A stretch of DNA of 64,000 nt from Macrostomum hystrix (lineage: Eukaryota; Animalia; Platyhelminthes): positions 4,340,001 to 4,404,000 of the forward strand of contig CATNEN010000033.1 of assembly GCA_950097015.1 (NCBI GenBank), read 5' to 3'. Under the pieces are notes generated by a model. That model was given only the letters and a program-made list of their open reading frames with translations. It was not told the DNA's origin and did not search any database. A program made the translations under genes and the position numbers. Below, piece after piece: positions 1 to 64,000 of the stretch (positions within the stretch are counted from its first letter, which is position 1; the number at the start of each line of letters is the position of its first letter).

Positions 1-2
1 TG

Positions 3-674
3 GCTGACTGCAACAGACAGTGCCGCCTGACTCGCCTCAACAATAGTCAGGTTGGTACCGCCGAAGTCTTTCTTGTCCGACGACGTCTCTGCGCCTGTCC
101 GAAACCGCGAAACCGTGGAGCCCAATGTCCCGGCGTCGGAATCGAGCGCGTTCGCTGCCGGTGCGAGTCTTTGGCCGACAGCCTCCGCGCCTTCCTCGTC
201 ACAGTGCCTGGTGCGCTGACGGCAGCCGGGGCCGCGATCGGCGTCTGCGTCCTAGCCGCCTGCTGCGTAGTTCGCGCTCGCTTCGACCCAGACGGAGACG
301 ATGACGAGTTGGAAGTTCGGAACAACGGCATTCCAGTGGCTTCAGGCTGCGCTGTTTCTCTGGTTGAGCTTCCGATTGAGCAAACCTCACTGCCCCACAG
401 CGGCAGCTCCCTAGTTCCCGGTTCTGGGGAGTCGACCGCTACACTTCAGCAGCCTGACGGACGCTACCAGGGGATTTCGCGATGCCAGCGACAACCAGCG
501 TCTTCTCCACCCGAGCCTCCAGCAAGAAGACGAAAGCGACGACCAGCACCATCACCGCCTCCAACCCTGCAGCAAGAACCATCGGCATCTGCTAGACAAG
601 CAATGAATTCTTTGTCTTTGTCACGCTCGATTACAGTCAAGTATTTCTCACAAGTTTCTGATGATGTAGTTTAA
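3..674 (+). CDS. 3' end (5'-partial) of a single-pass membrane protein with a juxtamembrane thrombospondin type-1 repeat
   Basis: The frame is open from base 3: ADCNRQC...VRRRLCACPKPRNRGAQCPGVGIERVRC matches the TSP1 pattern (C..C..RxRxC..PxP..G..C.G.....C). It is followed by a hydrophobic segment (AFLVTVPGALTAAGAAIGVCVLAACCVV) and a Ser/Pro/Gln-rich tail ending at the stop at 674. Confidence 0.7.
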   Translation, partial: ADCNRQCRLTRLNNSQVGTAEVFLVRRRLCACPKPRNRGAQCPGVGIERVRCRCESLADSLRAFLVTVPGALTAAGAAIGVCVLAACCVVRARFDPDGDDDELEVRNNGIPVASGCAVSLVELPIEQTSLPHSGSSLVPGSGESTATLQQPDGRYQGISRCQRQPASSPPEPPARRRKRRPAPSPPPTLQQEPSASARQAMNSLSLSRSITVKYFSQVSDDVV

Positions 675-2901
675 TGGATAAATACATGCATTTTATTCGT
701 ATTTAGATGTACTTGTCAATAAACATCTAATATCGCATTTTCGCGCATACACGAATATTTACGGCATACAAATTGAACTTTGGATCGACATGACCGGACG
801 CTGAATTGAAGTCCCTTTCCTATTCTGGAACTTAGTTTTCGAATATAAAATATAACCAAGTTAATTTTAACTCAAACTATTACGAGTACTAGCCCGAGGT
901 TTGCGTAAATTTGATAAACCTACGATAGGAATCTGTAGCAGTTTTATTACCAATACCATTTAGTAGATCAAAAGCCTTCAAATGTAAGGTTTCTTCTTTT
1001 TTAACTGTTTTATTTTGATGATTTAATTTCATAACTTATAACTTTTTTATGTGATGTAGACCAACAAATAGGCGATCTTGAAAATTATCACAAGAACGAA
1101 GAACGAGGAAAATGTTCTGAACTCTGTCTGGATTTTATGCTTTTCATTTAGTTATGGTAAACATATTAAGGAAAAGGTCTCCAGGAAATTTTTTGCATGT
1201 CAGTTGCTTAAGAGCCTTGTTTACACAATGCAAGTGGCAAGCGAAATTATCGGTTTCTCACTACGTGACTCACAACTGCCGATTGTAAAGATTAGAGTAA
1301 GATGTAGCATATAATTGTTTCAGTGCCTGCAAAAAAATCAACTAAATATTTGTATGACCGTTTCAATATTTTGACCGTAAAAATAAAATTTGCAACTGAC
1401 ATTTTGCCGACAAAAGACAGTGCTATTTCAAGGACAACAGCACACGACAAACATATGATCGCATACACTCGTTACTCGTATAAGGGAGTGTGCAATTTTA
1501 AAATAGAACTTTCTTGGAAATCGAACTAAATGTCAAGTCAGCCGAATCCAAACTGAAAACTTCTTATTGTCAAATCAAATTCGTAATTTTAATATTTCTC
1601 CCAACAGATACTTAATTAAATATAGATCGTGTTATTTCAGTAGTCTATTAGACGCATTTTTCAGGAATTATGCCCAAAAGTTATTTAGAAAATATGCTTT
1701 TAGCACTTACTTGACTAGTGTTGAATGTTATAAAGTTTTACAAATGTAGATATATACTTTATTTTAGTAGTTCTTGACCCTAGCATTCCATTTATTTTAA
1801 TTTCAGTAAAATAGTAGCAATATAGGCCTATACTCTCGTAGGTTGTAGCTATATAATATAATGTCGCTTTCCTAATGCTGATATTTGCATATCTATAATT
1901 TTGGTTTGATAGATCATTGATATACGATTTAATTGCTAGCTACTTGATACATGATTAATGGCCATCAACACTGACATGTCCTGGAAATTCGTTTTTAGGA
2001 TTCAGTTTTTATATAAAAGCAGTGCAATTTTTTTCATATTAGTTAACATTTTCATCATAAAAAAATAATCAGAAAATTAAGATCTCTTAAAATAAAAACT
2101 CTAAATATATGAAACAATGATAGCTATTTATTAGGCCTTTTTGGTTATTACTATATATGTATTTGTTAAAATTAGTTTTTTTCTATTTTCACATTCTAAC
2201 AATATTGTTTTAATAGATATCTTCTCAAAGTGTATGTATGTTGGTTTGCCCAATTTATTAAATCTTGACTTAAATGAGCATATAAGAGATAGAGTTGCAT
2301 AGATAAATTTGAAGTATTGTGATTGACTTATTCAGTTAACAATTTTTACTTTTAAATAGAACTGCTTTCAGTTTAAGTTCATGTCAGCCTACAATATCAA
2401 CACTTTAGGTATATCATTTTTTACTTTGCTGAAAAGCTAGTAAGTGATATTCTAAGATAGTGACCAGCTAGAAAACTCATTTACCTTTTGTGCGATTAGT
2501 TTCTCATTTATCCTGATTCTAGATAGTTTCTAAAAAAATGGTGATATTATGTATATCAAAGTGTTTTTGATAGCTTAAATTCTTGTAAGCATGCAACCAT
2601 GATCAATTATCATTGCTACTCTTGGACTAAAAATTTTGCAGTGAATACAAAAACTTATGGCTTAGGATTTATAGGCTAAACTAAAAAGCTTGCAAATCTC
2701 TTGCTTTAAATTGTAGAGCTAAAATTTACACTGCCAAGATAGGACCTAAGATAAAAATTTTCTTACAAAATCTTTATAGTATGACCACTTCAGTCTTGTT
2801 TTTTCAATAGCAGTTACCCTGTTGACAAGCAGCTATACAGTATTTTGTGTATCATGTGTATATGCACACTGCAAAGGTTGCTTTTGCAGCCCTAATCACC
2901 T

Positions 2902-5900
2902 ATGCCAGACTATTACCTGCATATTCGCCGACATCGCCGGGGTGGCCACCTCGTCCTGGATGCCTGGCGTCGCCAGCTGCGCGATCAATTCAATATTGAA
3001 GAAGCCGGCGGCGGTGACATCCTCCTGCTGACACTGCTTGATGGCGATGGAGCCGCCGATGGCAATGGCAAGTCAAAGACGCCCTGTTTGACTGGCCACG
3101 AACGGGCGGCCGCCTGCTCCCGCGCTCTGGCTCAGTGCCGCGCTGACGGACCTCTGGCTGAGGTGTTCGGCGGCGGGCGCGTAGGAGGCTCCAGCGTCGG
3201 TGGAACCTCCTGGCTGGATGCAGATCCTTCGCTGATGCGATTCTGCAAGCGAAAGGTTTGTAACTAGCTCTGGTTTCGATAGAACTGGCTGCTGGAGGAG
3301 CTGAAGGCTGATGGACATTCAGTAAGGTGGGGTTGAAGGCTGATGGACAGTCAGCAAGGTGGGGCTGAAGGCTGATGGACAGTCAGCAAGGTGGAGTTGA
3401 AGGCTGAGTGAATGGTGTCACAGATTGCTATCGGAAGGGATTAATGCCAATGCAAAGCTCCCAAATCCAGGGATTTCTCCGTTCGCACGGGCCGCTGCAT
3501 CGGCCCGCCGAGGCCCGCTCGGTGTGGCGCCGCCTGCTGACCTCCACCCGGCCGCCCGTCGATCAGCTGCGCGCCTACTTCGGCGAGCCCGTGGCTCTGT
3601 ACTTCGAGTGGATGCACTGCTACAGCTGCTGGCTAGGGCCGCCCGCTGTGTTCGGCCTGCTGCTCTCTCTGGTGTCCCTCCGCTCCGGAGTGTCCGTGGA
3701 CAACAATCCCTACCTGTCGTTGTACGCAGTCGGCCTGGCTGTCTGGGGCTTCGCCTTCCTGAAGCTGTGGCGACGCCGCGAGACAGAGCTGGCGCACGCC
3801 TGGGGCACCCTGGGCCTGGTCCGGCTGGCCTCCAAGCTCAGGCCCGAGTTTCAGGGCTGGAAACGGATCAGCCCCGTCACTGGGGAGCCGGAGATTCATT
3901 ATCCGAGGTGGGAATACACGTTTTATCAGTAGCTATCCTAGCATCAAGATATGGGATCTTCATTAACAACTTGGGGATATGGGATTTTATCAATCAGTAT
4001 CCCAGAATAGGGATATTAAAATGTATTTATTACTATCCCAGAATGGGGACATTGGTTTTTTTTCAATAAATTTCCTAGAATGGGGATATGGGATCTATCT
4101 ATCCCAGAAAGGTACTTGTTTGTATGTAAACGCAAAAAATCATCACTCAGGTGGCGTCGCCGGCTAAAGCAAGTCTGCACCGGCCTAGCAACCGTTGCCA
4201 TGCTGCTAGTCGTATTCGTGTACACGGTGTGCAGCCTGAATCTGCAGGGCATGGTGGAGCCGGTGCACAGGTTCAACTACACCAACCCCTTCCACATCGG
4301 CCCGCTGGCCGCGCACGCCAGGCCTGGCGGAGTTTTCGACCGCTCGCGAACCGACCGGGCCGTCCTGACAGCCGTGCTGCACTCGGCCGGAGTCTGCCTG
4401 CTCAACCGGCTGCTGTTTCGGCGCGTAGCCGAGGCTCTGACCAAATGGGAGAACCATGCCACCGTGGCCGAGCACGAGTCCGCTCTGGTGAGCTCTCTGT
4501 CTCACTCTACTCTCCCCGTCTCACTCTACTTTCCCCGTCTCGCTCTACTCTCCCTGTCTCACTCTACTCTCCCTGTCTCACTCTACTCTCCCTGTCTCAC
4601 TCTACTCTCCCTGTCTCACTCTACTCTCCCTGTCTCACTCTACTCTCCCCGTCTCACTCTACTTTCCCCGTCTCGCTCTACTCTCCCTGTCTCACTCTAC
4701 TCTCCCTGTCTCACTCTACTCTCCCTGTCTCACTCTACTCTCCCTGTCTCACTCTACTCTCCCTGTCTCACTCTACTCTCCCTGTCTCACTCTACTCTCC
4801 CTCTCCCACTGATCCCCTCGCCTCCAGGTGCTGAAGCGCTACGTCCTGGAAGCCTTCGACTACTACGCCGCCCCGCTCTACCTGGCCTTCTACGAGCTCG
4901 ACGTCCTGGCCCTGCGCTCCGCCCTGTTCACCCTCTTCGTTGCCGACTGCCTCCGTCGCCTAGCAACCGAGCTGCTTCTGCCGTGCTGTATTCGCCTGGC
5001 TCACGACCGGGCTAGGCGACTCCGCGACGCCGCCGCCAAGAAGACTGACAGCGGTGACGATGGCGAGCCTCCCATCGGCCCGGCTGGCGATGGCGATGGA
5101 GGCGGTGAGGGCGAAGATGCGATCGCCGATCGGCGCGTGGCGGACAAGAGCCTGCTAGCCGAGGTGTCCTGCGATCGCTACGAGCAGTTCGACGACTACC
5201 TGGAGATGTGCATCCAACACGGCTACATCCTGCTGTTCGCCTCGTCCTTCCCGCTCGCTTCGCTGCTGGCCATCGTCACCAACGCTGTGGAGACTCGCTC
5301 CGATGCCTTCAAGCTGTGCTTCGTGACCAGGTGGGGCCAAGATTCAAGCTTACTCTTCCAATAATCTTGTAGGCAATATTTTTATTATAATAATTGATTA
5401 CACCTGACACAATCGGGCCAGAAGTGCCGCCGACAGCACGGCCGCAGCTATTGCGCGGCGCATCAGAAGGCTACTTACGCTGTTCAGTCCATGGACTGGA
5501 AGATGCCACACCTACCCTCAATTACCCCAGCTAATGCTGGAACACGTTTAACAGCTGAGTGGACTCAAACAAAGCTGAGTTCAAGTGTCTTGCTGAATGA
5601 CACAAAATTTTTCCGTGCAGTCGTGAATCGAACCCTCGACCTTGAATTCGTCCGTCCACTCTGAATCTAATGCATGGTAGTTTTATCTAAAATTTATTAT
5701 CCTAAGTTGTTATATGGGATTTGAACTGGAAATAACCTTTGGATGGATAGGAATTGGACTTAAAAAACTGTAATCAGTAGATAGGATATTTTTAACTAGA
5801 ATCTCCCAATGATAAGATCCCAAAATTCACCGATCCCCCAGGCGCCCAGTCGCTCCGGCCGGTGTCGCGCGCCAGTCGTCCGCCTGGCAGTCGGTGTTGG

Positions 5901-6271
5901 CCGCCCAGACCTGCCTGGCCGCCTTGACCAACGCCGTCATCATTTGCGTGTCCTCCGAGCAGCTGGTTGCCTGGCTGCCCGCCCTCTACGACACCGCGGC
6001 CGCCGCCTCAGCCTCGTCGGCGGAAGCCATCATCGCTGCTGGCATGGGCCGCTACGTTGTCGCCGCGGCATTCGTCATCGAGCACGCCATCCTGCTGGCT
6101 GGCGCCCTCATCCACCTGTCCGTCAGCGACGTGCCCGCCTCCGTTCGGGTCGCCTTGGACCGGCGCCTCTTCCTGGCCGAGACCGCTGCGGCTGCCGCAG
6201 CAGCTGGTGGCACTGACGCAGGCGCTGCTGTTTGCTGCGGCGTCGGTGGCGAAGCTCAGAAGACTGAATGA
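2902..6271 (+). CDS. ANO10: Anoctamin/TMEM16 (ANO10/TMEM16K-like), 5 exons, ~686 aa
   Basis: Exons 2902-3255, 3471-3907, 4151-4487, 4828-5330, 5842-6271 are all GT-AG with compatible phases (2061 nt). Family motifs: PLH, QLRAYFGEPVALYFEW, WENH, FDDYLEMCIQHGYILLFASSFPLA, NAVETRSDAFKL, RRP. ANO10 versus ANO8 orthology is from recall of motifs only. Confidence 0.88.
3301..3407. repeat. 32-bp tandem repeat, ~3.3 copies (ANO intron 1)
   Basis: Unit CTGAAGGCTGATGGACAGTCAGCAAGGTGGGG. Confidence 0.8.
4490..4808. repeat. ~19-bp CT-rich minisatellite filling ANO intron 3
   Basis: Unit CTCACTCTACTCTCCCTGT with variants. Confidence 0.9.
5395..5665 (-). mobile_element. tRNA-derived CORE-like SINE (family 2)
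   Basis: The minus strand has B-box GGGTTCGATTC followed by CAGCAAGACACTTGAAC...AGTCCACTCAGCTGTTAAAC, resembling the CORE/MIR central domain. Its 3' part (CAGTCCATGGACTGAACAG...GCAATAGCTGC) is shared with 58345-58605. Confidence 0.65.
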
Positions 6272-6436
6272 GCGTGGGATAAAGATTCCAGGAATCGAGC
6301 TGGGATCTTCGCCTCAAATTGATGGGTTTTTTTATTTTGTGAATTGATATTCAATGTGCGGGAGATTCATTCATTGGGGATTTTTTAAAGGAGATTCTTT
6401 GGGTGACAGATTTTGTGCGTGTGGCATTTCGTAGGT

Positions 6437-6712
6437 GGGCATTCTAGGAGTGAGAGATTCTAGGAATGGGAGATTCTATGAGTGGGAGATTCTTGGAATG
6501 GGAGATTCTAGGAATGGGAGATTCTATGAGTGGGAGATTCTTGGAATGGGAGATTCTAGGAATGGGAGATTCTATGAGTGGGAGATTCTTGGAATGGCAG
6601 ATTCTAGGAATGGGAGATTCTAGGAGTGGGAGATTCTAGGAATGGGAGATTCTTGGAATGGGAGATTCTAGGAATGGGAGATTCTAGGAGTGGGAGATTC
6701 TAGGAATGGGAG
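6437..6712. repeat. 16-bp minisatellite with 48-bp higher-order period
   Basis: GGGAGATTCTAGGAAT / GGGAGATTCTTGGAAT / GGGAGATTCTATGAGT. Confidence 0.85.
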
Positions 6713-7374
6713 TTTTCATGAATAGGAAATTCCGTGGATGAGTTTCTGTGAGTGGGAGACTGAGTTTGAGAGTTTCTAAATGCGAAACCTTCTGATTGTC
6801 ATATTTTACTAGTTTAATATTTCAAGCTTCTAGATCATGGGAATGACTGGCGATCGTGAATACTCTGACTCATTTGAACTATAAAAGCTAGAATGAATAC
6901 GATTCTCTCCTAGAAAATCGAATTATTTATTTGTTTCTCACAATCCCTTGGATGCAAAATTCAACAAAAAGTATTGTGCATTACCTGAGTAGTACTTGCA
7001 ATAGTTGCGGGGCAAGTCTTGCCTATTTTAATTAGCACCATTTTTAAGGTCTGTTGTACTTTTGGAAAGTGCCTTTGTTAAATCTCTACCACTTAAAGAA
7101 CGAAATAATCCCATGTTTATAAATGAGTTGACTTCAGAATCCTTTTAGCTAGTGATTCGTAAATATCAGTATTGTAGATTTGAAGCTTTTAAACCACGGT
7201 TTAGCAAAGTATTTTTTAATTAACTGCGATTAAAAATATATTTATGGCCTTAATTTTTTACCTTAAAGCGCATCAAAATGTCGTTAGTCCTTTTTTTCCT
7301 TGAAAGGGATTCCGGATTGAGTGCAAAAGTGTTCAAAATATTGGTTGGTACATCTTAGAGCTTTTAAAATTTGT

Positions 7375-7480
7375 ATACACTCTAGAACTGTACAAATATA
7401 TGTACACTCAAGAACTGTACTAATCTGTGTACACTCTAGAACTGTACTAATCTGTGTACACTCTAGAACTATACAAATCT
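7375..7480. repeat. 27-bp tandem repeat, ~4 copies
   Basis: Unit ACTCTAGAACTGTACTAATCTGTGTAC. Confidence 0.75.
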
Positions 7481-7570
7481 GTCATCACACTGTAGACCGA
7501 GTACAAGTCTTTGTACAATTCAGGGCTATATAAATCGTATAGATCAATTAGGATTTCCAAACGCACTTCA

Positions 7571-9505
7571 ATGTCTTTCCAGCCTCAGTCAGCTTCTCAG
7601 CCGCTGCTGCTATTATGCTGCATCGCTGTCGCGTCGGCTTCCTCGTCGGCATCAGGGTCGGCCCCGTCGATTCTGGTGGCCGTGGCGGCGCGCAACAAGG
7701 CGCACTCGCTAGGCCACGCTCTGGCCTGCCTGCGCCGTCAGCGCTACCCCAAGCACCGGCTGGGCCTTCTGCTGATGGTGGATCACAGCGCGGACGCCAC
7801 CGCCGCCGTGGCTGCAGAGTGGAGCCGAAGCCTGCGGCCATGGTACAGCTTCGTTCAGCTTCTGGTGGGGAGCCATTTTACTAGATATAAAACTTGATAT
7901 AATTTCTTTGCGCCCTACTGATAAGTAGTGTGATTTAAAAGCGAATTCTAACGATTCTAACGTCTTTCCATCCATAGCTTATATGAAAAATTTTCATTCG
8001 TAAATGAACTTGACTCATTGAATATCTCGATTCCCTGACAGGTTGAATCCGAACCGACCGCCTACCCGGGCGAGGCCAGCCAGCTGGACTGGCCGGCGTC
8101 CCGCATGCTTCGCCTCATCCGCCTGCGCCAGCGGTCGCTGGACACGGCCCGCCAGCGCCGATTCGACTTCCTCCTGCTGCTGGACGCTGACGCCCTGCTG
8201 ACGGACCCGACAACGCTGCGAGCTCTGGCAGCCGCGGGCCGACCAGTCGTGGCGCCGCTGCTGCTGACCGGACGGCCGCACTCGCTGGCCGCCAACTTCT
8301 GGTCGGCCATTGGCCAGGACGGCTTCTACAGGCGGGGCGCCGACTATGCCAGAGTGCAAGGCCGTCAGCCCGGCTGGGTCGGCCTGCAGCCGGCCGCCGT
8401 GCTGCACACCTGCGTGCTGCTGTCCACCAGGTCCAATATTCGGCTGCACCCTCCGCCTCGCGATTACCCGGTGGATTGGCCCATAGACGATTTGTCCCTG
8501 TTTCACTGGGCTGCCAGAGGCCTGCAGCCTCGCATTGACAATCGGCGCGTCTATGGCTTCTACCCGGCCTCGGCTGTGGAGCCAGCGGAAGGCCTGGCCG
8601 CCGACCTGCTGGAGCTGGGCAGCTTTCGTCGCCTTCTTACGGATCTGAGGGATCAACTGGCCACCGCACTTCCCCATCCGCATCCGCGTCAACATCCGCG
8701 TCAGCATCCTCATCAACGTACGCGCCCCCCGCCGGTGTTCATCATCGGCCTCGCCAGGCGGCCTGAACGCCTGGCCCGCCTGTCCGCCGCGCTGACAGAC
8801 GCCGGCTGGCCTCACCGGGCCATTCGCGCCGTCGACTGGCGCAGCCTTCAACGTCGCCGAGGTCGGCGACGCCCGATGCGGGCGCTGCCCGGCTATCGCG
8901 ACCCGGCGAGCGGCCGGCCGCTGACCCTTGGCGAGGCCGCCTGCCTGATGAGCCATCGGATTGTCTGGCGTTTAATTCGTAGACTTCGTCTGGATCGGGC
9001 CATCGTACTGGAAGACGACGCCGACCTGTCGCCGGAGTTCGAAGCCCTGACTACGGCGGCGCTGGCCGAAGCCGACGCGCTGCCGACCTGGGATCTGCTG
9101 TACCTGGGCAGGAAGCCGCTTCAGGTTGGAGCGGAGAGACCCGTGCCAGGCAGCCGCTGGCTGCTGCTCCCAGGCTATTCGCACTGGACTGTGGCCTACG
9201 TGCTGACCCGATCGGGGGCCAGGAAGCTTCTTCGCCTGCGTCTGCTGCCCGACCGTCTGGTGCCAGTCGACGAGCTCCTGCCGGCCGCCTACGGAGTCAG
9301 CCCGCACGCCTGGTCTCGCCAGATTGTCTCGCCGTCCGACGATCAACTGGCCGCTCTGTCCGTCTGGCCACTGCCGGTGGAGCCGCACCGTTACACCGGC
9401 ATGCCGGGTCACCGCAGTGACACGGAAGACGCGCCGATGCTTTTGTCGCCAGAGCGGCAGGCGTTTGAGCGGCTTATCGATGAGATGGCGCGGTGTCCGG
9501 CTTGA
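7571..9505 (+). CDS. COLGALT1: Procollagen galactosyltransferase (COLGALT/GLT25D, GT25 family), 2 exons
   Basis: Exon 7571-7864 (signal peptide, ARNKAHSL, DHSADAT) joins exon 8042-9505 in phase 0. Motifs: LLLDAD, NFW, VLEDD, LLYLGRK, YSHWTVAY, PVDELLP, SDTE. Confidence 0.88.
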
Positions 9506-10519
9506 GAACCAATTGTTAATCCCAATTTTTAAATACTCGTACTGCTTCAATTAGAACTGCGCTCATTACTTAGCTTTTGTACAGTTTGCGTGAACGTATA
9601 TGTAGTTCGAATGTACTTAAAAAGTATGGATGTACTTTTTAACGTACGCATGTACTTTTTTGATTAAGCGTGTACTTTTTTTGGTATGCGTGTAATTTTT
9701 AAGTACTTTTTAAGTAGGCATGTACTTCGTTTCTTTTTCAATAAACAAAGTACTTTTACTACACAGTTAGAAGGTAGAAAATACATCTTCCAGATGGGCA
9801 AGGTGAGCCCTTTCTTCAAAACGCGAGTACATGTTAAAAGTACATACGTAATTTTCCAGAAGTGCTGGTTCCGCTTTCATTTTTCCCTTTTGGCATTTTT
9901 TCTGCAATTTACGAGGTAATTCTGTAAATAGTAAACTATTACGAACACATTACTTTCTTCCTGTATCAGATTTTTAATGCACTTTTACACTTTGTTTTTA
10001 AGTGGTTTACTCACAGCTGTTCCAGCTTTTGTTTTGATAAATCGAACTCACTTATCGCCGGTAATTAATGTTTAGCAACTGTAGTTTCTGTGTTTGACAA
10101 TGAAAATTCCTTTCATATCCTTATATTACTAGCCTATTAGCCTATATACGTGCGTGTTTTTTACAATCGATTGTGCTAATTCACAGCTCCCATTTTTAAT
10201 CGGCTGTGCGGGCAATTAGGAATGGTCTAAAACCTTTGTTATTAACAGTCTTTTCCGCTGAAGCTGCATTTATTGCGTTAGTGCACCAGTTTAAAATGAT
10301 TATTATTCCATTCGCCTTTTCATTATTCTATAAATTGGGCTTTTTCTTAAATACACTGCCCTTGCCAGCTTGTCTTCAACAAGAGATTTGAGTAACTGAT
10401 TTACGACCTATTAAGCATTTTTCTTTGAGTTTGAGATTTCAAGTCTGATTGTTCAAACCTGCACTGCTACCAATGTCCACCCTCCCTGCAACACTCGCGC
10501 CTCTACCTCACCTTGTTAC

Positions 10520-10585
10520 TTCTCCATCTCTCATCTCTTCTCCATCTCTCATCTCTTCTCCATCTCTCACCTCTTCTCACCCCTC
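10520..10585. repeat. 18-bp CT-rich short tandem repeat
   Basis: Unit CTCTTCTCCATCTCTCAT. Confidence 0.6.
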
Positions 10586-11474
10586 TCTCCTCTCACCTGT
10601 CTCATCATCAGCATCATTTTTTCTTCCTTTGCTTGTTTGAAATTCTTCTTTCTATGTCGATCGATAATGTTTAGCCTTATTAGCCCCTTACTTCCTTTGT
10701 CTCGTTTCTCTTAATTAATTTGTACACCTTCTTTGCAGTTGTTTTGCTGCTTCCAATTTAAACCCTTGTCAATAATCTGATTTGTTAAGGCTCTCCTCGA
10801 AATGAAAAAAATCCATTTTCTATGACACTGTCGAATGAAAATGCGAGTTTGAATCGAGTTATTTTCTTTGAAAGCTAATGAACCTTGCTTGGCTCTCAGA
10901 ATCGATCTGTTCCATCGGTATTTTCGAGTCATTGGTAGACTGTTTTTTGGAGTCCAGCAACGGTTGTTCCACGCATTGAATGTCTATGGCCACGACTTGC
11001 TATATCCGTATTGTTAAACTAACTATAACTTTGGGCCATAGACATTTAGTTGCACTGCTTCGACTGTCTACGGGTTGAACCCTGAAAATCATACAATTGC
11101 TATCTCGTGCACCAAACGTATACTCCGCATATGGACACAATTCATTTATTAATTACTGGTATCAAATCTGAGTAAAGTAAATTCTAGAAAATGCAAATGT
11201 ATTAACTTTTACTGAAAGGGGCATGAGCACTCTGTTAATAAAAGTGCAGTGTCATGCTTGCGGCTAATCATTTAGGCGATTCCAGCTGTCGGCTTCCAGT
11301 GATTATGGATCAGTGTGGCAGCTGCCGCGGTCGGCTGACTGACAAACCTTTGATTGAGTTATTCATTGTACGAGTAGCTATACTGTGTGCGATCATAAAC
11401 CATGATTGAATACCACGTGCACTCTGTTATTGATCCTTACTGTCATATTTCATTGTGTAGAACCTCTCAGAATG

Positions 11475-12370
11475 AGCTTTGCTTTAGCTTTGCTTTAGCT
11501 TTGCTTTAGCTTTGCTTTAGCTTTGCTTTAGCTTTGCTTTAGCTTTGCTTTAGCTTTGCTTTAGCTTTGCTTTAGCTTTGCTTTAGCTTTGCTTTAGCTT
11601 TGCTTTAGCTTTGCTTTAGCTTTGCTTTAGCTTTGCTTTAGCTTTGCTTTAGCTTTGCTTTAGCTTTGCTTTAGCTTTGCTTTAGCTTTGCTTTAGCTTT
11701 GCTTTAGCTTTGCTTTAGCTTTGCTTTAGCTTTGCTTTAGCTTTGCTTTAGCTTTGCTTTAGCTTTGCTTTAGCTTTGCTTTAGCTTTGCTTTAGCTTTG
11801 CTTTAGCTTTGCTTTAGCTTTGCTTTAGCTTTGCTTTAGCTTTGCTTTAGCTTTGCTTTAGCTTTGCTTTAGCTTTGCTTTAGCTTTGCTTTAGCTTTGC
11901 TTTAGCTTTGCTTTAGCTTTGCTTTAGCTTTGCTTTAGCTTTGCTTTAGCTTTGCTTTAGCTTTGCTTTAGCTTTGCTTTAGCTTTGCTTTAGCTTTGCT
12001 TTAGCTTTGCTTTAGCTTTGCTTTAGCTTTGCTTTAGCTTTGCTTTAGCTTTGCTTTAGCTTTGCTTTAGCTTTGCTTTAGCTTTGCTTTAGCTTTGCTT
12101 TAGCTTTGCTTTAGCTTTGCTTTAGCTTTGCTTTAGCTTTGCTTTAGCTTTGCTTTAGCTTTGCTTTAGCTTTGCTTTAGCTTTGCTTTAGCTTTGCTTT
12201 AGCTTTGCTTTAGCTTTGCTTTAGCTTTGCTTTAGCTTTGCTTTAGCTTTGCTTTAGCTTTGCTTTAGCTTTGCTTTAGCTTTGCTTTAGCTTTGCTTTA
12301 GCTTTGCTTTAGCTTTGCTTTAGCTTTGCTTTAGCTTTGCTTTAGCTTTGCTTTAGCTTTGCTTTAGCTT
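11475..12370. repeat. Perfect 11-bp satellite, ~81 copies
   Basis: (AGCTTTGCTTT)n with no variant unit seen. Confidence 0.97.
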
Positions 12371-12434
12371 CTCAAATCTCTTAAATCTAAATGTCAGAAG
12401 CCCCTTAGAAGTCTGTCCGCTTGCTCTGTCTCTG

Positions 12435-12454
12435 ATTGGCTGGGCGCTATTAAA
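12435..12454 (+). promoter_or_regulatory. Candidate core promoter (inverted CCAAT box plus TATA-like TATTAAA)
   Basis: GATTGGC at 12434-12440 and TATTAAA at 12448-12454, ~100 nt upstream of ATG 12553. Motif match only. Confidence 0.35.
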
Positions 12455-12552
12455 GGGCGAATCAGGAGTCGCAGGGAAACCAAGAGGGAGACGGGTAGTT
12501 TGATTCCAGGAAAAGTATTTGACGTTGAATTTTAATCGCCCGGGCCTCCTCA

Positions 12553-15500
12553 ATGAATAATCCATGCACTCGGAAAGCTTTTCTTATCATACATTCAATA
12601 GTGCTGCACACTATTGGCCACCTAAGTCTGTGAGTATTATAGTTGCAAATCTATTAATAGTCTCATTCGTACACTGGCCAAGTCGCCGCATCAGCCCAGC
12701 ATGTCGCCTCAGGTTGAAATGATCAGCGTCTGCTTTCACAGCCACCCGCCATTCTCGGACTATCGCGAGCAGGCTGTCAAAGACGGCATCGAAGGAGTGT
12801 TCTGGGACCTGACCCGGTCAGGTGTGGCTGACTGCATCGGCAACCGGAGCCTCCAGTTCCAAGTTCGCCGACTCTCCAGCGAGAGTCACCTGCTGGAGGC
12901 GGTGTCTGCTGGGGACTGCCGAATTGGCTTCCCCGCCACGTGGACTCCACTGATGGACCGGCTGGCCGCCACAAGATTTCTGCCGGTTGCTAGGTCGCCA
13001 GGTGAGTGAGAGTGTACACTGCCTGAACGATGAGAAGGCCAGGGCTGATGAGCTTACTGTACACCTTTGTGTGAATGCGTACGGTATCTGTGTGCGTGTT
13101 GTACTCAGAAGTCAGCGGAATGGAAAAAAATGCCCCTCTCTGGCTGCGGGTCATCTGTCATCGAATTAGTTGTTGTGGTTCACCTACATGTGCAGGTAGG
13201 CCTACAGCTAGGTTGGGTAAGCTGCGACTCCCCAGGTCCCCAAAAAAGCGCCGCTCGACCCGCGTCCGGAGGAATGACAGAGAGAAACAACAACAGACTC
13301 ACAGTATCTCGGCTGATGCAACAGTTAGTAGCCGGTCGGTGTTATTATTTGCACTAAAATAGACAGTCTCGTAACCGGTGGGCAGACGAGGTTAGCAAGG
13401 TCTAATTAACTGGGCACAACTATATAGCTAGGTTGGCACCACAGAACTCCGGGGTGGGGTAAGAGAGCGCGCAAGGCGGGTGAGATGTACATTCAACAAT
13501 TAGGGGTAGGCTGGGGCGATCGATACATATGAACTGGGGTGGGGGGCACGCTAGCCGACTGGCGGGGCAGGGAATGAGAAAGAGATGAAAATGATAGGGC
13601 AGAGGTGAGGGCTGAGTCACAACATAAATTTTAAGTGATTAATTTTAAGTGTCAACAGCCTCCTGCGGCTCAATGCTGATTAGCACCAGCGCTCATCAGT
13701 AAAGTGGATTAATGTGGACCTTCTGCGGAGAATGATTCCCCAGAAGCTATAAATAGCTCGTAGCAACAAAACAACCCTAGCTGAAGAAATTATATTTTTG
13801 AAGTCCTTTAGAGTCCTTGATTGGACCAGGCTGGAATGTACTTTACGCCGACCTCCCCGCTCACTGGGCAGGCGCTGTTTGGCTGGACACGACCGGCGGT
13901 CCGCACGCCGACGATGGCGCCTGGCAGCTGCGCACGGTGGCTCAGGCGTGGCCGCTGCTGCTGGTCATCCTTCTGTCCTGCGGCTACGCCGGAGTGGCGG
14001 TCTGGCTCCTGGAGCGATTGCGCAACTCGCAGGAGTTTCCCAGGCCGTTCGTGCGCGGATTCTGGGAGGGCTGTTGGTGGGCCTTCATCACCATGACAAC
14101 GGTTGGGTGAGACTTCGAGTTTGAAATTTTGGAAAACGTGATTTTTTGTAGCAGATAAGTTCATATGTAGTTTTTCTCACCTTCATGAAATCTTCACCGA
14201 AATTATATCTATCTATGTACGTTAGTATGTACTTTAATAGTACATGCATACTTTTTAACTCCACGTGATATTTCAAATACCTGCACTGTTTTCTGCATCT
14301 CCCAAAATACGGGCTCGTATTCACCCAATCGCCATGAAAATCCTTCCAGAATCACAGAGCATCGGCATCGTCGGGATATTCAACGATTCCCGTCGGGGTG
14401 TCTGGTGGAAAGAACCACAAGTATATGCATAATATTTTGCTCACAAAATTTCATCACGCAATCTTGTCGGCTATAATTGTTAACTCGTATTTTGGATTGA
14501 TTAAGTTTTTAACTGATCTGTATGGTGGACATTCACTAAAATCAGCCATTCGGTTTGGGAGCTATCGTGAAGTAGGCAGTGGGTATTTAAAATACCTCCG
14601 TGGGGGATAAATTTTGCGGTCTTTCTAATGTTAGAAGTGAATATTCGTGATAAAATATCCTATCTATGTAATTTTTGTGCTCAATTTTCGGCCTAATCCC
14701 TTTTCGCCTGGTAACTATGCGCTTAGATACGGCGACAGGTCGCCAAAGTCAGTGTGCGGCCGGCTGTTCGCCTTCGCCTGGATCAGCTTCGGACTGGTGG
14801 CCGTGTCCATGTTCACCGCCGGCATCACCGCCGCCCTCAGCGCCCAGGGCCAGCAGCAGTTCGACGATGGCAAACTCATGACAGTTGGGGTGCGGCCGGA
14901 CTGCGTGTGCGATTTCATTTTTACACGAAACCTGTTAATCAAAACTGTGCCTGGTTTCAGATGATTGTGCTGAACGGATCGCACGAGGAGACCCTGGTCT
15001 ATGAGTTCGGCTCCACTCCTGTTGGTGAGCGCTGTGGAGACTGTCTGAGATGAGGCTTGTAGACAAAGCACTGGAAACTGAAACTATGAGAACCAACACC
15101 TCGAGATCCCGCACCCTGAGAAACCATACTTTTGGAACCCCCACACCCTGAGAAAATAGAGCATTGAATTCCACAACATGAGAACCGACGAACCGAAGAA
15201 CCCACACTCTGACAACCCATACTCTGAGAGCAAATTGAAATCCACAACATGAGAACCCGCGACCGAAAACCCCTGATTAACACCCTGACTAACCACACCC
15301 TAAGAACCCACACTCTGAGAGCCCACACTCTGAGAAACCACACTCTGAGAGCCCACACTCTGAGAAACCACACCCTGATAAACCACACCCTGAGAAACCA
15401 CACCCTGATAAACCACACCCTGAGAAACCACACCCTGAGAACCCATGCACGCCCTGAGAACCCAAACATTTAGAAACCACACAAAATCCTCACCCTGAGA

Positions 15501-18500
15501 ACACAGGTCAACCCACACCCTGAGAACCCACACCTTTAAAACCCGAAACCTGTGAACTCACACTTATATAACCCTCAGAACACACCTTTAGAAATCTCAC
15601 TAAAAAGCCACATTTAGTCATAGATTTTCTCCCGCATTTTCCAGTCGTTAATACCTGGGACGATCTGGTGTCAGCCGCAGCCGCCCCACCTCCGGGCTCT
15701 CGGATTTTTTCGCCGTCCAACATGAGTTCCAGATGGACCCACGCGACCGTTCGGCAGCCGCACGGTGTCCTGATGGAGCACTTTATGTACCTGCACGTGC
15801 GGCAGCAGCACCCGCACCGACTGCACGGCAGGGCGACCGCAGCGCAGCCGACTCTGGTCCGGCGCCCCACCCAGCGGGGCCTCCTGGTGCGCGGCCTGCA
15901 GAACAGCCTGGCAGACTGCCTGGCCGACCGCCTGGCCGCTCAGCAGCTCAGCGTCTACGGCCGTCTGGTCGGGCTGGAGCACGCTCACGAGGAGCTCGAG
16001 GTTAGCTGACTGTGGGACTTCTTCGATAGAAAAATTAGGGCTTGAAAGGGATTTCGGGCGCGGGTTCGGGTTATGACAGTTTGGGGTTTGGAGGATTTTT
16101 AGGATCCTCAATTTTAATGACAATTGTGATCGGGGATTTCTGATTTTGGTAGGATTATTTGGATTGAGGATTTCAATTTTAGAATAATTGGGATTGGGGA
16201 TTTCTAATTGTAGTGGGATAATTGGGATTCGGGATTTCTAATTTTAGTGGGATAATTGGGATTCGGAATTTTTAATTGCAGTGGGATAATAGGGATTGGG
16301 GATTTCTAATTGTAGTTGGATAACAGGGATTAGGATTTCTAATTGTAGTGGGATAACTGGGATTGGGGATTTCTAATTGTAGTGTGATAACTGGGATTGG
16401 GGATTTCTAATTGTAGTTGGATAACTGGGATTGGGATTTCTAATTGTAGTGTGATAACTGGGATTGGGGATTTCTAATTTTAGTGTGATAACTGTGATTG
16501 GGGATTTCTAATTGTAGTGTGATAACTGGGATTGGGGATTTCTGATTGTAGTGGGATAACTGGGATTGGGGATTTCTAATTGTAGTGTGATAACTGGGAT
16601 TGGGGATTTCTAATTGTAGTTGGATAACTGGGATTGGGATTTCTAATTGTAGTGTGATAACTGGGATTGGGGATTTCTAATTGTAGTTGGATAACTGGGA
16701 TTAGGATTTCTAATTGTAGTGGGATAACTGGGATTGGGGATTTCTAATTGTAGTGTGATAACTGGGATTGGGGATTTCTAATTGTAGTTGGATAAATGGG
16801 ATTGGGATTTCTTATTGTAGCGGGATAACTGGGATTGGGGATTTCTAATTGTAGTGTGATAACTGGGATTGGGATTTCTTATTGTAGCGGGATAACTGGG
16901 ATTGGGGATTTCTAATTGTAGTGGGATAATTGGGATTGGGGATTTCTAATTGTAGTGGGATAATTGGGATTGGGGATTTCTAGTTGTAGTGGGATAATTG
17001 GGATTGGGGATTTCTAATTGTAGTGGGATAACTGGGATTGGGGATTTCTAATTGTAGTGTGATAACTGGGATTGGGGATTTCTAATTGTAGTTGGATAAC
17101 TGGGATTGGGATTTCTAATTGTAGTGTGATAACTGGGATTGGGGATTTCTAATTTTAGTGTGATAACTGTGATTGGGGATTTCTAATTGTAGTGTGATAA
17201 CTGGGATTGGGGATTTCTGATTGTAGTGGGATAACTGGGATTGGGGATTTCTAATTGTAGTGTGATAACTGGGATTGGGGATTTCTAATTGTAGTTGGAT
17301 AACTGGGATTGGGATTTCTAATTGTAGTGTGATAACTGGGATTGGGGATTTCTAATTGTAGTTGGATAACTGGGATTAGGATTTCTAATTGTAGTGGGAT
17401 AACTGGGATTGGGGATTTCTAATTGTAGTGTGATAACTGGGATTGGGGATTTCTAATTGTAGTTGGATAACTGGGATTGGGATTTCTAATTGTAGTGTGA
17501 TAACTGGGATTGGGGATTTCTAATTGTAGTTGGATAACTGGGATTAGGATTTCTAATTGTAGTGGGATAACTGGGATTGGGGATTTCTAATTGTAGTGTG
17601 ATAACTGGGATTGGGGATTTCTAATTGTAGTTGGATAAATGGGATTGGGATTTCTTATTGTAGCGGGATAATTGGGATTGGGGATTTCTAATTGTAGTTG
17701 GATAACTGGGATTGGGATTTCTTATTGTAGCGGGATAACTGGGATTGGGGATTTCTAATTGTAGTGGGATGATTGGGATTGGGATTTCTAATTGTAGTGG
17801 GATAATTGGGATTGGGGATTTCTAATTGTAGTGGGATAATTGGGATTGGGGAATTCTAATTGTAGCGGGATAATTGGGATTGGGGATTTCTAGTTGTAGT
17901 GGGATAATTGGGATTGGGGATTTCTAATTGTAGTGGGATAACTGGGATTGGGGATTTCTAATTGTAGCGGGATAACTGGGATTGGGATTTCTAGTTGTAG
18001 TGGGATAATTGGGATTGGGGATTTCTAATTTTAGTGGGATAATTGGGATTGGGGATTTCTAATTGTAGTGGGATAACTGGGATTGGGATTTTTAATTGTA
18101 GCGGGATAACTGGGATTGGGATTTCTTATTGTAGTGGGATAATTGGGATTGGGGATTTCTAATTTTAGTGGGATAATTGGGATTGGGGATTTCTAATTGT
18201 AGTGGGATAACTATGACTCTAAGCTGATTTCGCAGACCGTTACGTTCAACACCGAATTTGGCGAGCGGACAGAGCATTGGCCATGTCCCACAGGCTAGTC
18301 TTGTCCCCACTGCCATATGGGATTTCACTGCATATACATGTAGGAAGTGACAAACTGCAAAGTGCAGTTTTCTTAACAACAAAAGCGCAAGAAAATTTTG
18401 TCAAGTTGATGAAGACAAGACTTTCTGCCGGCTTCCAGCTGATCCAAACGCTATATCCCATATATTATATTTCCCATAGAGTGGGATAGCAAAAGTGCCG

Positions 18501-21500
18501 CTTTCTCTGGGGATTTTCTGGGGCTGGGGTTTTTTGGCAAAGCAAGGCTGACAAACAAACAACTGTTATCTGCGACATGCTTAGTTCATGTTCATTTAGT
18601 TCATGCCTAGCGAGATCTCAGATCCTTCCTCTCATCTCCCTGTCGGCTCCTGTCAGCTGTCTCTGAGTTTTAACTGAAATTTTCTTATTAGAATGCTTTC
18701 CTACACGCTTTGCATCGTGTATTGCAGCAAAAATGTATCTATTTTGTCAGGCTTTTACTTTTGCTGAGTCCTGACAGACTGAGGGTCGTACTAGGGAGTG
18801 GAATGGTTGTCTATGTGAGTGAGGAGTTTTGTGGTCTGAGAAAGGAGTGGGGTGTTTGTCTATGAGGGTGAGGAGTTTGTGGTCAGAGAAAGGAGTGGGG
18901 TGGTTGTCCGTGAGGGTGAGGAGTTTTGTGGTCTGAGAAAGGAGTGGGGTGTTTGTCTATGAGGGTGAGGAGTTTGTGGTCAGAGAAAGGAGTGGGGTGT
19001 TTGTCTATGAGGGTGAGGAGTTTGTGGTCAGAGAAAGGAGTGGGGTGGTTGTCCGTGAGGGTGAGGAGTTTGTGGTCTGAGAAAGGAGTGGGGTGGTTGA
19101 CTGTGTGGGTGAGGAGTTTGTGCATGGTCTGAGAAAGGAGTGGGGTGGTTGACTGTGAGGGTGAGGAGTTTGTCGTCAGAGAAAGGAATGGGGTGGTTGT
19201 CTTAGAGGGTCAGGGTTTTGGGTGTAGAGAAGAAGGCGCGAGGTGGTTTTCTGAGAGTTCTGAGGTTCAGAACAGTTTAGAGGTGAGTTCAGAGTTCAGA
19301 GGTGAGAAGTTCCGAGGTTAGAGAACGAAGTGGGGTGTTTGTCCACATGGGGATTGGGTCGAGGTGGAAAATGGGATGCCTGCATAAAACGAAGAGAGTT
19401 GGAGATTGTGGAAAGAGGTCTTATATTTCTGAATTTATTGAGTTGATTCTCCCCGTTGCAGCCGCCTGAGGATCCTCAAAGTCCGGAGGGCGTGGCGCGC
19501 GCCCTCTTCGTTGCCAACCAGCTGCAGCTGCTTGGCCTGGCCGGCTGCCTGGCGCTGCTGCTGCTGCTGTTGCTGGCATGGGAAAAGCTGCGGTGGGAGC
19601 CGCGCAACCCGCACTATCAGTGTGAGGAATTTGGAGGTCTTATTTTAATTTATTTTAACTAGGGATTATCTGGTTCATGGGGCTGAGTAGCAGAGTGGTC
19701 TCTCGCAACAAGGTCCCTGAGCTCGATTCCACGCTAGATTTTTTGGGGCGCAGCCGCATTGAGAGGGCTTGGGGGCTTGTCGTGCAATTTACTCCCTTTA
19801 GAAAGTCAGGGCAGATGTACACACCTGTGTGGGTGTATGCCTGCGTACGGTATCCGTGTGCGTGTTTTCTCAGGAATCAGCGAAATGGGCAGAATTGCCT
19901 CCTCGCCGGCTGCGGGTCTAGTGTCACCAAATGATGTGCCATTCCCCTGAAGTATTATTATTATTATCGTCAGGTTAACAGCAATTCGGCAGGTAAATAA
20001 TGAACGGTCAAACATAATTCAATAGCTTATCGATCCCTGCCTTTTGGACCCCAGAGCCTTGATAAGAGCTTCCTAGATCGTTAATTCCTCACTTCTTATG
20101 CTTGATCCTTGATGATCGAAATTTAGATCCGAAGATCCTTTATCCCAAGATTCTTTATCCCAAGATTCTTTATCCCAAGATCCTTCATCCCAAGATCCTT
20201 CATTCCAAGATCCTTCATCCTTAGATCCTTCATCCCAAGATCCTTCATTCCAAGATCCTTCATCCTTAGATCCTTCATTCCAAGATCCTTCATCCCAAGA
20301 TCCTTCATTCCAAGATCCTTCATCCTTAGATCCTTCATTCCAAGATCCTTCATCCCAAGATCCTTCATTCCAAGATCCTTCATCCTTAGATCCTTCATCC
20401 CAAGATCCTTCATTCCAAGATCCTTCATCCTTAGATCCTTCATCCCAAGATCCTTCATCCCAAGATCCTTCATCCCAAGATCCTTCATCCCAAGATCCTT
20501 CATTCCAAGATCCTTTATCCAAAAATCCTTCATTCCAAGATCCATTATTCCAAGATCCTTCATCCCAAAATCCTTCATCCTAAGATCCTTCATCCCAAGA
20601 TCCTTCATCCCAAGATCCTTCATCCTTAGATCCTTCATTCCAAGATCCTTCATCCTTAGATCCTTCATTCCAAGATCCTTCATCCTTAGATCCTTCATCC
20701 CAAGATCCTTCATCCCAAGATCCTTCATCCCAAGATCCTTCATCCCAAGATCCTTCATTCCAAGATCCATTATCCAAAAATACTTCATTCCAAGATCCAT
20801 TATTCCAAGATCCTTCATCCCAAAATCCTTCATCCCAAGATCCTTCATTCCAAGATTCATTATCCAAAAATCCTTCATCCCAAGATCCTTCATCCCAAGA
20901 TCCATTATCCAAAAATCCTTCATCCCAAGATCCTTCATCCCAAGATCCATTATCCAAAAATCCTTCATCCCAAGATCCTTCATCCCAAGATCCATTATCC
21001 TAAGATCCTTCATCCCAAGATCCTTCATCCTTAGATCCTTCATCCCAAGATCCTTCATTCCAAGATCCTTCATCCTTAGATCCTTCATCCCAAGATCCTT
21101 CATCCCAAGATCCTTCATCCTTAGATCCTTCATCCCAAGATCCTTCATCCTTAGATCCTTCATTCCAAGATCCTTCATCCCAAGATCCTTCATTCCAAGA
21201 TCCTTCATCCTTAGATCCTTCATCCCAAGATCCTTCATTCCAAGATCCTTCATCCTTAGATCCTTCATCCCAAGATCCTTCATTCCAAGATCCATTATCC
21301 AAAAATCCTTCATCCCAAGATCCTTCATCCTAAGATCCTTCATTCCAAGATCCATTATCCAAAAATCCTTCATCCCAAGATCCTTCATCCCAAGATCCAT
21401 TATCCTAAGATCCATTATCCAAAAATTCTTCATCCCAAGATCCATTATCCTAAGATCCTTCATCCCAAGATCCTTCATTCCAAGATCCATTATTCCAAGA

Positions 21501-24090
21501 TCCTTCATCCCAAAATCCTTCATTCCAAGATCCATCATTCCGAGATCCATTATCCAAAAATCCTTCATTCCGAGATCCATTATTCCAAGATCCATTATCC
21601 AAAAATCCTTCATTCCAAGATCCATTATTCCAAGATCCATTATTCCAAGATCCATTATCCAAAAATCCTTCATTCCAAGATCCATCATTCCAAGATCCAT
21701 TATCCAAAAATCCTTCATCTCAAGATCCTTCATCCTAAGATCCTTCATTCCAAGATCCATCATTCCAAGATCCATTATCCAAAAATCCTTCATCCCAAGA
21801 TCCATTATCCTAAGATCCTTCATCCCAAGATCCTTCATTCCAAGATCCATTATTCCAAGATCCTTCATCCCAAAATCCTTCATTCCAAGATCCATCATTC
21901 CAAGATCCATTATCCAAAAATCCTTCATCCCAAGATCCTTCATTCCAAGATCCATTATCCAAAAATCCTTCATCTCAAGATCCTTCATCCTAAGATCCTT
22001 CATCCCAAGATCCATTATCCAAAAATCCTTCATCTCAAGATCCTTCATCCTAAGATCCTTCATCCCAAGATCCTTCATTCCAAGATCCTTCATTCCAAGA
22101 TCCATTATCCAAAAATCCTTCATTCCAAGATCCTTCATTCCAAGATCCTTCATTCCAAGATCCATTATCCAAAAATCCTTCATCCCAAGATCCTTCATTC
22201 CAAGATCCATTATCCAAAAATCCTTCATTCCAAGATCCATTATCCAAAAATCCTTCATCCCAAGATCCTTCATCCCAAGATCCTTCATCCCAAGATCCAT
22301 TATCCAAAAATCCTTCATTCCAAGATCCATTATTCCAAGATCCTTCATCCCAAAATCCTTCATCCCAAGATCCTTCATCCCAAGATCCATTATCCAAAAA
22401 TCCTTCATTCCAAGATCCATTATTCCAAGATCCTTCATCCCAAAATCCTTCATTCCAAGATCCATCATTCCAAGATCCATTATCCAAAAATCCTTCATCC
22501 CAAGATCCTTCATTCCAAGATCCATTATCCAAAAATCCTTCATTCCAAGATCCATTATCCAAAAATCCTTCATCCCAAGATCCTTCATTCCAAGATCCAT
22601 TATCCAAAAATCCTTCATCTCAAGATCCTTCATCCCAAGATCCTTCATCCTAAGATCCTTTAATCCTTTAATCCTAAGATCCATTATCCAAAAATCCTTC
22701 ATCTCAAGATCCTTCATCCTAAGATCCTTCATCCCAAGATCCTTCATTCCAAGATCCTTCATTCCAAGATCCATTATCCAAAAATCCTTCATTCCAAGAT
22801 CCTTCATTCCAAGATCCTTCATTCCAAGATCCATTATCCAAAAATCCTTCATCCCAAGATCCTTCATTCCAAGATCCATTATCCAAAAATCCTTCATTCC
22901 AAGATCCATTATCCAAAAATCCTTCATCCCAAGATCCTTCATCCCAAGATCCTTCATCCCAAGATCCATTATCCAAAAATCCTTCATTCCAAGATCCATT
23001 ATTCCAAGATCCTTCATCCCAAAATCCTTCATCCCAAGATCCTTCATCCCAAGATCCATTATCCAAAAATCCTTCATTCCAAGATCCATTATTCCAAGAT
23101 CCTTCATCCCAAAATCCTTCATTCCAAGATCCATCATTCCAAGATCCATTATCCAAAAATCCTTCATCCCAAGATCCTTCATTCCAAGATCCATTATCCA
23201 AAAATCCTTCATCTCAAGATCCTTCATCCCAAGATCCTTCATCCTAAGATCCTTCATCCCAAGATCCTTCATTCCAAGATCCTTCATTCCAAGATCCATT
23301 ATCCAAAAATCCTTCATTCCAAGATCCTTCATTCCAAGATCCTTCATTCCAAGATCCTTCATTCCAAGATCCTTCATTCCAAGATCCATTATCCAAAAAT
23401 CCTTCATCCCAAGATCCTTCATTCCAAGATCAATTATCCAAAAATCCTTCATTCCAAGATCCATTATCCAAAAATCCTTCATCCCAAGATCCTTCATTCC
23501 AAGATCCATTATCCAAAAATCCTTCATCCCAAGATCCTTCATCCCAAGATCCTTCATCCCAAGATCCTTCATCCCAAGATCCTTCATCCCAAGATCCATT
23601 ATCCAAAAATCCTTCATTCCAAGATCCATTATTCCAAGATCCATTATCCAAAAATCCTTCATTCCAAGATCCATTATTCCAAGATCCTTCATCCCTTGAT
23701 ATTTTTACAAACTTTCTTTTTCAAATATCTGTTTTTACTGAAAATGTTTCTAGCTCATAGATTGTTTATCCTGAGATTGTATTTCTTACATCTTTGATCT
23801 CTAGATCATTGCTCCCTAAATCCTTCATCTGTTAGCATTGACCCTTTGCAGTTGTGGAGAGCAACTGGAAGTACGAGCGTCAGCGCAGAGACGCTGATCT
23901 GGTCCGCCAGCAGCTGCAGCAGCATCGGTCCAGACCTTCAACCACCGCCGCAAATCGACGGCGAAGACGTAGACAGTCTCAGCCGTCGAATTTGCCGCAG
24001 CAGCAGCGGCAGCAGCAGCCGCAGCAGCAGCCGCAGCAGCAGCCGCAGGCGCTGGATTCACTTGACGAAGCCGCAAATGATTTGGTCTAA
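12553..24090 (+). CDS. GluR0/AvGluR1-type ionotropic glutamate receptor-like channel with K+-channel selectivity filter (S1-M1-P-M3-S2-M4), 8 exons, ~556 aa
   Basis: Exons 12553-12629, 12661-13001, 13830-14106, 14727-14883 (or 14889), 14961-15024, 15645-16000, 19462-19621, 23852-24090 join in frame. The spliced pore reads WWAFITMTTVG|YGDRSPKSVCGRLFAFAW. S1-like HPPF...EGVFWDL and S2-like LNGSHEE...LMEH flank it, and M4 is LLGLAGCLALLLLLLLAW. Exon 1 and two junctions (13812 vs 13830, 14883 vs 14889) are less certain. Confidence 0.82.
13006..13175 (+). mobile_element. SINE family 1, 5'-truncated
   Basis: GTGAGAGTGTACACTGCC...GCGTACGGTATCTGTGTGCG...CTCAGAAGTCAGCG...GGCTGCGGGTC. It starts at position +5 of the intron. 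Confidence 0.7.
15270..15535. repeat. 15/18-bp CA-rich minisatellite
   Basis: AAACCACACCCTGAG-type units. Confidence 0.8.
16190..18212. repeat. 33/34-bp G-rich minisatellite, ~60 copies
   Basis: Unit CTGGGATTGGGGATTTCTAATTGTAGTGTGATAA with variants. Confidence 0.95.
18795..19200. repeat. 48-bp G-rich tandem repeat, ~8 copies
   Basis: Unit GAGGGTGAGGAGTTTGTGGTCAGAGAAAGGAGTGGGGTGTTTGTCTAT. Confidence 0.9.
19679..19968 (+). mobile_element. SINE family 1 copy with internal deletion
   Basis: TAGCAGAGTGG, GAGCTCGATTCC, GGCTTGGGGGCTTGTCGTGCAATT, CTCAGGAATCAGCG, GGCTGCGGGTCTAGTG and a (TAT)n tail. Confidence 0.75.
20125..23695. repeat. 15-bp minisatellite, ~235 copies with variant units
   Basis: CCAAGATCCTTCATC / CCAAGATCCATTATC / CAAAAATCCTTCATT variants. 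Confidence 0.97.
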
Positions 24091-24204
24091 GAAAGAATCG
24101 CAGAGTGCCGAGTGCGGATTTTGTACTTTTAGGGTTTCCTTGCACTCGACTGCGATTCCATAGATTAAAAGCAGGCAGATCTTATAGTGACCACCCTAAC
24201 AATT

Positions 24205-24940
24205 CTGCAGGTCATCTGGTAGCTTCAAACCCTTCTCAAGATCATCTGGTAGCTTCAAACCCTGCTGCAGATCATCTTGTAGCTTCAAACCCTGCTGCAG
24301 ATGATCTGGTAGCTTCAAACCCTGCTGCAGATCATCTTGTAGCTTCAAACCCTGCTGCAGATCATCTTGTAGCTTCAAACCCTGCTGTAGATCATCTGGT
24401 AGCTTCAAACCCTGCTGCAGATCATCTGGTAGCTTCAAACCCTGCTGCAGATCATCTTGTAGCTTCAAACCCTACTGCAGATCATCTGGTAGCTTCAAAC
24501 CCTACTGCAGATCATCTGGTAGCTTCAAACCCTACTGCAGATCATCTGGTAGCTTCAAACCCTACTGCAGATCATCTGGTAGCTTCAAACCCTACTGCAG
24601 ATCATCTGGTAGCTTCAAACCCTACTGCAGATCATCTGGTAGCTTCAAACCCTACTGCAGATCATCTGGTAGCTTCAAACCCTGCTGCAGATCATCTGGT
24701 AGCTTCAAACCCTTCTCAAGATAATGTGGTAGCTTCAAACCCTACTGCAGATCATCTGGTAGCTTCAAACAATTGTGCAGATCATCTGGTAGCTTCAAAC
24801 CCTTCTCAAGATAATGTGGTAGCTTCAAACCCTGCTGCAGATCATCTGGTAGCTTCAAACCCTTCTCAAGATAATGTGGTAGCTTCAAACCCTGCCGCAG
24901 ATCATCTGGTAGCTTCAAACAATTGTGCAGATCATCTGGT
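24205..24940. repeat. 30-bp tandem repeat, ~24 copies
   Basis: Unit ATCATCTGGTAGCTTCAAACCCTGCTGCAG. Confidence 0.95.
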
Positions 24941-25739
24941 CTTCTTTCAACAGATTTCTGCCCAAACAGATTGCACTCAGTAGCACATATTTGAATCTGT
25001 TTCAGTCGTTCAATTTTCGTGGTCATTTTTTTATGAAAGGCATTAAACTTTACTGGTTTTGTCGTTCAATATTTTCACATTCGGAAAAAGTCGCGTAGAG
25101 TAATTTTCCTTCTCAACAGGTTTATTTTCATAAGAAACGATAAACGGTATTTTTAGTTATAAACACACCATAGATCCATAGATACTACTACTGCTATCAA
25201 ACGCACAGTAGTAAGAAAAGAAAAAAATTAGTAGAGCTTGCAGTACAACAGAAAAGAGAGTATTTTAGTAGTGCACTTTTTAGGGACAAAAAAATTTTTT
25301 ATAGCCTATTTTCAAGATTCTGTGTAAAAGTTTGAATACAGAAAATAAAAAAATTCCAACCTTTGAAACAAATACTGGCCAATCAACAGTGCTTTTAGGG
25401 CTTCATTTGCCCGAAGACTGTATAAAATGTACAAGCGAATAAATTAACCAGAAAAAAAGTGTTTAAAACTCTTTGACAAAAAGGACACGTCATGCAGACA
25501 CAGAAATCAGTGCATACAATAATATAATGACTGACTTTGCTGCAACACTTGTGCAAGGAGTGATATACATTTGCAAGGACTCCAAAATGTACTTATAAAA
25601 GCGACAAAGCTTAGAGAGGACAAAAATTAAAATGTGCTTTAAATGTGCAGTCCTCGGCAATGACTCAAATGTAAAAAATATTCATGCACGACAAAACAGA
25701 CGCATCAGCGGCAGCAGCAACAGTCTAAGGTAGCAAAAT

Positions 25740-33785
<8,046 letters not shown>

Positions 33786-35746
33786 TGAAATGTATTTTGA
33801 CGAAAATGATGTCAATTAAAAGTTTCGCTGGAAAGCATGTTGAATTAGTATAATTTACAATAGCATTCTTAGAATGTTTATTTTCTCGAACACCTTTGTA
33901 TAAAAAAGTACAAAGCGAGTATTATAGAATAATAAAGCTGCTAAAATGTGGTTTAACTCATAGAGTTAATCCTGAATACAACAATTTTGTTTTAATATAC
34001 AACCCGTTAAATCAACGTTAACACTTTGAATCGACAGTTTTCCGTAAGCCGACTGTCAAATGAATTCTCTGGTTCTATATATATTGAAATGAAATTTTGC
34101 GCTGATTTCGAAACTCATTCACACATCAGCTGATTTTGATTGTTACGACGGATTTGGAAGTTTTGTCCTTAATTAACTATTGTACGCATTTTAATTTTTT
34201 AACATATTACCATCATATTTGTGCATTGAGAACAATGCAAAGGAACAATGCAACCTTGGGTTTCATTGTTCTATCCATGTATTTTTACACGATTTTTTGT
34301 GCTTAATTCAATATCAAGACCATCAGGATCTCGCAAACGCACTAAAACATGATTAGCAAAAAATATTATTACGATGCCTTAGTAGTGATTAGGTTGATAT
34401 AAACATATCAAAATGGAGCATAGAAGAAAAGGGAGTGAATTCCATGCATAATCATAGTCTGCAGCCTAGCTATGGCTAGGCGCCGATAGCTGGAACCAAG
34501 ATTTACCTGAAATGATTTCCAACCTAGAAGCGCTTACTTCAACTCCCGATGGTTCACGTTTTAAGCAGCGCACCAACAAGCAGCATGAGTACAGAGTAAA
34601 CATTCTTGTTTAGGTTTTAGAGAACTCGAAATCTGATAAGTAGAAGAGTGACTGGCGGGCCATCTAGCGCCGGCAGCACTGGGCAGCCCCATACTTTAGT
34701 CGTTTTAACTACAATTAGTGGTGCTCCCTAAATTTAACTTTTACTTTGAATTATTTCCATGCTTCTCTTGTTTTATTTATTTATTTATTAAGAGCTCATC
34801 CGATGCAAAAATTAATTTACTGATAGTTTTTTATTACTTGGCTTTTAATAGTGTTTAAAGGACCAGACAGGTGAGCTGAGCCGTAATCAGGTACAGCTTG
34901 CTTTTTGGTTAATTAGTCATGCTTTAAAAGGTATTGAATGACTAATTCATTGAGCTCACTTAATTGTGGACCAGTGAGACAGATACCCAGACAATTAGGC
35001 AGACTCAGACGGACTCAGGTCTGCTTTGAATAAGTAATTTTTTAATTTAAAAGCCATGCACCCACCCCACATGGAAATCGAACGCCTGAGCGGAGCTGAT
35101 TTTGTAGGCTGAGGGGAGAGCTTGGCATTTTGAGACCTTAGGATGGCTGAGATGGCTGATGCCCTGCCCTACTGAACATTCGCAATGTACTGCAGGCCAG
35201 CCTACCCTAACCCCACCCTGCTCCACAGTACTACTGGTCGGTGAAGTACTTTAAAGTACAGTTGCAGCAACCCTAAGGCCTCCGAACCTCCTACCCTCCC
35301 CCCAGAATGGGAATGGCAGCAGAAGCCCACGCAGACACGAAAATCCCCCGCTTGTTCTATCCCCCCAATCCTCCCGGTCTCTCTCCCTCTGCTCACCGCT
35401 GAGTTGCCGGCATCAGACACTATTTTATTCCCCTACTCCCTCCGCCTCTCGCCTCATCCGCAGCCTCCCTCGTGGTCGCCAGATAACTGCAACAGCCGCG
35501 CTGCGACAATAAATTGTAGCCGCTTTGCAGACTACAGGAAGCTGCTGCTACAGCCAGGAAAAAACACAGGAGAGGAGGGGCTACTCTGATCTGCGCGCCG
35601 CCGCCTCCGAGCTGCTCAAAACTCATCCTCAAAAGGCTAGAGAAATTGCAGCGAAAAGGGCGACACAGAAACTGAGAGAGACAACTCGCTAACTCTGTGA
35701 AGCAGAGCTATTCGGGCGCTTATAAATACTGAAAGCAGAACTCAAA

Positions 35747-38700
35747 ATGGCGACCGATGTAGGAATTTTTAATCTTTACTTTTTCATTTCTAAAATTGAA
35801 TTAATTTTTTTATCCTTAAACGAACTTGTACATAATGTGCGCATCGTTCATGTCGCTTTCAGCCTCTCAAAGTCGAAGACGATTGCGACATGGCCACGAC
35901 CCTCGAGGAGCCGTTCAGTGAGTTTCCCGGCTCATTGCTGCACTGTAAAATTTTAACTTTGAATTATGAAAAAATATTAAACTGTTCTTTTATAGTACGA
36001 CTGCAGACAAGTGGGGGATGACACTCCAAATAGCGCATTAAATTTATGACATGTAACAAATGGCTATTATGGCCCATAATCTCTGGACGGGAGCCAGAAA
36101 TGACAAGCGGCGTTCTGATGTGGGTCCACGCGCTTTTATCGGCGTTCAGCAGTGCGGTAGGACAGGAATAAATTAAAATTACCAGACGCCGCACATAAAC
36201 ATAATACTACCGACCATATACCAATCCATCGATCCACCCATCCATCCATCCCCCCATCCATCCATTTACCCATCCATCCATCCACCCATCCATCCATCCA
36301 CCCATCCATCCATCCATCCATCCATCCATCCACCCACCCACCCATCCATCCATCCACCCATCCATCCATCCACCCATCCATCCATCCATCCATCCATCCA
36401 TCCACCCACCCATCCATCCATCCATCCACCCATCCATCCATTTACCCATCCATCCATTTACCCATCCATCCATCCACCCATCCATCCATCCACCCATCCA
36501 TCCATCCATCCATCCATCCATCCATCCACCCACCCATCCATCCATCCACCCATCCATCCATCCACCCATCCATCCATCCATCCATCCATCCATCCACCCA
36601 CCCATCCATCCATCCATCCACCCATCCATCCATTTACCCATCCATCCATTTACCCATCCATCCATCCACCCATCCATCCATTTACACACCCATCCACCCA
36701 TCCATCCATCCATCCATCCACCCATCCATCCATCCATCCATCCATCCATCCATCCACCCACCCATCCATCCATCCATCCACCCATCCATCCATCCATCCA
36801 TCCATCCACCCATCCATCCATTTACACGTCCATCCACCCATCCATCCATCCATCCATTTACCCATCCATCCATCCACCCATCCATCCATTTACCCATTCA
36901 TCCATCTATCCATACATCCATCCATCCACGCATCAATCCACCTATCCATCCACCCATCCATCCATCCATCCATCCATCCATCCATCCATCCACCCATCCA
37001 TCCATCCACCCATCCATCCATCCATCCATCCATCCATCCATCCATCCATCCACCCATCCATCCATCCACCCATCCATCCATCCATCCATCCATCCATCCA
37101 TCCATCCATCCACCCATCCATCCATCCACCCATCCATCCATCCATCCATCCATCCATCCATCCATCCATCCATCCGTCCGTGCACCGCAGTGTCCAAGGG
37201 TGAGTTGGCCCTACACGAGGCGGCCCGCACGGGCAAGGAGGCCCGCCTGGAGGAGCTGCTGAAGATCGTGAAGGTGGACTGCCGCAACAACCTGGACCGG
37301 ACGGCGCTGCACATGGCAGCCAGCAAGGGCCAGTCCGGAGCTGTTCGAGTCCTGCTTGAGTACAGGGCGGGCATTGAGCTGGCTGACAAGTACGGCATGA
37401 CCGCGCTCATGTGGGCAACGTACTTTGGCCACATTGAAGTGGTGGAAATGCTGCTAGAGCGGTCAGCAAATATTAAGAAGAGGAACAAGGTGAGTTTGAG
37501 CATGGATTGTCTGCCAATGTTGAGCATAGAAATCGGATTCCTGTACTGCTGAGGCTGACAAAGAATTTTTTTCCATCCAGCTTGGCATGCACGTGCTGCA
37601 CATTGCTGCAGACCAGAACAACTGCGAACTTGTGCGCCTGTACCTTACCAAGACCAAGAAGACCATCTTGAATGACACTGAGAAGGTGGGCAGAAATGCA
37701 CTGGCTCTGAGTTCGCTTGATAATAGCTAACTCAACTTGCCGCTCATTCTTGAACTCATGCGTTATGAGGTCATTTTACTGCTCCGAAATTGCAGAATGG
37801 ACAAACCGCCCTCATGATCGCGGCCAGCAAAGGCAATCTTGAGGTGGTGCAGCTGCTGATGAGCTACCCGGAAGTGGATCTGATGGTTAAGGATGCGGTC
37901 AGTTTTTTCGCCTTCTTGATTTGACGCGTGAGGGCAGGGAGTGAGGTGGGGCATGGAGTGAGGTGGGGATGGAGTGAGGTGGGGATAGGAGTGAGGTGGG
38001 GATGGGAGTGCGGTGGGGATGGGAGTGAGGTGGGGATGGGAGTGCGGTGGGGATGGGAGTGAGGTGGGGATGGGAGTGCGGTGGGGATGGGAGTGCGGTG
38101 GGGATACGGTTTAAACGGGCTGTCATAGAAGACTGCTTAATGGTCATAAGCAATTCATCTTTAGAAGAAGATGACAGCACTGCATCTCGCCGCCGAGAAC
38201 GGCTGCGCTAAGGTGCTGGACGAGCTGCTGCGAGATGTGCACAAGCTGCGAGACCTGGTCAATGAGAAGGACGACAGCGAGAGAATCCCGCTGCATTACG
38301 CAGTTGAGAAGGGTCACATCGGGGCGATCAGGTGCCTGCTAACCCATGGTAGCGAGGTCAACGCCACTGCCGAGGTATGTCCTTGAAACAGCAAGCTATA
38401 GTTTAGTTCTCAAACGCAGTCTTATTCTAAACTAATAAAAAACTACAGCGCGAAATGACTGCGTTTCACCTGGCCGCAGTGAAGGGTCATATTGACGTGC
38501 TAAAGTACTTAAAGGAGCACGGAGCTAATGTGAACGCACTTAATATAGTGAGTAAAGTTAAATAATTTCGAAATTTTGAAATGACTGACCAGTGTGCTGA
38601 TTCACTGTATCAAGTCACAAATTTACATCCCTCACTCCATCATTCCCTTCCCCTCCTTACTCTCTTCGCCTCCACACTCTCTCACCCTCCTAACTTCCTG

Positions 38701-41700
38701 CCACTCCTCACTCCCTGTCCCTTCTCACTCCCTACCCCTCCTCACTCCCTGCCCCTCCTTACTCCCTGCCCCTCCTTACTCCCTGCCCTCCTCACTCCAT
38801 GCCCCTCCTCACTCCCTGCCCCTCCTTACTCCATGCCCCTCCTCACTCCCTGCCCCTTCTCACTCCCTGCCCCTCCTCACTCCCTGCCTCTCCTCACTCC
38901 CTGTCCCTTCTCACTCCCTGTCCCTTCTCACTCCCTACCCCTCCTCACTCCCTGCCCCTCCTTACTCCATGCCCCTCCTCACTCCCTGCCCCTCCTTACT
39001 CCATGCCCCTCCTCACTCCCTGCCCCTTCTCACTCCCTGCCCCTCCTCACTCCCTGCCTCTCCTCACTCCCTGCCCATCCCCACTCCCTGCCGCTGGCTC
39101 ACTGAGCGGGTTTAGAAATTCCAGCTTGCTAGTTGGTCACGTGGTATACACTTTCTATTTGCAGACCCACAGCACGGCTCTGCATTACGCTGCCCTGAAT
39201 GACAATGCAGTGGAAATTTACACTCTGGTGAATCTGGGCTGCGAGACGTCGTTGCCAAACAATGTAAATTTCCGGGAAATTTCTGAACTGTCTTTTTCTG
39301 GCCTATTTTTTTCAGCGGCACATTTTCATTGAGACCCTGTTAGCGAATTCCTAGCTTCCTAATTTTGCAGCGAAACCAGACACCGTTGCACCTAGCGGTG
39401 GAGCAGAACAAGCCAAACGCGGCCGAGGCCCTGCTGCTATGCGATGCGCCAATCAATGTTAGGGACAAGGTGAGCTGGGTGTGGCAACACCTGACTCTGT
39501 CTACATGTGCTGCACAACTGTAGCTTGGTTATGAAGGGGGCTAATGAGAACTTTATACAGATCGGATTTATTTAATGAAGTGCCAAGAAAATCCTTGAAG
39601 TTAATTGACTGAGCTAAGGTAGCTACTAATGGCATAAAAACTGGAATTTTCGAAGTGAAAAATCTACCATTCTTTAGTTATTGCAATTAAAATGTATCAG
39701 CCAATGGGGCGAAAGCGATCTACAAAAATCTAAAAAATCTACTTGTGGCTCTGCTTGTGCCATTCGACAGAACCAGAATTAAAGTCTAACGACCTTGCAT
39801 GGCTGACCTCGTGAGAGGCTTCCATCCACCCCAAAGATCGAACCAGCCAATCAGTAGCAAGTGACCTTGAAAGATTTTCCATCACGGGTTAATGCGATTT
39901 TCAGACTGGGAAAACTCCACTGATCCTGGCCACACGCGGCAGCTACATCAGCATGGTGGACATGATCATCAAGGCCGAGCGCTACCGCGAGCGGAAAAAG
40001 GTTCGGAAACTGAAGGCCAAAGCTTCGTTCACTGAGTTTGCTGCAGATTTTTGCATGTTTCTCAATTTTTCACAGCCAACGGTAGGTCTGTAGGTCTGTA
40101 GGTCTGTAGGTTCTGTGTGCTAGTAGCTTATCCGTTTTTATACTTCCGATATTGACTGGCCTATCTAAACGGTTAGCCATGTATCACCTCCATTCGCATC
40201 TTAACTAATTTAAGACGTACCAATTGAATAATACATTTTTTGTAGAGCAGAATCGATTTGCTAATTAAGCTGAAAAATGGCAAGTCGGTAAGTGCAACTC
40301 GAATAATGCGGATAGCTGTCGGTTCTGGGTTCTCTACTATAGTTTGCATGACTACATGCATTTTAGTCAGCTAGTCAGCTATCGTTAACTGCACGCCTAT
40401 TTTGTAGCTAGTAAATTACACTCATGCCATATCATTTGTACTTAGCCGAGGTGTTCATTTTGTCTATCACTGATCACCGCATCAAGTTGCATTGTTGAGA
40501 GTATCTGAGAGCGAATAGTTAAGTTAGAAACTAAAATTTTACCATATACTTGACTGTCTTACACATTTGTATATGGTTCTATATGGTTCAGTTGCCTTGA
40601 TTAGAAATGTACTTAAGGTTTAGCGGTTCGCCGGTAATAGGTCTAGAACAATATGTTTATCCTGCTTGAATAAACAAGTCATATGTGCTCATTTAGCTAT
40701 TCGAGTGCGCTGAAAAAGCATTGCTGACAGACAATTCCGCTTTGTAATTATTTCGGAAAATATTTTATGGTAAAAGCAATTCAATATTCACACCAGACTA
40801 CTTGCTTATTGTAGTTAGTAGCAAGTAGAAATTATACACGAGGTGTGATGCAGGGTTGTGGAGTGATACAGGGTTGTGAAATGAGACATTGAGATGCAGG
40901 GTTGTGAAATGAGACATTGAGATGCAGGGTTGTGAAATGAGGCATTGAGATGCAGGGTTGTGAAATGAGACATTGAGATGCAGGGTTGTGAAATGAGGCA
41001 TTGAGATGCAGGGTTGTGAAATGAGACATTGAGATGCAGGGTTGTGAAATGAGGCAGTGTGATGCAGGGTTGTGGAGTGATGCAGTGTGATGCAGGGTTG
41101 TGGAGTGAGGCAGTGTGATGCAGGGTTGTGGAGTGATGCAGTGTGATGCAGGGTTGTGGAGTGATGCAGTGTGATGCAGGGTTGTGAAGTGAGGCAGTGT
41201 GATGCAGGGTTGTGGAGTGATGCAGGTCATTAAACTGGCAGGTCCACATCGGTACAAATGCAAATTTCAGCGCCAGCAGTCGGCCAGCCAGCCCACGGCT
41301 CTCGTGGATCAGCTAGATTCGGCTGGGGCTGTGTACAAACCTGCCGACTACGAGAACCGAATCAACATCAACGAGCCGACTGAGGAGGAGCTGGAGCAGG
41401 AGATCTCCATAGATGAAGCCAAACGGAACGGCTGCGTGCCGACCTACCGGCTGCGCGAGTTTCAGCAGCCATACGCCGAAGAGTTCAAGCAGTACCTGTG
41501 GAAAATGGCCTTCAAGCACCTGAGACAGAATGAATGGAAGAAGCTGGCCGCATTTTGGCAGTTCAAGTCGGAGCATGTGGAGGCCATCGAGCACCAGTAC
41601 ACAGGTAGGCCTGCGTTTTTATTTGGATCTTGGGGGTTTATATTTTTCTCTGCAGGTATCGGAGTGGGTTGGATGCAATGCTGTGTTAAAGTGGGGTGGG

Positions 41701-42913
41701 TGTGATGTTGTGCCGGAGTGGGGTGGGTGTGATTTTGTGTCGAAGTGGGGTGGGTGTGATGTTGTGTCGGAGTGGGGTGGGTGTGATGTTGTGTCGGAGT
41801 GGGGTGGGTGTGATGTTGTGTCGAAGTGGGGTGGGTGTTATGTTGTGTCGGAGTGGGGTGGGTGTGATTTTGTGTTGGAGTGGGGTGGGTATGATTTTGT
41901 GTCGAAGTGGGGTGGGTGTGATGTTGTGTTGGAGTGGGGTGGGTGTGATGTTGTGTTGGAGTGGGGTAGGTGTGATGTTGTGACGGAGTGGGGTGGGTAT
42001 GATGTTGTGTCGGAGTGGGGTGGGTATGATGTTGTGTCGAAGTGGGGTGGGTGTGATGTTGTGTCGGAGTGGGGTGAGTGTGATGTTGTGTCGGAGTGGG
42101 GTGGGTGTGATTTTGTGTCGAGTGGGGTAGGTGTGATGTTGTGTTGGAGTGGGGTGGGTATGATGTTGTGTCGAAGTGGGGTGGGTTTGATGTTGTGTCG
42201 GAGTGGGGTGGGTGTGATTTTGTGTCGGAGTGGGGTAGGTGTGATGTTGTGTCGGAGTGGGGTGGGTGTGATGTTGTGTCGGAGTGGGGTGGGTGTGATG
42301 TTGTGTCGAAGTGGGGTGGGTGTGATGTTGTGTCGGAGTGGGGTGGGTGTGATTTTGTTTTGGAGTGGGCTAGGTGTGATGTTGTGTTGGAGTGGGGTGG
42401 GTATGATGTTGTGTTGGAGTGGGGTGGGTGTGATGTTGTGTTGGAGTGGGGTGGGTGTGATGTTGTGTCGGAGAGGGGTGGGTGTGATGTTGTGTCGGAG
42501 TGGGGTGGGTGTGATGTTGTGTCGGAGTGGGGTGGGTGTGATGTTGTGTCGGAGTGGGGTGGGTGTGATGTTGTATCGGAATGGGGTTGGTGTGATACGG
42601 TGTCAAAATGGAGTGTGTGTCCTCTGAAACACTGCCCCCAATAATATAATTAAACTGAATTGTATCCTCTTTCCGACCCTGTCCAGATGAGAACAGCTAC
42701 AAGCAGCACGGCTACCGAGTCCTGTGCATCTGGTTCCATGGCGTCGACAAGCAGGACACACCGATCCGCGAACTCTACGAAGCCCTGGCCAGCATTGGCA
42801 GGCGGCCCCTGGCCGAAAAGGTTCGCCGTCAGCTGGACCGAAGCGCCGTTCAGGCCTATCCTGGAGCGACGCGAGGCGGTCCCCACGATGGCCGGCGGTG
42901 CTATTTGCAGTGA
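35747..42913 (+). CDS. ANKDD1A: Ankyrin repeat and death domain-containing protein (ANKDD1-like), 12 exons
   Basis: Exons 35747-35758, 35863-35917, 37191-37489, 37581-37685, 37796-37897, 38165-38374, 38449-38547, 39165-39263, 39371-39469, 39905-40000, 41271-41604, 42687-42913. They encode tandem ankyrin repeats (TALH/TPLH, several 99-nt exons), then [11 protein letters not shown], then a death domain ([11 protein letters not shown]...AIEHQYTG...IWFHG). The two small first exons are less certain. Confidence 0.87.
36222..37180. repeat. (CATC)n microsatellite with variant tetramers and higher-order periods
   Basis: CATC/CACC/TTTACC mosaic, with 192-bp and 60-bp repeats of the variant pattern visible. 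Confidence 0.95.
37930..38105. repeat. 17-bp G-rich repeat
   Basis: GGGAGTGAGGTGGGGAT. Confidence 0.88.
38630..39090. repeat. 17-bp C-rich repeat (inverted relative of 37930-38105)
   Basis: CTCCTCACTCCCTGCCC. Confidence 0.9.
40840..41225. repeat. 28-bp tandem repeat in two sub-arrays
   Basis: GAGATGCAGGGTTGTGAAATGAGACATT, then GTGTGATGCAGGGTTGTGGAGTGATGCA. Confidence 0.9.
41690..42600. repeat. 27-bp GT-rich minisatellite, ~34 copies
   Basis: GAGTGGGGTGGGTGTGATGTTGTGTCG. Confidence 0.93.
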
Positions 42914-42963
42914 ATCGTTTCTCATCTAGGACCGTGTTCGAACCCCTGGTCGCTCGCATCCTT

Positions 42964-43205
42964 ATTGGCTGATGGTCTACACTATTCGGCGATGAGTGAA
43001 ATATTCGCCAACCTCAGGACCTGTTAGTTCTTGTTTCCTCATTGGCTGAGAGGTTTTAGCCAATAAGCAGCTAGTCTTATATATTGATTTAATAATTTCA
43101 TTCTTGATTCTCTCGACTTCTAATTGGCTAACTGAAGCTCACTTGTGTCGTCTATCTTTCTCAATCACTTTTACTATTTTCTAATTGGCTAATGACAAGA
43201 CCAAT
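42964..43205. promoter_or_regulatory. Cluster of six CCAAT/ATTGG boxes
   Basis: ATTGG at 42964, 43041, 43123, 43184 (each ATTGGCT) and CCAAT at 43060, 43201. Confidence 0.35.
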
Positions 43206-44050
43206 CAGCGTCGATTGAGAAGAGCCTGTCTAACGCCATCGTCAAACTGTTTAATGTGAGGCCTGCAGTGCTGCGTCAGTCTTCCAGGTGAAACACTTTC
43301 CTTAGTTTTAATTTTTAACTTTGATAAGCGATTGAAAATATATTACATTTTTTCAAATAATCTAATTTGACAAAGCTGTTTAATTACTGAACTGAGACCA
43401 AAATTAGTACAATGCTTACTCACTTTGCCAGATATTCTAGTCAAGCCGCAGGCATAATTGCTGCTTTTCTGATTGCTATTGTGACGCGCAGCCAGTATTT
43501 GCCTAAAAGTCTTGCTGCACGGAGAAATTTTATAAGCGACGCTTTGCTAAGAAATTCAGTTTTTAAACACCGCCATGCAAAATAAAACATTGCTTATGCA
43601 ACACTAATAATTAAGTACAAGCGTGTTTTTATTAAACTGATCATTTTTGTAACACTTTTAAATTTGTAGGCAAGCAACATGTAAAATTATACACTTTTAA
43701 TAATTGCATACGGGTGGTATTAGAAGCAATAAATATATTACGCCACGGAATGTACACTATTAAATTTTGTGTAATGCAAAAAAGTGACTTTTTTGGTTCT
43801 AGGCTCTGTAATCAGAATGAAATCCTTGACATCTAATACATATTACCGAACAGAAATTTACGCAAGCAAGGCGCGAAAAGTACAAATTTTACACTAAAAA
43901 TAGACAGGACGTCACTGGCATGACGTCATGCTTTCTAAAAATAGCAACAACACCGAAGAGTTATCGGAAAGATTAGTTTTGATTGTCAGCGAACCGCTTT
44001 GCTTATCTACAAAGGAAAAAGAGCAAAGCCAGCTTCTACTTTGGCGATCT

Positions 44051-47000
44051 TCACATCGGCCCGAGCTTGCAGCCGACGCCGCAGCTTCTGGCGGAGCCGC
44101 CGCATGGCGGACTTCGTACATTCTGCACCCGAGCCGGGATGAACAGCAGGATGAATGTGGCGATGAGGATCAGGTAGGTGACGAAGAACAGCCGGTCCAG
44201 GACCCTGGCTAGAGTGCGCCACTCCATGGAAATCAGGTTGGCTGCGTCAGTGGCCTTCTTCTTGCCCAGAAACATGCGAATCAGCCGACTGATCTCTTGC
44301 AGGTCTTCTTCAACTTGCGATGGGCAGCTCAGCAGGAGGCCGATGTGGGGCGCCCGACGGCTGGCGTCGCTAACCGCCGTCCAGGCCTTGCGCAGTCCCA
44401 GGATGCCGCCGCTGCTGGCGCCACCGCCATGGTTCATTGAAGCCCCGGCTGGCTTAACCGCCATCTCGGCGATGCGAAAATTTTTACACCTTCCGCCGCC
44501 GCCACCGTGGCCGCCGCCAGAGGAGCAACCGGAGGGTCCGGCAACGTTTAACGAGGCCGCCATCTGCGTCGAGACCGGCGCCGCTGTCGCTCCCATCGTC
44601 GCAGCCGACGCCGCGGCGCCACCCATCAGAGACTCGGAGCTGTCGCGCCGCTGGACGGGGTCGTTGGGCGGCGGAGCTCGGCAACGAACCAGCAGCAGGC
44701 AGCCCAGGCCTTCAATCATTATCTGAGTGTACAACAGTTGACTCTTGGATTGTAATATGCTCATAGTTATATTAGTGACAGTCAGCCCGCAGCCATCGAA
44801 GAGGCAATTCTTTCTCATTGTCAAGCAGCGCACACACCCACACACACAAACTCTAAGCGTTCTCGCCCAAGGTCCGCCTTAGCTTTTTCCAATCCATCAT
44901 CTTTTTCATCCGTTTTTTCGATTTCGCTCGCATGCTGTACTATTCGTTCTGTCTCTAAATCATATGGCTAGGATCTATAGACAGGTGAGACGCCCGTCAA
45001 CAGAAAAAAGATTTTCTATCTCTAAAGGAGATTCTAGTGCAGTCTACGCATGACAAACGCGAGATGAAACAGGCAGCGAACTTGAGTAGAGGCGGGGATA
45101 ATGATCCCTCATCAGCCTGGTCCGGCACCCGCTGAGTTCGGGCGAACATTTCTCTCCCTTTGTGGCCACTGTCGGGACTAATGAAGAGCCGGAGCACACT
45201 GCTCATGGTTTGAGCATGCTGGGCCGGTCGGTGATTAAAAAATCGATGACACACGCAAGGCTGGGACCTGGCGGTGGCTCAGTTCAGGTTGCTAAAAATG
45301 CTGGACGGCCGGGCCGGCAGCTCAGCGCATGATTCCGGCCTAATTCCTCTTTATGCTTTCAAATTCCCGTTTCCAGCCCCCCCATTTCACTCTTTGCCAC
45401 CTTCTCATCCCTCGTCCATTTCACTTTTCCCTGTCTGTCCGAGGCAGCCGCAGTGAACAGCTGGGATGGCTTCTACGATTCTCTCCCATCGCGACAAAAT
45501 TCTTTGAAGTCCCGCAGAGTGGGGATTCTGCGGCACTGGGGTTGGGGGCGTCCGAGCCGGATGGGCAGAAGGGGGTATGGGGCTGATGGGAAGTGGCAAA
45601 ACTGCCGCCCAAAGACCCCTGGGGCGATCGGACAGGCAGGAAGCAGGTGTCGGCTGTAATTCACTTTCCACGGATGGAGCAGATAGGGACGGAGGGGATT
45701 CAGATGCCAAAGCAGGAGGAGGTGTGTCTGGGGATATGGGAAAACACGGTGGCAATGATCCGGTCACTCCATGCGGAGCCCCCGAGATGACGGGAAATGC
45801 TCCCCCAGGTCCAATTTCCCCGCTGGCTCATTGAGTTCCGCATCCTCCGCGCTGTCGCTCACTTTCCCATCCCATTTAGGGATTCTGCTCTACATTGTGG
45901 CCTGACCCCCGGCAGGGAGCAGGGGAATCCGGGTGAGAATCGAGGCGGGAATGATGCGGGCTCGAGGATTTGGACTTCCCCGGATGCGGCTGGGACGGGC
46001 GGGAGGCGGGAAGCCCGGCGGAGTGAAAGTTCTGGCCACTGAATGGCGTCGACTCACGCGCCTGAGCAGCGGCGGCATCGGGCCGCTTTTGTCGCCGTTA
46101 AAGTGCAGATTCACAATGATGGTCACCAGGAATGTGGACAGGGTGATGATGCCCATGTTCACGCAGTAGTAGCGCCCTGTGGCGATACAGAAAAGTACAT
46201 TAGAATTCTTATTCGTATGTTGAATTCTCGAAATTGTTAGAAATATTCTCACCAATCAAGGGAAAAGTTTCCACAGCGCTGGGGATCAGCTCAGCCAGCA
46301 GGAGCAGCAGAATGAAGAACGCCACGAAGATGTTCATGCCTAAACCGAAGGCGCAAAGCGAATTTGGTTTCTTAGAAATCCTTTCTAGCGGGTCGTTGAG
46401 TATAGGGGAGCGTGTTTACATGCCCGGGTACTGCTGTGGGCCAGGGGTTGGAGAGAGGATTGTGAACCTGGGCAGTGTCGGTTGGTCATTGCGGACCGGG
46501 AATTTTTTTACTATTGGAGTCTCTGCGGGTCATTATGGTGAGTTTCGGCAGCCTCACCCAGTAGCATCTTGGCGGGCGCCTCAGGCGGCAGGCAGAAGAC
46601 CACCAGGGTGAGCATGGACAGCAGGATGCAGGGCACCACCAGGATGGCCACGTAGAAGGAAGGATTGCGCATCATGCGGATGCGGTACTCCAGCAGCCGG
46701 AACTTCTTCTGAACCGGCCGGCCCTGCCAGTCGTGCGCCGGCTCGTGCCGGTAGGTGACGCCGCTGCGGATCTGCAGGATTCGATCGTCGGGATCGGCCA
46801 CGTCCATCTCCCGCTCGCCGTCCGTCTCCCATTCGTTGCTTTCCACGTAGTCGCTGAAGTCAACGAACGGCAGCAGCTTCTGGATGGAGAAGGTGTCGTT
46901 GAGCCTGAGGTCTGTCATGGACCAGTCTAGAAGCAGCTGACGTTCGTCGTAGGTCCAGGAGCCAAAACGGATGCAGCAGAGCTGGAGAAAAAATGTTTAG

Positions 47001-49552
47001 GATGTGAAGAGTACTATTTTTACACCCTTTTCCATTGCTCACAGAACATGGACTAGCTCACAATCTTACCTGGGTATCGAACGGAAAGTGCATGATGGTG
47101 ACCTGGCAGGTGGTCTTAAGCAGAGCCTGTGGTATCCAAAGTACGTCTCCGCTGCGGTCCACAACGATTCGGGCTTCCCTGACCTCCATTGTTCTCTCAT
47201 CGGCGCTGAAGGAAAAAATCGAATAATTTTCTCGCACAGATTCGCAGGAGGACAGATTGACAACTGAGTTCTCTACGGCAGTCAATAGGCCTTACAAATT
47301 GTACAGCTTAATATCCGGTGTCCAGATTTGCGACGGCGCCACGCGGATCTGCTTGATGGCGCGGAACTCCGGCTCAGTCCAGTTCTCCCAGGACAGCAGG
47401 TTGTCGCGCCAGGTCTGTGGCAAAATGTACAGTGTCAAAATGTACATAGCCCTGACCAATCAAAATCTGCCCTCAATATTTTTTGTTGATGTCAGTCACG
47501 CGATCGGCTTGTGGTTGTTTTAAGAGGGTGATTCCTGACGAGTTGTTCTAAAAATAGCAACAATTGGAACTGCTTTTTACAGGAGTTGGTACACTCGCCA
47601 ATTGCTCAATCCATAGGGAGTACCCGCTATTTTTCCCCTGGGGAAAGACTACGGGATATTTCAAATACCCACTTCCTACTTCACGACAGCTCTCAAACCA
47701 AATAACCGATTTTTGTGAAAGTCCTCCATATGGATCAAATTTTCCGCATTACGATGCAACTTTCAAAGCCGTCCGACGTCAGCATCGTCGAGATATTCAG
47801 CGATTCCTGTCGAAAACAATCTTGACCCTGGGGACAAGGACATTGTTCTGTGTAAACCTCTGCGGCAAATCCGTATTGGTTCAATAATATGAGTCCATCT
47901 GCCGTAGAGACCTTTGTTCTTAGCATCCCAGGCACCAGGTTCTGACTGAAGACAGCACACAGAAGAGGATTATTCCATTTTAACTTTGGAAACGCAGCGC
48001 AGTCTTAGATGCCGATCGGCTGCCTTTGTTGAAGGTCCCGACAGTCGCTCCTAATGCTCCAGACGGTGATGTAGGGAAAACTGGTGACTGTGATGCTGAG
48101 AACAAAGGCCCTGTGACTGATTGATATTGTTTGTAGAGCCGACAAGGTTTCATGTCTATATTGGTGGTTTTCGCCTTTCGACAAGCGAACAAGAATCTCG
48201 AAAATGTTTTGTGATCCTGGGAGTTGTTTCATCGGATAGAGCGGAAAAATTTTAGCCCGTGTTCTGCCGATTTTCATGGCGATCGGTTGAATATTTTGGG
48301 ACGTTCAGAAAAAAGATGTATTTGAAATACCCTTCAGCTAAACGTGCACGGTGTACATTCGCTTGAACTCACGAATCTCAGCCAGCAGTTGGTCCGCAGC
48401 ATCTGCTTGTTTTCCTCCAGGTCCAGGATCTGGATAAGCGCCAGGCCCAGGCGGACTGTCATCACGTCGGAGCTGTTGATGACCGGCCTGCCGACAATGC
48501 CCCACTGAGCGTACTTGCCCAGCAGCTTGCTGGTGAGTCTTTTCTCCACCGGCCAGCGGTGCTCATTCTGCGCCCCTCGCTCCTGCTCATCACGGTCGAG
48601 GCGCCAGTTGAGCTCGGAACCGCTGCCGACGGAGGCACAGTCTGCGACGGTGGGTAGTTTGATGCGAACTATTGACACCAATCAGTTAAACTGCCGTCCA
48701 CGAGCAGTTTAATGACTCTGGAGACTACAGAGACCTCGAGTTTTCACCCAATACCTTCGAGCTAAAAACTAAAGACGATAAAATGAAAGACTCGAGCGAA
48801 AACTGTACAGCCTGAAAGTGTCCCAAGAGGTGCAGGAGATGAAACCCTGGACTGAGCCCGGGTGAAGAGTGAGAGAAAGAGAAGCCGCAGCGGGTATGAT
48901 AGAAATTTCGTTTGCCTCATTCAATAACGCTGGGCGGCGGGTTTCGCCACTTGAGGCGCTGTCCAGTTTTCAAGTCTTTCGCTACCATTTCTTCCTCTGT
49001 TGGCCTCTCGCGAAAGGAAAATTATCCCAATAGGCCTTCCCATTCCCCGTGTGCGCCCTTCCTGCTTCTCCACTTCACGGCTCTCACTTGGGATTTGATC
49101 GATGGAGAAGCCGGTCGTTGGGATTAAGAAAACAGTTTGTGAGGCCATTATTATTCTAGTCCAATGGGGCGTCGTCATGGAGACTCTGACAGTGCAGGGT
49201 CTGGGGTTACCGTATCTGGGGTTACCGTCAGCTAGACCGTCTGCTAGCTGAACTCAAATTCGCGGTCGGTTTTTCGGCTCGCCTTGCCAGAAATTTGCAT
49301 AACTGCTTCAGTCAGATAAAAGGTATCAAAATTTAAACGCTTCTCGGCCATAATTCACTTCACTTGACTTGGTCGGTACTCGAGGGAGTTTGGGATCGGT
49401 TTGCGCTAGGTATTTTTCCTACTGAATCTGGATGAGCACGGAATGAGGATGTTTTAATTATGAAAGGATTCCTAAAATTGTATAAAATTCAAGAGTAAGA
49501 AGCCCAAGCAGAACTCACACAGCAGGAGCAGCAGGGCAACACGGTGAAGCAT
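44051..49552 (-). CDS. Cys-loop nicotinic acetylcholine receptor-like subunit (non-alpha, predicted anion-selective), 8 exons, ~619 aa
   Basis: Exons 49552-49519, 48641-48373, 47414-47296, 47205-47070, 46981-46558, 46339-46253, 46176-46058, 44722-44051. Features: signal peptide MLHRVALLLLLYCASVG, WTPDIKLYN, Cys-loop C-x13-C (CQVTIMHFPFDTQLC), GSWTYD, M1-M3, and pre-M4 EWRTLARVLDR. There is no vicinal CC in loop C. Confidence 0.92.
44740..44835 (-). mobile_element. SINE family 1, degraded 3' fragment
   Basis: The reverse complement contains AGAATTGCCTCTTCGATGGCTGCGGGCTGACTGTCAC, matching the family 3' region. Confidence 0.45.
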
Positions 49553-50054
49553 GCTGGTGCTGGGCTTCCTCTTCGAGACTCGACCGGGCCCACCGACGAG
49601 TCGCAGAACACGCCGCTTGCTGCTTTTCATCCAGTTTGCTTCCATTGTTCAGCTTTCTGGGGTAAGGGCAGGGGAGGATGCGGCTCTGGGCGCGGCTCCC
49701 GACGAAGGGAGTGGCTGAGGGGAGCAGAGAAGGGAGAATCCTACCCAACTGCCTCTCCCTTCTCCCCGTTCCACCCTCGCGCGTCCCCAATGAGGGGAGC
49801 TGCTTCTTCTTTCCCGGCTCTTGTGTCCCCCCACCCACCTTCACCGCTGTCCAGTTCGTGGGGCAGGTTGCTGTGTAGCATTTGAATGAGCTACCTGTGC
49901 TGCTTGGCCATTGCTGGGCAAATGATCAAACTTGGGGACCTTGGATTTGGGGTGGGGCTGAAGCAGCAGGTGTACCGATTGCCCGATGCTTAACTCAACT
50001 TTTGTAAATCTAAAATTGCTAAATTTCTCGCTTCTTGGTTTGTTTTAGAGATTG

Positions 50055-51975
50055 AAATGCAGAAGCAGCCAGGGTGACATGCAGCACCAAGAGTGACATG
50101 CAGAACCAAGAGTGACATGCAGCACCAAGAGTGACATGCAGAACCAAGAGTGACATGCAGCACCAAGAGTGACATGCAGCACCAAGAGTGACATGCAGCA
50201 CCAAGAGTGACATGCAGCACCAAGAGTGACATGCAGAAGCAGCATGAGTGACATGCAGCAGCAAGAGTGACATGCAGAAGCAGCAAGAGCGACATGCAAA
50301 AGCAGCAAGAGCGACGTGCAAAAGCACCAAGAGTGACATGCAGAACCAAGAGTGACATGCAGCACCAAGAGTGACATGCAAAAGCAGCAAGAGTGACATG
50401 CAGCACCAAGAGTGACATGCAGAAGCAGCATGAGTGACATGCAGCAGCAAGAGTGACATGCAGAAGCAGCATGAGTGACATGCAGCAGCAAGAGTGACAT
50501 GCAGAAGCATCAAGAGTGACATGCAGAAGCAGCAAGAGCGACATGAAGAAGCACTAAGGGTGACATGCAGAAGCAGCAAGAGCGACATGCAAAAGCAGCA
50601 AGAGTGACATGCAGTACCAAGAGTGACATGCAGAACCAAGAGTGACATGCAGCACCAAGAGTGACATGCAGCACCAAGAGTGACATGCAGAAGCAGCATG
50701 AGTGACATGCAGCAGCAAGAGTGACATGCAGAAGCAGCATGAGTGACATGCAGCAGCAAGAGTGACATGCAGAAGCATCAAGAGTGACATGCAGAAGCAG
50801 CAAGAGCGACATGAAGAAGCACTAAGGGTGACATGCAGAAGCAGCAAGAGCGACATGCAAAAGCAGCAAGAGTGACATGCAGCACCAAGAGTGACATGCA
50901 GAAGCAGCAAGAGTGACATGCAGCACCAAGAGTGACATGCAGCACCAAGAGTGACATGCAGAAGCAGCATAAGTGACATGCAGCAGCAAGAGTGACATGC
51001 AGAAGCATCAAGAGTGACATGCAGCACCAAGAGTGACATGCAGAAGCAGCATGAGTGACATGCAGCAGCAAGAGTGACATGCAGAAGCATCAAGAGTGAC
51101 ATGCAGCAGCAAGAGTGACATGCAGAAGCACCAAGTGTGACACGCAGAAGCAGCAAGAGTGACATGCAGCAGCAAGAGTGACATGCAGAAGCAGCAAAAG
51201 TGACATGCAGAAGCAGCAAGAGCGACATGCAAAAGCAGCAAGAGTGACATGCAGAAGCACCAAGAGTGACATGCAGCACCAAGAGTGACATGCAGCACCA
51301 AGAGTGACATGCAGCACCAAGAGTGACATGCAGCACCAAGAGTGACATGCAGAACCAAGAGTGACATGCAGCACCAAGAGTGACATGCAGAACCAAGAGT
51401 GACATGCAGCACCAAGAGTGACATGCAGCACCAAGAGTGACATGCAGCACCAAGAGTGACATGCAGAAGCAGCATGAGTGACATGCAGCACCAAGAGTGA
51501 CATGCAGCACCAAGAGTGACATGCAGAAGCAGCATGAGTGACATGCAGCAGCAAGAGTGACATGCAGAAGCATCAAGAGTGACATGCAGAAGCATCAAGA
51601 GTGACATGCAGCAGCAAGAGTGACATGCAGAAGCACCAAGAGTGACATGCAGAAGCAGCAAGAGCGACATGAAGAAGCACCAAGAGTGACATGAAGAAGC
51701 ACCAAGAGTGACATGCAGAAGCAGCAAGAGCGACATGCAAAAGCAGCAAGAGCGACATGCAAAAGCAGCAAGAGCGACATGCAAAAGCAGCAAGAGCGAC
51801 ATGCAAAAGCAGCAAGAGTGACATGCAGCACCAAGAGTGACATGCAGCACCAAGAGTGACATGCAGAAGCAGCATGAGTGACATGCAGCAGCAAGAGTGA
51901 CATGCAGAAGCAGCCAGAGTGACATGCAGAAGCAGCAAAAGTGGCATGCAGAAGCAGCCAGAGTGGCATGCAGAT
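50055..51975. repeat. Mixed 19/22-bp minisatellite
   Basis: GAGTGACATGCAGCACCAA and GAGTGACATGCAGAAGCAGCAA variants, with a 268-bp duplication of the pattern (50551 vs 50819). Confidence 0.95.
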
Positions 51976-53059
51976 ACAAGAGTGACCTCGAGAGTGGCAT
52001 GCAGTTAGAGTGAAAATTCTAGCCCGGGGATTTCCAGAGGCCAGTAAGCAAGCAAAATGGAAGCAATGAGCAAAAGGTGAACTCAGTGCAGCCAGGAGAT
52101 CGAGAGTGAGTGGCACAGAGTGACGGTGGGGGAGGGTGGGCGGTGTGGCCACTCGCGCGCTGAGGCGTAACTCGGGAAAATTAAATGCAGCGAGTCGCTG
52201 ACCAGCAGCAGAAAGAGGAAGGGGAGAAAGCGAACGGAGGGGAAGTCTGAGAGAGGAGTTCCCCCGGCTAACGAACTCTGTGAGGGTAGCAGCTCACGCA
52301 TGGGACAGGTCTGGGCAGTGAGGCTGACAGCATCTATAGTGTGACTTCTCAGTAGCGGCGCCTGATCAAGTTAACTTGGGCCGAACGGAGCAGGCAAGAA
52401 AGAAAAAAACACGACAAATCAGGGGGCTCATTGTGACTACGAAATCGGATTTCTTGGAGGCGTAGATTTTCCAATGAGCTGCTCAAAAGTTCATCAAGAA
52501 ACAGCATCAGAGTTGAAATGAGCATTCAGAGCGCAGGTGTGGCTGAGCAAGAGTGCTCTAACATAGGCTCACTTTTTAGCTTGCGATCCGGAGCGGATTA
52601 CCGCTGGCGGCGGGGGGTGGCTGTGGCGGATTATCCGCACTCCGGGACTCCAGCAGCCTCATCAATAATCTAAGACACACTGCGGGTCCGGGCAGCTAGG
52701 AGCTGGGGAAGTGGCCACTCAAGTCGCAGCTGACACTGCAGGGTAGGCAGGCAGTGCTGCTAGGTGGCCTGAACTGTCATGTAAAACTGATTTGCCATTT
52801 ATAAGGGAGGCGAGAAAGGGAGAGAAATTGAGATAGGGAGCTCAGGAGGGCTGATGAGACAAGTGAGCTAGAAATCAATTCTTATAAATGTAATTTTTAA
52901 TTGGGTGACACTATTATTTCTATTATTATTAAAATTATTTCTTTCATTAAGTAGGAAATTAATTAACAAATAGATATTGGCCAGAAAAACAAGAGTTTTT
53001 CATATTTTCCCAATATGAAAAACATTGGGAAAATCAGCCAGTGTAAACTTCACTCTCAC

Positions 53060-53690
53060 TGAGATTGAGATGAGATTGAGACAGAGAGATGGTGAGATTG
53101 AGATGAGATTGAGACTGAGAGATGGTGAGATTGAGATGAGATTGAGACTGAGAGATGGTGAGATTGAGATGAGATTGAGACTGAGAGATGGTGAGATTGA
53201 GACTGAGAGACCATGAGATTAAGAATGAAAGATGATGAGATTGAGACTGAGAGAGGATGAGATTGAGACAGAGAGATGAGATTGAGACTGAGAGATGGTG
53301 AGATTGAGATGAGATTGAGACTGAGAGATGGTGAGATTGAGATGAGATTGAGACTGAGAGATGGTGAGATTGAGATGAGATTGAGACTGAGAGATGGTGA
53401 GATTGAGATGAGATTGAGACTGAGAGATGGTGAGATTGAGATGAGATTGAGACTGAGAGACCATGAGATTAAGAATGAAAGATGATGAGATTGAGACTGA
53501 GAGACCATGAGATTAAGAATGAAAGATGATGAGATTGAGACTGAGAGAGGATGAGATTGAGACAGAGAGATGAGATTGAGACTGAGAGATCATGAGATTG
53601 AGACTGAGAGATCATGAGATTGAGACTGAGAGATCATGAGATTGAGACTGAGAGATGAGATTGAGACAGAGAGATAAGATTGAGACGGAG
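53060..53690. repeat. 33-bp GA-rich repeat
   Basis: GAGATTGAGATGAGATTGAGACTGAGAGATGGT and derivatives. Confidence 0.9.
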
Positions 53691-54906
53691 GGGTGAGTTA
53701 TTGATGAGTTGAGTTGGCTGTAGGTTCGGCAAGTTTTAGGGTGTTTTAAGGGCCGCATTAAGTTGAATTCCTATTTTCAGGCATTCTTTTGTTCCAATTT
53801 TGACTTGTTCAAAAAGCGGCTCAAAAAAACTTCAATTTCCGGGGCAGAGTGCTGTCTGCTGTCAAAAAATCCATTTCGCAAATCGAATTTCTCCCTCCTC
53901 CTGCCTTGCCCTCTGTCTCTTTGTGTGAACGGGCCGAAACGCTGAGCTGAGCTTGGCCCAAAATGGGCAGCCGCGGAATTTGATATTGCTGGGGAGCGCG
54001 CCAGGAGCAGAGGCGAAGGCGGAGGGTGGGTGGGTGGCTGGATTAGCAAACTTCTCAGGTTAAGCTAGCACGGGGAGCATGTGTAAGCGCGCGTGTAAAA
54101 TAAAGACATAGGGGAGATGCTACAGCACGGGAACCCGGGTGTACACATGATTTTGTCAGACTCCCAAACGAGGAGGCAAATCATTTTTGAACTGTCCTCT
54201 GCTTTGTAACAATCGCCATCTAGCTTAATTCTTACCGTACTAAGCTTAGTGTATAAAAAATAGAATAGCTGCTCTTCTCAGCCATTCTCAGTTTAATCCC
54301 AACCAATTTCTCCTACAAACTGCTCACCGGAGGTCGCGAAGACTAATTTAACGGCGGCAGAGCCCCTTAGCAACTAGTTTGGTCAGCCACCCACCGGAAA
54401 ACTAATTAGGCATTGCAAACTTTCAAAGCTTAGTGTGCAAGATTCATTGGGACTCCAGAGGCTTGGGAAGCGGGACTGAGCGGGATCCCCCCAGGACAGG
54501 AGGAGCGGGTCAGTCCATCACCCCCCCGATGCACTTTTCATCCATTCCGCCACTAAAAGTTGACTCCACAAATCCGAATTGGCTTTTATCCCAGAATTTT
54601 ATAAGCAACCATATTTTCAGCAATAGAAAAACCGACGTTCAAAAAATCATTGGTTGATCTTAATGTACGAGTAAAAAAGCAATATTCTAATCTGATTTTA
54701 AAATAATATATTTGCAGCAAGGAATCATTAGTAGTATTATTTCTCATCATTTTTGTCGTCAAGACTTGTCTAAAAAATTATGAATAATGAAAAAGAACTG
54801 CAAAATACATTGGACAGCATGATAAAGATATGAGACAAGCAGATTGGTAGCAATGGCCAAGCTCGATTCTTACTGATAACTGTACAGAATATTTACCTAT
54901 CTTAGA

Positions 54907-55020
54907 CTGTCCCAGAATGTTCAGAGACAGTCTCAGAATGTTCAGAGACAGTCCCAGAATGTTCAGAGACAGTCCCAGAATGTTCAGAGACAGTCCCTGA
55001 ATGTTCAGACTCCCAGAACA
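54907..55020. repeat. 21-bp tandem repeat, ~5 copies
   Basis: CAGTCCCAGAATGTTCAGAGA. Confidence 0.8.
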
Positions 55021-55041
55021 GTTTTCAAACTTTTTAAAATC

Positions 55042-56385
55042 TTAAACAGTTTCCGCGGGAGCGGGTAGAGCCGACGCCGACATGGGCGCGGCGCCGGGCT
55101 CGCCGTCGGTTGCAATGGCAACGGAATCCGCCGGCCGGGCCGAGCGCACAGTCAGCAGCAGCGGCGGATGCGCCGGATGCGGACGCCGCCGGGTGCGCAG
55201 GCGGCTGTGGAGGCTGAGGCCGATGAAGAGCAGCAGCGCGATGAAGGCCAGCAGGCCGGCCAGGCCGGCAATGGACAGGCCTGCCAGGTAGCAGCAAGTG
55301 TGCAGTCCGTGCCAGAGCGCGGCGGCAAGGAGCACGGAGGCCAGCAGGGCTGCCAGGAGCGACAGGAAGGCCAGGCTGAAGACCAGGCGTGGCGCGGTGC
55401 TGCATAGGGAGACCCGAGGACAGGACAGGCCCTTGTAGCGGCTGCGCCAGTCTGCACTCGGGGACGCGAGAAGTTCGGGTTTAGAACCGAGATTGGCGAG
55501 CAGTCTGTGCGATGTACACGTAACCATGGCAACCTGCTTAGTGAAGCCTAATTTCCGGAGATTGATCTGAAGCAATCTACTGAGCCTGATGTTGATTGGC
55601 GGAAGCCCAATGTACATGTATACTGAGCCTGATGTTGATTGGCGGAAGCCCAATGTACATGTATACTGAGCCTGATGTTGATTGGCGGAAGCCCAATGTA
55701 CATGTATACTGAGCCTGATGTTGATTGGCGGAAGCCCAATGTACATGTATACTGAGCCTGATGTTGATTGGCGGAAGCCCAATGTACATGTATACTGAGC
55801 CTGATGTTGATTGGCGGAAGCCCAATGTACATGTATACTGAGCCTGATGTTGATTGGCGGAAGCCCAATGTACATGTATACTGAGCCTGATGTTGATTGG
55901 CGGAAGCCCAATGTACATGTATACTGAGCCTGATGTTGATTGGCGGAAGCCCAATGTACATGTATACTGAGCCTGATGTTGATTGGCGGAAGCCCAATGT
56001 ACATGTATACTGAGCCTGATGTTGATTGGCGGAAGCCCAATGTACATGTATACTGAGCCTGATGTTGATTGGCGGAAGCCCAATGTACATGTATACTGAG
56101 CCTGATGTTGATTGGCGGAAGCCCAATGTACATGTATACTGAGCCTGATGTTGATGATGTTAGCCAGTCGCGGAGAGAAGGCCTTATAGGGGCTTGTCGC
56201 GCAATTTAGCAATCACCAAGGCACAGTGAATATAAACTGCCAGACGATGAGAAATTTTAAGCAGATTAACGCACCTGTGCGAGTGTGAACTCATCCGGAA
56301 TGGCCGAATCGAACTTACCCTCAGTTTTAGTCTCGGGTTGCAGGTGCAGCAGGGCTGGTCCGAAGTACCTGTGCGCCAGTAGCAT
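55042..56385 (-). CDS. Uncharacterised small protein with two predicted TM segments, 2 exons, 158 aa
   Basis: Exon 56385-56319 (ATG...GAG G|GTAAGT) joins exon 55451-55042 in phase 1. Two long hydrophobic stretches (LVFSLAFLSLLAALLASVLLAAAL; LAGLSIAGLAGLLAFIALLLFIGL) are present with GC-rich coding-like composition. No family recognised. Confidence 0.6.
55580..56155. repeat. Perfect 43-bp tandem repeat, ~13 copies
   Basis: TGAGCCTGATGTTGATTGGCGGAAGCCCAATGTACATGTATAC. Confidence 0.95.
56168..56290 (+). mobile_element. SINE family 1, internal fragment
   Basis: GCGGAGAGAAGGC...GGGGCTTGTCGCGCAATTT...CAAGGCACAGTG...GCACCTGTGCGAGTGTG. Confidence 0.6.
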
Positions 56386-56549
56386 GTTTCGCTTGTTTAT
56401 TAATTTCTTCAAACCGGAAAGAAGTGCGAATAAATCCCGCCGAGTCCCTAATTAAAAGACGGCTGGTCTGGCTCTGATGAAACTGGGAATTAGAAAACCC
56501 CCATAGAACTGAGCATGAATAGATAGCAAGCGGCTCATTGTAAATAATT

Positions 56550-56563
56550 GATTCCTTAGCAAC
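56550..56563 (-). promoter_or_regulatory. Candidate RFX X-box upstream of the 2-TM gene
   Basis: The minus strand reads GTTGCTAAGGAATC, ~165 nt upstream of ATG 56385. A second, consensus-matching X-box GTAACCATGGCAAC lies at 55520-55533. Confidence 0.4.
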
Positions 56564-56924
56564 CTAACCGTCGCTCGGCAGACTTAATTATTCAGCCGCT
56601 GTCCAATCCGTGAAATCCCGGAATATTTTTTGCACTCTTACAGCTGATGAACAGTTCTGATTGATTATTTGGTCAAGAACTGTCATTGGAAACTGCAAAA
56701 TAATCTGCCGAATTACCCGAAATTTGTAAAAAAAACTGATTGAGATATTGAGATTGCTGAATAACTTTATTTGTGCTCCTAATAATGCACTTTATTATTG
56801 AACTCAAATTGTCAACACAATATAGATAATTTGCCGAAAAGCTTGAGAAAATTTCAAAGCGAATTCAAACAAATCGGTTAAAAATGCTTCAATTGACACA
56901 TGATTAGTTAACTCAATTGTTAAC

Positions 56925-57552
56925 ATGGGTCAGCTTATCATTAATATTTATTTTCAACCCTGCTTTTCAAATGGGTCAGCTTATCAGATGGGTCAGCTTA
57001 TCAGATGGGTCAGCTTATCAAACGGGTCAGCTAATCTAATGGGTCAGCTAAATGGGTCAGCTTTCAAATGGGTCAGCTTATCAAACGGGTCAGCTAATCT
57101 AATGGGTCAGCTAAATGGGTCAGCTTATCAGATGGGTCAGCTTATCAGATGGGTCAGCTTATCAGATGGGTCAGCTTATCAGATGGGTCAGCTTATCAGA
57201 TGGGTCAGCTTATCAGATGGGTCAGCTTATCAGATGGGTCAGCTTATCAGATGGGTCAGCTTATCAGATGGGTCAGCTTATCAGATGGGTCAGCTTATCA
57301 GATGGGTCAGCTTATCAGATGGGTCAGCTTATCAGATGGGTCAGCTTATCAGATGGGTCAGCTTATCAGATGGGTCAGCTTATCAGATGGGTCAGCTTAT
57401 CAGATGGGTCAGCTTATCAGATGGGTCAGCTTATCAGATGGGTCAGCTTATCAGATGGGTCAGCTTATCAGATGGGTCAGCTTATCAGATGGGTCAGCTT
57501 ATCAGATGGGTCAGCTTATCAGATGGGTCAGCTTATCAGATTGGTCAGCTAA
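56925..57552. repeat. 17-bp tandem repeat
   Basis: (ATGGGTCAGCTTATCAG)n, starting just 3' of the DUSP stop. Confidence 0.95.
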
Positions 57553-57557
57553 ATGAG

Positions 57558-58272
57558 TCAAATAGGACAATCAGGCAAGTCGCCCTGCTGTTTCTCCAAC
57601 CCGGCCAGTCGGTTTCTCTCCAGCTCGGCCAGTTGAGGCTCGAAGTTGCTCAGATTGACGTGTCGCCGGGATCGAGCGAGCAGCGCCCAGGCGTCGGCAA
57701 GGCTCATGCCGCGGGCCGTCAGGAGGTAGGCGACGGCAAACGAGGGCGCCCTGGAGATGCCGGCGTGGCAGTGGAGCAGCACCCGTCTGCCACAGCCGAC
57801 GTGACTGTCAACAAATTCGCGAAGCTCCGGGAGGCGGGACGCCAGATCGACAGCCGGCGAGTCTTCAACGGCCAGGCGGAGGTAGGCGAACTTATCTGCG
57901 AAGTAATTCGGCACGTCGGGCGTCAGGTTGACAATGGCCTGAATGGCGTGCGCCTGGAGGCAGGCCAGATCCTTTGCCACATAGCGAGAGCCTGTCAATC
58001 ATTTAAAAAGGATTTGATTAGTGGCTGAGCGCAGAATTAAAATCAGAGAAAGAGAGAGAGAGCCAAGACTCAGGCAGCTCACCGATGCACAGCAGGGCGG
58101 TCACGCGACTGACCTCCAGGTCATTAGTGACCGGGACCAGGCCGTGTTCCCTGATCACCTCAGCCAGCTTTCTTCTCTCTTCACTTTCGTCCCAGTTGAT
58201 GACGTCATCAGTGGTGACGTCATCAGAGGTAACGTCATCAGTGGTCACGTGGTTGGTGATTGCGTCATCGGC
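57558..58272 (-). CDS. Atypical dual-specificity protein phosphatase (DSPc); no in-frame ATG in its two exons
   Basis: Exons 58272-58083 and 57991-57558 join in phase 1 to give VSRVTALLCIG|SRYVAKDL...VEDS...VLLHCHAGISRAPSFAVAYLL, with an intact HCx5R P-loop and general-acid Asp. Confidence 0.85.
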
Positions 58273-58344
58273 CTGAAAATTATTTTTTTAAGCCAGGAAG
58301 CGATTGGTCATGAACAACCGATGTATAAGGAGAACTGAATTCCA

Positions 58345-58605
58345 AGAATGTTGCAGCGCAGTTGTTAGAGCTTCGGACTCCTAATCAACAGGTCGGTGGT
58401 TCGAACTTCATCAACCAAAACAATAGATTCCACATTGTTTTAGTTGATGCGGCTGAAAAATGGGAACCAGCGGGGAGTACTAGCGGGAGGAGAAATAAGG
58501 GTGGGTATGAAAGTTGCCTCACAGTCCACGGACTGAACAGTTGTACCCGGCCATTTGAAGCATTGTGCAATAGCTGCTAGGTTAGGTGTTATTCTATCTA
58601 TCTAT
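58345..58605 (+). mobile_element. tRNA-derived CORE-like SINE (family 2)
   Basis: tRNA-like head (GTTAGAGCTTCGGACTCCTAAT...GGTTCGAAC), body CAGTCCACGGACTGAACAG...GCAATAGCTGC matching the 5395-5665 copy, and a (TCTA)n tail. Confidence 0.6.
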
Positions 58606-59020
58606 GCAGAAGCAAAACTTTTGGCTAACATTTTAGCCAAAATGACAATTGAGAAGCACTACTCATAGTAGATAGCACGTAAAATTGTTTTTTATAAGAC
58701 AAAGGCAGAAAGATTTATTCTTTTACATTTTTATACGAAATCATCTATAAATTAGCAGGTAGCTATTGGTTTACAATATCATGTCAAAACAAGATACATT
58801 GAGCACCAACAAAACGAACGATATAAAAAATAATCTATTTGTAAAATTTCCAGTTAAGGGCTTCCTTATCAGATAATACAAAGCTAGAAAAGCAAATTCA
58901 CACTGTGTTGCGCAAATTAGTCAACGCATTAAATAACGATGAAAGAACAGAGGCATTTGGGATATTTTTTTCTATCGATGCATAGCCCAGCGCAATCATG
59001 GCAATGTGTGTCGAATTGAA

Positions 59021-59200
59021 GAGGTCATCTGACCCCCTACCCCAATTTCTAACATATGGTCACATGACCACCTTAAGATCTAAGAGGGGCTCTAACAGGA
59101 CCCCTATCAGCAGGGGTCAATTGACCCCATATCGGTTTTATCGTAAAAACGTAAAAACAAACGTTGACAGTTACTAGTGTGAGAGGGGTCAGTTGACCAC
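59021..59200. mobile_element. MITE-like element with GGTCA-N2-TGACC palindromes
   Basis: The left end GAGGTCATCTGACCCC matches the reverse complement of the right end (GTGGTCAACTGACCCC). Internal GGTCACATGACC and GGGGTCAATTGACCCC are present. No TSD recognised. Confidence 0.45.
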
Positions 59201-59202
59201 CA

Positions 59203-62200
59203 TCAGTCGAGCCGGTTGTTCAGCAGGCCGTCAAGTGTCTGGCGCAGGCCGAGCCGTGCGGCCTCAGCAGACCGGTCCGAGCATCGCTCCTGCAGCTGCT
59301 CAGCTAGGAAGGCCAGCCGATGCGCCAGTCGGCTTCGCAACTCGTCGACGGCGGCGTCCGCGTTGCTGACGCCGTCGGCGTTGATACCCAGGAGCGGCCG
59401 TCGGAGCATTCGCTCCTTGATGAGCAGCTGGCAGGCCCGGCTATCGGCTGCCCAGTCCTCCGAGGTCGGCTCCAGCTCGGCCTCCAGGCTCTGGCAGAGG
59501 CGAATCAGCGGCGCCACGAATTGGGCCGCCTGCGGAAGTCGGCGCTGGCGGTGCAGCGTCTCGTAGGCCAGCTGGCTGGACTGCAGGTAGACGGCCTGGA
59601 TGGCGCGGAGTGGTTTCATCGGACAGGCTTAGTTTCGCATACCTGATCTCTAATAGCACTACTCCATCTTTTTTAATACTCGCCGTAAAGTTCTAACGCT
59701 TTTCTGCCCCCTCACCAGCCCCAACCCCACAGTTTTTGCCATTTAAAGACTGAACACCGTCCTCCGTTCCACTCCGCAATCTCGTCCCTCCACCAGCCGC
59801 GCTGATTGGCTGGAGCGCCGTCGCCCTGACTCCAGCTTTTCTGCCCTTCCCCCTAGCCCCACCCCACTGTTTTTTGCCGTCCCCCGTTCCACTCCGCTAT
59901 CTCGTCCCTCCACCAGCCGCGCTGATTCGCTGGAGCGCCGTCGCCCTGACTCCAGCTTTTCTGCCCTTCCCCCTAGCCCCACCCCACTGTTTTTTGCCGT
60001 CCCCCGTTCCACTCCGCTATCTCGTCCCGCACCAATGGAAGCAATGCGCACCTGAAGGGCGTCCCTGTCTGCCAGGCGGGTCAGCTGGGTCAGCGAGTCG
60101 GCTGGCAGTAGGCAGTCCAGGTCGGACCGCAGCCGGCGCACTCGGGCCCGCCAGTCAGCGTAGCCGGAAGCAAGCGAGCTCCGCATGGTTGCGTGGCAGC
60201 GCCTGGCGCTCTCTAGCGGGTGCTGGGCCAGGCCGTTGGCTGAGCGGACACCCTCCAGGTAAACGTGATAGTCGTCCAACAGAGCGGACAGGTCGCCCAA
60301 AGATTTGGCCAGTCGGCGGAGATTTGCGCTACTCAAATCGGCGCCCGATCGTCCTGGCTCCAGCAGCGGCGCGGACAGAGACATCACGACAGACCAGCGC
60401 GAGGTTAGCTCGGCCAGTAGCCGACGGTGGCCCTGGACAGTTTTTTAGCACAGAAGATTATCCAGTTCAGGTAAGATTATCCAGTTCAGGTAAGATTATC
60501 CAGTTCAGAGAAGATTATCCAGTTCAGGGAAGATTATCCAGTTCAAGGAAGATTATCCAGTTCAAGGAAGATTATCCAGCTCAAGGAAGATTATCCAGTT
60601 CAATGAAGATTATCCAGTTCAGGGAAGATTATCCAGTTCAATGAAGATTATCCAGTTCAGGGAAGATTATCCAGTTCAAGGAAGATTATCCAGTTCAGGG
60701 AAGATTATCGAGCTCAAGGAAGATTATCCAGTTCAATGAAGATTATCCAGTTCAGGGAAGATTATCCAGTTCAGGGAAGATTATCCAGTTCAGGTAAGAT
60801 TATCCAGTTCAAGGAAGATTATCCAGTTCAAGGAAGATTATCCAGTTCAGGGAAGATTGTCCAGTTCAGGTAAGATTATCCAGTTCAAGGAAGATTATCC
60901 AGTTCAGGGAAGATTATCCAGTTCAGGGAAGATTATCCAGTTCAATGAAGATTATCCAGTTCAGGGAAGATTATCCAGTTCAAGGAAGATTATCCAGTTC
61001 AGGGAAGATTATCCAGTTCAGGTAAGATTATCCAGTTCAGGGAAGATTATCCAGTTCAAGGAAGATTATCCAGCTCAGGGAAGATTATCCAGTTCAAGGA
61101 GGATATCCAGTTCAGGGAAGATTGTCCAGTTTAGGGAAGATTATCCAGCAACTGAATCGCACCTTGTACAGTTCCACCAACTCGGCTGACGGGTCGGCCT
61201 CCTCGGCAGCGGCCCGCCTGCCGAGCTCAGTCAGGCCGTCGCGGCAGCGCCCACAGATGCGCAGCTGGCGCGAACGGCGCGGCTCAGTCTCCGGGCAACC
61301 CGGCAGGCCAATTAGAGCCCACTGCGCCGCTGCCAGCTGGTCTCCGCCGTCGCCAGGTGCGCCTGCAGATTTTTTAGATTGTTTAGGTTAATGATTTTTC
61401 TACTTTGAGAATTGTTGAACTTCCCAATACTAATGACGTATCTAATAATAATAACATAATATTTGCACCATGGCTGTTGACTCATCATTTGATCCGCACT
61501 AGATCCGCAGCCAGCGAAAATGCAATTCTGTCCATTTCGCTGACTCCTGAGCACACAGGCGCACAGATACCGAACGCAGGCACACGCTCACACAGGTGTG
61601 CGTGTGCCTGCGTCTGACCTGACTTTCTCATCGCCAGGCAGTGTACACTCTCACTGTGCCTTGGAGGTTGACTTCCCAAGGGCAAAAAATTGCGCGTCAA
61701 GCCCCCAAGCCTTCTCTCCGCGGCTGCGTCCAAATAAATGTGGCATCCCCGCGGAATCGAGCTCAAGGACCTTGGCGCGAGAGGCAAATGCGTTAACCGC
61801 TCTGCCACCCCCTACTGACCAATCTAATGAACTTCCCAAGTTTAATGAGCAATCTAAAGTACACCAGGCGACAGAGCAGGCAACCTTCGCAATATTCGTC
61901 CGGGTAGAACAGCAGCAGGTCCCGTTGAGAACAGGCGTCGCAGACACGCCGGCCGCAGACCCGACAGCAGCCTGCCGGAGGGCGCTTCAGTCGGAACGTC
62001 GGCGGCGCCAGGCAGACGGCGCAGCCCAGGCCGCGGTCCTGCTGGGCTCGAGCAACTTGCTCAGCGCTCAGCGTCCACCAGTCGTCGCCCGAGGCCAGCC
62101 GGCGCAGCAGAGAGCGCTGCTGCCATTCAACGAAGCCGATGCGCAGCCGGCAGAGCTGCTCCTCCAGGATTGGCTCGGCATCCAGCGACTCTTGACGTCG

Positions 62201-62269
62201 GCAGCGCGAGGCCCGGTGCTGGGAGCGAGCAGCGAGGAACTCTGGTGTCAGAGAACGACAGCTGCACAT
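59203..62269 (-). CDS. Rabenosyn-like protein with split, atypical FYVE-type zinc finger and long helical C-terminus, 4 exons
   Basis: Exons 62269-61885, 61362-61163, 60432-60033, 59627-59203 join in frame. The Cys pairs are CAVC, CRVC, CDAC and, after an insert, ICGRC followed by ELVELYK, the layout recalled for rabenosyn-5. The exon 3 donor and the gene 3' end are less certain. Confidence 0.7.
59700..60030. repeat. 120-bp tandem duplication, ~2.7 copies
   Basis: CGTTCCACTCCGC recurs at 59765, 59885 and 60005. Confidence 0.85.
60452..61148. repeat. 20-bp tandem repeat, ~35 copies
   Basis: AAGATTATCCAGTTCAGGGA. Confidence 0.95.
61440..61812 (-). mobile_element. tRNA-derived SINE (family 1), near full length
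   Basis: The minus strand has A-box TGGCAGAGCGG, B-box-like GAGCTCGATTCC, body AAGGCTTGGGGGCTTGACGCGCAATT...CAAGGCACAGTGAGAGTGTACACTGCC...CTCAGGAGTCAGCG and a (TTA)n tail. Five more copies occur in the window. Confidence 0.8.
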
Positions 62270-64000
62270 GTTGCCAGCTAAGGAGATGAAAAATGGCATG
62301 TTTAATGTAGTCTGTGTAACACATTCCTGACACCAAACAGCAATGCAATTCCTCAATGGAAAGAAATATTCTTTAGTTTCTCTTGTTTAAATACTGTTTC
62401 TAATTAGCAAAATAACTATAAACTTCTTTCTTTGAGGCACAAATCTTACTAGTGGAAATCTAGAAGAATCTTAGAAATCTGGTAGAGGTGGATATAGGCC
62501 CTAGAAACACCTTTCTAGGGCCTATATCTGTTTAATTAAATTCTATAAATACAAAAACTCTTGACAGTTTATTTTGGTTTAAAGCAAATGTGAGAATATC
62601 ATGGTACACTGTATTGCTTTCAAAAAGTAGCAATGTGGGAAAAACTACCAGATTTTTTATTAATACTAAACACTTTTAACTGGTTGCTAGCTAATCACAA
62701 GTTTTCAAAAGACACCTAAAAATACTATACTGAAAATCATGACTTGGCACTAACACCTAGAAGGCTGTGTAGGCCTACACTAATATGAGTTTCAGTGTTT
62801 CATATTAAACATAAGCTTTAGTCTGAAAGCATTTACTTATTGCAGAAAGTTTTCTAAAATTTAGGTAGTGAAAGCAAAAGCAGCTCCTTGTCTTTCATAA
62901 ATGAATGGGTCTACATTGGAATATTGAATAAAAGCAATTATTCCCGATTTATATGCATTCTTAATTATATATATATTCATAATTAGATAAATAAAAACAT
63001 GAAAAAGCAACAAAAATATGCAAATAGTGACAGGCGAAAATCTGGCGAAAAAAATACGCTTTTTGTTCGATTATCATGATCTTGGTTATTGCTGCCAAGT
63101 GCCAACACTGATGAGTCCACATTTTGCAATAGTTGGATAACCGATTCTAAGAAATACTCTTTTTTGAATCTCGACTCGAGCTACTTCAGGAAAATTAGGA
63201 AATATCATTGTACATGTTAAACCCAAGGACCTTTGTCCATTGTTAAACCTTTTCGCACAATTTGTCTAAACGTATACAGACAAGTAAAATTATTTATATA
63301 CAAATATAAAAATTAGAAAAAAACTTACTTATCAACACAAAAAGTAGCCTTTTGTACGCTTCAATACATGAAACTGTTACAAGGCACCACAAAACACCGG
63401 TAAAACTACAGTCAAATAACAAATCATGTGCAGTTGTTGTATACAAACATATATTAGACACTTATTATTGTTGTTTATTGCAGCAGCAATATAATTTGTC
63501 GAATAATTTTTACATATATACAAATTATCACAACATTATGCCTTTAGCTAATTATACATCTTGCTGCACATTTTCAACACAGCATTTTCAGTGACATTAA
63601 TTGAAATCGTATTTTCTTGCGTATTTAATACAAATATTCCTTATTCACTAATTCTACATAGAAGGCTTTCAGTTCTTTCAAATTTTTAAGACAAAATGTT
63701 ACTTTTTGTTGGTAGCTTAATATTCATATACTTGTATTTACTTGTATTTACATTCCTAGTTAATGCTTATAAAGTAGAAATAGCATATTCCTAATTATTT
63801 TTTCATAGGGGCTATATTTTCTAGTACTTTCTTGAGTGGAAAGTACCATTAAGCCATCATAAGCGTCTAACGAGGCTAAAGCATAATTATGTTTCTAGAT
63901 TTACGATTTTTCGCAGTTGCAGTCTTAATATTTTTTTTAACAATTTGTGTTTTTTGTAAACTCAAAATGTGTCTCAAAACAGAACTAACGGAAATACCTA

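What the first reader, a model, noticed from the sequence alone, without database searches (positions are those of the whole stretch)
12553..24090. Intron-rich animal gene for a GluR0/AvGluR1-like receptor with a full TVGYGD potassium filter
Seen: splicing gives signal peptide, S1 lobe, M1, a pore loop TMTTVGYGD, M3 (SMFTAGITAAL in place of SYTANLAAF), S2 lobe, M4 and a tail, with no amino-terminal domain. The filter is split by the intron 14107-14726 (TVG|YGD), so neither ORF shows it. Established: this hybrid of a periplasmic-binding-protein clamshell and a K+ pore is known from cyanobacterial GluR0 and rotifer AvGluR1, and canonical animal iGluRs lack GYG. Inference: a member of a poorly characterised invertebrate lineage of ligand-gated, possibly K+-selective (inhibitory) channels. 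Seven introns argue against recent horizontal transfer or contamination.
Basis: partly seen in the sequence, partly recalled or inferred. Interest (0 to 1): 0.85.

Follow-up and report, generated by a model that had tools for sequence, protein, structure and literature searches.

The report
Flatworm receptor channel with potassium filter
This flatworm gene encodes a glutamate-receptor-shaped channel that keeps a complete potassium-channel filter. It belongs to an old animal family, apparently never studied, that may form inhibitory potassium receptors opened directly by a ligand.

Summary
Eight + strand exons (12553-24090) splice in frame, through GT..AG introns, into a protein of about 549 aa. 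Its order is putative signal peptide, S1, M1, pore loop TMTTVG|YGD, M3 (SMFTAGITAAL), S2, M4, tail. There is no amino-terminal domain.

No RNA run was listed, so the model rests on homology:
- The Macrostomum lignano orthologue matches exon by exon.
- Five of the seven introns sit at the same position and phase in a hemichordate gene and a cnidarian gene. One of them is the phase-2 intron that splits the filter at TVG|YGD.

The protein belongs to a family (HMM E=2.7e-78) found in Cnidaria, Hemichordata, Annelida, Brachiopoda and Platyhelminthes. Databases call its members only "uncharacterized" or "potassium channel domain-containing".

Pfam detects only the pore. Predicted structures of two homologues nevertheless match:
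- AMPA-receptor chains that hold only the ligand-binding and membrane domains (LBD-TMD chains), over about 430 columns;
- the GluR0 ligand-binding core, which is the best match (Z 21.6 and 19.3).

TVGYGD is invariant in 81 family members. The usual carboxylate-binding arginine is not conserved.

Most likely this is a subunit of a tetrameric channel opened by an extracellular ligand and probably selective for K+. The ligand is unknown. I found no paper describing the family.

The parts
12553..12629 (+). Exon 1: start codon and putative signal peptide (25 aa + 2 nt). Tentative.
   Evidence: ATG at 12553 and donor AAGTCT|gtgagt. Hydrophobic stretch at aa 9-27, Kyte-Doolittle 1.66. Similarity to M. 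lignano here is too weak to decide.
12700..13001 (+). Exon 2: first part of S1, the extracellular ligand-binding lobe. It carries the family motifs PPF, the conserved Cys, and F-P-A-T.
   Evidence: Family HMM, S1 domain E=3.2e-7. tblastn of the M. lignano orthologue covers 12644-13006 at E=1e-18. Conserved columns are retained.
13812..14106 (+). Exon 3: end of S1, M1 (WPLLLVILLSCGYAGVAVWLL), the NSQEFPRPF linker, the pore helix WEGCWWAF, and the first half of the filter, TMTTVG.
   Evidence: In the representative search 36 proteins scored E<=1e-10, the best at 72% identity. Pfam Ion_trans scored 0.004.
14107..14726 (+). Intron 3, phase 2, inside the Gly codon of TVG|YGD. It is ancient and its position is conserved.
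   Evidence: GG|gtgaga...cttag|A. Glandiceps L001 and Nematostella L002 have the same position and phase.
14727..14883 (+). Exon 4: YGDRSP, M3 with the gate motif SMFTAGITAAL, and the start of S2. An alternative donor at 14889 would add Val-Gly.
   Evidence: Pfam Ion_trans_2 at 3.9e-6, 27.1 bits against a cut-off of 22.5; Lig_chan at 3e-5. The donor at 14883 gives an ungapped fit to the family and to the conserved phase-0 intron before h-h-V-L-N-G-S.
14961..15024 (+). Exon 5: a 64-nt S2 exon (MIVLNGSHEETLVYEFGSTPV).
   Evidence: Glandiceps and Nematostella have an exon of exactly 64 nt at this place, with the same flanking phases 0 and 1. M. lignano match.
15645..16000 (+). Exon 6: the main part of S2, including G-V-L-M-E (family G-x-L-x-D), R-G-L-L-V and the conserved Cys.
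   Evidence: The family S2 profile against bacterial GluR0-like S2 gives hhalign E=1.1e-11.
19462..19621 (+). Exon 7: pre-M4 linker and M4 (LLGLAGCLALLLLLLLAW).
   Evidence: Kyte-Doolittle peak 2.59 at aa 438-456. M. lignano match at 57% identity. The phase-0 and phase-1 introns on either side are conserved.
23852..24090 (+). Exon 8: cytoplasmic tail, basic then Gln-rich, ending in NDLV. Stop codon TAA at 24088-24090.
   Evidence: The junction sequence ...PRNPHYQ|F|VESNWKYERQ matches M. lignano ...PRNPDYQFIEHNWKYERQ.

Best explanation
The locus is an intact gene of a Macrostomum-type flatworm. It encodes one subunit of a tetrameric receptor channel of the iGluR/GluR0 superfamily.

Architecture (shown by sequence and homology): a putative signal peptide places S1 outside the cell. 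M1, a re-entrant pore loop and M3 form an inverted K+-channel-type pore. S2 returns to the outside and, together with S1, forms a class II periplasmic-binding-protein clamshell. M4 and a cytoplasmic tail follow. There is no amino-terminal domain.

Mechanism (inferred): a small extracellular ligand closes the clamshell. This pulls on the M3 gate (S-x-F-T-A-x-I-T-A-A-L, the GluR0-type counterpart of SYTANLAAF) and opens a pore whose filter, T-V-G-Y-G-D under a W-W pore helix, selects K+. Activation would therefore hyperpolarise or shunt the cell.

The ligand is unknown. The conserved acidic residue and Ser of S2 are kept, but the Arg that binds the alpha-carboxylate of amino acids is missing.

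The gene is the flatworm representative of a family inherited vertically since before the split of cnidarians and bilaterians.
For: - Gene model and filter.
- Family membership: HMM E=2.7e-78, with S1 and M1-to-M4 both covered. All invariant family residues are kept: W, G, G, WW, TVGYGD, P, both conserved Cys, NGS, and G-x-L-x-E.
- Closest relative is M. lignano, at 52% identity over 406 tree columns and as sister with support 100. It matches exon by exon.
- Fold: the AF2 model of the Saccoglossus member has pLDDT 88.2. Foldseek's best matches are GluA1/GluA2 LBD-TMD chains, with 426-443 aligned columns in the best ten and E about 1e-13. VIA-align's best match is the GluR0 ligand-binding core 1ii5, Z 21.6, rmsd 2.6 A, 210 of 221 residues.
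- The M. lignano orthologue model has pLDDT 74, low only in segments that look like retained introns. Its best match is again 1ii5, Z 19.3, 217 of 221 residues; the AvGluR1 LBD scores Z 17.1.
- Sequence link to bacterial GluR0-type proteins: hhalign E=2e-49 over 298 columns. Taken separately, the pore gives 7e-42, S2 gives 1.1e-11 and S1 gives 1.5e-4. BLASTP of the window protein reaches bacterial proteins across S1 plus the pore, E=2.7e-23.
- Topology: hydrophobic segments and N-glycosylation sequons in S1 and S2.
- Ancient, vertical inheritance: five conserved intron positions and phases; a bilaterian clade with support 97 nested among cnidarian paralogues, with bacteria on the other side at support 100.
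- Precedent for K+ selectivity: GluR0 has the same signature and is K+-selective (Chen et al. 1999, as cited in PMC12226733 and PMC12332018).
Against: - No cDNA or RNA evidence exists for this species.
- E1 and the E4 donor are uncertain.
- The window's own spliced protein could not be folded, because it has no reference. The fold evidence comes from homologues at 26-52% identity.
- Pfam finds no SBP_bac_3 or Lig_chan-Glu_bd domain in the S1 or S2 exons. Only 2 of 81 family members give even a weak SBP_bac_3 hit.
- The ligand-binding Arg is absent, so the clamshell might not bind a transmitter-like ligand at all.
- A GYG signature does not guarantee K+ selectivity. From my own memory, not checked here, AvGluR1 was reported to discriminate poorly between Na+ and K+.
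- No electrophysiology exists for any family member.
Confidence: 0.75

Rival explanations
1. Same protein and same architecture, but the channel is a non-selective cation channel and therefore excitatory, despite the TVGYGD signature.
For: The filter lies in an inverted, iGluR-type pore. AvGluR1 carries the TXVGYG signature inside a eukaryotic iGluR (PMC12332018, PMC3483616), and from memory it is not strongly K+-selective. No recording exists for this family.
Against: T-V-G-Y-G-D and the W-W pore-helix pair are invariant in 81 sequences spanning cnidarians to bilaterians. This is what purifying selection on a working K+ filter would produce. The pore is very close to bacterial GluR0-type pores (hhalign E=7e-42), and GluR0 is K+-selective (Chen 1999, via PMC12226733).
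Confidence: 0.15
2. The clamshell no longer senses a diffusible ligand. The protein would then be a constitutive or otherwise regulated K+ channel, or a modulatory subunit, with an extracellular domain used for assembly or adhesion.
For: The canonical Arg is missing in this protein and is not conserved in the family. Pfam LBD models do not match. Some cnidarian members carry extra CUB, Ig or FN3 ectodomains, which suggests protein-protein contacts.
Against: The bilobed fold is predicted with high confidence, and its best matches are closed, ligand-bound LBDs. The S2 acidic residue (D, or E here), the Ser/Thr of N-G-S and the P-x-T of S1 are conserved. Insect IRs show that iGluR-type LBDs that have lost this Arg can still bind other ligands (established knowledge).
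Confidence: 0.08
3. The window copy is a non-functional or unexpressed gene (pseudogene), or the exon model is partly wrong.
For: No RNA run was listed. E1 is weakly supported. The introns are swollen with minisatellites. The flatworm branch in the tree is long, at 1.54.
Against: All eight exons are open, all splice sites are canonical, all family-invariant residues are kept, and the exon-by-exon match to M. lignano shows no frameshift or stop.
Confidence: 0.05
4. The gene was acquired recently from bacteria by horizontal transfer, or the sequence is bacterial contamination.
For: The pore and the LBD are most similar to bacterial GluR0-type proteins.
Against: The gene has seven introns. Five are shared in position and phase with a cnidarian and a hemichordate gene. 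Animal sequences form one side of a branch with support 100, away from bacteria. The protein has M4 and a tail, which the bacterial proteins lack. The neighbouring genes are ordinary animal genes.
Confidence: 0.01

Closest known systems
GluR0 (Synechocystis slr1257) and bacterial GluR0-type SBP-K+ channel fusions
   Same: - Order S1-M1-P-M3-S2, with no amino-terminal domain.
- TMTTVGYGD filter under a W-E-G-F-W-W pore helix, an N-P-x-E-F linker after M1, and an F-T-A gate motif.
- The LBD is the best structural match (1ii5, Z 21.6 and 19.3).
- Profile-profile E=2e-49.
   Different: - The animal proteins add M4 and a cytoplasmic tail.
- They have introns and are inherited vertically in Metazoa.
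- The T-x-E-R arginine that is invariant in the bacterial set is not conserved.
- Pfam SBP_bac_3 and Lig_chan-Glu_bd hit the bacterial proteins but almost none of the animal ones.
AvGluR1 of the rotifer Adineta vaga
   Same: A eukaryotic iGluR-type subunit with M4 and a TXVGYG-type pore signature (PMC12332018, PMC3483616). Its LBD fold matches at Z 17.1 (4io4).
   Different: AvGluR1 is described as having the same architecture as eukaryotic iGluRs, amino-terminal domain included (PMC12332018). This protein has none. I could not obtain its sequence through the tools, so no direct alignment or tree was made.
Canonical metazoan iGluRs (AKDF, NMDA, epsilon, lambda classes; Ramos-Vicente et al. 2018, PMC6307864)
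   Same: The LBD-TMD architecture with M4. Foldseek aligns about 430 columns of the homologue model to GluA1/GluA2 and GluN chains.
   Different: - No amino-terminal domain.
- A K+-channel filter in place of the Q/R/N pore loop.
- SMFTAGITAAL in place of SYTANLAAF.
- The binding Arg is missing.
- For the window's E4 piece, Pfam Lig_chan stays below its gathering score (24.3 against 30.8).
Two-TM and voltage-gated K+ channels (KcsA, KvLm/Lmo2059, KvAP, Shaker)
   Same: The pore helix, filter and inner helix are the best sequence matches in the PDB (4h33 at E=7.7e-16, KvAP, KcsA).
   Different: The pore sits between two extracellular lobes that follow a signal peptide, so it is inverted in the membrane. 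There is no voltage sensor and no cytoplasmic N-terminus. The match covers only about 65 residues.

Membership tests
Uncharacterised metazoan family of LBD-containing K+-filter channels (alignment A1; e.g. Saccoglossus LOC102804213, Nematostella LOC5513742, M. lignano A0A1I8J4Y3) | Full-length match to the family profile, including S1, pore, S2 and M4 | tested here: met
   hmmsearch E=2.7e-78. Domains cover aa 33-128 (3e-7) and aa 166-500 (1.5e-72).
Uncharacterised metazoan family of LBD-containing K+-filter channels (alignment A1; e.g. Saccoglossus LOC102804213, Nematostella LOC5513742, M. lignano A0A1I8J4Y3) | Invariant residues: W, G, G, WW, T-V-G-Y-G-D, P, the two conserved Cys, and G-x-L-x-[DE] | tested here: met
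   All are present in the window protein.
Uncharacterised metazoan family of LBD-containing K+-filter channels (alignment A1; e.g. Saccoglossus LOC102804213, Nematostella LOC5513742, M. lignano A0A1I8J4Y3) | Shared gene structure: a phase-2 intron in TVG|YGD, a 64-nt S2 exon, and introns before and after the M4 exon | tested here: met
   Five of seven introns match Glandiceps (L001) and Nematostella (L002). The intron in M1 has been lost here.
Eukaryotic ionotropic glutamate receptors (iGluR; Pfam Lig_chan, Lig_chan-Glu_bd, ANF_receptor) | Topology S1-M1-pore loop-M3-S2-M4 with a bilobed LBD | tested here: met
   Sequence order and hydrophobic segments. Homologue models match GluA2 LBD-TMD chains and LBD crystal structures.
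Eukaryotic ionotropic glutamate receptors (iGluR; Pfam Lig_chan, Lig_chan-Glu_bd, ANF_receptor) | Amino-terminal (LIVBP-like) domain | tested here: not met
   S1 starts directly after the putative signal peptide. No ANF_receptor hit was found in the family.
Eukaryotic ionotropic glutamate receptors (iGluR; Pfam Lig_chan, Lig_chan-Glu_bd, ANF_receptor) | SYTANLAAF gate motif, and a pore loop without GYG (Q/R/N site) | tested here: not met
   M3 reads SMFTAGITAAL and the pore reads TMTTVGYGD.
Eukaryotic ionotropic glutamate receptors (iGluR; Pfam Lig_chan, Lig_chan-Glu_bd, ANF_receptor) | Pfam Lig_chan at or above its gathering score | tested here: inconclusive
   Exon 4 alone scores 24.3 bits against a cut-off of 30.8; the whole spliced protein could not be submitted. 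All 81 family members hit at E<=0.01, but the first member scores 30.2, also below 30.8.
Eukaryotic ionotropic glutamate receptors (iGluR; Pfam Lig_chan, Lig_chan-Glu_bd, ANF_receptor) | Agonist-binding Arg in S1 (GluA2 R485 equivalent) and acidic residue in S2 (E705 equivalent) | tested here: not met
   The Arg column is not conserved and this protein has Met at that position. The acidic residue is kept (VLME). The mapping is by alignment only.
Prokaryotic GluR0-type channels | A class II SBP clamshell interrupted by a two-helix K+-channel pore with TXVGYG | tested here: met
   hhalign E=2e-49 over S1, pore and S2. 1ii5 is the best structural match. TVGYGD is present.
Prokaryotic GluR0-type channels | No M4 and no C-terminal domain; prokaryotic, intronless gene | tested here: not met
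   M4 and a 78-aa tail are present and the gene has seven introns. The bacterial set ends after S2.
Prokaryotic GluR0-type channels | K+-selective current gated by glutamate or other amino acids | not testable with these tools
   This needs electrophysiology.
Classical two-TM or six-TM K+ channels (Ion_trans_2 / Ion_trans) | K+ signature sequence in a pore loop between two helices | tested here: met
   Ion_trans_2 scores 27.1 bits against a cut-off of 22.5 on exon 4. The best PDB sequence matches are K+ channels.
Classical two-TM or six-TM K+ channels (Ion_trans_2 / Ion_trans) | Pore loop entering from outside with cytoplasmic termini; no extracellular binding domain spliced around the pore | tested here: not met
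   A putative signal peptide, glycosylation sequons and the clamshell lobes flank the pore. The protein therefore does not sit among ordinary two-TM channels.

The most novel reading that the evidence does not exclude
Many animals (cnidarians, hemichordates, annelids, brachiopods, flatworms) keep an ancient class of receptor that works as a K+-selective channel opened directly by an extracellular ligand. That would be an ionotropic, hyperpolarising receptor type not recognised in animal physiology. It would also be a living intermediate between bacterial GluR0 and modern iGluRs: GluR0-type pore and LBD, with M4 already acquired but no amino-terminal domain yet. Because the alpha-carboxylate Arg is lost, its agonists may not be amino acids.
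Probability: 0.5. Interest if true: 0.9.

Novelty: new variant of a known kind. Interest (0 to 1): 0.78.

Why it matters
The origin of iGluRs from a K+ channel fused to a binding protein is usually illustrated with two proteins, bacterial GluR0 and rotifer AvGluR1. Reviews state that all eukaryotic iGluRs share the NTD-LBD-TMD-CTD plan (bioRxiv 10.1101/2021.01.27.428399). The landmark classification of metazoan iGluRs does not mention K+-filter receptors at all (PMC6307864).

This work shows a whole animal family with a GluR0-type pore and LBD plus M4. Its intron structure has been conserved since before the cnidarian-bilaterian split.

If these channels are K+-selective and ligand-gated, they would be a new kind of fast inhibitory or chemosensory receptor. 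They would also give a direct experimental handle on how M4, the amino-terminal domain and the loss of K+ selectivity were acquired, and could serve as natural templates for chemogenetic silencers. Suitable test species already exist: Nematostella, Hydra, Saccoglossus and Macrostomum.

Tried and rejected
- RNA evidence: the look-up of sequencing runs listed no run for 12500-16100.
- Pfam on single exons: nothing on the S1 or S2 exons.
- ESM Atlas with exon 6: no usable hit.
- The whole spliced protein has no reference. It therefore could not be given to Pfam, the structure predictor or the large protein searches. Exon references, scripts on /scratch/model.fa and homologue ids were used instead.
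- The profile search of PDB sequences returned only K+ channels among the 60 rows shown, so LBD homology had to be shown by hhalign on separate pieces and by fold comparison.
- Lingula gene structure: the protein is not on record.
- Exon 1: MAFFT suggested an IHS..LH similarity to M. lignano. However, tblastn aligned the same M. lignano stretch about as weakly to an in-frame read-through of intron 1. I therefore treat E1 as unconfirmed.
- E4 donor, 14883 or 14889: HMM scores are 232.2 and 231.9, which does not decide. Homologue exon lengths (160 nt, against 157 or 163 here) do not decide either. I prefer 14883 because it gives an ungapped alignment.
- A tree including canonical iGluRs, plant GLRs, AvGluR1 and K+ channels was not built, because no tool gave me those sequences and I did not type them from memory.
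- Eight literature searches found no description of this animal family. This covers only the held library.
- Horizontal transfer, contamination and ordinary-K+-channel readings were considered and rejected.

Full report
**1. What is in the sequence**

Reading 12400-16200, 19380-19700 and 23680-24200 and assembling candidate exons in a script gives an eight-exon + strand gene:
- E1 12553-12629
- E2 12700-13001
- E3 13812-14106
- E4 14727-14883 (a second in-frame donor lies at 14889)
- E5 14961-15024
- E6 15645-16000
- E7 19462-19621
- E8 23852-24090

Every intron is GT..AG and the phases are mutually consistent. The product is 549 aa, or 551 aa with the alternative donor.

Only after splicing does the pore read TMTTVG|YGD. 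M3 reads SMFTAGITAAL.

A hydrophobicity scan finds four segments: a putative signal peptide (aa 9-27), M1 (175-193), M3 (238-256) and M4 (438-456). N-glycosylation sequons lie in both presumed extracellular stretches.

The introns are largely minisatellites. The neighbouring genes are ordinary animal genes: anoctamin, a GT25 glycosyltransferase, a Cys-loop receptor, an ankyrin protein and a DUSP.

**2. Is the splice model real?**

No RNA run was listed for this stretch, so I tested the model by homology.

Searching 1.84 billion cluster representatives with exon 3 alone gave 410 proteins at E<=1e-3. The two best, at 72% identity, are Macrostomum lignano models. This fits earlier notes of this scan that call the genome a Macrostomum-type flatworm.

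In every homologue, TMTTVGYGDRSP is contiguous.

tblastn of the M. lignano protein against the window hits E2 to E7. At the filter intron the matches end at 14107 and begin at 14728, and E7 is spanned exactly (19462-19620). For the other exons the matches lie within or run a few bases past my boundaries.

I then fetched the genes of a hemichordate member (Glandiceps, L001) and a cnidarian member (Nematostella, L002) and mapped their proteins exactly onto the DNA. Both share the following with the window gene:
- a phase-2 intron in the Gly codon of TVG|YGD;
- the phase-0 intron before h-h-V-L-N-G-S;
- an S2 exon of exactly 64 nt followed by a phase-1 intron;
- the phase-0 intron before the M4 exon;
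- the phase-1 intron after the M4 exon.

Both also share a phase-0 intron in M1 that the flatworm gene has lost.

So five of the window's seven introns are ancient. This validates the model without cDNA. E1 and the exact E4 donor remain uncertain.

**3. The family**

The family was surveyed with a search from the Saccoglossus protein and with cluster look-ups. Members occur in:
- Cnidaria: Nematostella, Actinia, Exaiptasia, Acropora, Montipora, Pocillopora, Porites, Dendronephthya, Rhopilema, Hydractinia, Hydra;
- Hemichordata: Saccoglossus, Glandiceps, Ptychodera;
- Annelida: Capitella, Owenia, Dimorphilus;
- Brachiopoda: Lingula;
- Platyhelminthes: Macrostomum.

All are named "uncharacterized", "predicted protein" or "Potassium channel domain-containing". 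One M. lignano paralogue is labelled "PBPe domain-containing".

Many full-length members sit on contigs of about 2 kb from assemblies of public sequencing runs. These may be transcripts, which would mean the family is expressed and spliced as predicted in corals, but I did not check this.

In an alignment of 81 members, the following are invariant: W, G, G, WW, T-V-G-Y-G-D and P. The window protein keeps all of them. It also keeps both conserved cysteines, N-G-S and G-x-L-x-[DE].

It scores E=2.7e-78 against the family profile, and S1 is detected separately at 3e-7.

**4. Is there a clamshell?**

Pfam sees only the pore: Ion_trans_2, Ion_trans and Lig_chan in 81 of 81 members, and SBP_bac_3 weakly in 2 of 81. 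It finds nothing on the window's S1 and S2 exons. A profile search of PDB sequences shows only K+ channels among its best rows.

Saccoglossus member:
- The AlphaFold2 model, built with the family alignment, has pLDDT 88.2.
- Foldseek's best matches are GluA1/GluA2 LBD-TMD chains, with 426-443 aligned columns in the best ten and E about 1e-13.
- VIA-align's best match is the GluR0 ligand-binding core 1ii5 (Z 21.6, rmsd 2.6 A, 210 of 221 residues). Next come Nostoc GluR0 and glutamine-binding proteins, whose Z scores are tied with it within 1.

M. lignano orthologue of the window gene (52% identical):
- The model has pLDDT 74. Confidence is low only in stretches that look like retained introns in that database gene model.
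- 1ii5 is again the best match (Z 19.3, 217 of 221 residues). The AvGluR1 LBD scores Z 17.1.

Sequence profiles agree independently of structure:
- The family against six bacterial GluR0-type proteins gives hhalign E=2e-49 over 298 columns.
- Split into pieces, the pore gives 7e-42, S2 gives 1.1e-11 and S1 gives 1.5e-4, and the cross-comparisons are non-significant.
- BLASTP of the window protein itself reaches bacterial members across S1 plus the pore (E=2.7e-23).

The window's own spliced protein could not be folded, because it has no reference. Its fold is inferred from these homologues.

**5. Relationships**

A quick maximum-likelihood tree of 44 rows gives the following:
- The window protein is sister to M. 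lignano (support 100).
- Both lie inside a bilaterian clade (support 97) of flatworm, annelid, brachiopod and hemichordate sequences.
- That clade nests among several cnidarian paralogue groups.
- The bacterial proteins are on the other side of a branch with support 100.

The tool warned that a long Nematostella branch meets the bacterial branch, so the root within the animals is not resolved. Together with the shared introns, the tree indicates vertical descent from at least the cnidarian-bilaterian ancestor. It excludes recent transfer.

I could not include canonical iGluRs, AvGluR1 or K+ channels, because no tool supplied their sequences.

**6. Mechanism**

Shown:
- the architecture;
- the inverted K+-type pore with an invariant filter and aromatic pore helix;
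- a GluR0-type gate motif, S-x-F-T-A-x-I-T-A-A-L;
- a bilobed LBD in two homologues;
- M4 and a cytoplasmic tail.

Inferred:
- tetrameric assembly;
- gating by clamshell closure;
- K+ selectivity, by analogy with GluR0 (Chen et al. 1999, cited in PMC12226733 and PMC12332018), and hence a hyperpolarising response.

The ligand is open. Mapped by alignment, the family keeps the P-x-T of S1, the Ser/Thr of S2 and the acidic residue of S2 (D in the family, E in VLME here). The Arg that clamps the alpha-carboxylate, which is invariant in the bacterial set as T-x-E-R, is not conserved, and this protein has Met at that position.

**7. Comparison with what is known, and novelty**

GluR0 lacks M4, a tail and introns. 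AvGluR1 is described as having the full eukaryotic architecture (PMC12332018). Canonical iGluRs have an amino-terminal domain, SYTANLAAF and no GYG.

This family is therefore a distinct architecture within the superfamily: a GluR0-type core plus M4.

Reviews state that all eukaryotic iGluRs share the NTD-LBD-TMD-CTD plan (bioRxiv 10.1101/2021.01.27.428399). The metazoan classification does not mention K+-filter receptors (PMC6307864). Eight full-text searches found no description of the family, but the library is incomplete.

I rate the finding as a new variant of a known kind.

**8. Verdict**

- Observation: confirmed.
Selectivity and gating are inferred. An amino-acid ligand is doubtful. E1 and one donor site are unsettled.
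- No operator restriction came into play.

Noticed in passing
related proteins P0190-P0200, P0209, P0214, P0215, P0273 (Hydra), P0217, P0222, P0043: Many cnidarian members of the family carry an N-terminal CUB plus Ig module (680-800 aa) or FN3 repeats (up to 1520 aa) where iGluRs have their amino-terminal domain. This would be an independent way of adding an ectodomain to the same core.
   Followed up: no
L003 4733-6157 and L004 8001-9494 (ENA sample ERZ26222911): Two full-length, intronless family genes lie on eukaryote-looking contigs beside reverse-transcriptase and THAP9-like transposase ORFs. In the tree they fall inside a cnidarian paralogue group. They may be retrocopies.
   Followed up: partly
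window 27456-27638 (+): The C-terminal part of the M. lignano database models A0A1I8J4Y3 and A0A1I8F3F7 matches this downstream stretch at 54% identity. Those models are therefore chimeras (SGF29, then the channel with retained introns, then the downstream neighbour), and downstream synteny is conserved between the two flatworms.
   Followed up: partly
window 12000-12370: A perfect 11-bp tandem array (TTTAGCTTTGC, 33.7 copies, 100% matches) lies about 180 bp upstream of the start codon.
   Followed up: no
window 16128-18212, 18795-19220, 20127-23695, 15280-15482, 24205-24940: The introns and the 3' flank of the gene consist largely of minisatellites. These include a 34-bp unit in 62 copies and an array reported at periods 45 and 60 (79 and 60 copies) whose consensus is built on a 15-bp unit. 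They create long spurious ORFs on both strands.
   Followed up: no
window 13812-14106 compared with L001 3000-3438/13784-13879 and L002 3653-3861/4663-4758: The phase-0 intron inside M1 (W-L-L|D/E), shared by the hemichordate and cnidarian genes, is absent from the flatworm gene. The flatworm gene instead has two introns of its own, at 12630-12699 and 13002-13811.
   Followed up: yes
window 24079-24087: The predicted protein ends in N-D-L-V after a Gln-rich tail. This could be a PDZ-type C-terminal ligand. It was not tested, and the M. lignano C-terminus is mispredicted, so conservation is unknown.
   Followed up: no
window 3408-5361 (+), 8105-9502 (+), 37190-37549 (+), 44054-48681 (-), 57561-57998 (-): The neighbours are ordinary animal genes: anoctamin (E=2e-31), a GT25 glycosyltransferase, ankyrin repeats, a DUSP phosphatase, and a Cys-loop receptor. 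Only one Cys-loop exon, 46514-46918, was confirmed by Pfam; the ORF at 44054-44845 had no hit.
   Followed up: partly
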